64,000 nucleotides of DNA, taken from the NCBI RefSeq assembly GCF_963921235.1, contig NC_086108.1:62186001-62250000 (forward strand), in the 5' to 3' direction. The notes beneath the pieces were generated by a model, which ran no database searches, had not been told where the DNA came from, and saw only the letters and a list, made by a program, of their open reading frames with translations. The DNA is from Mobula hypostoma. Its lineage: Eukaryota. Positions within the stretch are counted from its first letter, which is position 1; the number at the start of each line of letters is the position of its first letter. A program made the position numbers and the translations under genes. Shown piece by piece: positions 1-64,000 of this stretch.

Positions 1-2470
1 ATAAAATGATTGTGTGTCCATAAAGTAACGTTAGGCACAGGAGTGTCTGTACATAAGGTGATTCAGAAAGGAAATGACAAAGTAGTGACGACGGGGGTGT
101 GGAGGGGTGGGTTAATGGGTGCTGCTTGGGGAAAGTAACTGCTTTTGAGTCTGGTGGTCCTGTTGTGGGTGCTGCATAACCTCCTCCTTGATGGGAGTGA
201 AACAAAAAAGTCCATGAGTAGGGTGTGTGGGATCCTTTATGATGTTACAAGCCCTTTTCTGGCACCTTTCTGTACATATATCCCTGATGAGACCGTAAGA
301 TATAGGAGCAGAAATAGGCCATTCAGCCCATTGAGTCTGCTCCATTATGGCTGATCCCAGATCCCACTCAACCCCATACACCTGCCTTCTCGCCATATCC
401 TTTGATGTCCTGACCGATCAGGAAACAATCAACTTCTACCTTAAGTACATGCACAGACTTGGACTCTACCACAGTCTGTAGCAGAGCATTCTACAGATTC
501 ACCACTCTCTGGCTAAAAAAATTCCTCCTTACCTCTGTTCTACAGGGTTGTACCTCAATTTTGAGGCTGTGCCCTCTAGTTCTGGATACCCCCACCAACA
601 TCCTCTCCACATTCACTCTATCTAGTCCTTTCAACGTTCGATAGGTTTCAGTGAGAACCCCCCCCCCACCACCGCATTCTTCTAAATTCCAGTGAGCACA
701 GGCCCAAAGCTGCCAAATGCTCCTCATATGTTAACCCCTTCATCCCTGGAATCATCCCTGTGAACTTCCTATGGTCTCTCTCCAATGCCAACACATTCTT
801 TCTGAGATATGGTGCCTAAAACTGCTGACAATGCTCTAAGTGCAGCCTGACTAGTGTCTTATAAAATGTCTGAATAGTGTCTGATGGTAGGTAAGCTAGT
901 GTCAATGATGCACTAGGCAGTTCTGTCTACTTCCTGTCCGAAGCAGTGCAGTTTCCACACCAAGCAGTGATGCAGCATGTTAGGGTGTGCTCTACTACAC
1001 ATCTGTAGAAAGATGTGAGTATTGATGTGCATAATACAGCTACCTTCAGACTCTTCAGAAAGTAGAGGTGTTAGTGAGCTTTCCTAATTATGTACGATGT
1101 GTTCTGGGACTATGAATGGTTGTGCGAGATGTGTACTCCCAGGAGTTTGAAGCCTGCTTTCAGTTTCCACTGCTGAGCCACAGATGTAAAGAGGGGTGTG
1201 AGTGGTGCAAATTCCCCTTAAGTTGATAACCATCACCAATGTTTTGTTTACATTGAGTAAGAGGTTATTTGCCTAACTCCAGGCCTCGAGCTCTTCCACC
1301 TCCTCGCTGTAGGCCACCTCATCATTGGTGATGAGCCCCACCACTGTCATGCCATAGGCGAACTTGACAATGTGATTACTGAAGTGTATGGCATGTAGTC
1401 ATGTATGAGCAGAGTGTACAGCAATGGGCTGAGCATATAGCCCTGGAGGGAATCCATGCGGATGGGCTCAGTGTGAGCAGAGTGTACAGCAATGGGCTCA
1501 GCACACAGCCCTGAGGGAGGGAAGACCAGCTGTGCATCCTGACTATCTGAAGGCCGTTGGTTAGGATGTCCAGCTGCACAGTAGTGTGCTTAGACCGAGG
1601 GGGTCTATGGAACGATAGTGGTGAATACCAGACTGAAATCCAGGAACAGCATTGTCATTAGTGGCCTCGATTTCTAGGTGTGTCAGGGTTAGATGCATGA
1701 CAGATGCTATGGCATCAGTGCCACCGGGCAGTAGTTATATAGTACTAAAGGTGTAGAGCTCTTTGGTACAGGGATGATGGTGAGGACAGAAGCCTGGATG
1801 AATGGTGTTGAAGATGTTTGTGAAGATCTCAGTGAGCTGATGTGCACACTCCGAGTACTCAGCCTGGGATGATGTCTAGCCTAGCCACCTCACAATGGCT
1901 AAGTCTCTCCAGAGTCCTTTTTAAGTCTGCCACTGTCACAGACAATGACTACTTACTTAGGAGAGGGATAACTTTCGTGGCTTGCGTTGTGCTGCATTCC
2001 TTGAAGCATGCATGACAGTTGTTTGGAGTGTCAGGGAAGGAGGCATCACTGCAACAGTCAAAGATGTTTCTCCTTGCATAGTCAGTAATGCCCTTGATAC
2101 CCGGCCATATACACCAGGTATTGTATCAGACAGGTGTTCCTGAATTTCTTGTGCATAAACGTTCTTTGCCCTCTTGATGCCGAAGAGGAAGTTTCTCCTG
2201 GCTGCTCTGAGAGCTGTTCTGTCTCCAGACTTGAAGGCAGAGGCTTTTAACAGAGAGTGCAGCTCTGCATTCAGCCAGGGCTTCTGGCTGGGCTGTGAGA
2301 TGACCGTTCTTGAGGTACCAATATCATCTATACACTTACAGATGTAGCCAGTGACGAATGAGGCATATTCCTTGATGTCTGTGTCTTCTCCTTTTGCGGC
2401 AGCCTCCTTGATCATTTGCCAATTAGTCTGTGCAAAACAGTTCTGAGCACAGCGACTGCCTCATAAGGTC
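1..2470 (-). mobile_element. Degenerate Rex1/Babar-type non-LTR retrotransposon, interrupted by a CR1 3' end at ~290-865
   Basis: RT motif PQGCVLSPLLYTL (1376-1579), KPWLNAEL segment (1957-2415), and IIKDPTHPTHGLF C-terminal motif (112-290). Confidence 0.8.
290..865 (-). mobile_element. CR1 LINE 3' fragment
   Basis: ETYRTLKGLDRVNVERM...TRGHSLK...RRNFFSQRVVNL (ORF 491-727) plus the shark/ray CR1 3'UTR. Confidence 0.85.
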
Positions 2471-2489
2471 ATTCTATAATGAATAATGA

Positions 2490-2655
2490 ATAATCCATTT
2501 TGGATTGTGGGAAAAACCAGAGCACTTGATGCAAATCCAGTCACAAAGATAACTAAGAAACGCACAGACTGCACAGAGGTTTAGAATAGAACCCAAGTCC
2601 CTGGAGCTGTGAGGCAGCATCATTATTTGCTGGAATACTACATTGCCCTGCTATG
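2490..2655 (-). mobile_element. HE1/V-SINE-like tRNA-derived SINE fragment
   Basis: GGATTGTGGGAAAAACCAGAGCAC...GAACCCAAGTCCCTGGAGCTGTGAGGCAGCA is the reverse complement of a V-SINE head/core. Confidence 0.6.
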
Positions 2656-3069
2656 TCACCATGTCCTCAAGCTCAGTGGCAGCAGCAATCAAAGCTACTT
2701 TTAATTCAGGTAAATAGCATTTGCCATTGCTTTCAATTAACCTTCTACACCTTTCAGCCAACGTGGTAGTCATAATTATTACCACAAAAAACAAGGCAAA
2801 ATGAACATACTTTTGTGTAATGATAAACAAGATGTTGCTTAAGAATTACATTAATATTGCTCTCCAGAAAATTCCAGACTATATATACACACACAAATTA
2901 CTACTTTAAACTTCTTCCACATCAGTACACTGATCTAAACTAACACAATATCTGATAATACAATTTTGAGAAGCATTGAAAATACTCAGTGCTTTCACTT
3001 TTGATTTATTTTAAATTTTCAAAGAAAGTTTCTCCTTCATCAAAAATGGTTAACTGGAAAATTTACTTA

Positions 3070-4531
3070 CAGTTTCAAGAAAAGGTTTGTGAGCCCTTTG
3101 CAATCACCTGTTTTTCTGCAGTAATTATTCATAAAATGTAGTATGATCTTCATATAAGTCATAATAATATACAAATGCAATTTGCCTAAACGAACAACAC
3201 ACATGCCATTATACTTTTTATGTCTTTGTTGAACACGTTATTTAATCATTCACAGTCCAAGCTGGAAAAAATGTGAACCTTGTATTTTATAACTAGTAGA
3301 AACTCCTTTAGCAACAATAACTTCCACCAAATGTTTCCTGTAGCTGTTGATCAGACTTGCACAAAGGTGAGGAAGAATTTTAGACCATTCCTCCATACAA
3401 AACTGTTTCAGTTTATCAATATTTCTGGGATACCTTGCATGAACAGGCCACTTCAGGTTGTGCCACAGCATCTCAATTGGGTTAAGGTCTGGATTCTGAC
3501 TTAGCCATTCCAAAATACAAATTGTCTTCTTTTTAAAACATTCTGTTGTTGATTTACTCTTATGTTTCGAATCACTGTCTTGTTGCATCACCCAACTTCT
3601 ATTAAGCTTCAGGTGATTGTTGGCTACCCTGACATTCTCTGATACAATTTTGAATTCATTTTTCCCTCAACTACTGCAAGCTGTCCAGGCCCTGGGGCAG
3701 CAAAGCAACCTTAAAGCATGATGCTCCTTCCACCATGTTTCACAGTTGGGATGAGGTTTTAGTGTATGTGTGCAGTGCCCTTTTTCCTCCATACATAGCG
3801 GTGTGTATTTTTGCCAATAAGTTCAACTTCTGTCTCATCTGTCCACAGAACACTGTCTCAGAAGCATTGTGGACATCCAGATAGTCTTTTGCAAACTTGA
3901 GATTTTTTTTTTTGGAGAGCAGCGGTTTCCTCCGTGGCGTCCTTCCATGAACACCATTCTTGTTCAGTGTTTTCCTTATAGTGGACACATGAACAGAGAC
4001 TTTAGCAAGTTCTAGAGATTCCTGCAGGTCTTCTGCTGTTACCTTTGGGTTCTTTTTCACCTCCTTCATCATTGCACATTGTGCTCCTGATGTGATCTTT
4101 TCAGGATGCCCACTCCTATGGACAGTAGCAACAGTACTGAATTTCCTCCATTTGTTGACAATTTCTCTTACTGTGGACTGATGAACACTCAGCTCTTTAG
4201 AAGTGCTTCTGTAACCTTTTCCAGCTTCATGTATCTCTACAATTCTTCTTCTAAGGTCTGCTGAAAGTTGTTTTGATTGAGGCACGGTGTACATAAACAG
4301 ATCTTTCTTGAGATGAGCAGGCTCTGTCTGTAACCCGACTTTGTGTGTCTTTTTTCTAGACTATGGTTGTTTAAATGATGTACTCAGTATTGATGAGAGG
4401 AAATACAATTGTTTGTGTATTATTGTTTGTCTATTATTATGACATAAGTGAAGATCAGACCACATTTTATGAGCAATTAATGCAGAAAACCAGGTAATTG
4501 CAAAGGGTTCACAAACTTTTTCTTACAACTG
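3070..4531 (-). mobile_element. Tc1/mariner DNA transposon with a disrupted transposase
   Basis: TA|CAGTTTCAAGAAAAGGTTTGTGAGCCCTTTGCAAT ... ATTGCAAAGGGTTCACAAACTTTTTCTTACAACTG|TA gives TIRs with a TA TSD. ORFs 3740-4294 (HTH) and 3250-3591 (QQDSD..KH, WLSQNPDLNPIEMLW). Confidence 0.95.
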
Positions 4532-5066
4532 TATGACTGAACAAATATTGAAGAAAAACTTGAATCTATAATCTATTTTCCTTGCCTACTTTCTATTCTC
4601 ATTAATTCCTCTATTTCTGCCTTTGACATAAAGATGCACTATTTTCCTCTTACCCATTCAGAAATTATGGAATCCAATGTTCTTACTTTGTTTCAAAGTT
4701 CAAGATCACAGTGTGTGATTAGATGAAAACCTCTCTGATCCTATCACTAAAAAAAAATCATTCTTGTCTGCATCTCTTCACCTACAAACTATAAGTTTGA
4801 TTCTGCTGTAGAAAACTGCAATTTGAGAACCATTTTGGGTCGTGGACTATGAACCTGTCAGAGTTAGACATCCACAGAACAACTTAGCATTTGATGAAGT
4901 TAGAAGCTTCTATTCCATTAGCCTTGGTGGATTTAACTCTCGGGACACAATGCTTTTAATAGGAGGGTCTGTCTGCTGTCCTGCATGCTAACTAACCAAA
5001 CACAGACCAGAGGCAAACCCGAATAAGAGTGACCAATCTTGGAATGGATCATTCAATGAGTCTTAC

Positions 5067-5142
5067 CAGCCCTTGTTCAAAAAGGTCTTTTTCCCTTGGT
5101 GTCCATCGGGCTGGCCAAGAAGTGCTTGCTGTTGCAAGACTC
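5067..5142 (-). CDS. MYSM1: MYSM1 coding exon 6 (start of the SANT/Myb domain); the gene continues past the left edge
   Basis: ccttag|G...CTG|gtaaga, 76 nt, reads (R)SLATASTSWPARWTPREKDLFEQGL (human KWTIEEKELFEQGL). Confidence 0.93.
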
Positions 5143-7424
5143 CTAAGGCAGAAACAGAAATAAAGTATGGACCAAATTCACATTATGTATTCTTAAGAAA
5201 TTTTTAAGACTTATATTAAGTATCGTACATAGAAAAAAATGTTGTCTTTTTTAAAAATCTCACATTTTTACAGCATTCTAAAACACATAAAAACTCTAAA
5301 CAGCTCATTTCCTAAGAATCTTTCAAACAATACAGAAACAACTTGAGCTTTGCTTTATACATAAAATGGAGCAAATATATTTGAAACAACTTATTTCACA
5401 GATTCGAATTTTTCCTCAATTCTAATCAGTATTACGTTGGGAAATGTAAATTAGTATGTGCAAGTTGCATCTGATGAACTAGATCAAGTACCTGTACAGC
5501 CAAGACTATAGCCTGTTATTGTTGCACGATTCCACCCATATCCACCTGAACACGACCTCTGTATCATTCAGATCTTCCTGTCCCTTCATCACCAACTTTG
5601 AAGTCTTCCAAGGAACTATCCTTGGTCAGCTCCTTCTTCTAATGGAAAATCTGGCTCTTAGAAGCAAATCTACAACATGCATGCTAATTATACTTTCTCC
5701 AACTATTGTGAACTTGTGACTCCTCCATCCTGCCTGTCTGTCCAAAGCCTAGCTTTGAAAGAGTTGCAAATATCTCATTCTCCATCTGATCATTTACTTA
5801 GCACAAATTCCACTCCTTTGCAGTGATTTTAACTCCCATCCTACTTCCTGACACTTCAGAATTGTTCCACCATCTTCCAGATGCAGGGAAAAAGTACAGT
5901 GAAATGTTCACCACTCGCTGGGATAAGGGTAGTTCCAATAATACTCAAGTATCTCAGCACCATCCAGGACAAAGCAGCTAGCTTTTAGTACTCCATCCAC
6001 CAACTTAAGTTTTCACTCCTATCATCACCAGTGCATTTTTGGTACCTTAAGTACTGTTTGTAAAATGTACTGCAGTTACTGACCTCTGACAGCACTCTTA
6101 AACACAACCCTAAAACCACAAAGATGGACAAGCTTGTGAGGACATTCTCATGTGAAAACTTCCTCAAAATCATGCATCCTCTGACCTGGAAATGTATCCT
6201 TATTCCTTCACTGGGCCAAACCCCCTGTAAATTCTCACCCAACAGCACACTGAAGGATGATATATTTCTAAATCAGATGGTGTATGATTTGGAGGTACCT
6301 TCACCTGAAGGATGGGAACAAGTGTTAGCCTTATCAAACTGCTCTCTGAAGGTCTGGGCAGCCTCAAAATCCTGCTTGAACTTCAACTCACCTTTGAACA
6401 TTGCACACGATCATCATTTCAGTTGGCTTCATTTGCAACTCTATTTCAATTGTTGCTATTGAAGACTTTGCCTACTCCTTTATTATTTTCACATATTACA
6501 CTTTCAGTGCTCTTGGTCTTCTTTCTGCATTACCTCCAATTTCTTCAAATCCTTTTTATGGGAACTGGTCACCCAAATCTCCATTTGTACATACCTCTAC
6601 AGTTCCCCTTTGTTATAGCTTTAAATTTGCTCCAAATTCTTAGTTTTCACAGGACTAAATTCCTTCCTAAATACCATGTCCTCTGATTTTTACATCTTTA
6701 TCTCTTTCCTAGTGGCACAGCATTTAATCATCCAAATTTCTTCTCAATGGAATGCTTTTTCAAAAAATACCTTTCTTTCTCTCTAACTTTGAAGGTGACC
6801 AAACGTTTGTTTTTAGACAGATTTCTCTTCCTTTCTTTTCTCAGCATCCATTGCATATTAAGAGGACCTAGGACAGTATTGTAAAGCACTTTGAAAATGA
6901 AGAGGCTATCATATACCAATATTGCCACTGAGAGGTCTTACTTATTAACTTTTCATACTTAAATAATGGTTAAACAATTAGCATGCAACTGACCTTGAAG
7001 CTATTTTCAGGACACAAATTCAATACTACCTCATACAATTTTACTTCACCAGTAATTTTACATCACTACAATAAGACAGGAAACAAAATGAGAACATGCT
7101 GTAAATCCTCAGCAAGTCAAGCATCATTTGTGAAGATCACTGTCAAGTAACGAAGTGATAAGTTGCTGGGTCCCCTGTTATTTGACATTTATATTAACAA
7201 TTTGGATGAGGATGTAAGTGTCATGATTGGTAAGTTTGCAGAGGACACCAAAATCTGTGATGATGCATATGGGAAAGAAGGTATTCTAAAACTACAAATG
7301 TATCTAGATCAGTTGGGAAAGTGCACAAACGAACAGCAGAAAGAATAACAATCAAGAGAGTAGTATTGCTTTTGGGAAGCTGAACCGGGCAGAAGATGTA
7401 CAATAGGACTCTGGACAGTGTCAT

Positions 7425-8045
7425 ACAGTGTCAGAGTGGCCACTGACTTCTGCAGCTCATTGAGTCATAGTACTCCCTCTTGCAAGGCCTATTCTCCTCC
7501 GGTGACTAAGTTTAGAGGGGCAGTCTGGCTGTGGTTTCATATTTTTTCACTGCACTGAGCTCCGAGATTTATTCAGTGCCTTTGAGATGGTCTTGCACTC
7601 TTCCCCAGACTTGTGCTTCTCCATAATCATTTCTCTGACTTGTCTCAAATGCTTTTTTGTCTTCATGTTGGTTTGGTCTGTTGAAAGTCTACTTACTGTT
7701 GGACCTTACAAAGAGAGGGGGTATTTATTCTTAAGAATTCATTGAAAACAGGTGATCCTCCAGTATCCTGCATCAACAAATTGGGTGAGTTGGTAAGGTA
7801 ATATTGCACCCGAGGAAAGTTAGTGGCATAATTACAAAAGGGATTAATATTTTTTCAGCTCATAATTTTGTTTTTTAATTTTTAGTAAATTTTGGAAGGG
7901 TCTGGAATTTTTTTTTGATTTGGCATGATACAAAATGTTTTGTAGATAAACTCAAAAAACTCTACTTTAATATATTTTAAGTTTAGAAAATGAGTCAGGA
8001 AAAAGTGAAAATAGTTGTAGGGGCTGAGTACTTTTCAAGGTACCG
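7425..8045 (-). mobile_element. Internally deleted Tc1-family element inserted into a CR1 fragment
   Basis: Starts TA|CAGTG and ends GAGTACTTTTCAAGGTACCG|TA (Tc1-type TIR end). Transposase 5'-region remnants on the minus strand. Confidence 0.6.
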
Positions 8046-8293
8046 TAACAGCTGGGATGTTATGACTAGAGAGTTAAGGAAGAGACTAAAGAGTAGTCTC
8101 TGAATCACACCCAGTACCATATGCTAGTCAGCGCAGGAATAGGATGATAGTACAGATGAATGAATGGCTGAGGAAATGGTGCAGGGGGCGGGATTTCACA
8201 TTTCTGAATTATTGGTATCACTTCTGGGGATGTTATGACTTGTATAAACAGAATGAGTTACACTTGAACGCGAGCAGGACCAATATCCTCGTA

Positions 8294-8416
8294 ACATACA
8301 TCAAAGTTGCTGGTGAACGCAGCAGGCCAAGCAGCATCTATAGGAAGAGGCGCAGTCGACGTTTCAGGCCGAGACCCTTCGTCAGGACTAACTGAAGGAA
8401 GAGTGAGTAAGGGATA
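8294..8416 (-). mobile_element. Penelope-like pLTR-only insertion carrying a hammerhead ribozyme, 13-bp TSD
   Basis: Flanked by CAATATCCT(C/T)GTA at 8281-8293 and 8417-8429. Same sequence family as the ends of the Penelope copies at 21093 and 26263. Confidence 0.85.
8354..8389 (-). ncRNA. Minimal type-I hammerhead ribozyme motif (Penelope-associated)
   Basis: Minus strand reads AGTC-CTGACGA-AGGGTCTCGGCCT-GAAA-C-GTC-GACT: stem I (AGTC/GACT), CUGANGA box, stem II hairpin, GAAA box, palindromic ACGT stem III, and GUC cleavage triplet. Confidence 0.8.
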
Positions 8417-9167
8417 CAATATCCTTGTAGGCAGGTTTGCAAGGGCTGTTACGGGGTTTAAACTAGGTTGGCAGGGAAATGGGAACCAGTGATAGGGCTG
8501 AGATGAGGCAGTGGTTTACAAGTCGATGCAGTGAGTAATAAGACGCTGAGGAAGGACAGGCAGATGAAAGGGCAAAATTGCAGTAGGGTGAATTGGAGTA
8601 TAACATAGAAGCAAAATTGAAAAGGGTGATGAACACAGAACTGACAAGTGTTATATTTGAATGCATATAGTATGCAGAATAAGGTAGATGATCTTGTAGT
8701 GCAGTTAGAGATTGGCAGGTATGACATTTTAGGCATCACAGAGTCGTAGCTGAAAGAAGATCATAGTTGGGAGCTTAACATCCAAGGATACACCTTGTAT
8801 TAAAGGCAGAGGGGGGTGGGGTGCCTCTGTTGGTATAAAAAGAAATGTTTTTTTACAGAGCAGCTTGTTGTTGAGCCCACTGGGGAAAGACAATTCTGGA
8901 CTAAATGTTGTCTAATGAACCAGATTTGTTTATGGAGCTTAAGGTAAATGAATCCTTAGTATTCATAATATAACAGAATTCACCCTGCAGTTTGGAGAGG
9001 CAGAAGATCAGACAGATGTATCTGCATTGCAATGGAGTAAAGGAAATTACAGGGACGTGACAGAACAGCTGGCCAAAGAGGATTGAAAGGAGACACCAGC
9101 AGAGATGATGGTAGAATAGCAATGGCTGGAATTTCTGGGGGCTATTTGGAAGGTGCAGGATAGATAC

Positions 9168-9597
9168 AAGTTCAAAGTTCAGAGTAAAATTTATTATCAG
9201 AGTACATACATGTCACCACATATAACCCTGAGATTCTTCTTCTGCGGGCATACTTAGCAAATTGATAGAACAGTAACTGTAAACAGGATCAATGGACAAG
9301 CTGTGCAAATGCAGACCTAAATAAATAGCAATAAATAACAAGCATGAAATAACAAGATAAAAGACTACTTAAGGTGAGACTATCGGTTGTGGGAACACCA
9401 GATGAATGAGTGTAGTTATCCCCTTTTATACAAGAACCTGATGGTTGAGGAGTAGTAACTATTCTTGAACCTAGTGGTGAAAGTCCTGAGGCACTTGTAC
9501 CTTCTTTCTGATGGCAGCAGGAAGAAAAGAGCATGTCCTGGGTGGTAAAGATCTTTGATGATGAATGCAATGTTGCATGCAGATGTGCTCAATGGTT
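9168..9597 (-). mobile_element. Rex1/Babar-like LINE 3' end nested in CR1
   Basis: TTGAAC-type tail, a remnant of the DxxHPGHALFxLLPSxRRY motif, and an AGATACA-like duplication on both flanks. Confidence 0.65.
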
Positions 9598-10829
9598 AGA
9601 TACATCCCAAAGATCAAATATTCTTCTAAAGGGAGGATGAGACAACCATGGCAGACAAGAGAAGTAAAAGACAGCATAAAAGCAAAAGAGAGGACATATA
9701 ATATAGCAAATATTAGTGGGAGGTTAGAATATAGGGTCTCTTTTAAAAACCAACAGAAGGAAACGAATAAAATCCATGAGGAGAGAAAAGATGAAATATG
9801 AAGGTAAGCTAGCCAATTAATATCAAAGAGGATACCAAAAGTTTTCTTTCAGATATATAAGGAATAAAAGAGAGTCGAGCGTGTATAGTAGACTACTGGA
9901 AAATGAAGCTGGAGGGGTAGTAATGGGGGACAAAGAAATAGCGGATGAACGGAGTAAGAATTTTGCATGTCTTCACTGTGGAAGACACTAGCAATATGCA
10001 AGAAATTCAAGTGTCAGAAGGCAAAAGTGAAAGCAGTTGCTTTTATTAGGAAGAAGGTGCATAGGAAGCTGAGATATCTGAAGGTAGACAGGTAACCTGA
10101 ACCAGAAGGACTACATGCCAGGGTTATGAAAGAGGAAGATGAAGAGATTGTGGAGACTTAAGTAATGATCTTTCAAGAATCACTAGATTCTAGAATGGTT
10201 CCAGAGGGTTAAAAAACTACAAATATCACTCTACTCTTCAAGCAGGGAGGGAGGCAGAAGAAGGTAAATAATAGACCATTCGCTTGACTTCAGTAATTGG
10301 GAAGATGTTAGGAGTCCATTATTAAGGATGAGATTTCGGGGTTCTTGGACGCTCATGATAATGTAGGCCAGTCAGCATGGTTTCCTTTAAGGGGAATTCT
10401 CGCTTGACAAATCTGTTGGAATTCTTTGAGGAAATAACAGGCAGGGCAGACAAAGGAGAGTCAGTAGATGTTGTTTCCTTGGATTTCCTGAAGGCCTGTG
10501 ACAAAGTGTCGTACGTGAGGCCACTTAACAACAGCCCATGCTATTACAGGAAATATACTAGCATGGATAGAAAATTGGCTGACTGGCAGGTGGCAAAGGG
10601 TTGGAATAAAAGGATGGTTGGTTGCCGGTCACTGGTAGTGTTCCACAGGGGTCCATATTGGGACCGCTTCTTTTCACATTATAAGTCTTGGTTTGAATGA
10701 TGGAATTGATGGCTTTGTGGCCACGTTTGCAGACAATACAAAGATAGGTAGAGGGGTATGTAGTGTCAACTAAGTAAGGTGTCTGCAGAAGGACTTGGAC
10801 AGATTGGGAGAATGGATAAAGAAGTGGCA

Positions 10830-11440
10830 GACTATTTTCTAAGGAAGCTAAGATCCTTCAATGTGTGCAGCAGGATGCTGGCGATCTTTTACCAGTCTGT
10901 TGTAGTGAGTGCAGTCTTATTTGCAGCTTTATGTTGCGGGAGCAACATCGGCGCTCGTAGTGCAAAAAGACTAAATAAACTTATCAAAAAGGCAGGGTCC
11001 GTCCTTGGCTACAACCTGGACTCGTTTGAGTTAGAGGTGGAGAGAAGATCACTTAATAAACTGTTATCTGTTTTGGACAATCTGTCACATCCTTTCCATG
11101 GCCTATAGCAGCTTTTTGAGCAGACTCATTCAGCTCTGCTGTCATAAGGATCATTAAAGAAAATCTTTCCTATCAAATGCAATAAGCATATACAACAGTT
11201 CATCTCTCTGCGACAGGAGAACACATCATAGTACAATAATCTATGTTTTATTATTTTGTACATTATTATTGAACATTATTGCAAATTATTGTGCATTGGT
11301 AAATAATTATTGTGTATATTATTATTCTGTACTTATTTATTTGTTAAGTCTGTACATTGCTGAGTGTGTTTTTAAATGCTGCTGCTGGAATGAAAGTATT
11401 TCCCACTCGGCATCAGTAGAGTATTTTATTATTATTATTA
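10830..11440 (+). mobile_element. Rex1/Babar-like LINE 3' end nested in CR1
   Basis: YFLRKLRSFNVCSRMLAIFYQSVVVSAV...RLNKLIKKAGSVLG...DNLSHPFH, ending in an (ATT)n tail. The CR1 host resumes at ~11441. Confidence 0.75.
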
Positions 11441-11944
11441 TAAAATATAGTGTAGGGAAGTGCATGGTTATGCACTTTAGTTGGAATAAAGGCGTAGACT
11501 ATTTTCTAAACAGGGAGAAATTTCAAAAATCAGAGTCCTTGTGCAGGATTTCCCTAAATGCTAATTCGCAGATTGAATCTGTGGTAAGGAAGACAAATGC
11601 CATGTTTGCATTCATTTCAAGAGAACTAGAATATAAAAGCAAGGATGTGATGTTGAGGCTTTATAAGGCATTGGTCAGACCATACTTGGAGTTGTTGTCA
11701 ATGATTTCCTGCTACACCACAACACTTCCATCATCTCTCTTTGGGCCAATTTATTTAATATATGTGGATTCAAAATTCTTTAGTTCAGTATTTCAAAATT
11801 CCATAGTTTAGAATAATTGAAAATAAAACTTATGATGTTTCAATTTCTGTTTGAATTCTATGACTGCATTTGTTTCTTAATTGAGCACGTTATTAAGTGT
11901 TTTAGTTTCCTTCATGGTTTGTATTCCATGAGAAAAGTACACAT

Positions 11945-12205
11945 GACCCCAGGACATTGAAAAATGCTGTATAGCCAATGAAATAGATCTGAAAGGTTGT
12001 CACTGATCAAAGGGGGAAAAATCAGGCTCCAATCTGAACATAGCAAGCTCCACAACCAGCACATAATACTGAACAGATGATCAGACCTAGTGATGTTAAT
12101 TGGATATTTAACGTTGACAGGATATTGGATTTTTAAAATCTGCTGTTCTTTGAAATTATACCACAGGATCCTTTACATTCACTTGGTTTATTAGCACATC
12201 CAAAT
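11945..12205 (-). mobile_element. Ancient Deu-domain SINE (SacSINE1/AmnSINE1-like)
   Basis: The reverse complement reads GTGAATGTAAAGGATCC..TTTCAAAGAACAGCAG..AACATCACTAG..GTTGTGGAGCTTGCTATG..CAGTGACAACC..TTCATTGGCTATACAGC, recognisable as the Deu core and tail. Confidence 0.65.
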
Positions 12206-12620
12206 GATTTTTTCAATGATTATTTTGATAACATTTGAGGTTGCCAAAGATCCCCTCAGCTGATGCCTGATAGTAACTGATGCTGAGGAAGGTAATCCTC
12301 ATGCCATTGCATACTCTATAGTTGTGGTCAGCTTCCCTCCATATGTCATTTTTTTGAGGTCTATCGCTCAGTTTGCAGCACATTCACTTCATGAATAGCA
12401 GGTCTTTAGCAAAAAATTCTTCTCTGATATGCAATTACAGTAAGGAAGAAACACATTCTCAACTATCAGAGGACACTGAGTGTACTCCTGTACTATTACA
12501 AAGAGGCCCAAGGCAAGCTTAAAGAAAAGCAACCTCTCTTCCATCTGGGCACATTCAAACCTGCAGAACTAAATACTGAATTTTTAACTCTCTATAATTC
12601 ATTTTTTCTTCCTGTTTGTA

Positions 12621-13489
12621 CAGGTTGAGTACCCATTATCTGAAATGCTTGGGGGTGGAAGTGTTTCGGATTGCAGATCTTTTCGTATTTTGGAATCACT
12701 ATTATTTCAGACTCTGAATTTATGTACAACTGGTAACCAGTCTTTGTTTTATTCTTGTTCATCACACGTATGTACTCAGCAGTAAAAATCATTACATACT
12801 GTTAATATAATGAAAACATAATGTGTGCCGGGTAACAGCACAGCAGCATCAGAAGAGAAGCTGAATCAGCTGCTGAACGACAAACAACGGCAGGATTGTT
12901 TCCACCTATGATGCCGTATTTTGATTAAAAGGAAACGGTACACTGTATTTGTATTTTACTATTTTTTAGGTCTTATATGAGAACAATCAGCATTGTTGTG
13001 ATGTTAGATTCTCATCAGTGAGGATCTTGGTGAACTCATCAATTTATTTTTCTGCTGATTCATGATCAGCAGATGCTTTAAAAATGTAATGCCGTGCCTT
13101 TTCTAAAATTTCTGCAACCAACCCACTGAATATTCACATTACTTTCAATTTTCAGTTTGTCATGATAGATCTTTGCTTGTTTCGTGGTCAGTATACCGTT
13201 AAGTGGCATATGTTCACTCTGACACTGACAAATCCACTCTTTCAACACACAATCGAGATCTTCATTTTTTGATTTATGCGTTTTTACTATTTTCCTTAAC
13301 TTCTCTTCATTACAGATGTGAAGTCACTTCTCAGAACTGTCTGTGGTGCACAGAGACCTGCGTATTGCCTGGGAACTTTCCCAGCGCCTTGCGGGATTTT
13401 CCATTTGTGACGATTTGTCAATGCTCAAAAAAATTTCGAATTTCAAAGGTTTTGGATTTTGGATTTTTGGATAAGGGATACTCAACTTG
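12621..13489 (-). mobile_element. Tigger/pogo DNA transposon (Tigger4/Zombi-like), internally deleted
   Basis: TIRs TA|CAGGTTGAGTACCCATTATCTGAAA ... GGATAAGGGATACTCAACTTG|TA. Internal minus-strand CENP-B HTH remnant KNEDLDCVLKEWICQCQSEHMPLNG...KQAKIYHDKL...GWLQKF*KRHGI. Confidence 0.88.
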
Positions 13490-14806
13490 TATAAGGACTG
13501 GACACTTCTAAGTTTTATCTCTTTGACTCAGATTTTCCCTTTTTGTACGTGCTGCCCTGCTCCACATGGCCATATCCTTGTCATTAACAACACATTAAAC
13601 AGTCAAAGAAGCTTAACTTGATTGACTGCTTCATTAGGAAATCCTGTCACAACCTATCAAAGAAATTCCCTTTATTCCACCTATTCCCTTCTCCCCACTT
13701 CCTCTGCTTTGTCAAATTGTTTCTCTTTCTCAGTTCTGATGAACGATTCTGAGCCTAAAGCTCCAGCTGTTCACCTTTCCATAGATGCTGCCTGGCCTGA
13801 TATTTCCAGCAATTTCTGTTTTTCTCAATATCAGATTTCCAGCATCTACAGGTTTTTGATAGATATTTTATTTGTTATGAAGAGCAATCCAATTACTCAC
13901 ACTACCCCTATGCATTCTCCATATCCATTCGAAGATTTTATCCTCTTTACATCAGTATTGAATCTGGGCCCAGCAACCCCAGTGGATACTTTCACTGCTG
14001 TGCACCTAGCAGTTTCCACTGTAGGCATGTCATGCACATGGAAAAGCACAAATATATTTCTCAACATGCACACAATGTGCATGAAAGTGTCATTTGCAAA
14101 CTATAAAAAATTTTATGCTATAAATTAATCATGTAATGCATAACAAAGTTCCATTATGCAACTGAATTTCTCATGCAGTTTTTCCATATTCTCTCAATAT
14201 TCATGGCTTCATGCACACCTAATCTCTTTTGGTCTAACAAAAATAATCTTCTCCAGTCCACCTGCATAAATATAACCCTCAGTCTCAATTTTGCACTTCA
14301 AAGTTTCAAAAACTTTCTTGAATTTTCAAAGGGCAGCCAAGTAAGATACAGCATAAAAGGTTACCATATAACTTAAATATATATACAGTGTATTAGGAAG
14401 AGAAGTAGCTGCCTAACAAAAAAACAAGACATCAGGATAAATACAACATTTTCAGCATAGCAATCCATCAGATACAAATTATTAACAATCTACATTAATG
14501 ACTTAGATAAAAGGATCAAATCTAGTGTTGGCAAATTTGTTGACAATAAAAAGATAGGTGGGAAAACAAATGAGATAGCAGCTAATTAGGATGAGAAATA
14601 GAGACTGTTGTAAAAGAGTGGTGTATTTCAGTAGGTGATTGTTGCTATGACTCTGTAGCACAATATTGATACTACACCTGAAATGCTGCATACAGCTTTG
14701 GCCCAGTGAAGGTCTTATAAAAGTTCATCAACACAAAATAACGATGTTTCTCTTGTTACACATGCTGTCAAACCTGTTGAGTACAGCCAGCATTCCCTAT
14801 TTTTAA

Positions 14807-16975
14807 ACCATAAGACCATAAGATACAGGAGCAGAATTAGCCATTTGGCCCATGGAGTCTGCTCCGCCATTTCATCATGGCTGATCGATTTTTCCTCTCA
14901 GCCCCAATCTCCTGCCTTCTCCCAGTATCCCTTTGTGCCCTGACCAGTCAAGAATCTATTAACCTCTGCCTTAAATATATACAAAGACTTGGCCTCCACA
15001 GTTGTCTGTGTCAAAGAATTCCGGTTTCACCACTCTCTGGCTAAAGAAATTCCTCATCTCCATTCTAAGATGACAATCCTCTATTCTAAGGCTGTTTCCT
15101 CTGGTCTTAAGCTCTCCCACCATAGGAAACATCCTCTCCACATCCAATCTATCAAGGCATTTCACCATTTTATAGGTTTCAATGAGGACATCCCTCATTC
15201 TTCTGAATTCGAATGAATACAGACCTAGAGCCATCAAACACTCTTCATATGAGAATCTGTTTAATCCTGGAATCATTTTGGTGAACCTCCTTTGAACCCT
15301 TTCCAGTTTCCGCACATCCTTTCTAAAATATGGGGCCCAAAACTGCTGACAATACTCCGAGTGATGCCTCCCCAGTGCTTTATAAAGTCTCAACATTACA
15401 CCCTCACTTTTATATTCGGGTCCACTTGAAATGAATACTAACATTGCATTTGTCTTTCTCACCACAGACTCAACCTGCAAATTAACCTTTAGGGAATCCC
15501 ACACAATGTATTTTCTCTCCATTTAAAGAATAGTCAACACTTTCATTTCTTCGACCAAAGTGCATGACCATACACTTCCCAACACTGTATTCCATCTGCC
15601 ATTTCTTTGCCCATTCTCCTAATCTAAGTCCTTCTGTAGCCTCTCTACTTCCTCAAAACTATCTGCCCCTCCATCTATCTTTATATCGTCTGCAAACTTT
15701 ACAATAAAGCCATCAATTCCATCATCCAAATCATTGACATTTACCGTAAAAATTATCAGTTCCAACACAGACTTCTGCGGAGCACCACTAGTCACCAGCA
15801 GCCAACCAGAAAAGATTCTCTTTATTTCCACTCTTTGCCTCCTGTCAATCATCCACTGTTTTAACCATGCTAGAATATTTCCCACAATACCATGGGCTCG
15901 TAGCTTGTGAAGCAGCCTCATGTGTGGCACCTTGTCATAGGCCTTCTAAAAATCCAAGTACACAATATCAACCAGTTCTCCTTTGTCTATCCCGTTTGTT
16001 ATTTTGACAAAGAATTCCAACAGATAAGTTAGGCAACCATGCTGACTACGGCCTATTTTATCATAGGCCTCCAAGTACCCTGAGACGACATGCTTAGTAA
16101 TTGACTCCAAGATCTTCCCAACCACTGAAGTCAAACTAACTGGTCTATAGTTTCCTCTCTTCTGCCTCTCTCCCTTCTTGAAGAGTGGAGTGGCATTTGC
16201 AATTTTACAGTCTTCCACAACCATTCCAGAATCTAGTGATTCTTGAAAGAGCATTACTGCTGCTTCCACAATCTCTTCAGCCAGCTCTTTCAGAACCCTG
16301 GGATGTACACTATCTGGTCCAGGTGACTTATCTACTTTCAGTTTCTGAAGAACCATCTCTCTGGTTATGGTAACATCACACACTTCATGATCCCTGACAC
16401 CTGGAACTTCCACCACACAGCTATGTCTTCCACAGTGAAGACTGATGCAAAATATTTATTCAGTTCATCTGCCATTTTGTTGTCCCCCATTACTACCTCT
16501 CCAGCATATTTTCCAGTGGTCTGATATCCACTCTCACCTCTCTTTTACACTTTATGTATCTTAAAAAAACTTCTGGTATTCCCCTTTATTATTATTGGCT
16601 AGCTTACTTTCATATTCCATCTTTACCTTCTTAATGACCTTCTTAAAACCATTGGTTTTTAAAAGCTTCCCAATCCTCTAACTTTGTATTAATTTTTGCT
16701 CTATTATACGCCATCTCTTTGGCTTTTATGTTGGCTTTGACTTTTCGTTAGCTATGGTTGTGTATTCTTTTCTTTAGAATACTTCTTCCTCTTTGGGATG
16801 TATATATTCTGTGCCTTCCAAATTGCTTACAGAAATTCAGCCATTGCTGCTTTGTCGTCATCCTTGCCAGTGTTCTTTTCCAATCAATTCTGGCCAACTC
16901 CTCTCTCGTGCCTCTGTAATTCCCTTTACTCCACTGTAATACTGATACATCTGACTTTAGCTTCTCCGATATTTT
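14807..16975 (-). mobile_element. CR1 LINE (ORF2 RT fragments plus 3'UTR)
   Basis: ORFs 14971-15522, 15619-15930, 15946-16416 and 16748-16996 contain KSPGPD, NYRPVSLTS, VTSGAPQ.SVL and KFADD. Ends in an accataagaccataag tail. Confidence 0.92.
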
Positions 16976-17453
16976 ACAAAACTTCAGCTTCTCCAATACT
17001 TTATTAAAGCTATGATTTCTTCTTTAAGGAGGAATATATGTTCTTTGTGTTTTCATATGTTTATATATATATTCTTCGAAGAAAATTCAGCAAAAAGTTC
17101 ACCAGGTTGATTCCTAGTAAGGAGGCTATTTCTCTGAAGAATATTTGAATAAGCTGGGGCTAATACTCAGTGGACATCTGAAAAATGGCAGGTGATCATA
17201 TTGAATCACATCTGAGGGGCTTTGACAGGTAACTGCAGAGAGGGAGGTGGAACCACGGCCAACATTAAGATTGTATGATTGGCAGAGGGAGCTTGAGGAA
17301 CTGATGTTGAACTCAGAATTAGACATCGTAAAAGAACATATCCAATTAAAAATACATAACTAACTTACTTGATAGGAAGCAGAAGCATATAAAAAGGTTG
17401 TTAATACATTGCTACTAACTAAACAAAATACTTAATAGATAAGCCATACATAC

Positions 17454-17483
17454 CGACTTTTCACAGTTTTCTTTTGACGAATA
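17454..17483 (-). CDS. MYSM1: MYSM1 coding exon 5 (30-nt micro-exon)
   Basis: ttaccatag|T ATT CGT CAA AAG AAA ACT GTG AAA AGT CG|gtatgt, phase 2-2, reads (G)IRQKKTVKS(R), comparable to human SLQKTAKIM. Confidence 0.75.
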
Positions 17484-19349
17484 CTATGGTAAACACAAGA
17501 ATAAAGGTTAAGTGTGCAGCAAGAAAACAATAAGCTTCACAATCAATGACTACTAACATATTAACTCCATTTAGTTTTATTTTCACAATTAAAAAATAAA
17601 TGTTAAAAATCAAAAGTTCGTAATTTAACTGCTTATAATTTAACAGGTCTTTTCCCCTTTCCTGTAAACCCAGCTATCATCAGCTTGGGAAAATTTGCTT
17701 TAAATGTCTTACTCCTGCTCGATAGAATTGTTTGACCTCCATTCAGCAACTTTAATACATTGCATAACTAAGAACAGGAACACAGTATATCAATATCAGA
17801 TCTTCTCAAACTAAAATGCTGATTGATGATCTGCCTTAGTACCGCATAGCTAAATGCTTCTCTTGATCTGCAACTTCACCCAACAAAAATAACTAGTAAA
17901 ATGTCAATAGATTCTTTTCTTTATGAGAGTTTAGCTCTTCCAGAAGTTCATCGATACAGTAATAATCTCCATCAAATAAAATCTAGTTTCCAGTAAAGCA
18001 ATGGTGTATCTTTAGAGTCTATTAAACATGGTTTAAATTAGAAAACTATTTTTGCATGAATAAATGAATACTTCCATTTAAAGTTGGAGGAGGTGAAAGA
18101 GAAATATTTATCTTTTGTAATGAATTATTCATCTTCCTTCTCCTGGCACCCCCTATGCAGGTTCAAATCAAAGTCAAAAAGAGGGCTTTCAGCATGAATG
18201 CAAAAAAGCTACTTCAGTTGTGGAGACATGCCATCCACTGCTGAATTTTCAAACCAGTAACAAGAATGAAACTTGCCAGAAAGTACTCAGTTTTAGCCAG
18301 TCGGGGATACACACATCGAAAAGCCTTATGGTAATTTCTCCCTTCAATTAAATGCTAAACTTTGTAAAGCATGCTGTACACTTAAAAGGTTGTTATGTTC
18401 ATCACAAGACTGATTTATTATTAAATATTCAGATGCAGGATGAACTTCATATTCACATACGTAACAGTTCTAACTTGAAAATATGTAATTACAGTTCAAC
18501 GGCCAGTACAAATGAAATGATTTATCATCACAGAAGTAAACATAATCTTTCCTATGTCTGTACTAGAGATGTATTCTTCCCAACAATTAATTGCAAATTA
18601 GGAATTCTGTTTCTTCTCCTCAACAAAAACATTTCAGCGAATGAAATTAGTTCAATCAAATACTAAAAACAATAAATTACCAGCCATGTAATAAAGAGTG
18701 AAAACAACATATGAGCAACAAAATGCAAGAGGAACTCAGCAGGTCAAGCAGTATCTGGGGAAATAACCTGTCAACCTTTCAGGCAAAGACCCTTCAACTT
18801 TGTGTTTACAGTACATAGTCACAACCATCGAGGAAAGCAAACTCAGCAAATGTGGAAAATGACTGGACAAATAACAAATTCAACCTACAAAATACTAAAT
18901 ACATTGCTCCAGGCTTAATGATGAACAGATTTTTTCTATCCATGTACTCACATTAAGTTGTGCAAGCAATAGTCAAATTTGGGGGGGGTGGGGGGGCTAA
19001 GGGTTGTAATAGGGAGCTCTACAGAACTAAAGCCAACTGATTCAAAGAATCCGAACAATAAAAATAACCAGTTTACCTTGGAATGGAGATATTCATAAAT
19101 ACTATATGCAAATTTCTTTTCAATGTGTGTTGTCATGATGTCAGAGAGAATAAATGCACAGAGCAAGATTCTGTGTGCTCACAGTCATAACTTCTGTCCA
19201 AATAAGTTTCTAATCATTGTTATTTCTCTATAGAAAAATATCGATGTGGCCAATTGAAGCCAGGTTTGTTTGCTCTAGGACAGCTAACTGTAGACATACT
19301 ACAGCAATAAAGAAAAGATTATTTTTAAATGATATTCGTGGTCATATAA

Positions 19350-19665
19350 TGTTAGGGTGGCACAATGATGTGGCTACTAGAGTCACTGACCCAGAGCTTC
19401 AATAACACAGGTTCAAAACCGACCTCTGGTATTGATTGTGGAGGTCCACGTGTTCCCCCTGTGACAGTGCGGGTTTCCCAGTTTCCTCCCAAGAAAGAGA
19501 ACCTTAGAAAGTTAACTGATGAATGGTAGAATCTAAGGGGAAGCTGATGGGAATGTGGGGAGAAAATGGGTTACGGTAGGATTATCTTAAAAATGGATAT
19601 GTAATGGTTGGTGTGGAGGATGAAGGACTTGTTACTTTACTGTTTCCCTCTCTCTATGACATGGT
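19350..19665 (+). mobile_element. HE1/V-SINE-like tRNA-derived SINE
   Basis: GGTGGCAC..(A box)..GGTTCAAAACC (B box)..GTGGAGGTCCACGTGTTCCCCCTGTGAC..GGGTTTCC core, with a CR1-like tail. Confidence 0.6.
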
Positions 19666-19687
19666 GACTTAGTGAATTGCCCTAAAG

Positions 19688-19767
19688 CACGGATTCCCAA
19701 CCTTTTTTATGCCGTGGTCCAATATCACTGAGCAAGGGGTCCATGGACCCCAGGTTGGCAACCCCTG
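19688..19767. mobile_element. 80-bp hAT (Charlie-type) MITE with an 8-bp TSD
   Basis: TIRs CACGGATTCCCAACCT...AGGTTGGCAACCCCTG, flanked by CCCTAAAG / CCCGAAAG. Confidence 0.8.
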
Positions 19768-21092
19768 CCCGAAAGTTACTCTGATGTTGCTTGCAACTCG
19801 CCTCCAATGGTACTTACTGCGGCCAAGAAATAATACGTGTAGAAACAGCAAAACAGAAGGAGAGTCAAATACAAGACATATCTTGTACAAATATCGGCAG
19901 CCAGATGCAAAATGATATTGGTGAAAGCCCAGTGTTACAAGAGGAAACATGAACACAAGATAGGTTTTTTAATGCACAATGCATACAAACAAATGAGCCT
20001 CATAGCTGCTACCATGTGAGCTTGTACAAACTGTTTCCTGTATAGCATAAATTGTTTGAGAAATTATGCAATAAACTTTGCAGTTCTTTTTTTCCAAATT
20101 CCAATTAATTTTCCTCCCTTCCAATATTACAGGCAGGTATAGACTGGTGCTGGAAATCCTGAATATCTCACAACAAATATAATCACTTTCAATTAAGAAG
20201 AATATTAATATTTGACTATAAAAGGTTTCATAAGCAATCTCTACCCAGGTCCTATTCAATGCCACCATGTACTCATGCCTATCTAGGATGGTTATCATAT
20301 ACTAAATTATTTTAAATTGTCCCTGTCCATTACATGGAGCACTCTGCAAATATTACTACAGTCTTCTGAGAACAGGTTATTAGAAAGAAAAACTGGCACT
20401 TCAATCTGTTTCACAATTTTCATTTACTAAAAGCACTAATTTCACAAAGGTTCTTTAAGCCAACTGGTCTTAAGCACAGATATTATCATTTCTTTCATGT
20501 TGTTAACTCAAATATTGCTTTTTTGTCATTGTTAAATTTTATCAGGCAACTTTAAAAACTCAGATTTCATTAACACTCAAGTATTCATTTTTGAGCACTA
20601 CTAGCAAGGCCTGCATTTACTAACCATCTGTAACTCCCCTTGAGAAGACAGTTGCAATCTACCTTCTTGAAGCACTGCATTCATATTGATGAAGGTATTC
20701 TATACCGCTGTTGCGAAGGAAGTTTCAGGATTGATAAAGGAGCAGCGGTATATTTCAAAGTCAGGATGATAGGCAAGTTGAAGGGAAAGCTGCAGGTTAT
20801 TTTCTCTTGCTCTTGAAGCCCTTGTCTTGGTGATTGAGTTTGCACACTTGGAAAGCCCCATCAGATTAGCACAACTGCAGCCTATTTACTACATGGCATA
20901 TACTATAACTACTGTATGCAGATAATGGAGGAAGTGAATATTTAAAGTGGTGGATGAAATACAAATCAAATGAGCTGCTTTGATTTGCATGGTATTGAGT
21001 TTCTTGAGTATTTTTGGCACTACATTCATCCAGACAAGTGAAGAGTACTCCATCATGAAGGTGGTGGAACAAAACTTTACACAACCTCTGAT

Positions 21093-21871
21093 AACACACA
21101 TAAAAATTGCTGGTGAACGCAGCAGGCCAGGCAGCATCTCTAGGAAGAGGTACAGTCGACATTTCAGGCCGAAACCCTTCATCATAATTAACTGAAAGAA
21201 GAGATAGTAAGAGATTTGAAAGTGGGAGGGGGAGGGGGAGATCCAAAATGATAGGAGAAGACAGGAGAGGGAGGGATGGAGTCAAGAGCTGGACAGTTGA
21301 TTGGCAAAAGGGATATGAGAGGATCATGGGACAGGAGGTCCGAGGGAGAAAGAAAGGGGGGGGAGCCAGAGGATGGGCAAGGGGTATAGTCAAAGGAACA
21401 GAGGGAGAAAAAGGAGAGAGAGAGAGAGAGAAAAAAAAAATTATTATTAAATAAATAAATAACAGATGGAGTACGAAGGGGAGGTGGGGCATTAGCGGAA
21501 GTTAGAGAAGTCAATTGTTCATGCCATCAGGTTGGAGGCTACCCAGACGGAATATAAGGTGTTGTTTCTCCAGCCTGAGTGTGGCTTCATCTTGACAGTA
21601 GAGGAGGCCGTGGATAGACATATCAGAATGGGAATGGGACGTGGAATTAGAATGTGTGGCCACTGGGAGATCCTGCTTTCTCTGGCAGACAGAGCGTAGG
21701 TGTTCAGCGAAACGGTCTCCCAGCCTGCGTCGGGTCTCGCCAATATATAGAAGGCCGCATCAGAAGCACCGGATGCAGTATATCACCCCAGCCGACTCAC
21801 AGGTGAAGTGTTGCCTCACCTGGAAGGACTGTCTGGGGCTTTGAATGGTGGTGAGGGAGGAAGTGTAAGGG
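21093..21871 (-). mobile_element. Penelope-like element 3' part (GIY-YIG endonuclease remnant plus pLTR with a mutated hammerhead), 13-bp TSD
   Basis: PRQSFQVRQHFTCESAGVIYCIRC GIY-YIG motif. TSD CACAACCT(C/G)TGAT at 21080-21092 and 21872-21884. Inserted in an older LINE at ~20590-22440. Confidence 0.88.
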
Positions 21872-22529
21872 CACAACCTGTGATCTATTTTTGTATCCAC
21901 AGTATTTACTTGGATGGTCCAAATTAGTTTCTGATCAACAGTAATACTAGGATGATGGTATTGGACTGAGTAACAGCAATGCCACTGCATGGCAAATAGA
22001 ATAGGTTAGAGCCTCTCTTGATGGAAATGGTCACTGTCTATCACTTCTCTGCATTTATAAGCCCATGTATGAACATTCCCCAGGTCTTGCTAAATGCCTT
22101 TTACTGAGGAGTTGGAAATGGAATTCAACATCATGCAATTATCAGCAAACATTCGTACTTCTGGACTTGATGATGGAAACATGGTCACTGTTGAAGCAGT
22201 ATCCTGAGGAACTCCTGTAATGATGATCAGGGGGTAGGACAATCAACCTACTTTCATCTTCATTTGTATGAAGTATGACTCCAACCATCCGAGTATTTTA
22301 CCAGGGCTTCTTATTGCTGCACTCAATCAAATGCTGCCTTACTGTCAAGAATAGGCGCTCGTTCCTCATTTCTGGGATTCAGCTCTTCGGAGTGACCGTA
22401 GAAAGGTTTGGATATTAATGGTCCTCACAAAACCCAAACAGGGCATCAACAGGCAGGGTATTGGTAAAATGATAACTTCCAACACATCGGTCTGCCTTAA
22501 ATATTTAAAAAAAAAATTAGGCAACTCAC

Positions 22530-22607
22530 CCTTTCACAGATACTTTTCCTCTTTCTGGATGATCAGACCAGCTGCTTTGTGGGTATTTTTTCCCAGTTAG
22601 GTAGTAC
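22530..22607 (-). CDS. MYSM1: MYSM1 coding exon 4
   Basis: U12 branch point TTCCTTAAC, then ggatag|G TAC TAC CTA...GG|gtgagt, 78 nt, reads (E)YYLTGKKYPQSSWSDHPERGKVSVK(G) (human EYYLSKK...). Confidence 0.92.
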
Positions 22608-24604
<1,997 letters not shown>

Positions 24605-25784
24605 TCAAAGTTTTTAATCTTCTACCAATGCCAAGAGACTTAGTCACTTTCTTTTATTACTATATGTCAGAGTTTGGTGTGCATATATACAATAATATCA
24701 ACTATACTTTGAAACCTCCTAATTAAGTATAATTTTTTTAGATATTGTGATGTACTAATATAAACGTGTTATTTTTTATTATTCTAATTTTCCACTTTCT
24801 CAGGTTCAAAAGGGTAAACCACAAGATGCGTTGCATAAACTTGGTTAAAATTAACTGACATATTAGGTTAAAAGATAACCCAGTTGAAGTATTTAAAACT
24901 GAGTGGATACAAGGAAGTACTAAAGGAATATGGAACAAGGTGGAAGAGTATCTAAATTAGTCTGCCTTCGGGAAGCACGATTTTCCACAAAGGAATCAGT
25001 AATTCCTTTACCCAAAAGATGGATAACGTAAGGTTCAATGAAAATTTCAGACAAGGATTGAAGGATTTTTACAAAATAGGACTATCAGAAATTATGGATC
25101 AAAATACAGATAAGTGGATTTAGGGTGCAGATAAATTTTACCTAATTAGAACAAGCTAAGGCAGATGAAGTTCTTGGTTTCATCTTATATTCCTCAGAAG
25201 GAAAATTTAAAGAGCTTCCTTTAAAGGATATTTTCCATGAAATACGTCGGGTGTTTTAGGCAGTTAAAATAAGCATCTGAAAGTTAATTATCAAGAATTG
25301 AGCTTATATAATTTGTTCTTAATCAGCAAGTAATAAGCAATCTTAAATTTCACGACATATGTCAGTGATATTGTACCTGAATCTGATATAGGCTGTTTCA
25401 ATGTGAGTGAACATATCATGTCCACTGTGGAAACTATTTGATGTACAAGAGGTTTTTAAAATGGTAGAGCCTTTTAAAACTGAAAATAAATCTGAAAAAA
25501 GATATACAAATACTTGCAGTTTCGAGGAGTTTACAAGTCAAATGGTGCTGAAGAGAAAGGTTTAAATCTCTGGCCAAATTAAGAATGACAAAATTGCCAT
25601 ATTAAATTAAATGAATCCAATAATAAAAGCTGTCATTTCCTCACTAAACATTTATTTGTCTATTTTTCAAGTGATAATCATAGTATGTGAGCTTGGCTGG
25701 TAATGATCGGTTCATTGAACAGTTAACCAATTAAAATGGTAAAAATAAACTGATGCTTCTCAGGAATTTGTATTTTAGTCTTAC

Positions 25785-25863
25785 CAAAATGCCACTGTTA
25801 CTTCTCCAGGAAGAATCCAAATAATGGTCCTGCAGGAATCCGGGAACTGTACCACCATCCTCA
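25785..25863 (-). CDS. MYSM1: MYSM1 coding exon 2
   Basis: ttttaag|T...TTG|gtaaga, 79 nt, reads (G)EDGGTVPGFLQDHYLDSSWRSNSGIL (human LQKDHYLDSSWRTENGLI). Frame is continuous with exon 1. Confidence 0.95.
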
Positions 25864-25890
25864 CTTAAAACACAAATAATATTTTTAAAG

Positions 25891-26263
25891 CAAACACAAG
25901 GAAATCTGCAGATGCTGGAAATTCAAGCAACACACATCAAAGTTGCTGGTGAATGCATGCTCCTCTCATATCCCTTTTGCCAATTCCCCCCCTCCCGCTT
26001 TTCTTTCTCCCTAGGCCTCCTGTCCCATGATCCTCTCATATCCCTTTTGCCAATCACCTGTCCAGCTCTTGGCTCCATCCCTCCCCCTCCTGTCTTCTCC
26101 TATCATTTTGGATCTCCCCCTCCCCCTCCCACTTTCAAATCTCTTACTAGCTCTTCTTTCAGTTAGTCCTGACGAAGGGTCTCGGCCCGAAATGTCGACT
26201 GTACCTCTTCCTAGAGATGCTGCCTGGCCTGCTGCGTTCACCAGCAACTTTGATGTGTGTTGC
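25891..26263 (+). mobile_element. Penelope pLTR with an inverted terminal segment
   Basis: GCAACACACATCAAAGTTGCTGGTGAA (~25927) is the perfect reverse complement of TTCACCAGCAACTTTGATGTGTGTTGC (ending 26263). Flanked by an AATAAT(A/T)TTTTT-like duplication. Confidence 0.85.
26165..26200 (+). ncRNA. Minimal hammerhead ribozyme motif (Penelope-associated)
   Basis: AGTC-CTGACGA-AGGGTCTCGGCCC-GAAA-T-GTC-GACT. The core boxes are intact; the stem III palindrome has a C>T change. Confidence 0.72.
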
Positions 26264-28339
26264 AATAATTTTTTTAAGATTTATTTCACTGCCACTACAT
26301 AAAAATTTATCCTGAAATATACATATGATTTGATGAATTTTCCAACAGAATTCAGCCTGGAAGTCAGTCTGATTCGAATTCTGTTGCAATAGATGAGGAG
26401 GAAGTGTTTTCTTCTTAAAGTTAAATTACACAGAATTCAAGTGATGACTGCAAATCTGTGACTGTGGCAACATTTTTGGTGATCATGAGGGACAACAAAA
26501 TTAGGAAGATTTCTTTGAACATTTGGGGCCATCATCTTGTGGACAGCAATCAAGAGGAATGGATTTCCATTATCACAGGTGAGCGGTAATTTCTTGTGAA
26601 TGCTGCTTATCGATGCTATATGCCTGTGATGCTGCTGCAAGTAGGTTTTACATTGCACCTCAGCATACATGTACATAGAATATATAACAGTATAGCACAG
26701 AAAAGTGTATACCCTTTGGCCCACGATGTTGCGCCAACTTTTTAAGCTACTCCAAGATCAATCTAACCCTTTCCACCCCAAAACCCTCCATTTTTCTTTC
26801 ATTCATGTGCCTAAGAATCTCTTAAATGTCCCTATTATATTTGCCTCTACCACTATTCCTGGCATGTATTTGTGCATATGACAGTAAGCTAGACTTTGAC
26901 TTTGGTCAGTAATTACAGCATTGGTCAGCCAACAGGGGTCATAGTCACTGACTGCATCCTGGAGTCACTCACCACTGGAAAAAAAACGGGTATACAGCCC
27001 ACCATGTCCAAGCCAACTCTCAAATATCTGTACAAATCTATTTACCAGAACTTGGTCCACAGCCTCCTGTGCAGTCAGGATTTAAGTGCTAATTTACATA
27101 GTTCTCACTCATCAGTATCAGCTTGTTGTCTACAACTATCAATTCTGCAACATTCAAGATCCAATCACTCTCTTCTTCCTCTGATCACCTCTAAGTCTCT
27201 CAGTCTAAACCCATGACATCTAATTTTAGATACTTGTTCAAATGGTGGATAGTATCCTACTATCTATCCTATTAATACCTCTAATTTTGTGTACCACCCG
27301 CAGATTTCCCTTCCCGTCCACACCAAGGACAAGCCCAGTCTTTCTAATGCCTCCTCAAAATGAATTGCTCAATCCAGGCAATTGCATCCTTCCCAAAGTG
27401 TGTTGATCTAGTAGGACTTCCTCAAAGCCAATGTTTAACAACTTCCATAACCTCAAGCAGTCAATGTATGCCTCAGTAAACGAAGGCAAGTATATCAGAC
27501 ATGGTCACCATGTATCTGTGCTGCTATCTTCAGGGGTCCAAATAATCAACATCCTCTGTTTAATATTACCCCCACTATCCCGCCCCCCCAATCCTTACTA
27601 TCCAATGTATATGGCCTACTATTATTAGTCTTCCCAAAGCAGATACCTCACACTGAGGATTAAATTCAATCTGCCATTCGTCCATCAACCCATCAGTATC
27701 AATTTGTTGTCTACAACTATCAATTTTGCATGCCAAAGTCTCAAACACCAAAATGAATGACTATTAAGTGTTGAATGAGGGATTCAGTCACTGCAGGGTA
27801 CTATCAAAGACCAAGGTGGGATTAGACTCAGTCACTGCAGCGTTTCTGATCATAGGAGAAACTCGGTAATCAGAGATTAGGTCACCAATTGAAGGAAGAG
27901 GTATGTTGATCACAAAAAAAGTAGTTATTAATAATCAGAAGGGAACAGAGATTCACCTCAAATTGGGAGCTGCATTGAGGGAGATGAGAAAGTGCTCTTG
28001 CTCTGCCTAGATCAGCAGACTACTGGAAAAGCATTATATTTTTCTGCATAGCTCCATTTGGGATTTCTTGGTATCTGGAGATCCCAACCAGTTAATACTA
28101 CAGCTGGAAAATGGACAAAACCTGAAGAAACCCCAGTTTTAATTGCAAGTACCCTTCACTACAATCTAATGAGGCAAGTACCAGATCCACTGGGTTTCAG
28201 GGTTTATTTCTAAAGTACTCTAACTCCATACTTCCAAGGTTGAATTTGTTTTTACTGCCATTGTAGTGACAACAGTCACAGCTGGTGGATGCTATGATAC
28301 ACAACTTCCAAATTTTTCAATTTATATTTGAAGTACAAT

Positions 28340-31300
28340 TCACAGATAGTACAGCACAGTGCAGACCCTTTGGCTCACAATGTTGCGCCGAACTTTTAAC
28401 CTATTCTAGATCAATCTAAGCATTCCATCCCCTATAGCTCTCCATTTTTTCATCCTTATGCCAATCTCAAAAATGTCCCTAATATATCAGCCTGTACCAC
28501 TGTGTAAAAAAAATCCTACCTCTGACATTCCAGCTATACTTTCCTCCAATCGATTTCAAACTATGCCCCCTTGTTTCAGCCATTTCCATTGTCCACTCGA
28601 TCTACGCCACTTATCAACTTATACTCCTTTATCGAGTGAATTTTCATCCTCCTTCACTCCAAAGCAAAAAGCCCTAGCTCGCTCAACCTATCCTCATAAC
28701 ACTGCTTTCTTATCCAGGCAGCTTTCTGGTAGATCTCCTCTACATCCTCTCTAAGGCTACCACATTTTTCCTATAATATGGCAACCAGAACAGCGAACAA
28801 TCCGCTAAGTGTGTCCAACCAGTTTTATAGAGTTGCAACATTACCTCGTGGCTCTTGAACTCAGTCCTCTGACTAATGAAGACCAACATACCACACACCT
28901 TCTAAACAACCCTATCAACTTGTGCAGAATCTCTGACAGACCTTTGGATGTGGACCCCAAGATCCCTCAGTTCCTCCACACTGCTAAGAATCCTGCCCTT
29001 TATCCTGTTCTCTGCCCTCAGGTTCAAACTTCCAAAGTGTATCACTTCCCACTTAACTGGATTGAACTCCATCTGCCACTTCTCAGTCCAGCTCTGTATC
29101 CTTCACAAGTCCTGGTATAACCTATGACACATTCCACACAATCCACAACACCAACAACCTTCTTGACATCTGTAAACTTACTACCCACCCTTTCACCTCC
29201 TCATCCAAGTCATTTATGAAAATCACAAAGAGCAGGGGTCCCAGAACAGATCCCAACAGAATATCACTCGTCATCAACGTCCAAGCAGAATACATTCCAT
29301 CTACTACCACCCTGTTTTCTGTTGGCAAGCGAATTCTAAATCCACGCAGCCAAATTCCCCTAGATCCCATGCCTTTTAGCTTTCTGAACTAGCCTACCGT
29401 GAGAAACCTTGTCAAACACCTTACTAAAATCTATATACACTACACCCACTGCTCTACCTTCAAAAATTTGGTTTATCATTTGGTGAATTCTCTCAGGCTC
29501 ATGACACATGACCTGCCCTAATAAAACCATGCAGCCTATCCCTAGTTAGATTATGCTTCTCCAAATGCTCGCAAATCTGGTTTCTGAGAATCCGCTACAA
29601 TTATGTTGCACACTACCGACAAGGCTCACTGGTCTATCATTCCCAAGATTATCCTTATTACCTTTCTTGAATAAAGGAATAACATTTGCCACCCTCCAGC
29701 AATCTGGTACTACTACTGTGGTCAGTGAGGCCGCACAGATCATTGCCAAAGGTGCAGCATCTTTTCCCTGCCTCCCGTAATAACCTGGGGTTTAACTTAT
29801 CTGGCCCAGGGCACCTGTCCTGATACTTATCACAAGCTACAGCAAATCTTCTTTCTTAACATCAATATATTTCAGCACATCAGTTTGTTTTCCGCTTGAT
29901 GTTTTGTTTTTTTTTGTGATGTTTTCACAAACATCAAGGTCTCTCTCACTAGTGAAGACCGAAGCAAAGTGGTCATTAAGGACCTGAGTTATAGGGAAAG
30001 GTTGAGTTGATTAGGACTTTATCCCCTGGAGCATAGGAAAATGAGAGGAGATTTGACTGAGGTGTTCAAAATTATGAAGGGTTTAGATAGGGTAAATGTT
30101 GGCAGCCTTTTTAACCACTGGGGTTGAGTGCCACTAGAACTAGTGGCCATACGTTAAGTGTGAAAGCTGAAATATTTAAGAAGAACCTCAGGGGGAACTT
30201 CTTCATGCTGAGGCTGGTGCGAGTGTGGAATGAGCTGCCAGTGGATGTGGTTCATTTGCAACATTTAACAGAAGAATGGATAAAGAGCATGGATTGGAGG
30301 GTTATGGAGAGCTACGGTCCAGGTGCGGGTCAGTAGGCGAAGCAGAATAACAATACTGCACGTACTAGATGGGCTAAAGGGCCTGTTTCTTCTCTGCAGC
30401 ACTCTACCACTCAAATCCCATTCAAGTGCTCCCCAAACAACCTCCACACTTTTTCTAACACATATCCTGTTCCCAATTTACACTCCCAAGTTCCTAATTT
30501 GCCCAAAATTTGAGGGCAAAATTTGCCCTCCCCAAATTAAACTTCCCCATACTGTCTTCTATCCCTGTCCAAGGCTATGGTGAAGGTTAGGGACATGATC
30601 ATGGTTTCAGAAATGCTGACCCACCAAGAAATCAATCCTTTGGCCAGGTTCATTGCCTAGTATCTGACTCAGTATGGCTTCTCTTCCAGTCAACTCATCT
30701 ACATAAAGTAGCAGGCACCCACCCTGGACACCCTTTAACAAATTCTGCCCCATCTACACCTTTTGCAGTAAGGTGGTGTCAATCAATATTAGGGAAATTA
30801 AAGTCACCACTGACAACCACCCTATTATTTTTGCAGCTTTCCAAAATCTGCCCCCTGATCTGTTCCTCAGTGTGTCTGTTGCCACTGGGGGAATCAACTC
30901 CCAATACACTAATTGCTCCCTTCCTCTTTGAATTCCATCCACACTGACTCAGTTTCAATCCCTCCATGATGTTCTCCTCTGCTGCAAAAGTGACATTGTC
31001 TCTAATTAGGAATGGGCTCCCCCACTTCTTAATCCTGATAACCATTTTCATGCCACCACTTTTAGTGTGATCTGCAAAATTTACAACCAGTCCTTGTCTA
31101 TTTGCGTTGGGCATGTGGCCAAGTGGTTAAGGCATTCGTCTAGTGAACTGAAGGTCACTAGTTCGAGCCTCAGCTATGGCAACATGTTTGTGTCCTTGAG
31201 CAAGGCACTTAACCACACATTGCTCTAGTGTCTGTGTGATGAGTGGCGCCCCACACAGACTTCCAATCTGTGCCTTGTAAGGCAAGAAAATGCCCGACGC

Positions 31301-31480
31301 AGGCCTCTCATGGTCTGAGTCAATGTTCCCTCCCCCTCCCTTGTCACTTCTCATCTAAATTGTTGCTATAGATGATAAATAACAATAACCTTAGCACTGA
31401 CCTGGGCAAATCCCAATCCAAGAACAACCTTCCACCATCACCTTCTGCTTCCAACCATTAAGCCATTTGGGTATCCAATT
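28340..31480. mobile_element. Cluster of degenerate CR1 LINE fragments (mostly minus strand; a plus-strand 3' end at ~29985-30400)
   Basis: GSVLGPLLFVIFINDLD, VPDCWRVANVIPLFKKG, VVVSGDFNFPNID, TSGH.L..RGNFF..R.VRVWNELP. Confidence 0.8.
31105..31345 (+). mobile_element. tRNA-derived SINE
   Basis: A box TGGCCAAGTGG and B box GTTCGAGCC, followed by the GTGTCCTTGAGCAAGGCACTTAACC core. Confidence 0.75.
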
Positions 31481-31530
31481 ATCTCACTCTCTCTGGATTC
31501 CATATGATTTAACTGTCCATAGCAGACTAC

Positions 31531-31760
31531 TGTGGTAAACCATGTATATATGTTGTAACTCAGTTACCTGTCTGGACACACCCCTCTGCTGACTGCCCCT
31601 GTGGCTCCTCCCACAGAATCCTGTATAAAGGTGTTCGCCTTGCCCCTCCCCCTCAGTCCGGGGGCAGACACTCACTGTGGAGGTCGTATTGTACAGCGAA
31701 TAAAAGCCTTTCAGTATTTTTAACAAACCTCAGTCTTTTGGAGTAATTGAAGGTGCTTCA
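31531..31760 (+). mobile_element. Solo LTR (230 bp) with a 5-bp TSD
   Basis: ACTAC|TG...CA|ACTAC, with TATAAA at 31624 and AATAAA at 31699. Confidence 0.88.
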
Positions 31761-32607
31761 ACTACAATGCTTAATCTTATCAAAAGCCTTACTGTCCATA
31801 CAGACTACATCTACTGCCCTGCCTCAATGACCTTCAGTTAGTTCTTCAAATTAACTCAAAATCGGGCAAGATAATCTCCCACAAACAAAACCACATGACT
31901 ATCCCTAAACAACTGATCTTTCCAAATGCATGTGAATTTTATTGCTCAGAATCCTCTTTGGTACCTAACCAGATGTTATGTCATCTGACGCACAGCTTCG
32001 CAGGGTTTTTTTTTGCAGCCCTTCTTAAATAAAGGGAAATTCCAACCCCTTTATTTTCTTTTTCTGACTTTTATCCATAGCTCAGCAATTGCAAGAGTTC
32101 AACCCAAAACCAGGAATTTAATAAACATAAGCTATTACATCAGACCCCGCGCAGCGCATTATCCTTCTCGGGTACCCACAGGTTAAATAACGCATAACGT
32201 TTGAAGAAAAGCGGGACAATTCAAGTATGTAGTGTACCTATCGCCCATCAACCACCAGAAACAGATAATCCCGCTATTTAAATCAATTCTGCATAAACTC
32301 AGTCTGCGGTAGAACCGACCTCCGCCTTTCCGCTAAATTAAATAATCCTAGAAATAAGGCAATTTGGAAAAATCCAGATCTTTGCCTCTAGGCTAGACCG
32401 CTGAATTAAGCCCACATTAATGCACGGTCATTTCGCATGTGAGGACAGCAGATTCCCTGCTCTCTGAATTAGGTAGCAGCCGCAGTGACAGCCAAACAAG
32501 GAGCGGGCGACACCGCTTCCAGTAACCACCAGCAGCCGCTACGCCTCACTCCTCCCCTACCTCGGACTATCAGACCTGGCAGAACCACCTAACCCTTTTC
32601 CTCTTAC

Positions 32608-32663
32608 CCCAGGTTAGGCTCAGCTTCATCTCCTTCAATATCTACATCCACCTCCTCCGCCAT
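32608..32663 (-). CDS. MYSM1: MYSM1 (Myb-like, SWIRM and MPN domains 1; H2A deubiquitinase) coding exon 1
   Basis: ATG at 32663 gives MAEEVDVDIEGDEAEPNL(G), matching the MYSM1 N-terminus (human MAAEEADVDIEGD). Donor GG|gtaaga, phase 2. Lies in a CpG-rich patch. Confidence 0.95.
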
Positions 32664-32790
32664 GTCGCCCAGCGGAATCGTCATTTCCGGCAACATTCGT
32701 CACTTCCACGAAATTACCCGGATACCATTTGCAGGGTTCTGCAGTCGGCGGAAGTTCATGGCCGCTGATGGCATACAGTGTTGTTTCACA
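32664..32790 (-). promoter_or_regulatory. MYSM1 CpG-rich 5'UTR/core promoter with ETS-type motifs
   Basis: CpG-rich patch at ~32140-32770. TTCCGG at ~32685 and CGGAAGT at ~32748 lie directly upstream of the ATG. No TATA box. Confidence 0.5.
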
Positions 32791-33340
32791 TCAATTGTAA
32801 GGTTTTACTTTAAAATCCGCCCAAACAGTCCTCAAAGCTACACCCTTGAACTGCTTAATTGATACTAGACAGGAATGCCTTTTGCGAGTTATTTACAAAA
32901 ACCAGCAGATTTAGACACTCAGCAGTGTCAGAGGGTAGAGACATTTCTTTAATTCTCAGTTGTGTAAACAACAAATCTTCACTTCAAACATGATCCAAAT
33001 ATAACGGTGTCAATTTCATAGGCTAAATGATGAAATTTCAACATTACTTGCCACCAGTTCAGTTGATGAGAAACCGAAAATATATCCAGAACTACTTTTG
33101 CCTAATATTAACTACCAATGTCTTTAAATTAATGCATCATTTAGAAATAATTATTTGTTAAAAGTCCATATATACTGATGGAATCAATATTAACTTCCAG
33201 AATGAAAGTGTAATTCAGTTAGGGCTCTGTATTCACAAAGCAGACATTACAAATAAACTATTTACATACATTTAGCAACAAAAGTACTTATTATAAAATA
33301 CTAACATTTAAAGCTACCAACATCAATTAGCATTTTTCAC

Positions 33341-33801
33341 TTATAAATCTTCATCTGAAGAATAGCAAGATAATCCCAGAATCCTAGAGGTTTTTGTCTG
33401 TGAGATAGACACCAAGGAATTATCCCTGATCTCTATAGTTTGTATTTGTTCTTCCTCTTTGTCCAACTCTTTTATGGTACCATGGGAAGAGGAGGCTTGT
33501 AAATTTGGTAGATGAGACAAAAGAATTTCAGTCAAATGGTGTGACGGCTCTCCCAATGAGTTTTTGGAAGTTAAGTGCATAGAAAATCTTGGTGGAAGCC
33601 GATCAGAGTTAAAAGTTAGAGGTTGGTCCTGAAAATCAGGGTTAACTACAGAACAGTCATAGATAATGCCATCTGAAATATGTGGGCTGAGGTGGCTCCT
33701 TTTACTGCCTTCATCAGAATCTTCAATGTCATATTTGTGAGACGCAACTTCTGCTTCAATTAATTGAGGCATGCATGGTCGTTTCAAACTGTGCAAAGAA
33801 G
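33341..33801 (-). CDS. ISY1-like protein coding exon 5 (last; low-complexity C-terminus)
   Basis: tttttttttcatatgcag|CT TCT TTG CAC, in frame with ORF 33341..33796, ending ILGLSCYSSDEDL*. Total CDS is 828 nt = 275 aa. Confidence 0.85.
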
Positions 33802-34571
33802 CTGCATATGAAAAAAAAACAATTTAGAAATGAGAACACTGGCGCTAATAATCATGAATACCAGAAACAGTAAACACCACCATAAAGTTTAAAATTTTCA
33901 GAGCATGATAAAAAAAATTGCGTGTTAAAATAAGCCATCTAGATTTTCTGCCAAAGTAAATATTAATTTAATTCAATCATTCCAAATAACATTATGGAAT
34001 GTGGAATTTTCTGATCAAGTTGCTAGAAAAATATACAATATGAAATTTTTGAATAAATCTAAGTGAAAGGCTAAAGCTTAATGAAGGATACCATTATTTG
34101 TCAGATGAAGAACTGTATAAATAAATATTTACAAAATGAAGTTTTTAAAGGTTCGGCATGAAAATGCGTTTGTCAGAGACTATGCACAGAAAAGTGCTTT
34201 GAAGACACAGTAACATGGCACAGATGAAATTAGCCAGGTCCATCCTGCACAAAATGATCATTAGCAATTAGAGGCTGCCAGTTAATTATGTGAAAGGCAG
34301 GAAATAGATTTCCAAAAATTAAATGGCACTTTCATAGTAAGATTCAGTGATCTTATTAAGCTTAGTCAAGGAAAGATAATTTATCCTTTGCTGAATGTAG
34401 TTCCTGTTTTGCTTCTTTTGTTAACATTATCTCTTACAAATACCTCATGACATTTAACATATTAAAATGCTCCTCCTGTATTATACAGAGGACACAGAAG
34501 TTAAACAATGAATGTAGTAAAATTCTGATAACCCATTATCTAACTTTTTCTCAAGTATTTAGTTTTGATAC

Positions 34572-34755
34572 CTTGTTGGTTGATATCGGGTACTCTTTTG
34601 CGTGTGTAAGCACGGGGTTTCCAAGGATGCTCTTTGTGGGAAGGATCTAAGCTACGGAGTTTCCACAAGAAACACCGATACTCTTTCTGAAGCTCTTCAA
34701 TGTGATCCTGGAATTCCTTGATTTTCCGTTCTGAGTAATGGGATAGCTGTGATTG
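34572..34755 (-). CDS. ISY1-like protein coding exon 4
   Basis: ccttttcag|CAA...CAAG|gtatca, 184 nt, reads QSQLSHYSERKIKEFQDHIEELQKEYRCFLWKLRSLDPSHKEHPWKPRAYTRKRVPDINQQ, a helical segment like ISY1 '[28 protein letters not shown]'. Confidence 0.88.
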
Positions 34756-35076
34756 CTGAAAAGGAGTGAGAGCATGTCTTCTTATCGCAAATTTTGTTGA
34801 CACTTCAGTTTCTGATCAAAAACAAGCTTAGACATGAAGAATGTGGGTAAATGGAATAATTATTTAAAAACAAAAACACTACAGATGCTGTAAATCTAAG
34901 CCAATAAAGGAAAATGCTGAAAATAGATCAGACATTCTTTAGACAGATGTGTGATTAAAACGTACCATTAAAAAACCTTTACAAAAGAAACTCTTTATAT
35001 ACTTCAAATTGCTTTCACACATTTTCTTTCTCTCTTTAAATTTTATTAACTTGGACTAATAAATGTTGTGCTTCAC

Positions 35077-36855
35077 CATAAGAAATAGGAGCAGAATGAG
35101 GCCATTTGGCCCATCAAGTCTGCTCCACCATTTCATCATGGCTGATCCATTTTTCCTCCCAGCCAATCTTCTGCCTTCTCCCTATATACCTTCATGCCCT
35201 GAACAGTCAAGAATCTATCAGCCACCGCCTTAAATATACTCAATGACTTGACCTCCACAGCCGCTTCTGGCAAAGAATTTCCATAGATTTATGAATCTCT
35301 GGCTAAAGATATGCATCCTGATCTCCATTATAAAAGGACGCTCCACTATTTTAAGCTTGTGTCCTCTGGTCTTTGACTCTCCCACAACAGGAAACATCCT
35401 CTCCATATCCACTTTATCAAGGCCTTTCAACATACGATGGGTTCCAATTAGCTCACCCCTCATTCTTCTAAATTCTAGTGAATACAGGCCCGGAGCAATC
35501 AAGCACTCTTCATATAGCAAGTCATTCAATCCTGGAATCATTTTCATGAAACATAGAAACATAGAAAATAGGTGCAGGAGTAGGCCATTCGGCCCTTCGA
35601 GCCTGCACCACCATTTATTATGATCATGGCTGATCATCCAACTCAGAACCCCGCCCCAGCCTTCCCTCCATACCCCCTGACCCCTGTAGCCACAAGGGCC
35701 ATATCTAACTCCCTCTTAAACATAGCCAATGAACTGGCCTCAACAGTTTCCTGTGGCAGAGAATTCCACAGATTTACCACTCTCTGTGTGAAGAAGTTTA
35801 TCCTAATCTCGGTCCTAAAAGGCTTCCCCTCTATCCTCAAACTGTGACCCCTCGTTCTGGACTTCCCCAACATCGGGAACAATCTTCCTGCATCTAGCCT
35901 GTCCAATCCCTTTAGGATCTTATACGTTTCAATCAGATCCCCCCTCAATCTTCTAAATTCCAACGAGTACAAGCCCAGTTCATCCAGTCTTTCTTCATAT
36001 GAAAGTCCTGCCATCCCAGGAATCAATCTGGTGAACCTTCTTTGTACTCCCTCCCTTAGTGAACATGAACCCTTTCCAGTGTCTGCAAATCCATTATAAG
36101 ATAAAGGCAGAAATCTGCTGACAATACTCCAAGTGAGGCATCACCAGTGCTTTATAAAGTCTCAAAATTACATCCTTGCTTTGATATTCTAGTCCTCTTC
36201 AAATGAATGCTAACATCGTATTTGCCTTCCTTATCACAGATCCAAGCTGCAAATTAACCTTTAGGGAATCCTGCTCAAGGGCTCCCAAGTCCCCTGGCAC
36301 CTCAGTTTTTTGTATTTTCTCTCTCCATTTAGAAAATAGTCAACCCTCTCATTTCTTCCACCAAAGTGCATTACCATACAGCTCCCAACACTACATTCCA
36401 TCTGCCATTTCTTTACCCATTCTCCTAATCTGTCTTTCCGCAGGTTCTACCTCCTCAAAACTACCTGCCCCTCCACCTATCTTCATATCATCTGCAAACT
36501 TTGCAACAAAGCCATCAATTCCATGTTCCAAATCATTGACATATAACATAAAAAGAAACGGTCCCAACACTGACCCCTGTGGAACACCACTAGTCACCAG
36601 CAATCAATCAGAAAAGGCTCCCTTTATTCCCACTCTTTGCCTCCTGCCAATCAGCCACTGTCTTATCCATGCCGGAATCTTTTCTGTAATTCCATGGGCT
36701 CACAGCTCATTAAAGCAGCCTCACATGTGGCATCTGGTCAAAAGCCTTCTGAAAATCCAAGTACACAACACCAACCAATTCTCCTTTGTCTGTCCCACTT
36801 GTCATTTCTTCAAAGAATTCCAACAGATTTGTCAGGTAAAATTTTCCCTTGAGGA
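35077..36855 (-). mobile_element. CR1 LINE with a younger CR1 3' end (~35549-36052) nested inside
   Basis: ORFs 35230-35637, 35643-36026 (intact, MIPGMAGLSYEERL...) and 36391-36603 ([18 protein letters not shown]). A second tail, aaacatagaaacatagaaa, lies at ~35549. Confidence 0.9.
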
Positions 36856-36864
36856 ATTAATGAT

Positions 36865-38351
36865 CTAAATTAATTACAAATATAATTTTTTGAAATAATT
36901 GATTGCATAAGTAATCACCCCTTCAAGTCAGTAATCAGTAGATGCACCTTTGGCAGCAATTACAGCCTTGAGTCTGTGTGGAAAGGTCTCTATCAGTTTT
37001 GCACATCTGGACATTGCAATTTTTCACATTCTTCTTTACAAACCTGCTCAAACTCTGTCAGATTGCGTGGGAATCATGAGTGAACAGCATTTTTCAAGTC
37101 CAGCCACGAACTCTCATTTAGATTGAGGTCTGGACTCTGACTTGGCCATTCCAAGACATCAATGTTGCTGTTTTTAAAGCCATTCCTGTGTAGCTTTGGC
37201 TTTATGCTTGTGATCATTGTCTTGCTGGAAAACAAAACAAACTCCCAAGTTGCAGTTCACTTGCAGAATACATCAGGTTTTTCAAGGATTTCCCTGAATT
37301 TTCCTGCATTCATTTTACCCACTACCTTCACAAGCCTTCGAGGGCCTGCTACAGTGAAGCATCCCCACAGCATGACGCCGCCACCACCACGATTCACGGT
37401 AGAGATGGTGTATTTTTGATGACGTGCAGTGTTTGGCTTTCACCAAACACAGTGTTTAGTCAGATGGCCAAAAAGCTCAATTTTGGTTTCATCAGACCAT
37501 AGAACCTACTTCTAGCTGACTTCAGAGTCTCCCACATGCCTTCGAGCAAACTCTACCCAAGATTTCATGGGAGTGTTTATTCAGCAATGGCTTTCTCTTT
37601 GCCACTCTCCTATAAAGCTGTGACTGGCGAAGCATCCAAGCAACAGTTGTTCTATGTGCAGTCTCTGTATCTCAGCATCTCAGCGACTGAAGCTTGTAAC
37701 TTCTCCATAGGTCTCTTGGTGGCCTCCCTCACTCGTCCCTTTCTTGCATGGTCACTCAGTTTGAGATCAGCCTGCTCTAGGCTTATTTACAGCTGTGCTA
37801 TATTCTTTCCATTTCCTGATGATTGACTTAACTAGACTGCAAGAGAAATTCAGTGACTTGGAAATTTTCTTGTATCTAGCTCCTGACTTGTGCTTTTCAA
37901 AATCTTTTCATGGAGTTGCTTGGAGTGCTCTCTTGTCTTTGGGGTGTAGTTTTTGCTAGGATACAGACTCACCAGCAGTTAGACTTTCCACCTACAGGTA
38001 TATTTTTATGACGATCAATTGAAACACGTTGACTGCACACAGGTCTCCAAAAACAGATCTCCATTTAACTAATTGTGTGACTTCTAAAATCAATTGGCTG
38101 CACCAGTGAAGATTTGATGTGTCATATTAAAGGGGGTGAATACTTATGTAATCAATTATTTTATGTTTTATATTTGTAATTAATTCACATCACCGTGTAG
38201 AGATTTGTTTTAATTTTGTCATGGAAGAGTCTTTTTCTGTTGATCAGCATCAAAAAAAAAGCCAAATTAAATCTACTGTGATTCAATTTTGTAAAACAAT
38301 AAGACATGAAAACTTCCAAGGGGGTCTGGTGAATACTTTTTACAGGCACTG
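36865..38351 (-). mobile_element. Tc1-family transposon, degenerate, with a truncated left TIR
   Basis: Right end GAATACTTTTTACAGGCACTG|TA. Inner TIR repeats GCATAAGTAATCACCCC / GGGGTGAATACTTATGT. Minus-strand WSDETKIELFG, GGVMLWGCF and QSPDLNL remnants. Confidence 0.85.
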
Positions 38352-38752
38352 TATAAATACTTGTATGACAGGGACTGATTAGGGATAGTCAGCATGGATT
38401 TGTGCGTGGTAGGTCGTGTCTAATCAATTTTATAGAGTTTTTTAAGGAAGTTTATGAAGTCAAGGCAGTGGATGTTGTTTACAAGGGCTTTGACAAGGCT
38501 TATTTTTAAATCTGGCAGGAGCAAAGGAATTTGGGAATGGTGAGGGTGGTGCACCTGAAGAAGGGTGTGGGACAGGTGGCTAAGTGTCAACGGTAGGAGG
38601 AGGTGTGGGTGTAGACGCACCCAGCACTCAGACACCGGGCAAGGTCACTTGATCCCAATCAATAGGCTTACTGATATGTAGAGAATGTCTCTGTGGTGCT
38701 TCCCACTTTCTCCCCTCACGAGTAGGATTATACATGGGTCTTTTCACAACCA

Positions 38753-38850
38753 TTGATTCCCCTCTCCCTGCCCCATTCCCCTTTTCCCATGATTTCCCTC
38801 TTCCTGCCCCATTCCCCTTTTCCCATGATTTCCCTCTTCCTGCCCCCTTC
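38753..38850. repeat. ~36-bp tandem repeat (about 2.5 copies)
   Basis: Repeated unit TGATTtCCCTCTtCCTGCCCCATTCCCCTTTTCCCA. Confidence 0.8.
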
Positions 38851-39059
38851 CACTGTGCTCAATTATGATTTCATTCTCTTTGTCCCCTTCGCATGTTGCC
38901 CACAAGAGACAGATATCAGAATCAGGTTTATCATCACTCACACGTCATGAAATTTGTTTTTTTTGTGACAGCAGTACAGTGCAATACAAAACTACAGTAC
39001 CAAGCTAAAGCCTTAGGCACCCTATCTGTATGTACCCAAGACTTTTGCAAAGTACTGTA

Positions 39060-40445
39060 GGTCTTACACGATGAGCAGTAGGGCATTGAGGAGTGCAGTC
39101 GAACAGAGGGATCTGGGGATACAGTCATGATTCCTTGAAAGTGGCACAGGGTCATGATGAAAGCTTTTGAAATGAATCAGTGTATGGAGTTCAGGAGTTG
39201 GGATGTTATGTTGAAATTGTATAAGATGCTGGTGAGGCCTAAAATGGAGTACTGTGTCCAGTTTTGTTCACCTACCTACAGAAAAGATAAATAACATTGA
39301 GAGAGTGAAGAGAAAATTTGTGCTGGGACTTGAAGGCCAGAGTTATAGGGAAAGATTGAAGAAGTTAGGTCTTTATTCCTTAAAATGTAAAAGAATGAGG
39401 GGAGATTTGAAAGAGGTATACAAAATTATAAGATGTATAAATAAGGTTTTTCCACTTAGGATGGGTGAGACGAACTAAGGTTGAAAGGTGAAATATTTAA
39501 GTGGAACATGAGAGGGAACTTCTCTACTCAGAGGGTGGTGGGAACGTGGAATGAGTTGCCAGCACAAGTGGTGCATGCGGGGTCAATTTCAACATTTAAG
39601 AGAAATTTGAATAGATCCAAGGATGGTAGGGATAAGGAAGGCTGGTCCAGGTACAGATCCTGCTGTTTCTGGAGGACAGCGCGTAGATGCTCAGAGAAGC
39701 GATCTCCCAATCTACATTGGGTCTCACTGTCATACAGGAGGCTACACCAGAAGCACCCGATACAGGAGATGGCCCCACAGGTCAAGTGTCACCTCACCTG
39801 GAAGGACTGGTGGGGCCCTGAATGGTGAGGGAGGAGGTGTAGGAGCATGTGTGGCACTTGTTTCTGTTTGAAAGGATAAGTACCAGGAGGGAGATCAGTG
39901 GGGAGAATGAGAGGACAGGGGATGAACATCACATGAACATCAATTTTCCTGAAAAACCTGATCGCATGAACATCGATTTCTCGAAAACCTGATGGCACAA
40001 ACATCAATTTCTCAAAGTTCTGGTAATTAACTACCCCCCTCCCCCCCTTCACCATTTCCCATTCCCTCTCTCACCTTATCTCCTCACCTGTCCATCATCT
40101 CATTCTGGTGCTCCTCCTGCTTCCCTTTCTTCCGTGGTCTTTTACCCTCTCCCCCTCCTCCAGCCCTGTACCTCTTTCACCAATCAACTTCCCAGCTCTT
40201 TACTTCACCCATCCCCCTCCTGGTTTCACCCATCACCTACCACCTTGTATTTCTTTCTCCCCTCCCCCCAACTTCTTACTCTGACCTCTCCCCTTCCTTT
40301 CCAGTCCTGAAGGGGAGAATACTGAATACTGAAACGTCGACTGTTTGCTTATTTCCATAGATGCTGCCTGGCCCGCTGAGTTCCTCCGCATTTTTGTGTG
40401 TTGCTTTGGATTTTTAGCATCTGCAGATTTTCTTGTGAGCTTACC
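39060..40445. mobile_element. CR1 3' fragment (+) followed by Penelope fragments in both orientations
   Basis: RMRGDLKEVYKII..RGNFSTQRVV (CR1), CRLGDRFSEHL (GIY-YIG region), and a pLTR with a degenerate hammerhead at ~40303-40342. Confidence 0.75.
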
Positions 40446-40853
40446 CTCCACTTCTTACTGCCTTAGGTTGCACATCAACTAATCGTACACAGCCGGGATG
40501 CAACATCCATGGTCGATCCTGAGCAATGGAGACCCCAGGAAGATCCGCCTACTAATTTTGTAAATTTTCAATTCATTCTTATCCAGAACTCTACAACACG
40601 AGTAGGATTATACATGGGTAAATAGGTTCAACAAAATATGACCCACTTCCTCGGCAAGTAAATGCAATGGCATCTTTAATTTAATTACTCCATAGCAAGA
40701 CAGAAATATTCAAGAATTGTGCAAATACAACTTTATATACTTCACACTGAAAAGATGAAAGGTGATTTTGCTCAGACTGGTTTTTTTTTCCGCCTGTAGT
40801 GAAATATATTAACTTGTCTGTGCAGCTTTTATTTTGGAAACTGAATTATTTAC

Positions 40854-40928
40854 CTGCAGGTAATACTCAATTTCAGACTTGATACTTGGAATCCATTTTT
40901 TCACATCAATGGCCGAATTCAATGAAGA
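40854..40928 (-). CDS. ISY1-like protein coding exon 3
   Basis: ttttatttgtag|TCT...CAG|gtaaat, 75 nt, reads SSLNSAIDVKKWIPSIKSEIEYYLQ (ISY1: ...AEKWRRQIIGEI...). Confidence 0.9.
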
Positions 40929-41134
40929 CTACAAATAAAAACAAAAATAATTCAAATTATAAAACATAAATACTTGAATTGAAGCTGCCATGTAATAATC
41001 ATTTCAAGATGTATGAAGGTACTTGGTTTTAGGGTAAAGATAAAATCATTGATTAGATTGCATTGACAATGTTTTTCTCAGTGAAGTGAAAATTACAAAG
41101 TCAAAGCAGTCAATTCAGACTAGATCAACAACAC

Positions 41135-41730
41135 ATCATGCCATTAGGATGGAGTCTACCCAGACAAAATACAAGGTATTGCTCCTCCAACCCGAGTGTG
41201 GCTCCATCATAACAGTAGAGGAGGCCATGGACTGGCATGTCGGAATTTGAAGAAGGATTAAAATGGGTGGCCACCAGGAAATCCCGCTTTTCTGGCAGAC
41301 TCTAGGTGCTCAGCGAAGCGGTCTCCCCATTTACTTTGTGTCTTAGCAATATACAGGAGACTATAATGGGAGGACCAGATACAGTAGATGACCCCAACAG
41401 ACTCGCAGGCGAAGTCTCGCATCACCTGGAAGGAATGTCTGGGGCCCTGAAAAGTAGTGAGGGAGGAGGCTACTGTAGTAATTTTGTACTGCACTGTACT
41501 GTTATCACAAAAAAAAACAAATTTCATGACATCTATCACCTACCACCTTGTAAATCTTCCTTCCTTCCCTCCTTCTTGCTCAAACTTCCCATCTTTTTTC
41601 CAGTCCTGATGAAGGGTCTCAACCTAAAATGTTGACTGTTTACTCTTTTCTCACAGATGCTGGTAGGCCCGCTGACTTCCTCCAGCATTGTGCATGTTGG
41701 TTAGATCTCCAGCATCTGCAGACTTTCTCG
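41135..41730. mobile_element. Penelope-like fragments
   Basis: FQGPRHSFQVMRDFACESVGVIYCIW...GDRFAEHL on the minus strand, then a plus-strand pLTR with CTGATGA..AAAA hammerhead variant at 41602-41637. Confidence 0.78.
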
Positions 41731-41906
41731 TTAATGTAAAATGCCATTTGGATGTAAGCTATACTCAAATGTAACACATATTCTTCCAGTTTGTATTTGG
41801 CCTCTCCATAGCAATGGAGAAGGCAAAGACACACAAATTGATGTGGGAGGGGGTAGGAGAGTTAAAATGACATGCTGCAGACTGAAAAATAGCTGTGCAT
41901 ACCCAC

Positions 41907-41947
41907 CAGTTTGGGTCGATTTTGATGGATCTCTCTTAGACGGCCCT
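41907..41947 (-). CDS. ISY1-like protein coding exon 2
   Basis: tttttttttgttcaatag|AG GGC CGT...CTG|gtgggt, 41 nt, reads (E)GRLREIHQNRPKL and restores the frame between exons 1 and 3. Confidence 0.88.
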
Positions 41948-42354
41948 CTATTGAACAAAAAAAAATACAGAGATGAAGGATGGTCAGATATGAATAAATT
42001 TTGGATGACAACATTTTGTAGTTAGAGAGTTAGGAAATGTAAAATTTTCAAAGTTTCTTCACAGAGCAATAGCAACAAAATATGACAAGGGGTCAAACTA
42101 TGCTACTAGGAATGACTAAAAGGTTATTCAAAGTGTAACATTTTAGAGGGGGATGAAGCAGAGGTTTGGAAATGGAATTCCAGACACTGGACCTCAAACA
42201 GCTAAAAGCACTGTTGCCGATAGTAAAAGTTATGGTTTCAGAATGCTAGAACCCAAAATAGAAAGACCAGATATCTCAAACAATTTTAAGGCCTGTGGCA
42301 GTTGAAAGGTTAAAAATAATGACCCCAGAACAGATAACTGTGTGTTAGACTGTT

Positions 42355-43060
42355 CAAAAACACCGGAGGAACTGAGGTCAGGCAGCATTTGTGAAAATGA
42401 ATAAATGGTTGACATTTCAGACTGAGACCCTTCATCAGGAAGGATGAAGAGGCCAGAGTAAGAAGGGGTAGGGAGAAGAGGAAAGAGAACAAGTTAGGCG
42501 ATAGGTGAACACAAGATATTCTGTAGATGTTGGAAATCCAAAGCAACACACACGAAACACTGGAGAAACTCAGCATGTCAGGCAGCTTCTCCGGAAATGA
42601 ACCAATGTTTCAGGCCGAGACCCTTCTTCAGAACTGAGAAGGAAGAGGAAAACACCAGAATAAAATGAGAGGAAGAAGGGCTAGTTAGAAGGTGATAGGT
42701 GGGTGAGAAAGGTAAAGGGCTGGGGAAAGATGAAAGAGGAGAGTGGACCATGAGAGAAAAGGAAAGAGGAGGGGCACCAGCAGGAGGCGATAGGCAGGGG
42801 AGGAGAAAAGATAAGAGGCCAGAGTAGGGAGTAGAAGGTTGTGTATGTGGGGAGGTGGGGGCAGGAGAATTACCAGTAATTGACGTTCATTCCATCAGGT
42901 TGGACACTACCTAGACGGAATATGAGGTGTTACTCCTACACCCTGAAAGCAGCCTCATTGTGACAAAAGAGGAGGCAACAGACTGACATGTCAAAATGGG
43001 AATAGATTTAAAATGGCTGGCCACCAGGAAATTCCACTTCTGGTTGATGCAGCAGAGGTC
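42355..43060 (-). mobile_element. Penelope-like element with a tandem partial pLTR
   Basis: Two successive pLTR heads, each with a hammerhead-like CTGA(T/A)GA..GAAA (~42407-42441 and ~42604-42635), then a purine-rich tract and the GIY-YIG 3' region. Confidence 0.75.
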
Positions 43061-44929
43061 CTCCACCTTTTGATTTTGAGAAACATTTGGAGGTTCCATA
43101 TGCAAGGTTGGTCAACTGTTTAAGTAGGTCCCTAGGAACGCAACAAAAAGGAGCATTTTTGAGAAGCTGTCAGCCACAATTATACTGTGAAGTAAGCATA
43201 ACTAGAAGTTAGACCATCATGAAATAAATGGAACAATGCTTCAAAATAACATTCTCTCATTCTCATTGAGGAGCTTCCTAGATTTGCTGGGTTTCAGGGT
43301 TAGAGAGATGAAAAAAAACAAACATAACAACAGTGTCATCTGATTGTGATAGGAAAAGAACCAATGAACACTAGAAACCTCAGGCAGACAGAGGAGTAAG
43401 TTGCTACTATAGTAACAGAAGATAACTAGAGGCCCATGTTACGTCAGTGTGGAGATATGGTCATAAGACTCACTTGGGGCAGCTTTTCAGCAGTCTCTAC
43501 CTGACTGGCCTTATATCAATAACTAGAATGCAACGGAACTGGTGAAATGGAAAATGAATGTTGTTGTGGAACACCAATAACCTGGATGCAACAGGCCAAA
43601 TGGGTTGGCCCTGATCTGGATTATAAATGTTGTATTATTTAAGTGGAGGAGAGAATAAGGCACAGGAAGAAATTGGTTCTAAGAAAACAGGATTTATCTT
43701 CTCATCAAATTTGGAACGACACTGAAACTGTAGCAAAAATCCAGAACCCGTTGGGCTCAATTTTGACAGTTCGCTTACATGACTTTCTATTCTCTGAATT
43801 GCAGACTCAGTGTGGGTCTGAAATTTAGAGAATAATTGGAAGCCGAAAGCCTGACTGAGAATGGTCTCATTGTGACCTGATGGCCAGCATTAACTTGAAA
43901 TCAAAGACAGAACTCTTCATCCATTTGTTGTGCAGTGTATGTAAGACAGCATCATGTGACGATGAAGAAATGTTATAGAAAAACCATGGCATAGTCCCTA
44001 TCATGAAAAAGTTGTGGAAAGATTTCTTATACAAATACTCCCTGAGACTGATCTGCACTCAACAGGACCATTCCTGATCTTCTCACTCAACACCTTTTCA
44101 TGCTATACCATCAAAGGGTGTTTGATATTTCCAAAGCACTTAGCACACAAGAACGTGTGAAATTAGCTGCAAAAGCTGGTCATTATGGCATTTTATATAG
44201 TGAGCTGTGATTGTGACAGCAATGCAGTGTGGATAACATATCACAAAACCCTGCCTTTCCCAGTTTTGTGCTGTCATGCCTGGAACCCAGTTGAGGGAAC
44301 TCCCAGATCAATGAAATGAATGGTTTGGTGGACAGCGAGCAACAAAGGCAATGTACAGCGGTTGCCCATGAGAACTGGTGTTGGGTGGCAAGAGCAGGCA
44401 CTCAATGCTGAGACACAGGGCTGCATCCTAGCCAATGTGGACCCCATTACTGGGAACCGGCAAAGGTGTTCTCACTGTTGACAGATCACCTACCCAGTCT
44501 TCCCCCACCCCAGTCAAATCCCTTAGTCTCTCTTTTTACAACACGTTGGACATGACGGACACTGCTGTCTCCCCATAGTTACCTGGCTGCAAGACTCACC
44601 CCATCCTGAGATTTCTGCAGCTAGACCTTTAAGAACTTGCTCCTTGTTCCAGTCCTAAATAGTAAACACCTATTTCTGAGATGAATGACTACTTAGATTC
44701 ATCAGCTAGGGAAAACCCCGCATCTACCTTGCCAATATTTAAGAATCACTACTACTAAATATATATACACATACACACACGTCTTTATTACGTTTTGCAT
44801 TGCTACCGCAAAGACAACAAATTTCACGACATATACCGATGATATTAAGCAGATTTTGATTGCATAAGCAGAACCATTTAAAATGAGTCCTGCAGTTATC
44901 CTACTGGGGAAATAAGCCACACTGCATTC

Positions 44930-45490
44930 AATTCATTCCGGGCGGCGGAGCACTGACGGTGGCTACAATCCGGGGGTTCTCCTCACACAGACAAACTCAC
45001 TGGTGTTTCCAAGCACGCTTATAGACAATGAAACGTGTATTCACGTAGGTTTCCTACCCTCCTTCTCTCTCTGCAGCCACAGTCGATTCAGTTTCCCCAG
45101 CTGCTTCTCCTCATTGCGAGCCATCGTCGCGTTTACAAAGGCGTTCCTCCCCCACCGGGTCTTCCAGTTTCCCGAAAGCCTCTTGGGCAGAACGGAGAGG
45201 GGGTAAAAACCACAACGGTAACATGTGACGGCGATCAAAAATTTGACTGTGACGTTGGGCCGAGTCTGCGGAGAAGGGGAGGGGGCGGGATCTGTGTTGG
45301 GCGGACAATGACGCACATCATGTCACGTGGGAGGAGGAGCGGTTACTGGGCGGACTATGACGCACGTCGTGTCACGTGGGAGGAGGCGCGGGCGCTGGGC
45401 GGACTATGACGTGAGGTCATGTCTCGTAGGAGGGAGCGGGGGTGTTTGTTGGGTGGACGGTGGATTAAGATTGACGAAGGCTCGGCTGTT
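44930..45490. promoter_or_regulatory. CpG-island promoter of the ISY1-like gene, containing a 3x49-bp tandem repeat of GC-box/CRE half-site/E-box
   Basis: High CpG density. Repeat units start at 45299, 45348 and 45397, consensus GGGCGGAC(A/T)ATGACG...TGTCACGTGGGAGG. Confidence 0.75.
45058..45124 (-). CDS. ISY1-like uncharacterised protein, coding exon 1 (from memory resembles zebrafish si:dkey-86e18.1; unverified)
   Basis: gcgacgATGG Kozak context, MARNEEKQLGKLNRLWLQREKE, donor G|gtagga (phase 1). Resembles the ISY1 N-terminus MARNAEKAMTALARF. Sits in a CpG island. Confidence 0.9.
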
Positions 45491-47757
45491 CCACAGGCTG
45501 CTGAAGAACATCAAATCACAAAGTTGACTTCAATCCAGAAAAGGTTCTCATCCCAAAACGGTGACTGTCCCACTGAGTTCTGTAGCAGTCCGTGTGCTGC
45601 TCTGGATTCCAGCATCTGTAGTCTCTTGTCTTAATTTTGACACTCTTGAAGCAGACTGATAATTGATGCATGGTGCTGTATATGGTGCAGCTGTAGAACT
45701 CAGTCCACTTGGACTGAAGCCATGGATTTCCCAGAATGTGCAAAGGATCTTGGCACTGGGTGAGGACTCCCAGAATGAGGCTGCATCTCCCAGAATAGTA
45801 CATGGTTCTCCAAGAATGAAGCCAGGGATCGAAAATGAGAAACAGGTGCTTAAAATATCTGTAATGGCAGAACATTTATGACAAATGGACCATCCAGCAC
45901 GCCCCTACCATCCAGCGCCAGGTCTGTAGACCTGCAGGTCATATGAAGTATACATCCAAGTAGAATTTTGGCCTTTGCCACCTTTAAATCTTTGTTCCTG
46001 CCTATTCACATAACCAATCTCTATCCCTCCCCACCAAGCCTCTCAGCATTCTCCTCACAACCTATGCTGTTAACTTACTTTGTATTGCCAGCAAATTTGG
46101 ATCTTTTACACTTGGCCCCATCTTCTAAATCACTGATAAAGATTGTGAAAAGCAGGAGCCTCTAAATTTCCCTGCACTAGAGTTGCCCTTCAACCTGAAA
46201 ATAACACATTTATCCTTACTCTCTGCTTTCTATCTGTCAATCAGCCATCAATCTACCAGTTCATTATCCCCAATCCCCAATCCCTACTACTTCTATCAAA
46301 ATATCAAACTTCCTTTGACATTTGATATTTCAGTCTACATCTATTTGCACTGCCACGTTTGCTTTCATTTCTCTAGGTCTTCCACTCAGTCAAGACTAGG
46401 AGAAAAGCCACAGAAATTCATACACTACTGCCATGAACAAATACAAATACAAAGCATTGTATCAGGTAAAGAATAATGAATTTTTAATAGTTAAATTTGC
46501 CTTTTATGAATAGTTCCACAGTTTTCTTGCATTGTTTCAAGTAATACATTATATTGAGTTTGCAGACTTTCATTATAATGTATGTAAACAACAGTAAAAC
46601 CAACAGATTTGCAACATGCCCATTCTATCTGGGATTAGTGGACACGTTGTTTAATAATACTTTATTAACTATAATAACCAGTTTCTCTGACATGATTTCA
46701 ATCAGATTGTCTGGTCACATTTGTAAAAGGAAGTCTGTACAGTTGCATCATAATTTATGTGGGAAGATCATTCAGACCCTCAATAAATGGTATTTTATGG
46801 TTTCACACTGCAAACTGCACATACTTAATTGTGATGTACCTGGAGTGGGCTATGTTAGGTGACCACCAGAAGGTTAACCTGAGCAATCCTTACCATGAAG
46901 CATAGAGGCCTGACATCCATTAACCTGATTACATTTAATTTTAGTGACAGATCCTATGCACTCCTGTGTATGTCTCTGTAAAACCTGCATTCTTAGTTAG
47001 CATTAATTTAACTTATTCACATATCTTATGTCCATTTTCCCTAAGACAATATATTTCTGTACAAGTCTCCTTAAACATTGCACTTAGTAGGGAATGGTAT
47101 GATTACTTGTCAACTAAAACATGATATCCACCATCCATACCACACCAGTATATGCATTTACTAATGAAGTTTCCAATAGAAAGCAAAGAAAATATTCAAA
47201 CTGAACTATTTGAAGTATAGCCTTGTAGCAAGATCAATCTTTCTTCTCCCAAGCAATATATTATCGTTTATAACTTGGGGGTAATGGTGCAAGTTATAAA
47301 CAGGGAACAAGAACTCAATTGAAACCATGAGAAAGGTATACGTTTTGCATGTATACATCAGTATCTGAAACATAAGCACCTTGTCATGAGAAAGAAAGGA
47401 TCGGGATTATGAAAACCACTAATCTGTTCAAACCCTGCAAATATAATCTGATGAATAGAACTTCAGTCTTTACTGTAGTATCACAAGAAGACAAGAAAGT
47501 AGCGGCGTGAGTAGGGCCACCAAGCCCCTTGGGCCTGTCTTCCTTTCAATATATTTAACCGTGGCTGTTTTATGCCGACCTCAGCTCTTCTTCTTTGCTG
47601 TTTCCCAATATCACTCCATCTTTCAAATGTTTATCAACTTCTACTGTAAGTATGATCTGGCTTCACCAATCTGGAGCAGAGAATTCCAGAGACTTTCTAT
47701 CCTCTGAGAAAAGAAATTTATAAGCACCTTGGTTTTAAATGATGCCTCTTATTTTCA

Positions 47758-48402
47758 CAAACAAGAGAAAATCTGCAGATGCTGGAAATCCAACCAACAC
47801 ACACAAAATTCTGGAGGAACTCAGCAGGCCAGGCAGCATCTATGGAAAAAAGTACAGTCGATGTTTCGGGCCGAGACCCTTTGGAAGGACTGGAGAAAAA
47901 AAGCTGAGTAGATTTAAAAGGTGGTGGGGTGGAGAGAGAAACACAAGGTGAAAAATTAGGACAGAAAGGCATAGAAGAAAGAAAAGGGGGGAGGAGCACC
48001 AGAGGAAGGCAATGGGCGGAAAAGTAGATAAGGTGAGAGGGGGAAAAGGGAATGGGGAATGGTGAAGGAGAGGTGGGGGGGGGATGGATGAACTACCAGA
48101 AATATGAGAAATTGGTATTCATGCCATCAGGTTGGAGGCTACCCAGATGGAATATAAGTGTTGTTCCTCCAATCTGAGTGTGGCCTCATCAAGGTAGTGG
48201 AAGGCATATTGAAATGGGAATGAGAAGTGGAATTAAATGGGAGATCTCACTTTTTCTGGCGGACAGAGCGTGGGTTCTTGGCAAAGCGGTCTCCCAATCT
48301 ACATCGGGTCTCACTGATATACAGGAGGCCACACCGGGAGCACCGGACACAGTATATGACCCCAACAACTCACAGGTGAGGGTTCACCTCACTTGGAAGG
48401 AC
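47758..48402 (-). mobile_element. Penelope-like element 3' part
   Basis: Same pLTR head (CTGCAGATGCTGGAAATCC..GCAGGCCAGGCAGCATC..GAGACCC) and GIY-YIG-region sequence as the copy at 21093. Confidence 0.8.
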
Positions 48403-49726
48403 CATTTGCAGTTATCAATACTCAAAATTTCATTTGATATTGTTTAGGAGCTAGGAAATATTTGACAGTGTTCTTAGAATTTAGACTTCATTTTCGGACT
48501 TAAATGTATTGTCTTCAGTGTATTGTGAGAAACAGATAGATTTGCTAGACAGATTTTCCTCATTCCATGTTTTATCCTTGCCAATGCTTCAAAAGATGTT
48601 TACTTGTTTCTGTAGCTCAAACCTGCTCTAAGCATGTTAAATATGAAGATTCTGGGGAGCGGGGGTTAGTGGATGAGATAGAATAAACTCAAACACTATT
48701 TGCCATCCTAGCAGTGTTGAACTGATTGATGACTTTTTGGTAAATCTGAAGTGAAATTGCTACATTTTATATGCTTTAGAACTACAGCATAAAATTAAAG
48801 TTTACTAAAGAAGTTGCAACATATATCTCCAGTCAGAAACACTATACAATAGTGTTCTAAACCTTACTATTATCTGTATACATTTAAACATTTGTAGAAG
48901 TTATTTGATTGATGTCATTTTCTTAAAAAGACAGAAAAGAACTATTACTGTTGCATAGACAGGAACCAGATTTATGTAAAACTCAAAAAGTAACAGGATG
49001 GTAATAATCTTCGTACCAGAGTAAAAAATAAAAGCCTTGATACACAATTAATCCAACAGTAAGTGCAACCATCACAAAGGAAGTTATTTCTGAACAAAAA
49101 TTATAATTAGTTTGTAAGTAGCAGAATTAGTCAAGAGGTCTTCACAGTATAATAATATTAACCACATGTGCCACGTTTTTTTATGTATCAACCAGATCAG
49201 TGTAATTGTAGACAATTGTTCAAATGGAAGATATTTACTTAAAGAGATTAGTATGGAACATGTGTAATAACCTGCTGAGCCACAATGAATAGTAGAGCAT
49301 AAGGACAAACTGTCTTTACCCATTTGCTCCTCTCTTCCTCTGAAAATGCTATTGCAATCAATGCAAAATAAGTTTGTAAATTGTGAATTTTGATATTAAA
49401 TGGTGGACAGCTGTTCAATCTTGTGTTGGAAAGGCAGAATATACCTAAATCTAATGTAGTCCTCATCAAATGCTGATAACATTTGAACAAGGGTCGCCAG
49501 ATAACAATCAGAAAGAGAAACAATAGATAAATTCCTCTTTTGTATTCTTTCCCCCTTCCCCCATTAGCCTCAGAATACTAAAACTTTTCAAATAAATCTA
49601 GCTGAGGCTTGTTACTCGGCGTAAAATAGAATGGAAAATAAAACCGTACTGGTCTACTAGATATGTTATAGGCCACGCCAATCACTGCCTTAGCCAATTA
49701 AGCCATCAGTAAAATTGAATTTGTTC

Positions 49727-51976
49727 TTATCTAGTTAACATCATTTTTTTCCTCAGCAGTATTGCTATCTGTTGGTGGTTATCTGTGTCTCTGCTTTCTG
49801 CAACTTGAAGAGGGGTCTTCTTTAAGCTATTTGTAGAGTGAAACTTGGGTTTTTCACCATCAGACCAGTGAATTAATTTTCGGGCAGTACCAACGTTGCC
49901 TGATTTGCAAGCACAATGCAGTGGTGTGTCTTTGGCATTGTCTAAGGCATTAATAGAAGCTCCACTGACCAACAATAATTCTACCAATCCCTCGTGGCTA
50001 TGTTCTGCTGCAAGATGTAATGGTGTTTTGCGCCAAATATTCTTAGCATCAATGTTTTTATTTTTCCCAGCCAATAAAAGTGCTTTGACAACAAAGCTAT
50101 GACTTTTGCTGGCTGCATAATGCATTGGCGTATTCCCGTCCATATCCTTTGCAGCAAATCTGGCCCTTCTGCTTAACATCATTGATACAAAGTCCAAATG
50201 ACCTTCGTTAGCAGCCAGATGGAGTGGGGTTTTCTTCTCCTTATTTACTGTATTAGGATCAGCGTGGCTTGACAGAAGCAGCTCTGCGATGGAGGCATCT
50301 CCAACTATAGCTGCCATGTGCAAGGGTGTTCTCATCGAACTGTCTTTAGCATTCACATCAGCCTTGTTCTGAAGAAGACACTCCACTGTTTCTCGGTTAC
50401 CTCTTTGCGAAGCAATGTGCAAGGGTGTAATTGCTTCTTTAGCAATGGCATTGACCTTTGAACCTGCTCTTATTAAAGCTTCTATCATCGGTGGCTGATT
50501 GTGAAAAGATGCAAAGTGCAGAGGTGTTTGATCACTGCAGCCGATAATATTTACATCCATCCCCTCATCAATCAGCAGCTTTGCAACTGAAAGGGACCCA
50601 GTCTCAGCAGCAAGGTGCAGTGCACTGTTCATATTTGGGGTCCTTTCATTTAAATGAGCTCCTTTAGTTATCAGGACCTTGACAGATTCTGTATGCCCAA
50701 GTTCTGCTGCCAACAGCAAAGGGGTATATTGCAGTTCATTTTTGGTGTTGATATCGATGCCCCTTTCAATCAGAACACCCACAGTTCTGTGTTGATTTTT
50801 CTGAACTGCTTTAAAGAGTGCATTGACTAGAACATTAGGGCTAATCCCAGTGGCATACTCCAAGATCAGTTTAATCAGGGATTGGTTATTACTAGTTAAT
50901 GCTCCATCAATCATATCAACATCAACTTTGGCTCCTGCCTCGAGCAGTACCTTCACAGTACTGAGATGTCCCAGGGAGACAGCGTGAATTAGTGGGGTCC
51001 TGTTGTTTTCATCCTTAATGTCTGCAGCAGCTCCACACTTGAGAAGAATTTCTGCAATTTTACTTTCATCTCTGAGAGCAGCCATGTGTAAAAAAGATTT
51101 CTTTCTTTTATAATTTTTAGCTTCTTCTTTCAACATCAGTTTCACAACAGAGAAAAAATTGTTCTGGGAAGCTAAGTGTAGAGGAGTTTTAGATTCTATA
51201 TCCAAAGCATAGCTGTGTGCTGCAGCTTGAAGAAGGACTTTGGCTGCTGCTGTGTGCCCTTTCTCTGCAGCCCGGTGAAGAGGTGATTGCCCCTTGTTAT
51301 CCTTTACCTCTAGCTTTGCTCCTTTATTCAATAAATATTCAATGATCTTAACATGTCCATGGGCAGCTGCAATGTGCAACAGGGTTTCATGACAAGCATT
51401 TATATCATTAATGTCACTGTGTCCAATAGCTTTATCAAGACTGTATAGATCTCCTGATGCTACAATCTGAAAGAGCTGAGCTAGCTCATTGTGTACTGGT
51501 TGAGTTTGAACAGCCGTCTGTAATTTCTGCTGTGGCTCCTTATTAGTTGCCACATTTTGCACTGGCTTACCTACATTTTTTGAAGTATTCTTAGGGATTT
51601 CATCCTTATCTCTCTCCAAAAGATAACCCACAAGCTGTCTCTTGGCATCCCCAAAACTGCTTGACACATTACTGACATAGCTTCTGATGTAATTGTAGAG
51701 AGCTGGTTCAACATGCTTGAGGCAAGGATAGAAGAACAGTCTGCAGGCTCTCTCACCACAAGAAACCAACATGTCTAGGACTCTGGTGTTCATTTCCTCA
51801 CGTGTCCTGTAATTCAACACTGCAATTCTTTTATCTGGTGAAATGACACGATTCTCAATCAACCAGTCTAGAAGATCATCAGTGTGGATAATCCCTGCTG
51901 CTAGTTCTTTTTTCTTGCTCTGTAGAACTTCAATAGCATATGGATTTGTAAAAATACCTGTGCCATGTAGGGGCAT
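49727..51976 (-). CDS. caiap: CARD- and ankyrin-repeat-containing inflammasome adaptor protein (CAIAP), 749 aa, single coding exon
   Basis: Uninterrupted ORF with its first ATG (gcaacaATG) at 51976. N-terminal CARD-like helical domain (NPYAIEVLQSKKKEL...LLDWLIENRVI...VLDMLVSCGERACRLF), a linker, then ~16-17 ankyrin repeats (TLLH/SPLH/TPLH...AA). This is the CAIAP architecture. Confidence 0.9.
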   Translation of the reverse strand: MPLHGTGIFTNPYAIEVLQSKKKELAAGIIHTDDLLDWLIENRVISPDKRIAVLNYRTREEMNTRVLDMLVSCGERACRLFFYPCLKHVEPALYNYIRSYVSNVSSSFGDAKRQLVGYLLERDKDEIPKNTSKNVGKPVQNVATNKEPQQKLQTAVQTQPVHNELAQLFQIVASGDLYSLDKAIGHSDINDINACHETLLHIAAAHGHVKIIEYLLNKGAKLEVKDNKGQSPLHRAAEKGHTAAAKVLLQAAAHSYALDIESKTPLHLASQNNFFSVVKLMLKEEAKNYKRKKSFLHMAALRDESKIAEILLKCGAAADIKDENNRTPLIHAVSLGHLSTVKVLLEAGAKVDVDMIDGALTSNNQSLIKLILEYATGISPNVLVNALFKAVQKNQHRTVGVLIERGIDINTKNELQYTPLLLAAELGHTESVKVLITKGAHLNERTPNMNSALHLAAETGSLSVAKLLIDEGMDVNIIGCSDQTPLHFASFHNQPPMIEALIRAGSKVNAIAKEAITPLHIASQRGNRETVECLLQNKADVNAKDSSMRTPLHMAAIVGDASIAELLLSSHADPNTVNKEKKTPLHLAANEGHLDFVSMMLSRRARFAAKDMDGNTPMHYAASKSHSFVVKALLLAGKNKNIDAKNIWRKTPLHLAAEHSHEGLVELLLVSGASINALDNAKDTPLHCACKSGNVGTARKLIHWSDGEKPKFHSTNSLKKTPLQVAESRDTDNHQQIAILLRKKMMLTR

Positions 51977-52959
51977 TGTTGCAGATTGACATGAATCCAA
52001 ATTAATCAATGAATTGAACAGGATCAGAAGAGTTTGTCTTTCTAGCAATTGTCAAATCTTAAAGCAATGAAGCTCAACACATTTTGTAAACAGTGTAGTC
52101 CATGGCTAAATGCCTGGCTTATCAAGCAGTTAAAATAGTGTCCTCAGAGCCTCATGCGCACAGTAAGTCCACTAATTGCATAAGATGAGTTCTTGAATGA
52201 GTCCTTAGTTGTTCCATAGTGCCATGGCAACCAGGTTAATAACTTTGTCCCAAAACAACAATAATATTTAAAATGTTGGAAAACAGGTTATTTGATCTTC
52301 AGAAGAAATTCTTGAGGAAGTCCTTGATATCTTGAGGATAAAACTGTCAAAGAAAGTCAGTTTGCTTTTCTGTGACCCAAGCAGTTGTGTTTGCCATCCA
52401 GTAATTGTTCTGTTAGTGGGCTGTTAGAAGTGACGTGAAAATCTGCAACCTAGCTACTGTTGCCTGGAGTCCATTAGTTCTTTGTGTTGAGAACCTAATG
52501 CGAAACAACAATATACAACCAATGATAAGAGGGAAATCCTTCAAACTGCTTGCAGAGAATTCACCCAAAACGTTTTGAGTTAAATCCACAGTTGTACAGT
52601 TGGCTTGCTTTGGGATCAACTGTTGGTTCATTTTATTCACTGATAAAAATGGTCTACAATGGTATATCCTTTTTGCAAGCTCTCCAAATTTGTTTGTACT
52701 GAGTATGTAAGTTAACTGCCTATTTAAGCAGCCTACACATTAGCAACTTTGAATTGTATAATTTTGAACAATATAATACAATGTTTCTAAAGTAGGAAGT
52801 TATATATTGAACCAATAGCTGAAGATCTTCTTTCGTGTGAAGCTTGAGGTCATTAATTATAACATTGAGAAAACTGACCATGGATGAAAGCTGATTGAAA
52901 ACTCAAAATCTGGGGAAGTTAGCAGGCCAGGTTACAAATATGACGTTTACAGGAGCATT

Positions 52960-53372
52960 GTATACAAAAAAACCCGAAGCAATGTTGAGGATCCCTACCA
53001 CCTATCTCACAATCTCTTTGACCCACGACCATCAGGAAGAAGGTACATGAGCATCAGGACTAGGACTGCCAGACGCTGGGTAACAGCTTCTTCCCTCTGG
53101 CTGCGAGACTAATGAAATTCTTGCCACCACTATGGTTTCATCACTGGGATAGAGAGCTGTTTACTGTTTAATGTATTGTTTACTGTTTACCATGCTGTGC
53201 ACTACATGCACTTTGAATTATATATTATTAACTTATTTGTGGTAATATTTTGTTTAATGTGCTGTGTGATTTTTTTTGTGAGTGCACTGTGGTCCGTAGG
53301 AACATTGTACAGTACATAGTACATACAACCAAACAAAACAATCAGATGACAATAAACTCGAACTTGAACTTG
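52960..53372 (+). mobile_element. Rex1/Babar-like LINE 3' end
   Basis: EDPYHLSHNLFDPRPSGRRY motif, AATAAA, and a (GAACTT)n tail. Confidence 0.7.
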
Positions 53373-54845
53373 CAAAGATCAGCTGAAAGGTTCAACATGC
53401 AGTCATGTCACACAGCCTGGGGAACTTCCAAGATTACGTCTCCTGAGTCATGAAAAGTGGTGGTTGGGAAGGAGCATTTGAACCTAATCAATGGTCTAGA
53501 AAACCTATGGGATTGTGTTGAATATTGTTCAGAAAAAACAAATAGGAAGTAGAGATGTAACCACTGTTTTGAAATCAGCATCCTGATTAGGTTGAAATTG
53601 GTTCTGTGAAATATCAACTGGTTCAGCATTAAGATTGTCGTAACTGGACTGTGTGGTTTTGGAAGGTGAGGGTAATGGAAAGCCCGCTAGCTTGCTGGTT
53701 ATACAGTGATATGCAATGCTAGGGCTGAAGTACACACATGTAGATGTCATGTGATTCAGGCTTGGTTCCTTGCTCGGTCTCATCACCTATGAGTGATGAC
53801 CCAGTGAATGCTGGCGATCTAGTATTTTAAGTGCACAGTCGTCAGGAGGCAGATCTATCGGAAACATGACAAGGAAGTTTAGTTAGGTTTGGGTCAGGGA
53901 GTAGGTGTTTTGGATATCGTTGAGACAGGAAATATAAAAAATATGATTAAAGATTTAGTATAAATATGAATAATGTTTCTTTTGAAAATCTGGGCAGAAG
54001 TAACTCCTGCAAAATTTCAAATGTTCTTTCCATTACTACCAGAGCGATCCTTATTCTGGTACCATAGAAAGCAAATAAGGTACAAGTCCCAAAACAACTC
54101 ACATGAAAGAGGCATTTTTTATTGAGTAGACGGATTTCACTCTATGCACGCATGGTGCAGATCAGGCTTGGGGTGGGTGGGTGTTTGGTGGGAGTGAAGG
54201 AAGGAGCACCAGCTGCAAGGATGAAATTGTCAATTAAAGATGCGAACAGTCTACGATTTCTTTAAAAATATATTTAGCAAACATTAGATGAAACTTTTGC
54301 AGAATGGGCAAAGGCTTTAAACTAAAAACACAACTTCCATAAAACAGACAATTGCATTTGTACATTGTAGTCGGAAACAAGTTATTTTAATCTTGAGAAA
54401 TTCTACAAATGGTGGTAATCCAGAGCAACATACACAAAATGTTGAGGATTTCAGCAGGTCAGACAGCATCTATGGAAATGAATATACAGTTGATATTCTG
54501 GTCCAAGACCCTTCTTCAGGACTGTTATTTTAATATTTGTTAAAAGTTATTTTAATATTTGGGAACTGCAGTGGGATGCCACACTGCCATTATATCTTTT
54601 GCAGGCATAAGATCTTTTCATTTCTTTTAGAGTATGGGGGGCAAAGAGGCAAAGAAATAAGGTCAATGGTATAGTTCATGACGGTGCAAAGCAGATTTCT
54701 TTTCAGAATGATGCTAGCATGAGTTTGGATTTGGCCAAGATGAATTAAATGATAGCACTTTCAATTCTCCAGTCAAAATCTTTGATCAATGGCAAATCCA
54801 CATATTGGTGAATACACTCACATTTCCATTGTGTGAACCTAATCA

Positions 54846-57291
54846 GGTCAGGCCTGCACAGGCAGGCACCTCCCAGACCCCACCCAGCTAACAGGGGTCA
54901 CTGGCAGTCATTTCCAAATTATTACCTGCGGCCTATTTAAACCCAGCTCTCATCCACAATCCTTGTTCACTCATCGAACCAGCCGGCCTCTACCTGTTGC
55001 TCCTAGCCTTCAGTTAACTTGTTGCCTTGTCAAGTTAGGTTTCTGTTGTATCTTGTTTTGTGGCCCCTCATGGCTTGTTATTTTGCAGTTTATTATCAAC
55101 GTTATCGCTCATCACTAAATCGTCTCCGCTGCTGTACACTTTGTGTCAAGATGAGTGAACCAGCGATTGACCCAGCAGAGTTTGCTTGCCCAAAGGAAGT
55201 CAATCATTGACACGAGTACACGATCCAGACGCAGCAGGAAACCACTGACCATCTACTCGTCACTCTCAACCAAATCTCCATCTCGATACAGCAGCCCTGC
55301 ACCAGTCAACCTCCTCCCTCTGAGCTCCGGATTCCATTGCCTAAACGCTTCAACAGATCCCTAACCGGATGCCACAGCTTCCTGCCCCAGTGTGTCTTAC
55401 GCTTTGACCTCCAGCTGTCTCTGTATATTATGGACTGAGCCATGCTGCCTTCGTCATTTCTCTTTGGACTGGGAAAGCTCTGACCTGGGCCACTGCTGCT
55501 GGGAAAATAAAACCTCTATTTGCAACCACTATGAAGATTTTACCACTGAAATGCACCTTGTTTTCAACCATCTGGGAAGAGGAAGGACGGCAGTGTAGTT
55601 CAGATACTTCACCTGTGTCAAGGCTCTGACTCAGTTCATGGAATTGAAGACCCTTGAAGCAAAATGCAGTGGGAATGCAGAAGCACTGCTGGCCCATAAT
55701 TGTCTGGGACCTTAAGAACCAGATCTGCCAGGCCCTACATAATGAGCTGGCTGACATACCTGACAATTGCTGGCAACGGAGTGCTCTGAGGCACTCCAGT
55801 GGGCCCACTGTTCACCACTGTCATGCCTTCCAGGTGCATGATGGATTCTGGACTTTCTGCAACAGCAGCTTTGGTGACCCACCATGACCATAGATGTACA
55901 TTACTTCATCAATGCCTGCCCTCAACATGCACAGACTAATAAAAACAAACAGCAGCCTTCTGAGCTCCTGTGGTCCCTAGATGCGCATGGTCCCACATTG
56001 CCATGGATTTCGTCAGGTGTTTGCCACCTTCCAATGGGGCCATGATGACCATGCCAGCAGTGGACCAGTTCTCCAAGGTAGCTCACTTCATTTCCCTCCC
56101 CATACTTCCATCAGCCACTGAAACAGCAGAGCTGTTTCTCCAACATGGAGTTCACCTCCGCGGCTTGTCTCCCAGGACATTGTGTTGGATAGTAGCCCAC
56201 AATTCATCTCCTGCTTCTGGTGTGCCTGCTGTCCCTACTCAGTGAGTTTGTCCTCTGGCTATCATCCACAGGTCAGTCAGAAACAGCCAATCAGAAGTTT
56301 CTGTGATGCTTCACTGTCTCTATCACGTTAATATGGAAGAGGTATCTGCTCTGGGCTGAGCTGTCCCACAATCTACACACTACCTCTGCCATGGGTATGT
56401 CACCCTTTGAAGTGCTTCATGGCTACCAAACCCCTTTTCTCCCCATGGAGGAGCCAATGGTGGTGATCCTGTCTACCAGGGCCCTGATCGCTACTGCCTG
56501 AATGCTTGGAAGAGGGCAAGGAAGGTCATCCTAGCTGCCAACCAGGCTAACTATCAACAGTGCCTAGCCAAACTACTCAGCCTGGGGACCATGTCTGGCT
56601 CTCCACTCGAGATCTGCCCCTATGCATCAACTCTCGCAAGCTCTCACCCTAGTTCATTGTCCCCTTCAAGATTACCCTTCACACTAATCCAATCATTTAT
56701 CATTGTAGTTGCCACCATCCTCAGAATCACACCTATCTTCCATGGGTCCTGCCTCAAACCTGTTGTCCATGGACCACTCAACCCACCTGAGTCTGCACCT
56801 TCAGAACCTAGGATTGTGTACATGGTTCACCAGTTGATAGAATCATGGTTGATTGGAAAGGGTACGGCCCAGAGGATAGGTGTTGGGTGTCACACAGTTT
56901 CATCTTGGATCCATCGCTCATTGAGGATTTCCACTGGATCCATCCAGATCATCTTGAGCTATCGGGTGCTGGATGTAGGGTTGCATGGGGGGGTCCTATC
57001 AGGCCTGCACAGACAGGCACCTCCCAGATCCACCCAGCTAACAGGAGTCATTTGCCACTCATTTCCAACCCATCACCTGCAACTTATTTAAACCCAACTT
57101 CCATCCTCAATCTTTGTTCACTCATATGAACTAGCCATCCTCAACTAGTTGCTCCTAGTCTATAGTAACCTTGTTGTCTTGTCATATTAAGTGCTGGTTT
57201 TCTCTTATTTTGTGACTCCTCATGGCTTGTCATTTTGTAGTTTATTATTAAAGTTACACTCACCACTAAATGGTCTCTGCTGCTCTGTGTC
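54846..57291 (+). mobile_element. Degenerate chromoviral Ty3/Gypsy LTR retrotransposon (gag remnant, integrase, chromodomain; no RT/RNaseH seen)
   Basis: Direct LTRs at ~54846-55148 and ~56997-57291. PPT GGGGGGG precedes the 3' LTR. Integrase [28 protein letters not shown]; chromodomain [14 protein letters not shown]...[11 protein letters not shown]. Confidence 0.9.
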
Positions 57292-58635
57292 AGAGAGTGT
57301 AAAACTTGGAAATATTATAGAGGGTAAATTCAGGACGAGGGAGATTAAATTTCTTGATAGAGACAGGTATTGTAACTGGAAGAGAAAAGGTCAAGAGAAA
57401 GATTAAAAGCACATATACAAACCACCCTAATCCTATAATAGAAAGATGTTAGACTAGTACATCTGTTGACTGATTGGTCCTGTTCTATCCAAGTTAACTA
57501 AGGTTGATATTCTGATATGAGGATAAACTATCTCAGGCTAACATTGCCTGACATTTAACCGGACTGAATACTGGACAAAGTTGATTTGGTGTCTTTTAGA
57601 GTAATTGTAATGATAGTTTATAAAATTAAACATTGAGTGAAAAAAAACATGGTTACTCATCTAATTTTTGTTTTAGTTCTCTAGCGATCTCTATCAGACT
57701 AATTGTGAAAACTATGAAAGGACTTGGCTTGAAAAGGGCAAATCTCTCTCATAATGTTAGTAATGAGTTTGGCTAACCACTAGAGGTCAGTAGTGTTTCA
57801 AGGATAGACCGTGAAGCCTGACCAATTATAATTGATGATGGGTTGAGATATAATTAGACATTGACAGATGGCATAGTTATAATACAACACAAAGTGACCC
57901 TATAAATGTCTACAACTTCAACGCCCAAGCAATTACCTTCTTTCTGTCAAAATGTAATTTCTAATTCAGACCATGTGATGAGAAAGAAACCAAATCATGG
58001 ATACCAAATTTAATATAAATATTCTGAAAAGCAATGATTGTATATATAAGAATTTAAAGAATGAAATATAATTTAGTAAATGCACCATATTGGAAAGAAT
58101 TATTTTTAACTCCTTGAGAGGACAATGCAAGGGGCAACATCTGTTCAAATTCTGATCGATTCTCCATCAGAATAACTTGATTAAAGGTGACGTTCAATTG
58201 TTTGAGTAAAATATGCTGTTGCAAGAAAGGTTCACGAGTCTTATACCATGGTGTCACAGAATAGCACTGAAGGAAGTGGAAACCTAAAAACTCAGATCAT
58301 CAAAAGACTGAAAATGCCGCACAAAAATAAAGATTTATTTTTCTGCTTGGATGAAGATGGAGGCATAGAACATAAAAACACTATCTTCAGAAGTACTCCC
58401 CTCAAACTTTCTTCCTTAATCATTTAAACGCTTTACTGAGGTTACTTATCTTATTTCCTTTTCGTGAGTGCTGAATTATTCACACCTTGATCTGGCAGCA
58501 TGTTTTGCCAGCAAGTTGTTTTCTTCAGGAGTACCAGTTGCTAAAATGGGGAACATACTGTAAATGAAACTCTTTGGTTTAGCACAGTTTATTGGATTAT
58601 AACATGGTATTAAAGGGGTCATCAACCCTCCATTA

Positions 58636-58850
58636 TGCCGGCCAGTGGTGTAGTGGCATCCACACCGTACTTCAAGGCGAGAGGTCTCAGGTTCAAATCC
58701 GGCCAGCTCCTTGTATGCTTATCATCCATGCAAGGTTGAGTGTCAAGCTGGCAACTTGGCCTCATAAAAAAGAATTAGACAAATGCTAAAGAAGTGGCAA
58801 GGTTGCTGCCCATTGCACCACAAGGTGGGGAGAGGAACAACAAAACAACA
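58636..58850 (+). mobile_element. tRNA-derived SINE (same family as 23630)
   Basis: GTGGTGTAGTGGCATCC...GGTTCAAATCCGGCC...GCAAGGTTGC..(AAC)n. Confidence 0.75.
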
Positions 58851-58899
58851 GCCCCCTGTTACTACAGCCTACAGACTGGGAATGTGCCTTCCCTATGGC

Positions 58900-60190
58900 G
58901 GGTCCAGAAGGTTAAGGCACAAGAGATGTTGACAAACTGGATCCAAAGCTGGCTAGTAATAAGAGGCAGAGTGTTGTGGTGGATAAGTGCTTTTACTGAC
59001 TGGAAATCTGTAACAAGTGGCAAACTGTAGGGACTAGTTTGTAGTAAATGCAGTTGGTATAATTAGTAAGTTTGTAGATGACACTAAAAATTGATGGAGT
59101 CATAGATAGTGATGAAAGCATCTATAGATTCATAGAACAGTAGTAATAGCAGTGTAGTCACTCAAATTGAGTATGATGTTCTCCCATGGGGTTATTCACT
59201 TCATGGAGAATGCCTGTGCATGACTTTGTTTAACATGGGGATTTTGATGCACGAGCAGCTACCACATAGTCCTTGACAGATCAGGGTCCGGGTCCAGTGG
59301 CAGGGCATGCAAGACATCTGGGGAGCCTTCACTGCTGCAGCCTTCCTCCACCTTCGTCTACATTGTGATGTGTCATCATCTTCCACCAGCTCCACTACTG
59401 AGGTCTTGATTGTATCGCTCATTGTCAGGAGCCTTCCCCTTGACTTTACCACCATGGGTGACCCTGCCAGGAGCTAGGCTCCAGAGGGCATCAATTTCAG
59501 GACCTCAGGACTCACAAGCCTTTCCTCAACCACAAGATGACAATCTTTAGAGAAGATACAGCAGATACAAAAGATAGAACAGTACAATAGGATAGATCAG
59601 GTGGAAAGTTGGGCAGAGCAGTGGCAGATGGAATTTAATCAGGTAATGCTCCTTGGGAAGTCAAATTCTGGTAAGATATTTAAAGTTAATGGCCTTGACA
59701 TAGAGCAGGAACCTGAGGAGCAATGATATGCAAAGTCCTGAGGAGCAAGTCTGAAGCTCAGTAAACGTGGCAACATAAGTGGATAGGGTAATGAAGGTAA
59801 TATTTTGTATGCTTGGCTTAGAAGCTGAGCCATTGAATATAAGAGTTGAGATATCACATTGCAGCTGTATAAAACACTGGTTTGACCACATTTGGAGTGT
59901 TGTGTATAATTCTAATCACCATACTACAGGAAGGATGTGGTTGCAATAGAGAAATTAAAGAAGGGACTCACTAGGACGTTGCCTGAAATGAATACAAAGC
60001 ATGATGGGTATCAGGAATAAGCTGTCAGGGCAGGCGAGAGCAGCAGATACAATTACAGTGTTTAAAAGGAAAGGCATAGAAGGAAATATGCCTATTAGAG
60101 ACAAATAGAATTCATGTTGAGAGACATTAATGGTTGGCAAAGGTAACATGCCCAAAAGTACACATTCTGTACTGCATGATTCTGTGATCA
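58900..60190 (+). mobile_element. Degenerate CR1 LINE fragments with a nested repeat at ~59140-59550
   Basis: WIQSWL..R, DWKSVTSG, KFVDDTK, and QLYKTLV.PHLECCV remnants. Confidence 0.65.
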
Positions 60191-60239
60191 AGGGAGAAAA
60201 CAGGCAGTGTATGACTTTGTTATCATTGGTTACACAAAT

Positions 60240-61350
60240 TATCAAGTCAAGTCAAGTCGCTTTTTCTTGTCATTTCGACCATAAACTGCTGGTACAGTAC
60301 ACAGTAAAAATGAATTAATGTTCCTCCAGGACCATGGTGCTACATGAAACAACACAAAACTACGCTAGACTAAGTAAGACAACACAAGGCTACACTAGAC
60401 TACGTAAGACAATCCAGAAACTACACTAGACTACAGACCTACACAGGACTACACAAAGCACACAAAACAGTGCAGGACAGTACAATAAATAATAAACAAG
60501 ACAATAGGCACAGTAGAGGACAAATTACAATATAATAATAAATAATGTAGATGTCAGTCTAGACTCTGGGTATTAAGGAGTCTGATGGCTTGGGGGAAGA
60601 AACTGTTACATAGTCTGGTCGTGAGAGCCCGAATGCTTCGGTGCCTTTTTCCAGATGGCAGGAGGGAGAAGAGTTTGTATGAGGGGTGCGTGGGGTCCTT
60701 CACAATGCTGTTGGCTTTATGGGTGCAACATGTAGTGTAAATGTATGTAATGGCGGGAAGAGAGACCCCGATGATCTTCTCAGCTGACTTCACTATCCGC
60801 TGCAGGGTCTTGCGATCCAAGATCCCAAACAAGGCAGTGATGCAGCTGCTCAGGATACTCTCGATACATCCTCTGTAGAATGTGGTGAGGTTGGGGGGTT
60901 GGGAGATGGACTTTTCTCAGCCTTCGCAGAAAGTAGAGACGCTGCTGTTTTCTTGGCTATGGAGCTGGAGTTGAGGGACCAGGTGAGATTCTCCACTAGG
61001 TGAACACCAAGAAATCTGGTGCTCTTAATGATCTCTACGGAGGAGCCGTCGATGTTCAGCAGAGAGCAGTTGCTCCATGCTCTCCTGAAGCCAACAATCA
61101 TCTCTTTTGTTTTGTTCACATTCAGAGACAGGTTGTTGGCTCTGCACCATTCCAAGTTAGTCACTGCACTTCCTCTCTATGTGCTGACTCGTCGTTCTTG
61201 CTGATGAGTCCCACCACGGTCGTATCATCGGCAAACTTGATGATGTGATTCGAGCTGTGTATTGCTGCACAGTTGTGGGTCAGCAGAGTGAACAGCAGTG
61301 GACTGAGCACACAGCCCTGGGGGGCCCCCGTGCTCAGTGTGACAGTGCCA
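60240..61350 (-). mobile_element. Rex1/Babar-type LINE 3' part
   Basis: STGAPQGCVLSPLLFTL..KFADDTTVVGLI, WCRANNLSLNVNKTKEMI, KDPTHPSYKLFSLLPSGKR..NSFFPQAIRLLN, and a (TTGAC)n tail. Confidence 0.9.
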
Positions 61351-64000
61351 GGACAATTGCAAAATTTCAGACTGAGTTTCTTAAGCCGATTTCCCAAAGG
61401 GTTCAATTTCATCGAGAGCAGCGTGCCACTCAATCTAATCTGGTTATATTGCCGTTGTGCAAAATCTGCACATGAAAAACTGGTGCTAATGCATTCAATT
61501 TGTAGACAGTAATGCTTCTCCTGGCTTAGCAGCTCCCTTTCTGGCAGGGATGTACTCTGGATGTAGCCAAATCTTAAAGTGTAAAAGACCTCTCACTTTT
61601 TCAGCAAAACATTGGTGGTGGAAGTCTTTGCAACCTAGGAAAATTTATCTTTGCCATCCTCCGCACCACTAAACTCCAGACTTAAAAGAACTCTTCTTCT
61701 TTTTACAGCTATCCACTACTGTGTCATCAAATATTTAAAGAAAAGGTTAAAGAGCTCTAAATAAATAGAATTAAATAGTAATTGTCAATACTTTAATGAC
61801 AGCATAAACTGTATTTTTTAATACTTCTACACTAGATTTTCCAGTATTATTTTGCAATATCTTTTTGTTTCAATGCCACAAAAATTAAAGCTGTGTAAGG
61901 TAAAAAAAAAAGCTTAAACACCACAGCTGACCAAACATTTTTCTCCTTGTCTTGCTTTAATTTAAATCATAATTGGTTATTTTGAATGATATCAATCCTA
62001 TCATTAATTGAATGAGGACTCTTGATATAGCGATATGAAAATATTGTTCACCATTATTACCAATAGGAAATTCAGCCTGTTTTTATTTTTAAGAAACCTC
62101 AGTTTTTAAGGTCTTTTGTTTACATTTTATACTTTCAGAAGGTTTTTGAATATTCCAGAATTATCAAAAATATTTAGGGCTTAGACATCTCTGACAGTCG
62201 GCTAAAACAAAAAAGTGAATGAGCTGTTAAGGTTTTATACATAATTTTGTGGCCCAGATTGTTTGAGTACACGATCACACAACCCAGAGGTGTAAAGAAA
62301 GTCCTACCACAGCTACTAAACGTGGAATCATAATATCCACAAGTTGCCCTTGGAAGATTTATAAATAATCCCTTGAACTTCACTGGGAAATACGCAACTT
62401 TTCTGGAATAATACTTAGCTCACGCTCTGACCATGTGGCAACGCACAGCACCAATGCCATCTTCAAACTCACTGTTGACACTACTGCGGTTGAACAAATT
62501 GCAGGTGGCAAATAATCAGCTACTGGAGCAAGATAGGTTGAATGGTGCCACAGCAACAACCTCTTGCTCAACATCAGCAAAACTAAAGAGCTGATTGTTG
62601 TCTGTGATGCTGCTGCAAATAGGTTTTCTATTGCACCTCTGCATACATGTACTTGTGCCTATGACAATAAACTCAACTTCGACTTATTTAAAAGTACTGT
62701 TCCTAAGCACTGGAGTGACTAACATTTATACACTTGTAGTGCACACAATTATTAACATATTTACTGTATTAAGTCTTGTATTTAGGAGTTGATCTGTAAG
62801 AAAAAACAAATTGTTGTGGACTTACTGAATTTATGGTGGCAGATAGTTTACTTTTTGTTTCTGAATGTCTTCTAAGCACCTGTTTCTTTAGAAATCAGAT
62901 GTTATTCACCTAAACTACACAAGTTAACAATGTAATGTAATGTAGGTTATGTTGATTTTCGTAGTGTACAGGAAAGAAGGTTTGGTTCCTTCATGAGTTA
63001 ATGTCTGTTTTGTTTAGCCAACAAACAATAATAGCAGGTGGGCAAGGCTGAATTCGCAGACGCTAAATGATACTAATTCCCAGACCAATTACTCAGTCTT
63101 CAATGGTTTGGCCTTTTATGACCTTGCTGTAATAAAGTCAGCTATTAGACTCAATTGACAGCAGTTTGAAACTTTTATGTTCTCCGAATCCTGCCTTGTC
63201 GTCTCAAGAGTTTCTGTGCAAACAAACCATTCATATCAAACACATGACAGGTTTTAGAAATTCTGTAGTAATGTTTTTGACACCTTTGTGTGAAATTAAC
63301 TATGTTGAAGTGACTAATATTATTTCTAAACAATAATTGACCAAAAATGCTCTCTTTAAAGGTTTCACTTAACTTTAATCACTCACTCTGAAAATCAAAT
63401 ATAAGGGAAGATGTTTTCTAATTTAATCAGTGAGTAAATCTAACTAAGTCTTGTATTGGTGAAGCATACCAGCTAGAAAATATATGGGCAGAATTTGCTG
63501 CCTCCGATCCCAATGGTAAGTACATCTTTATCTTTTGTGAATACCTATTGATTACTCCCCAAGGCCAGCCTGATCTGTAATGCTAAGATTCTGTGTGGTA
63601 GTTTGCATCAGTTCGAGACAGCGTTCACACTTTGGCACTGGACTCTAGGACCAGCCCATTGGTTAGAATAGCAAAATTAAAATTCCAGTAAGTTTGGCTT
63701 TACTAATCCTTTCCATCATGGTACCGCAGCTACAGAATGTACCTATCACTGAGTCCACTGTTTGGTTCTTTCAGTGGCCTCTGTCATTGAGAAGAATGTA
63801 GTGGTTATGGTAAGAGGTATTTCCATTTTTCACCAGAACAGATACCAGATGCGTATCCATCTGATAGATCGAGCCCATTGAAATATTTTAGACCAGAATA
63901 CATGGGAGCAGAATTAGGCCACTTAGCCCATTGAGTCTGCTCTGCTATTTGATCATCGCTGATTTATTACATCCTCTCAACCCCATTCTCCTGACTTCTC

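What the first reader, a model, noticed from the sequence alone, without database searches (positions are those of the whole stretch)
33341..45124. Complete uncharacterised ISY1-like (step-1 splicing factor-like) gene, fragmented in the ORF track, between caiap and MYSM1
Seen: five exons with canonical GT-AG sites join in frame into a 275-aa protein beginning MARNEEKQLGKLNRLWLQREKEEGRLREIHQNRPKLSSLNSAIDVKKWIPSIKSEIEYYLQQSQLSHYSERKIKEFQDHIEELQKEYRCFLWKLRSLDP. Known: the MARNxEK start, the RPxL...KW...I..EI segment and the following helical hairpin are ISY1 hallmarks, and the extreme N-terminus of ISY1 stabilises the branch helix in the spliceosomal C complex. Seen: after ~120 aa there is no ISY1 'Y.YFGAA' or later conserved region, only a Ser/acidic, probably disordered tail ending LGLSCYSSDEDL. 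Inference: this is a divergent paralog, not the ISY1 ortholog. It keeps the active-site-contacting N-terminus and could be an alternative or competitive branching factor, possibly for a subset of introns such as U12-type. I recall no such gene between MYSM1 and JUN in human, which would suggest lineage-specific loss.
Basis: partly seen in the sequence, partly recalled or inferred. Interest (0 to 1): 0.78.

Follow-up and report, generated by a model that had tools for sequence, protein, structure and literature searches.

The report
ISY1-like gene with clamp domain only
This is a real, spliced and transcribed ray gene from an old animal-wide family that keeps only the front part of the splicing factor ISY1 (the part that holds the intron branch in the spliceosome), has never been studied, and appears to be missing from reptiles, birds and mammals.

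Summary
Five GT-AG exons on the minus strand (45124-33341) join in frame into a 275-aa protein. Transcript contigs from three studies carry the e1-e2 and e2-e3 joints and read from exon 3 into exon 4. The protein is 100% identical to RefSeq XP_062921038.1, 'uncharacterized protein si:dkey-86e18.1' of Mobula hypostoma, so the gene is already annotated but unstudied (0 papers found).

Pfam Isy1 matches only profile positions 1-98 of 253 (42 bits). A family profile finds only ISY1 chains in the PDB. The AlphaFold model gives an N-terminal helix plus a confident helical hairpin that superposes on ISY1 chains from spliceosome structures, followed by a disordered tail.

The family is single-copy and occurs in sponge, placozoan, jellyfish, molluscs, brachiopod, priapulid, an insect, amphioxus and all anamniote vertebrates. 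No amniote appeared, even with a tetrapod-biased profile. Gene order is JUN-caiap-ISY1L-MYSM1. The tail carries conserved short motifs, above all a C-terminal LGLxCYSSS-acidic motif.

Best reading: an ancient ISY1 paralog that keeps the branch-helix clamp but has lost ISY1's NTC/U2 tether. It is probably an alternative or competing branching-stage factor. That function is inferred, and the U12 idea has no support. The scan had not reported this gene before. A note places a canonical ISY1 elsewhere in this genome.

The parts
45058..45124 (-). Exon 1, coding part: ATG at 45124 with A at -3 and G at +4; residues 1-22 (MARNEEK... helix) plus 1 nt; donor GT at 45057-45056
   Evidence: joint 41947/45058 in contigs of X1, X2, X19; Pfam Isy1 positions 1-22 on this exon alone, E 0.037
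45125..45263 (-). 5' UTR, at least to 45263
   Evidence: X1 contig record 1 runs without a gap from 45058 to 45263
45111..45224 (-). Upstream ORF in the 5' UTR (ATG at 45224, 37 codons, out of frame) that overlaps the main start codon
   Evidence: read from the sequence and ORF list; not tested for function
41907..41947 (-). Exon 2, 41 nt, residues 23-36 (ends ...NRPKL)
   Evidence: both flanking joints seen in contigs
40854..40928 (-). Exon 3, 75 nt, residues 37-61 (KKWIPSIK..., first helix of the hairpin). Skipped in frame in the annotated isoform X2 of two related rays
   Evidence: 250-aa isoforms of Mobula birostris and Hemitrygon akajei lack exactly these 25 residues
34572..34755 (-). Exon 4, 184 nt, residues 62-122: second hairpin helix and the conserved LDPSxKxxPWxPRxYxKR segment
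   Evidence: loose ends at 40854 in X2 and X19 read into its first 30 bases; 102 clusters at 50% identity match this exon
33341..33801 (-). Exon 5, coding part with stop (33341-33343), residues 123-275: disordered Ser/acidic tail
33611..33631 (-). Codons for QDQPLTF (residues 180-186). The short motif QDxPLxF is conserved in most family members, vertebrate and invertebrate
33503..33526 (-). Codons for LLSHLPNL (residues 215-222), a motif conserved in vertebrates; lies in the only predicted tail helix (210-218)
33344..33382 (-). Codons for ILGLSCYSSDEDL (residues 263-275). The C-terminal motif LGLx(C)YSSS+acidic has an invariant Tyr and is present from sponge to ray

Best explanation
The locus is the Mobula hypostoma ortholog of zebrafish si:dkey-86e18.1, called ISY1L here. 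It is a single-copy, vertically inherited, animal-wide gene.

Shown:
- The gene is transcribed and spliced as modelled.
- Residues 1-98 are homologous to the N-terminal domain of the spliceosomal step-1 factor ISY1. The model is a MARNxEK helix plus a helical hairpin.
- 11 of the 18 family-invariant residues are also present in human ISY1.
- The remaining two thirds of ISY1 are absent.
- In their place is a conserved segment (LDPS..PW.PR.Y.KR) and a disordered tail with short conserved motifs, ending in LGLxCYSSS+acidic.

Inferred:
- ISY1L would therefore dock in the same pocket of the B*/C spliceosome, but be recruited or regulated through its own tail motifs (probably phospho-dependent) rather than through the NTC.
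- On this reading it acts as an alternative or competing branching-stage factor that tunes branching efficiency or fidelity.
- It appears to have been lost in amniotes.
For: Gene model and RNA.

ISY1 N-terminal homology:
- Pfam Isy1 scores 42.2 bits against a cut-off of 25, covering positions 1-98 of 253. Eight of ten other members tested pass the cut-off over the same span.
- A profile of 56 members finds only ISY1 chains in the whole PDB: fungal 9l5s_CV at E 3e-6, human 6ff7_w at E 3.7e-5.
- In the AF2 model the hairpin has pLDDT above 90.
- It superposes on ISY1 chains of yeast, human and thermophile spliceosomes at rmsd 1.0-1.6 A over 56-68 residues, Z 8-9.5.
- 18 of the best 30 Swiss-Prot AFDB matches are ISY1, most of them aligned 1-97 to 1-98.

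Constraint:
- The N-terminal 115 residues are 70-77% identical between ray and bony vertebrates, and 43-56% identical to invertebrates including sponge. The tail is 4-24% identical apart from the motifs.
- The family tree follows the species tree.

Role of canonical ISY1 domains: PMC8022279 and PMC5959246.
Against: - There is no direct evidence that ISY1L binds a spliceosome.
- The fold is a simple helical hairpin, and unrelated hairpins score similar Z values, so the structural match alone is weak.
- Canonical ISY1 also has roles outside catalysis. A microRNA link in C. elegans is reported in the abstract of PMC5903861. Membership of the XAB2/Aquarius complex is stated in the methods of PMC10208982.
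- Loss in amniotes, and apparently in most insects and in nematodes, shows the function is dispensable or replaceable.
- I could not place canonical ISY1 sequences in a tree.
Confidence: 0.55

Rival explanations
1. ISY1L uses the ISY1-type domain outside splicing catalysis. Candidates are microRNA precursor processing, or an XAB2/Aquarius-type complex in transcription-coupled repair or R-loop handling, with the tail motifs docking it to those partners.
For: Canonical ISY1 is linked to microRNA regulation in C. elegans (abstract of PMC5903861). It is a subunit of the SYF1/XAB2-ISY1-CCDC16-PPIE-Aquarius complex (PMC10208982). In the human Bact structure only the ISY1 hairpin is modelled (chain 6ff7_w, 56 residues), and the ISY1L hairpin matches it at rmsd 1.0 A. 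The hairpin may therefore be a protein-docking element that ISY1L retains.
Against: The most strictly conserved part of ISY1L is the extreme N-terminus MARNxEK. In ISY1 this part engages the branch helix together with the N-termini of Cwc25 and Yju2 (PMC8022279). No data link ISY1L to any of these other processes.
Confidence: 0.25
2. It is an untethered decoy. The clamp domain occupies the ISY1 pocket without linking to the NTC and so slows or blocks branching, acting as a negative regulator for certain tissues or stages.
For: Same domain evidence as the main explanation. The Syf1/Lea1-binding part of ISY1 is absent: the Pfam match stops at 98 of 253 and the tail is disordered. An overlapping upstream ORF and an in-frame exon-3-skipping isoform hint at regulated dosage.
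Against: This is a sub-case of the main explanation and cannot be told apart from it with sequence data. The tail motifs are conserved across animals, which argues for specific docking rather than a free competitor.
Confidence: 0.15
3. It is simply the canonical ISY1 of this genome, mis-modelled or truncated.
For: NCBI names two shark orthologs 'pre-mRNA-splicing factor ISY1 homolog'.
Against: The complete 275-aa ORF ends in a stop and is identical to RefSeq. The transcript contigs agree with the model. The Pfam match covers only positions 1-98 of 253. More than 250 orthologs share the same non-ISY1 tail and C-terminal motif. Databases keep it as a gene separate from isy1 (the si:dkey-86e18.1 names). 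A scan note reports another ISY1 gene elsewhere in this genome (unchecked).
Confidence: 0.02
4. It is a specialised factor of the minor (U12-type) spliceosome.
For: None beyond the general ISY1 resemblance.
Against: No amniote ortholog was found, although amniotes keep U12 splicing (textbook knowledge). The gene's own introns are ordinary GT-AG without U12 donor or branch consensus.
Confidence: 0.03

Closest known systems
ISY1 / Isy1p / Ntc30 / Cwf12 (Pfam PF06246), spliceosomal branching (step-1) factor of the NTC and of the human intron-binding complex
   Same: The N-terminal ~98 residues: the MARNxEK start, L12, R14, the RP motif, KW, EI, and the two-helix hairpin. Sequence and predicted fold both match.
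   Different: There is no match to Pfam positions 99-253. That region includes the central part and the C-terminal helices that bind Syf1 and Lea1 in yeast (PMC8022279). ISY1L has its own invariant residues (N13, P50, Y68, W106, Y111), its own extension (LDPS..PW.PR.Y.KR), and a disordered tail with different motifs.
si:dkey-86e18.1 (zebrafish gene name used by NCBI and UniProt for this orthogroup)
   Same: The window protein is 100% identical to the Mobula hypostoma entry of that name. Length, domain, C-terminal motif, five-exon structure and gene neighbourhood all agree.
   Different: Nothing differs: the window gene is this gene. The orthogroup has no described function, and no paper in the searched library mentions it.
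Other step-specific factors that reach the active site with an N-terminal element and are tethered by a separate part (Yju2, Cwc25)
   Same: Two-part logic: a conserved N-terminal element for the branch helix, plus a separate recruiting part (PMC8022279).
   Different: No sequence relation. This is an analogy of design only and was not tested here.

Membership tests
Canonical ISY1 (full-length Pfam PF06246 architecture) | N-terminal domain: MARNxEK helix plus helical hairpin (profile positions ~1-98) | tested here: met
   42.2 bits, E 9.2e-11, residues 1-98 to profile positions 1-98. Human ISY1 residues 1-92 aligned. Fold matches.
   There is a single Pfam stretch ending at position 98 of 253. 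No FGAA-type motif occurs in the first 106 family proteins fetched. The profile-to-PDB alignment beyond residue 97 is noise.
Canonical ISY1 (full-length Pfam PF06246 architecture) | C-terminal helices that bind Syf1/XAB2 and bridge to U2 Lea1 (PMC8022279) | tested here: inconclusive
   No sequence match, and the tail is predicted disordered apart from one short helix at 210-218. Binding itself cannot be tested with these tools.
Canonical ISY1 (full-length Pfam PF06246 architecture) | Physical presence in B*/C spliceosomes, NTC or the intron-binding complex | not testable with these tools
   Needs purification, crosslinking or cryo-EM.
si:dkey-86e18.1 orthogroup (ISY1L) | Family-invariant N-terminal residues (M1 A2 R3 N4 E6 K7 L12 N13 R14 R33 P34 W48 P50 Y68 L97 W106 Y111) | tested here: met
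   All are present in the window protein, which is the first row of alignment A1 (56 sequences, sponge to ray).
si:dkey-86e18.1 orthogroup (ISY1L) | C-terminal LGLx(C)YSSS+acidic motif and internal QDxPLxF motif | tested here: met
   ILGLSCYSSDEDL at 263-275 and QDQPLTF at 180-186. A loose pattern for the C-terminal motif matched 117 of the 135 full-length members then in hand.
si:dkey-86e18.1 orthogroup (ISY1L) | Conserved neighbourhood and exon structure | tested here: met
   Neighbourhood: CARD/ANK gene, then ISY1L, then MYSM1 in Mobula and Xenopus; JUN, then CARD/ANK gene, then ISY1L in Danionella. Exon structure: exon 1 ends after residue 22 in all three, and exon 3 is residues 37-61 in Xenopus as here.
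si:dkey-86e18.1 orthogroup (ISY1L) | Clade separate from canonical ISY1 in a joint tree | not tested
Only the family-internal tree was built.

The most novel reading that the evidence does not exclude
Most animals, though not amniotes, possess a second, so far unnoticed branching-stage factor. It plugs the ISY1 clamp into the catalytic spliceosome but is recruited through a phospho-regulated acidic C-terminal motif instead of the NTC. This would define an alternative, regulatable state of the step-1 spliceosome that controls branch-site choice or proofreading for a subset of introns.
Probability: 0.3. Interest if true: 0.8.

Novelty: new variant of a known kind. Interest (0 to 1): 0.55.

Why it matters
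The protein parts list of the catalytic spliceosome is considered essentially complete, but it was drawn up in yeast, human, fly and worm. Human (as an amniote) lacks this family, and no yeast, fly or worm member appeared in the searches. An ancient, strongly constrained protein that keeps exactly the part of ISY1 that engages the intron branch helix, yet lacks ISY1's tether, would be a natural separation-of-function variant. Studying it in zebrafish or Xenopus could show how occupancy of the branch-helix clamp site tunes branching and Prp16-dependent proofreading. It could also show what amniotes changed when they lost it. If it turns out not to be spliceosomal, it would reveal a second use of the ISY1 domain.

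Tried and rejected
1. Tree with canonical ISY1. All three word-indexed searches and the exhaustive search with exon 4 returned family members only, and I did not type sequences in.

2. Partner for the C-terminal motif. A 22-position profile of the motif against all PDB sequences gave no hit at E up to 10, which is uninformative for so short a profile. From memory, similar hydrophobic-x-x-Tyr-acidic/Ser stretches occur in other spliceosome-associated proteins (PRCC, SAP30BP, ZNF830), and the motif also resembles phospho-dependent SUMO-interaction motifs. None of this was tested.

3. Weak Pfam hits are all below their cut-offs and rejected as coiled-coil or low-complexity noise: KIF21A_4th 23 bits, Gal_mutarotas_3 18 bits, DUF1977 14 bits.

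4. Foldseek against the PDB gave no match at E <= 0.001. Only the ranking, with ISY1 chains on top, and the low rmsd are informative. VIA Z scores of 8-9.5 are shared by unrelated hairpins.

5. Rfam scan of the whole window at gathering score: nothing.

The 6.1-kb intron 3 could not be spanned either. It is supported only by the loose ends at 40854.

7. dN/dS was not computed. DNA of close orthologs was not delivered because the sample file was too large.

9. No literature: 'dkey-86e18.1' gave 0 papers, and 'ISY1-like' and similar terms gave only unrelated uses of the Pfam name.


Full report
**The observation**

On the minus strand, five exons (45124-45058, 41947-41907, 40928-40854, 34755-34572, 33801-33341) are each bounded by AG/GT and preceded by pyrimidine tracts. 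The start ATG has A at -3 and G at +4.

I laid public contigs on 40700-45400. One contig in each of runs X1, X2 and X19 (two studies) carries both joints, 40928/41907 and 41947/45058. X3 (a third study) carries the first. The skipped ends read CT..AC on the plus strand, which is GT..AG on the gene's strand. In X2 and X19 the part of the contig that runs off at 40854 reads into the first 30 bases of exon 4. The 5' UTR reaches at least 45263. The runs are only guessed to be RNA, but intron-less joined contigs are what a transcript gives.

It rests on three things:
- identity of the model to RefSeq;
- the same 11,784-base gene span in the public annotation;
- an intron at the same place in Xenopus and Danionella.

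**Identity**

The assembled protein is 100% identical over all 275 residues to P0113. P0113 is XP_062921038.1, 'uncharacterized protein si:dkey-86e18.1' of Mobula hypostoma; the M. birostris protein differs at two residues. The gene is therefore already annotated.

The public annotation shows a CARD+ankyrin gene upstream. A Myb/SWIRM/JAB gene (MYSM1) starts 645 bases after the stop, on the same strand. The CARD+ankyrin ORF is at 49727-52048 in the window.

**Relation to ISY1**

- Pfam Isy1 matches residues 1-98 to profile positions 1-98 of 253, at 42.2 bits against a cut-off of 25.
- Exon 1 alone already hits profile positions 1-22.
- Eight of ten other family members tested pass the cut-off over the same span.
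- Against all PDB sequences the single protein finds human ISY1 residues 1-92 (E 0.0075).
- A 56-member profile finds only ISY1 chains: fungal at E 3e-6, human at E 3.7e-5, aligned 1-95/97.
- AlphaFold2 with the family alignment gives helix 3-22 and a hairpin at 42-63/70-97 with pLDDT above 90. The rest is low confidence apart from a short helix at 210-218.
- Ten of the first 16 Foldseek PDB rows are ISY1 chains of yeast, human, C. elegans and thermophile spliceosomes or the Isy1-domain NMR structure. For the hairpin, rmsd is 1.0-1.6 A and VIA Z is 8-9.5.
- In Swiss-Prot AFDB, 18 of the best 30 matches are ISY1, most of them aligned 1-97 to 1-98.

Hairpins are common folds, and unrelated ones reach similar Z. 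The fold is therefore supporting evidence, and the sequence profiles carry the weight.

Nothing in the protein matches ISY1 beyond position 98, and none of the first 106 family proteins fetched has the FGAA-type segment.

**The family**

The exhaustive search with exon 4 found 102 clusters at 50% identity. Named members include:
- sharks, rays and chimaera, ray-finned fishes, coelacanth, lungfish and all three amphibian orders;
- amphioxus, many molluscs, Lingula, Priapulus and Thrips palmi;
- a jellyfish, the sponge Ephydatia and Trichoplax.

No amniote appeared in any list. A profile built only from tetrapod, lungfish and coelacanth members ranks cartilaginous fishes at 300+ bits, yet its best 120 rows (down to 248 bits) contain no reptile, bird or mammal. 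Given how many amniote proteomes are public, I read this as loss in the amniote stem. An unannotated remnant cannot be excluded.

A tree of 42 members recovers vertebrates, cartilaginous fishes, teleosts, amphibians and molluscs as clades. This fits a single-copy, vertically inherited gene.

Gene order is CARD/ANK gene, then ISY1L, then MYSM1 in Mobula and Xenopus. In Danionella it is JUN, then CARD/ANK gene, then ISY1L.

Intron positions are shared. Exon 1 ends after residue 22 in ray, frog and fish, and exon 3 is residues 37-61 in frog as in ray.

**Conservation pattern**

Across 56 members from sponge to ray, the invariant residues are M1 A2 R3 N4 E6 K7 L12 N13 R14 R33 P34 W48 P50 Y68 L97 W106 Y111 Y269. 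Eleven of these (M1 A2 R3 N4 E6 K7 L12 R14 R33 P34 W48) are also in human ISY1 in the printed alignments.

Residues 1-115 are 70-77% identical between ray and bony vertebrates, and 43-56% identical to invertebrates. Residues 116-260 are 4-24% identical. Islands in the tail are conserved:
- QDxPLxF (180-186);
- LLSxLPNL (215-222, vertebrates);
- a TP[LIV]L stretch (invertebrate alignment);
- the C-terminal LGLx(C)YSSS followed by acidic residues, with an invariant Tyr.

The serine/acidic run looks like a casein-kinase-2-type phosphorylation site. That is inference.

**Mechanism**

What is established for canonical Isy1:
- Two C-terminal helices bind the N-terminus of Syf1, and the last one bridges to U2 Lea1, so the domain is tethered near its site (PMC8022279).
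- In human, ISY1 is co-expressed with SYF1/XAB2, CCDC16 and PPIE as partners of Aquarius (PMC10208982).

ISY1L keeps the clamp, including the extreme N-terminus, which is its most conserved part. It lacks the tether. The most economical reading is that it docks in the same pocket and is brought there, or kept away, by its own tail motifs. That would make it an alternative or competing branching-stage factor. I put this at about 0.55.

Rivals:
- A role of the same domain outside catalysis, such as microRNA processing or XAB2/Aquarius-type complexes: 0.25.
- A pure decoy, which is a sub-case of the main reading.
- The canonical ISY1 mis-modelled: contradicted.
- A U12-specific factor: no support, since amniotes keep U12 introns without this gene and the gene's own introns are ordinary.

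**Paralog or ortholog**

The missing two thirds of the Pfam profile, the distinct invariant residues and tail, and the separate gene identity in databases all argue for a paralog. An unchecked scan note reports an ISY1 gene on another piece of this genome (s1-142364).

**Novelty and score**

The gene is annotated and carries a precomputed Pfam Isy1 hit in public tables. No paper in the searched library mentions it.

As far as I can see, the following are not described anywhere:
- the animal-wide range;
- the clamp-only architecture;
- the conserved tail motifs;
- the apparent amniote loss.

I class it as a new variant of a known kind and score interest at 0.55. It is a good, testable lead in zebrafish or Xenopus, but its function is wholly inferred.

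The window has no N. Read laying was given 4,701 letters.

Noticed in passing
window 49727-52048 (-): A single 773-codon ORF with an N-terminal CARD-like start and many ankyrin repeats. The public annotation calls a 749-aa CARD+Ank product here. This is the caiap-like neighbour. A CARD and/or ankyrin gene sits beside ISY1L in Xenopus and Danionella too.
   Followed up: partly
window about 32700 and downstream (-): The MYSM1 gene (Myb/SWIRM/JAB, 864 aa in the annotation) starts only 645 bases after the ISY1L stop codon on the same strand. The ISY1L 3' UTR and the MYSM1 promoter must therefore be very close or overlap. The X2 contig length suggests a 3' UTR of about 430 nt.
   Followed up: partly
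window 45111-45224 (-): A 37-codon upstream ORF lies in the transcribed 5' UTR. It is out of frame and ends 13 nt past the main ATG, so it overlaps the start codon. It may regulate translation.
   Followed up: no
window 40854-40928 (-), exon 3: RefSeq isoforms X2 of Mobula birostris and Hemitrygon akajei (250 aa) skip exactly this 75-nt exon in frame. That removes the KKWIPSIK helix of the hairpin, including invariant W48 and P50. No such joint was visible in the stretch laid here.
   Followed up: partly
window 43130/45057 (-), intron 1: In run X3 (organism B, many single-base differences) a contig joins exon 1 to an acceptor near 43130 and continues to 42520. Other X3 contigs cover intron sequence. 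This could be an alternative exon, pre-mRNA or DNA in that run.
   Followed up: no
window 41171-41641 and 42427-42583 (introns 1-2); also 38934-39155 and 39528-39785: Intronic repeats with very high contig depth in all runs (up to thousands). Their ORFs carry a GIY-YIG-like endonuclease signature (GVIYCIW...YI..T...GDRF.EH), typical of Penelope-like retroelements. Other ORFs in the window look like reverse-transcriptase and Tc1/mariner transposase fragments (3250-4294, 14971-16416, 35230-36868).
   Followed up: no
window 8281-8429: A scan note (s1-143504) reports a hammerhead-bearing mini-retroposon in a MYSM1 intron. My Rfam scan of the whole window at gathering score found no family, hammerhead included.
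   Followed up: partly
database names of orthologs: Misleading names in public records: 'pre-mRNA-splicing factor ISY1 homolog' for two shark orthologs, 'OMA1 zinc metallopeptidase' (UniRef) for the Xenopus tropicalis cluster, and 'heparan sulfate glucosamine 3-O-sulfotransferase 1-like' for a sea slug member. There are also fusions with neighbouring genes (PIM2 kinase in Polypterus, a TNF domain in Gymnothorax).
   Followed up: no
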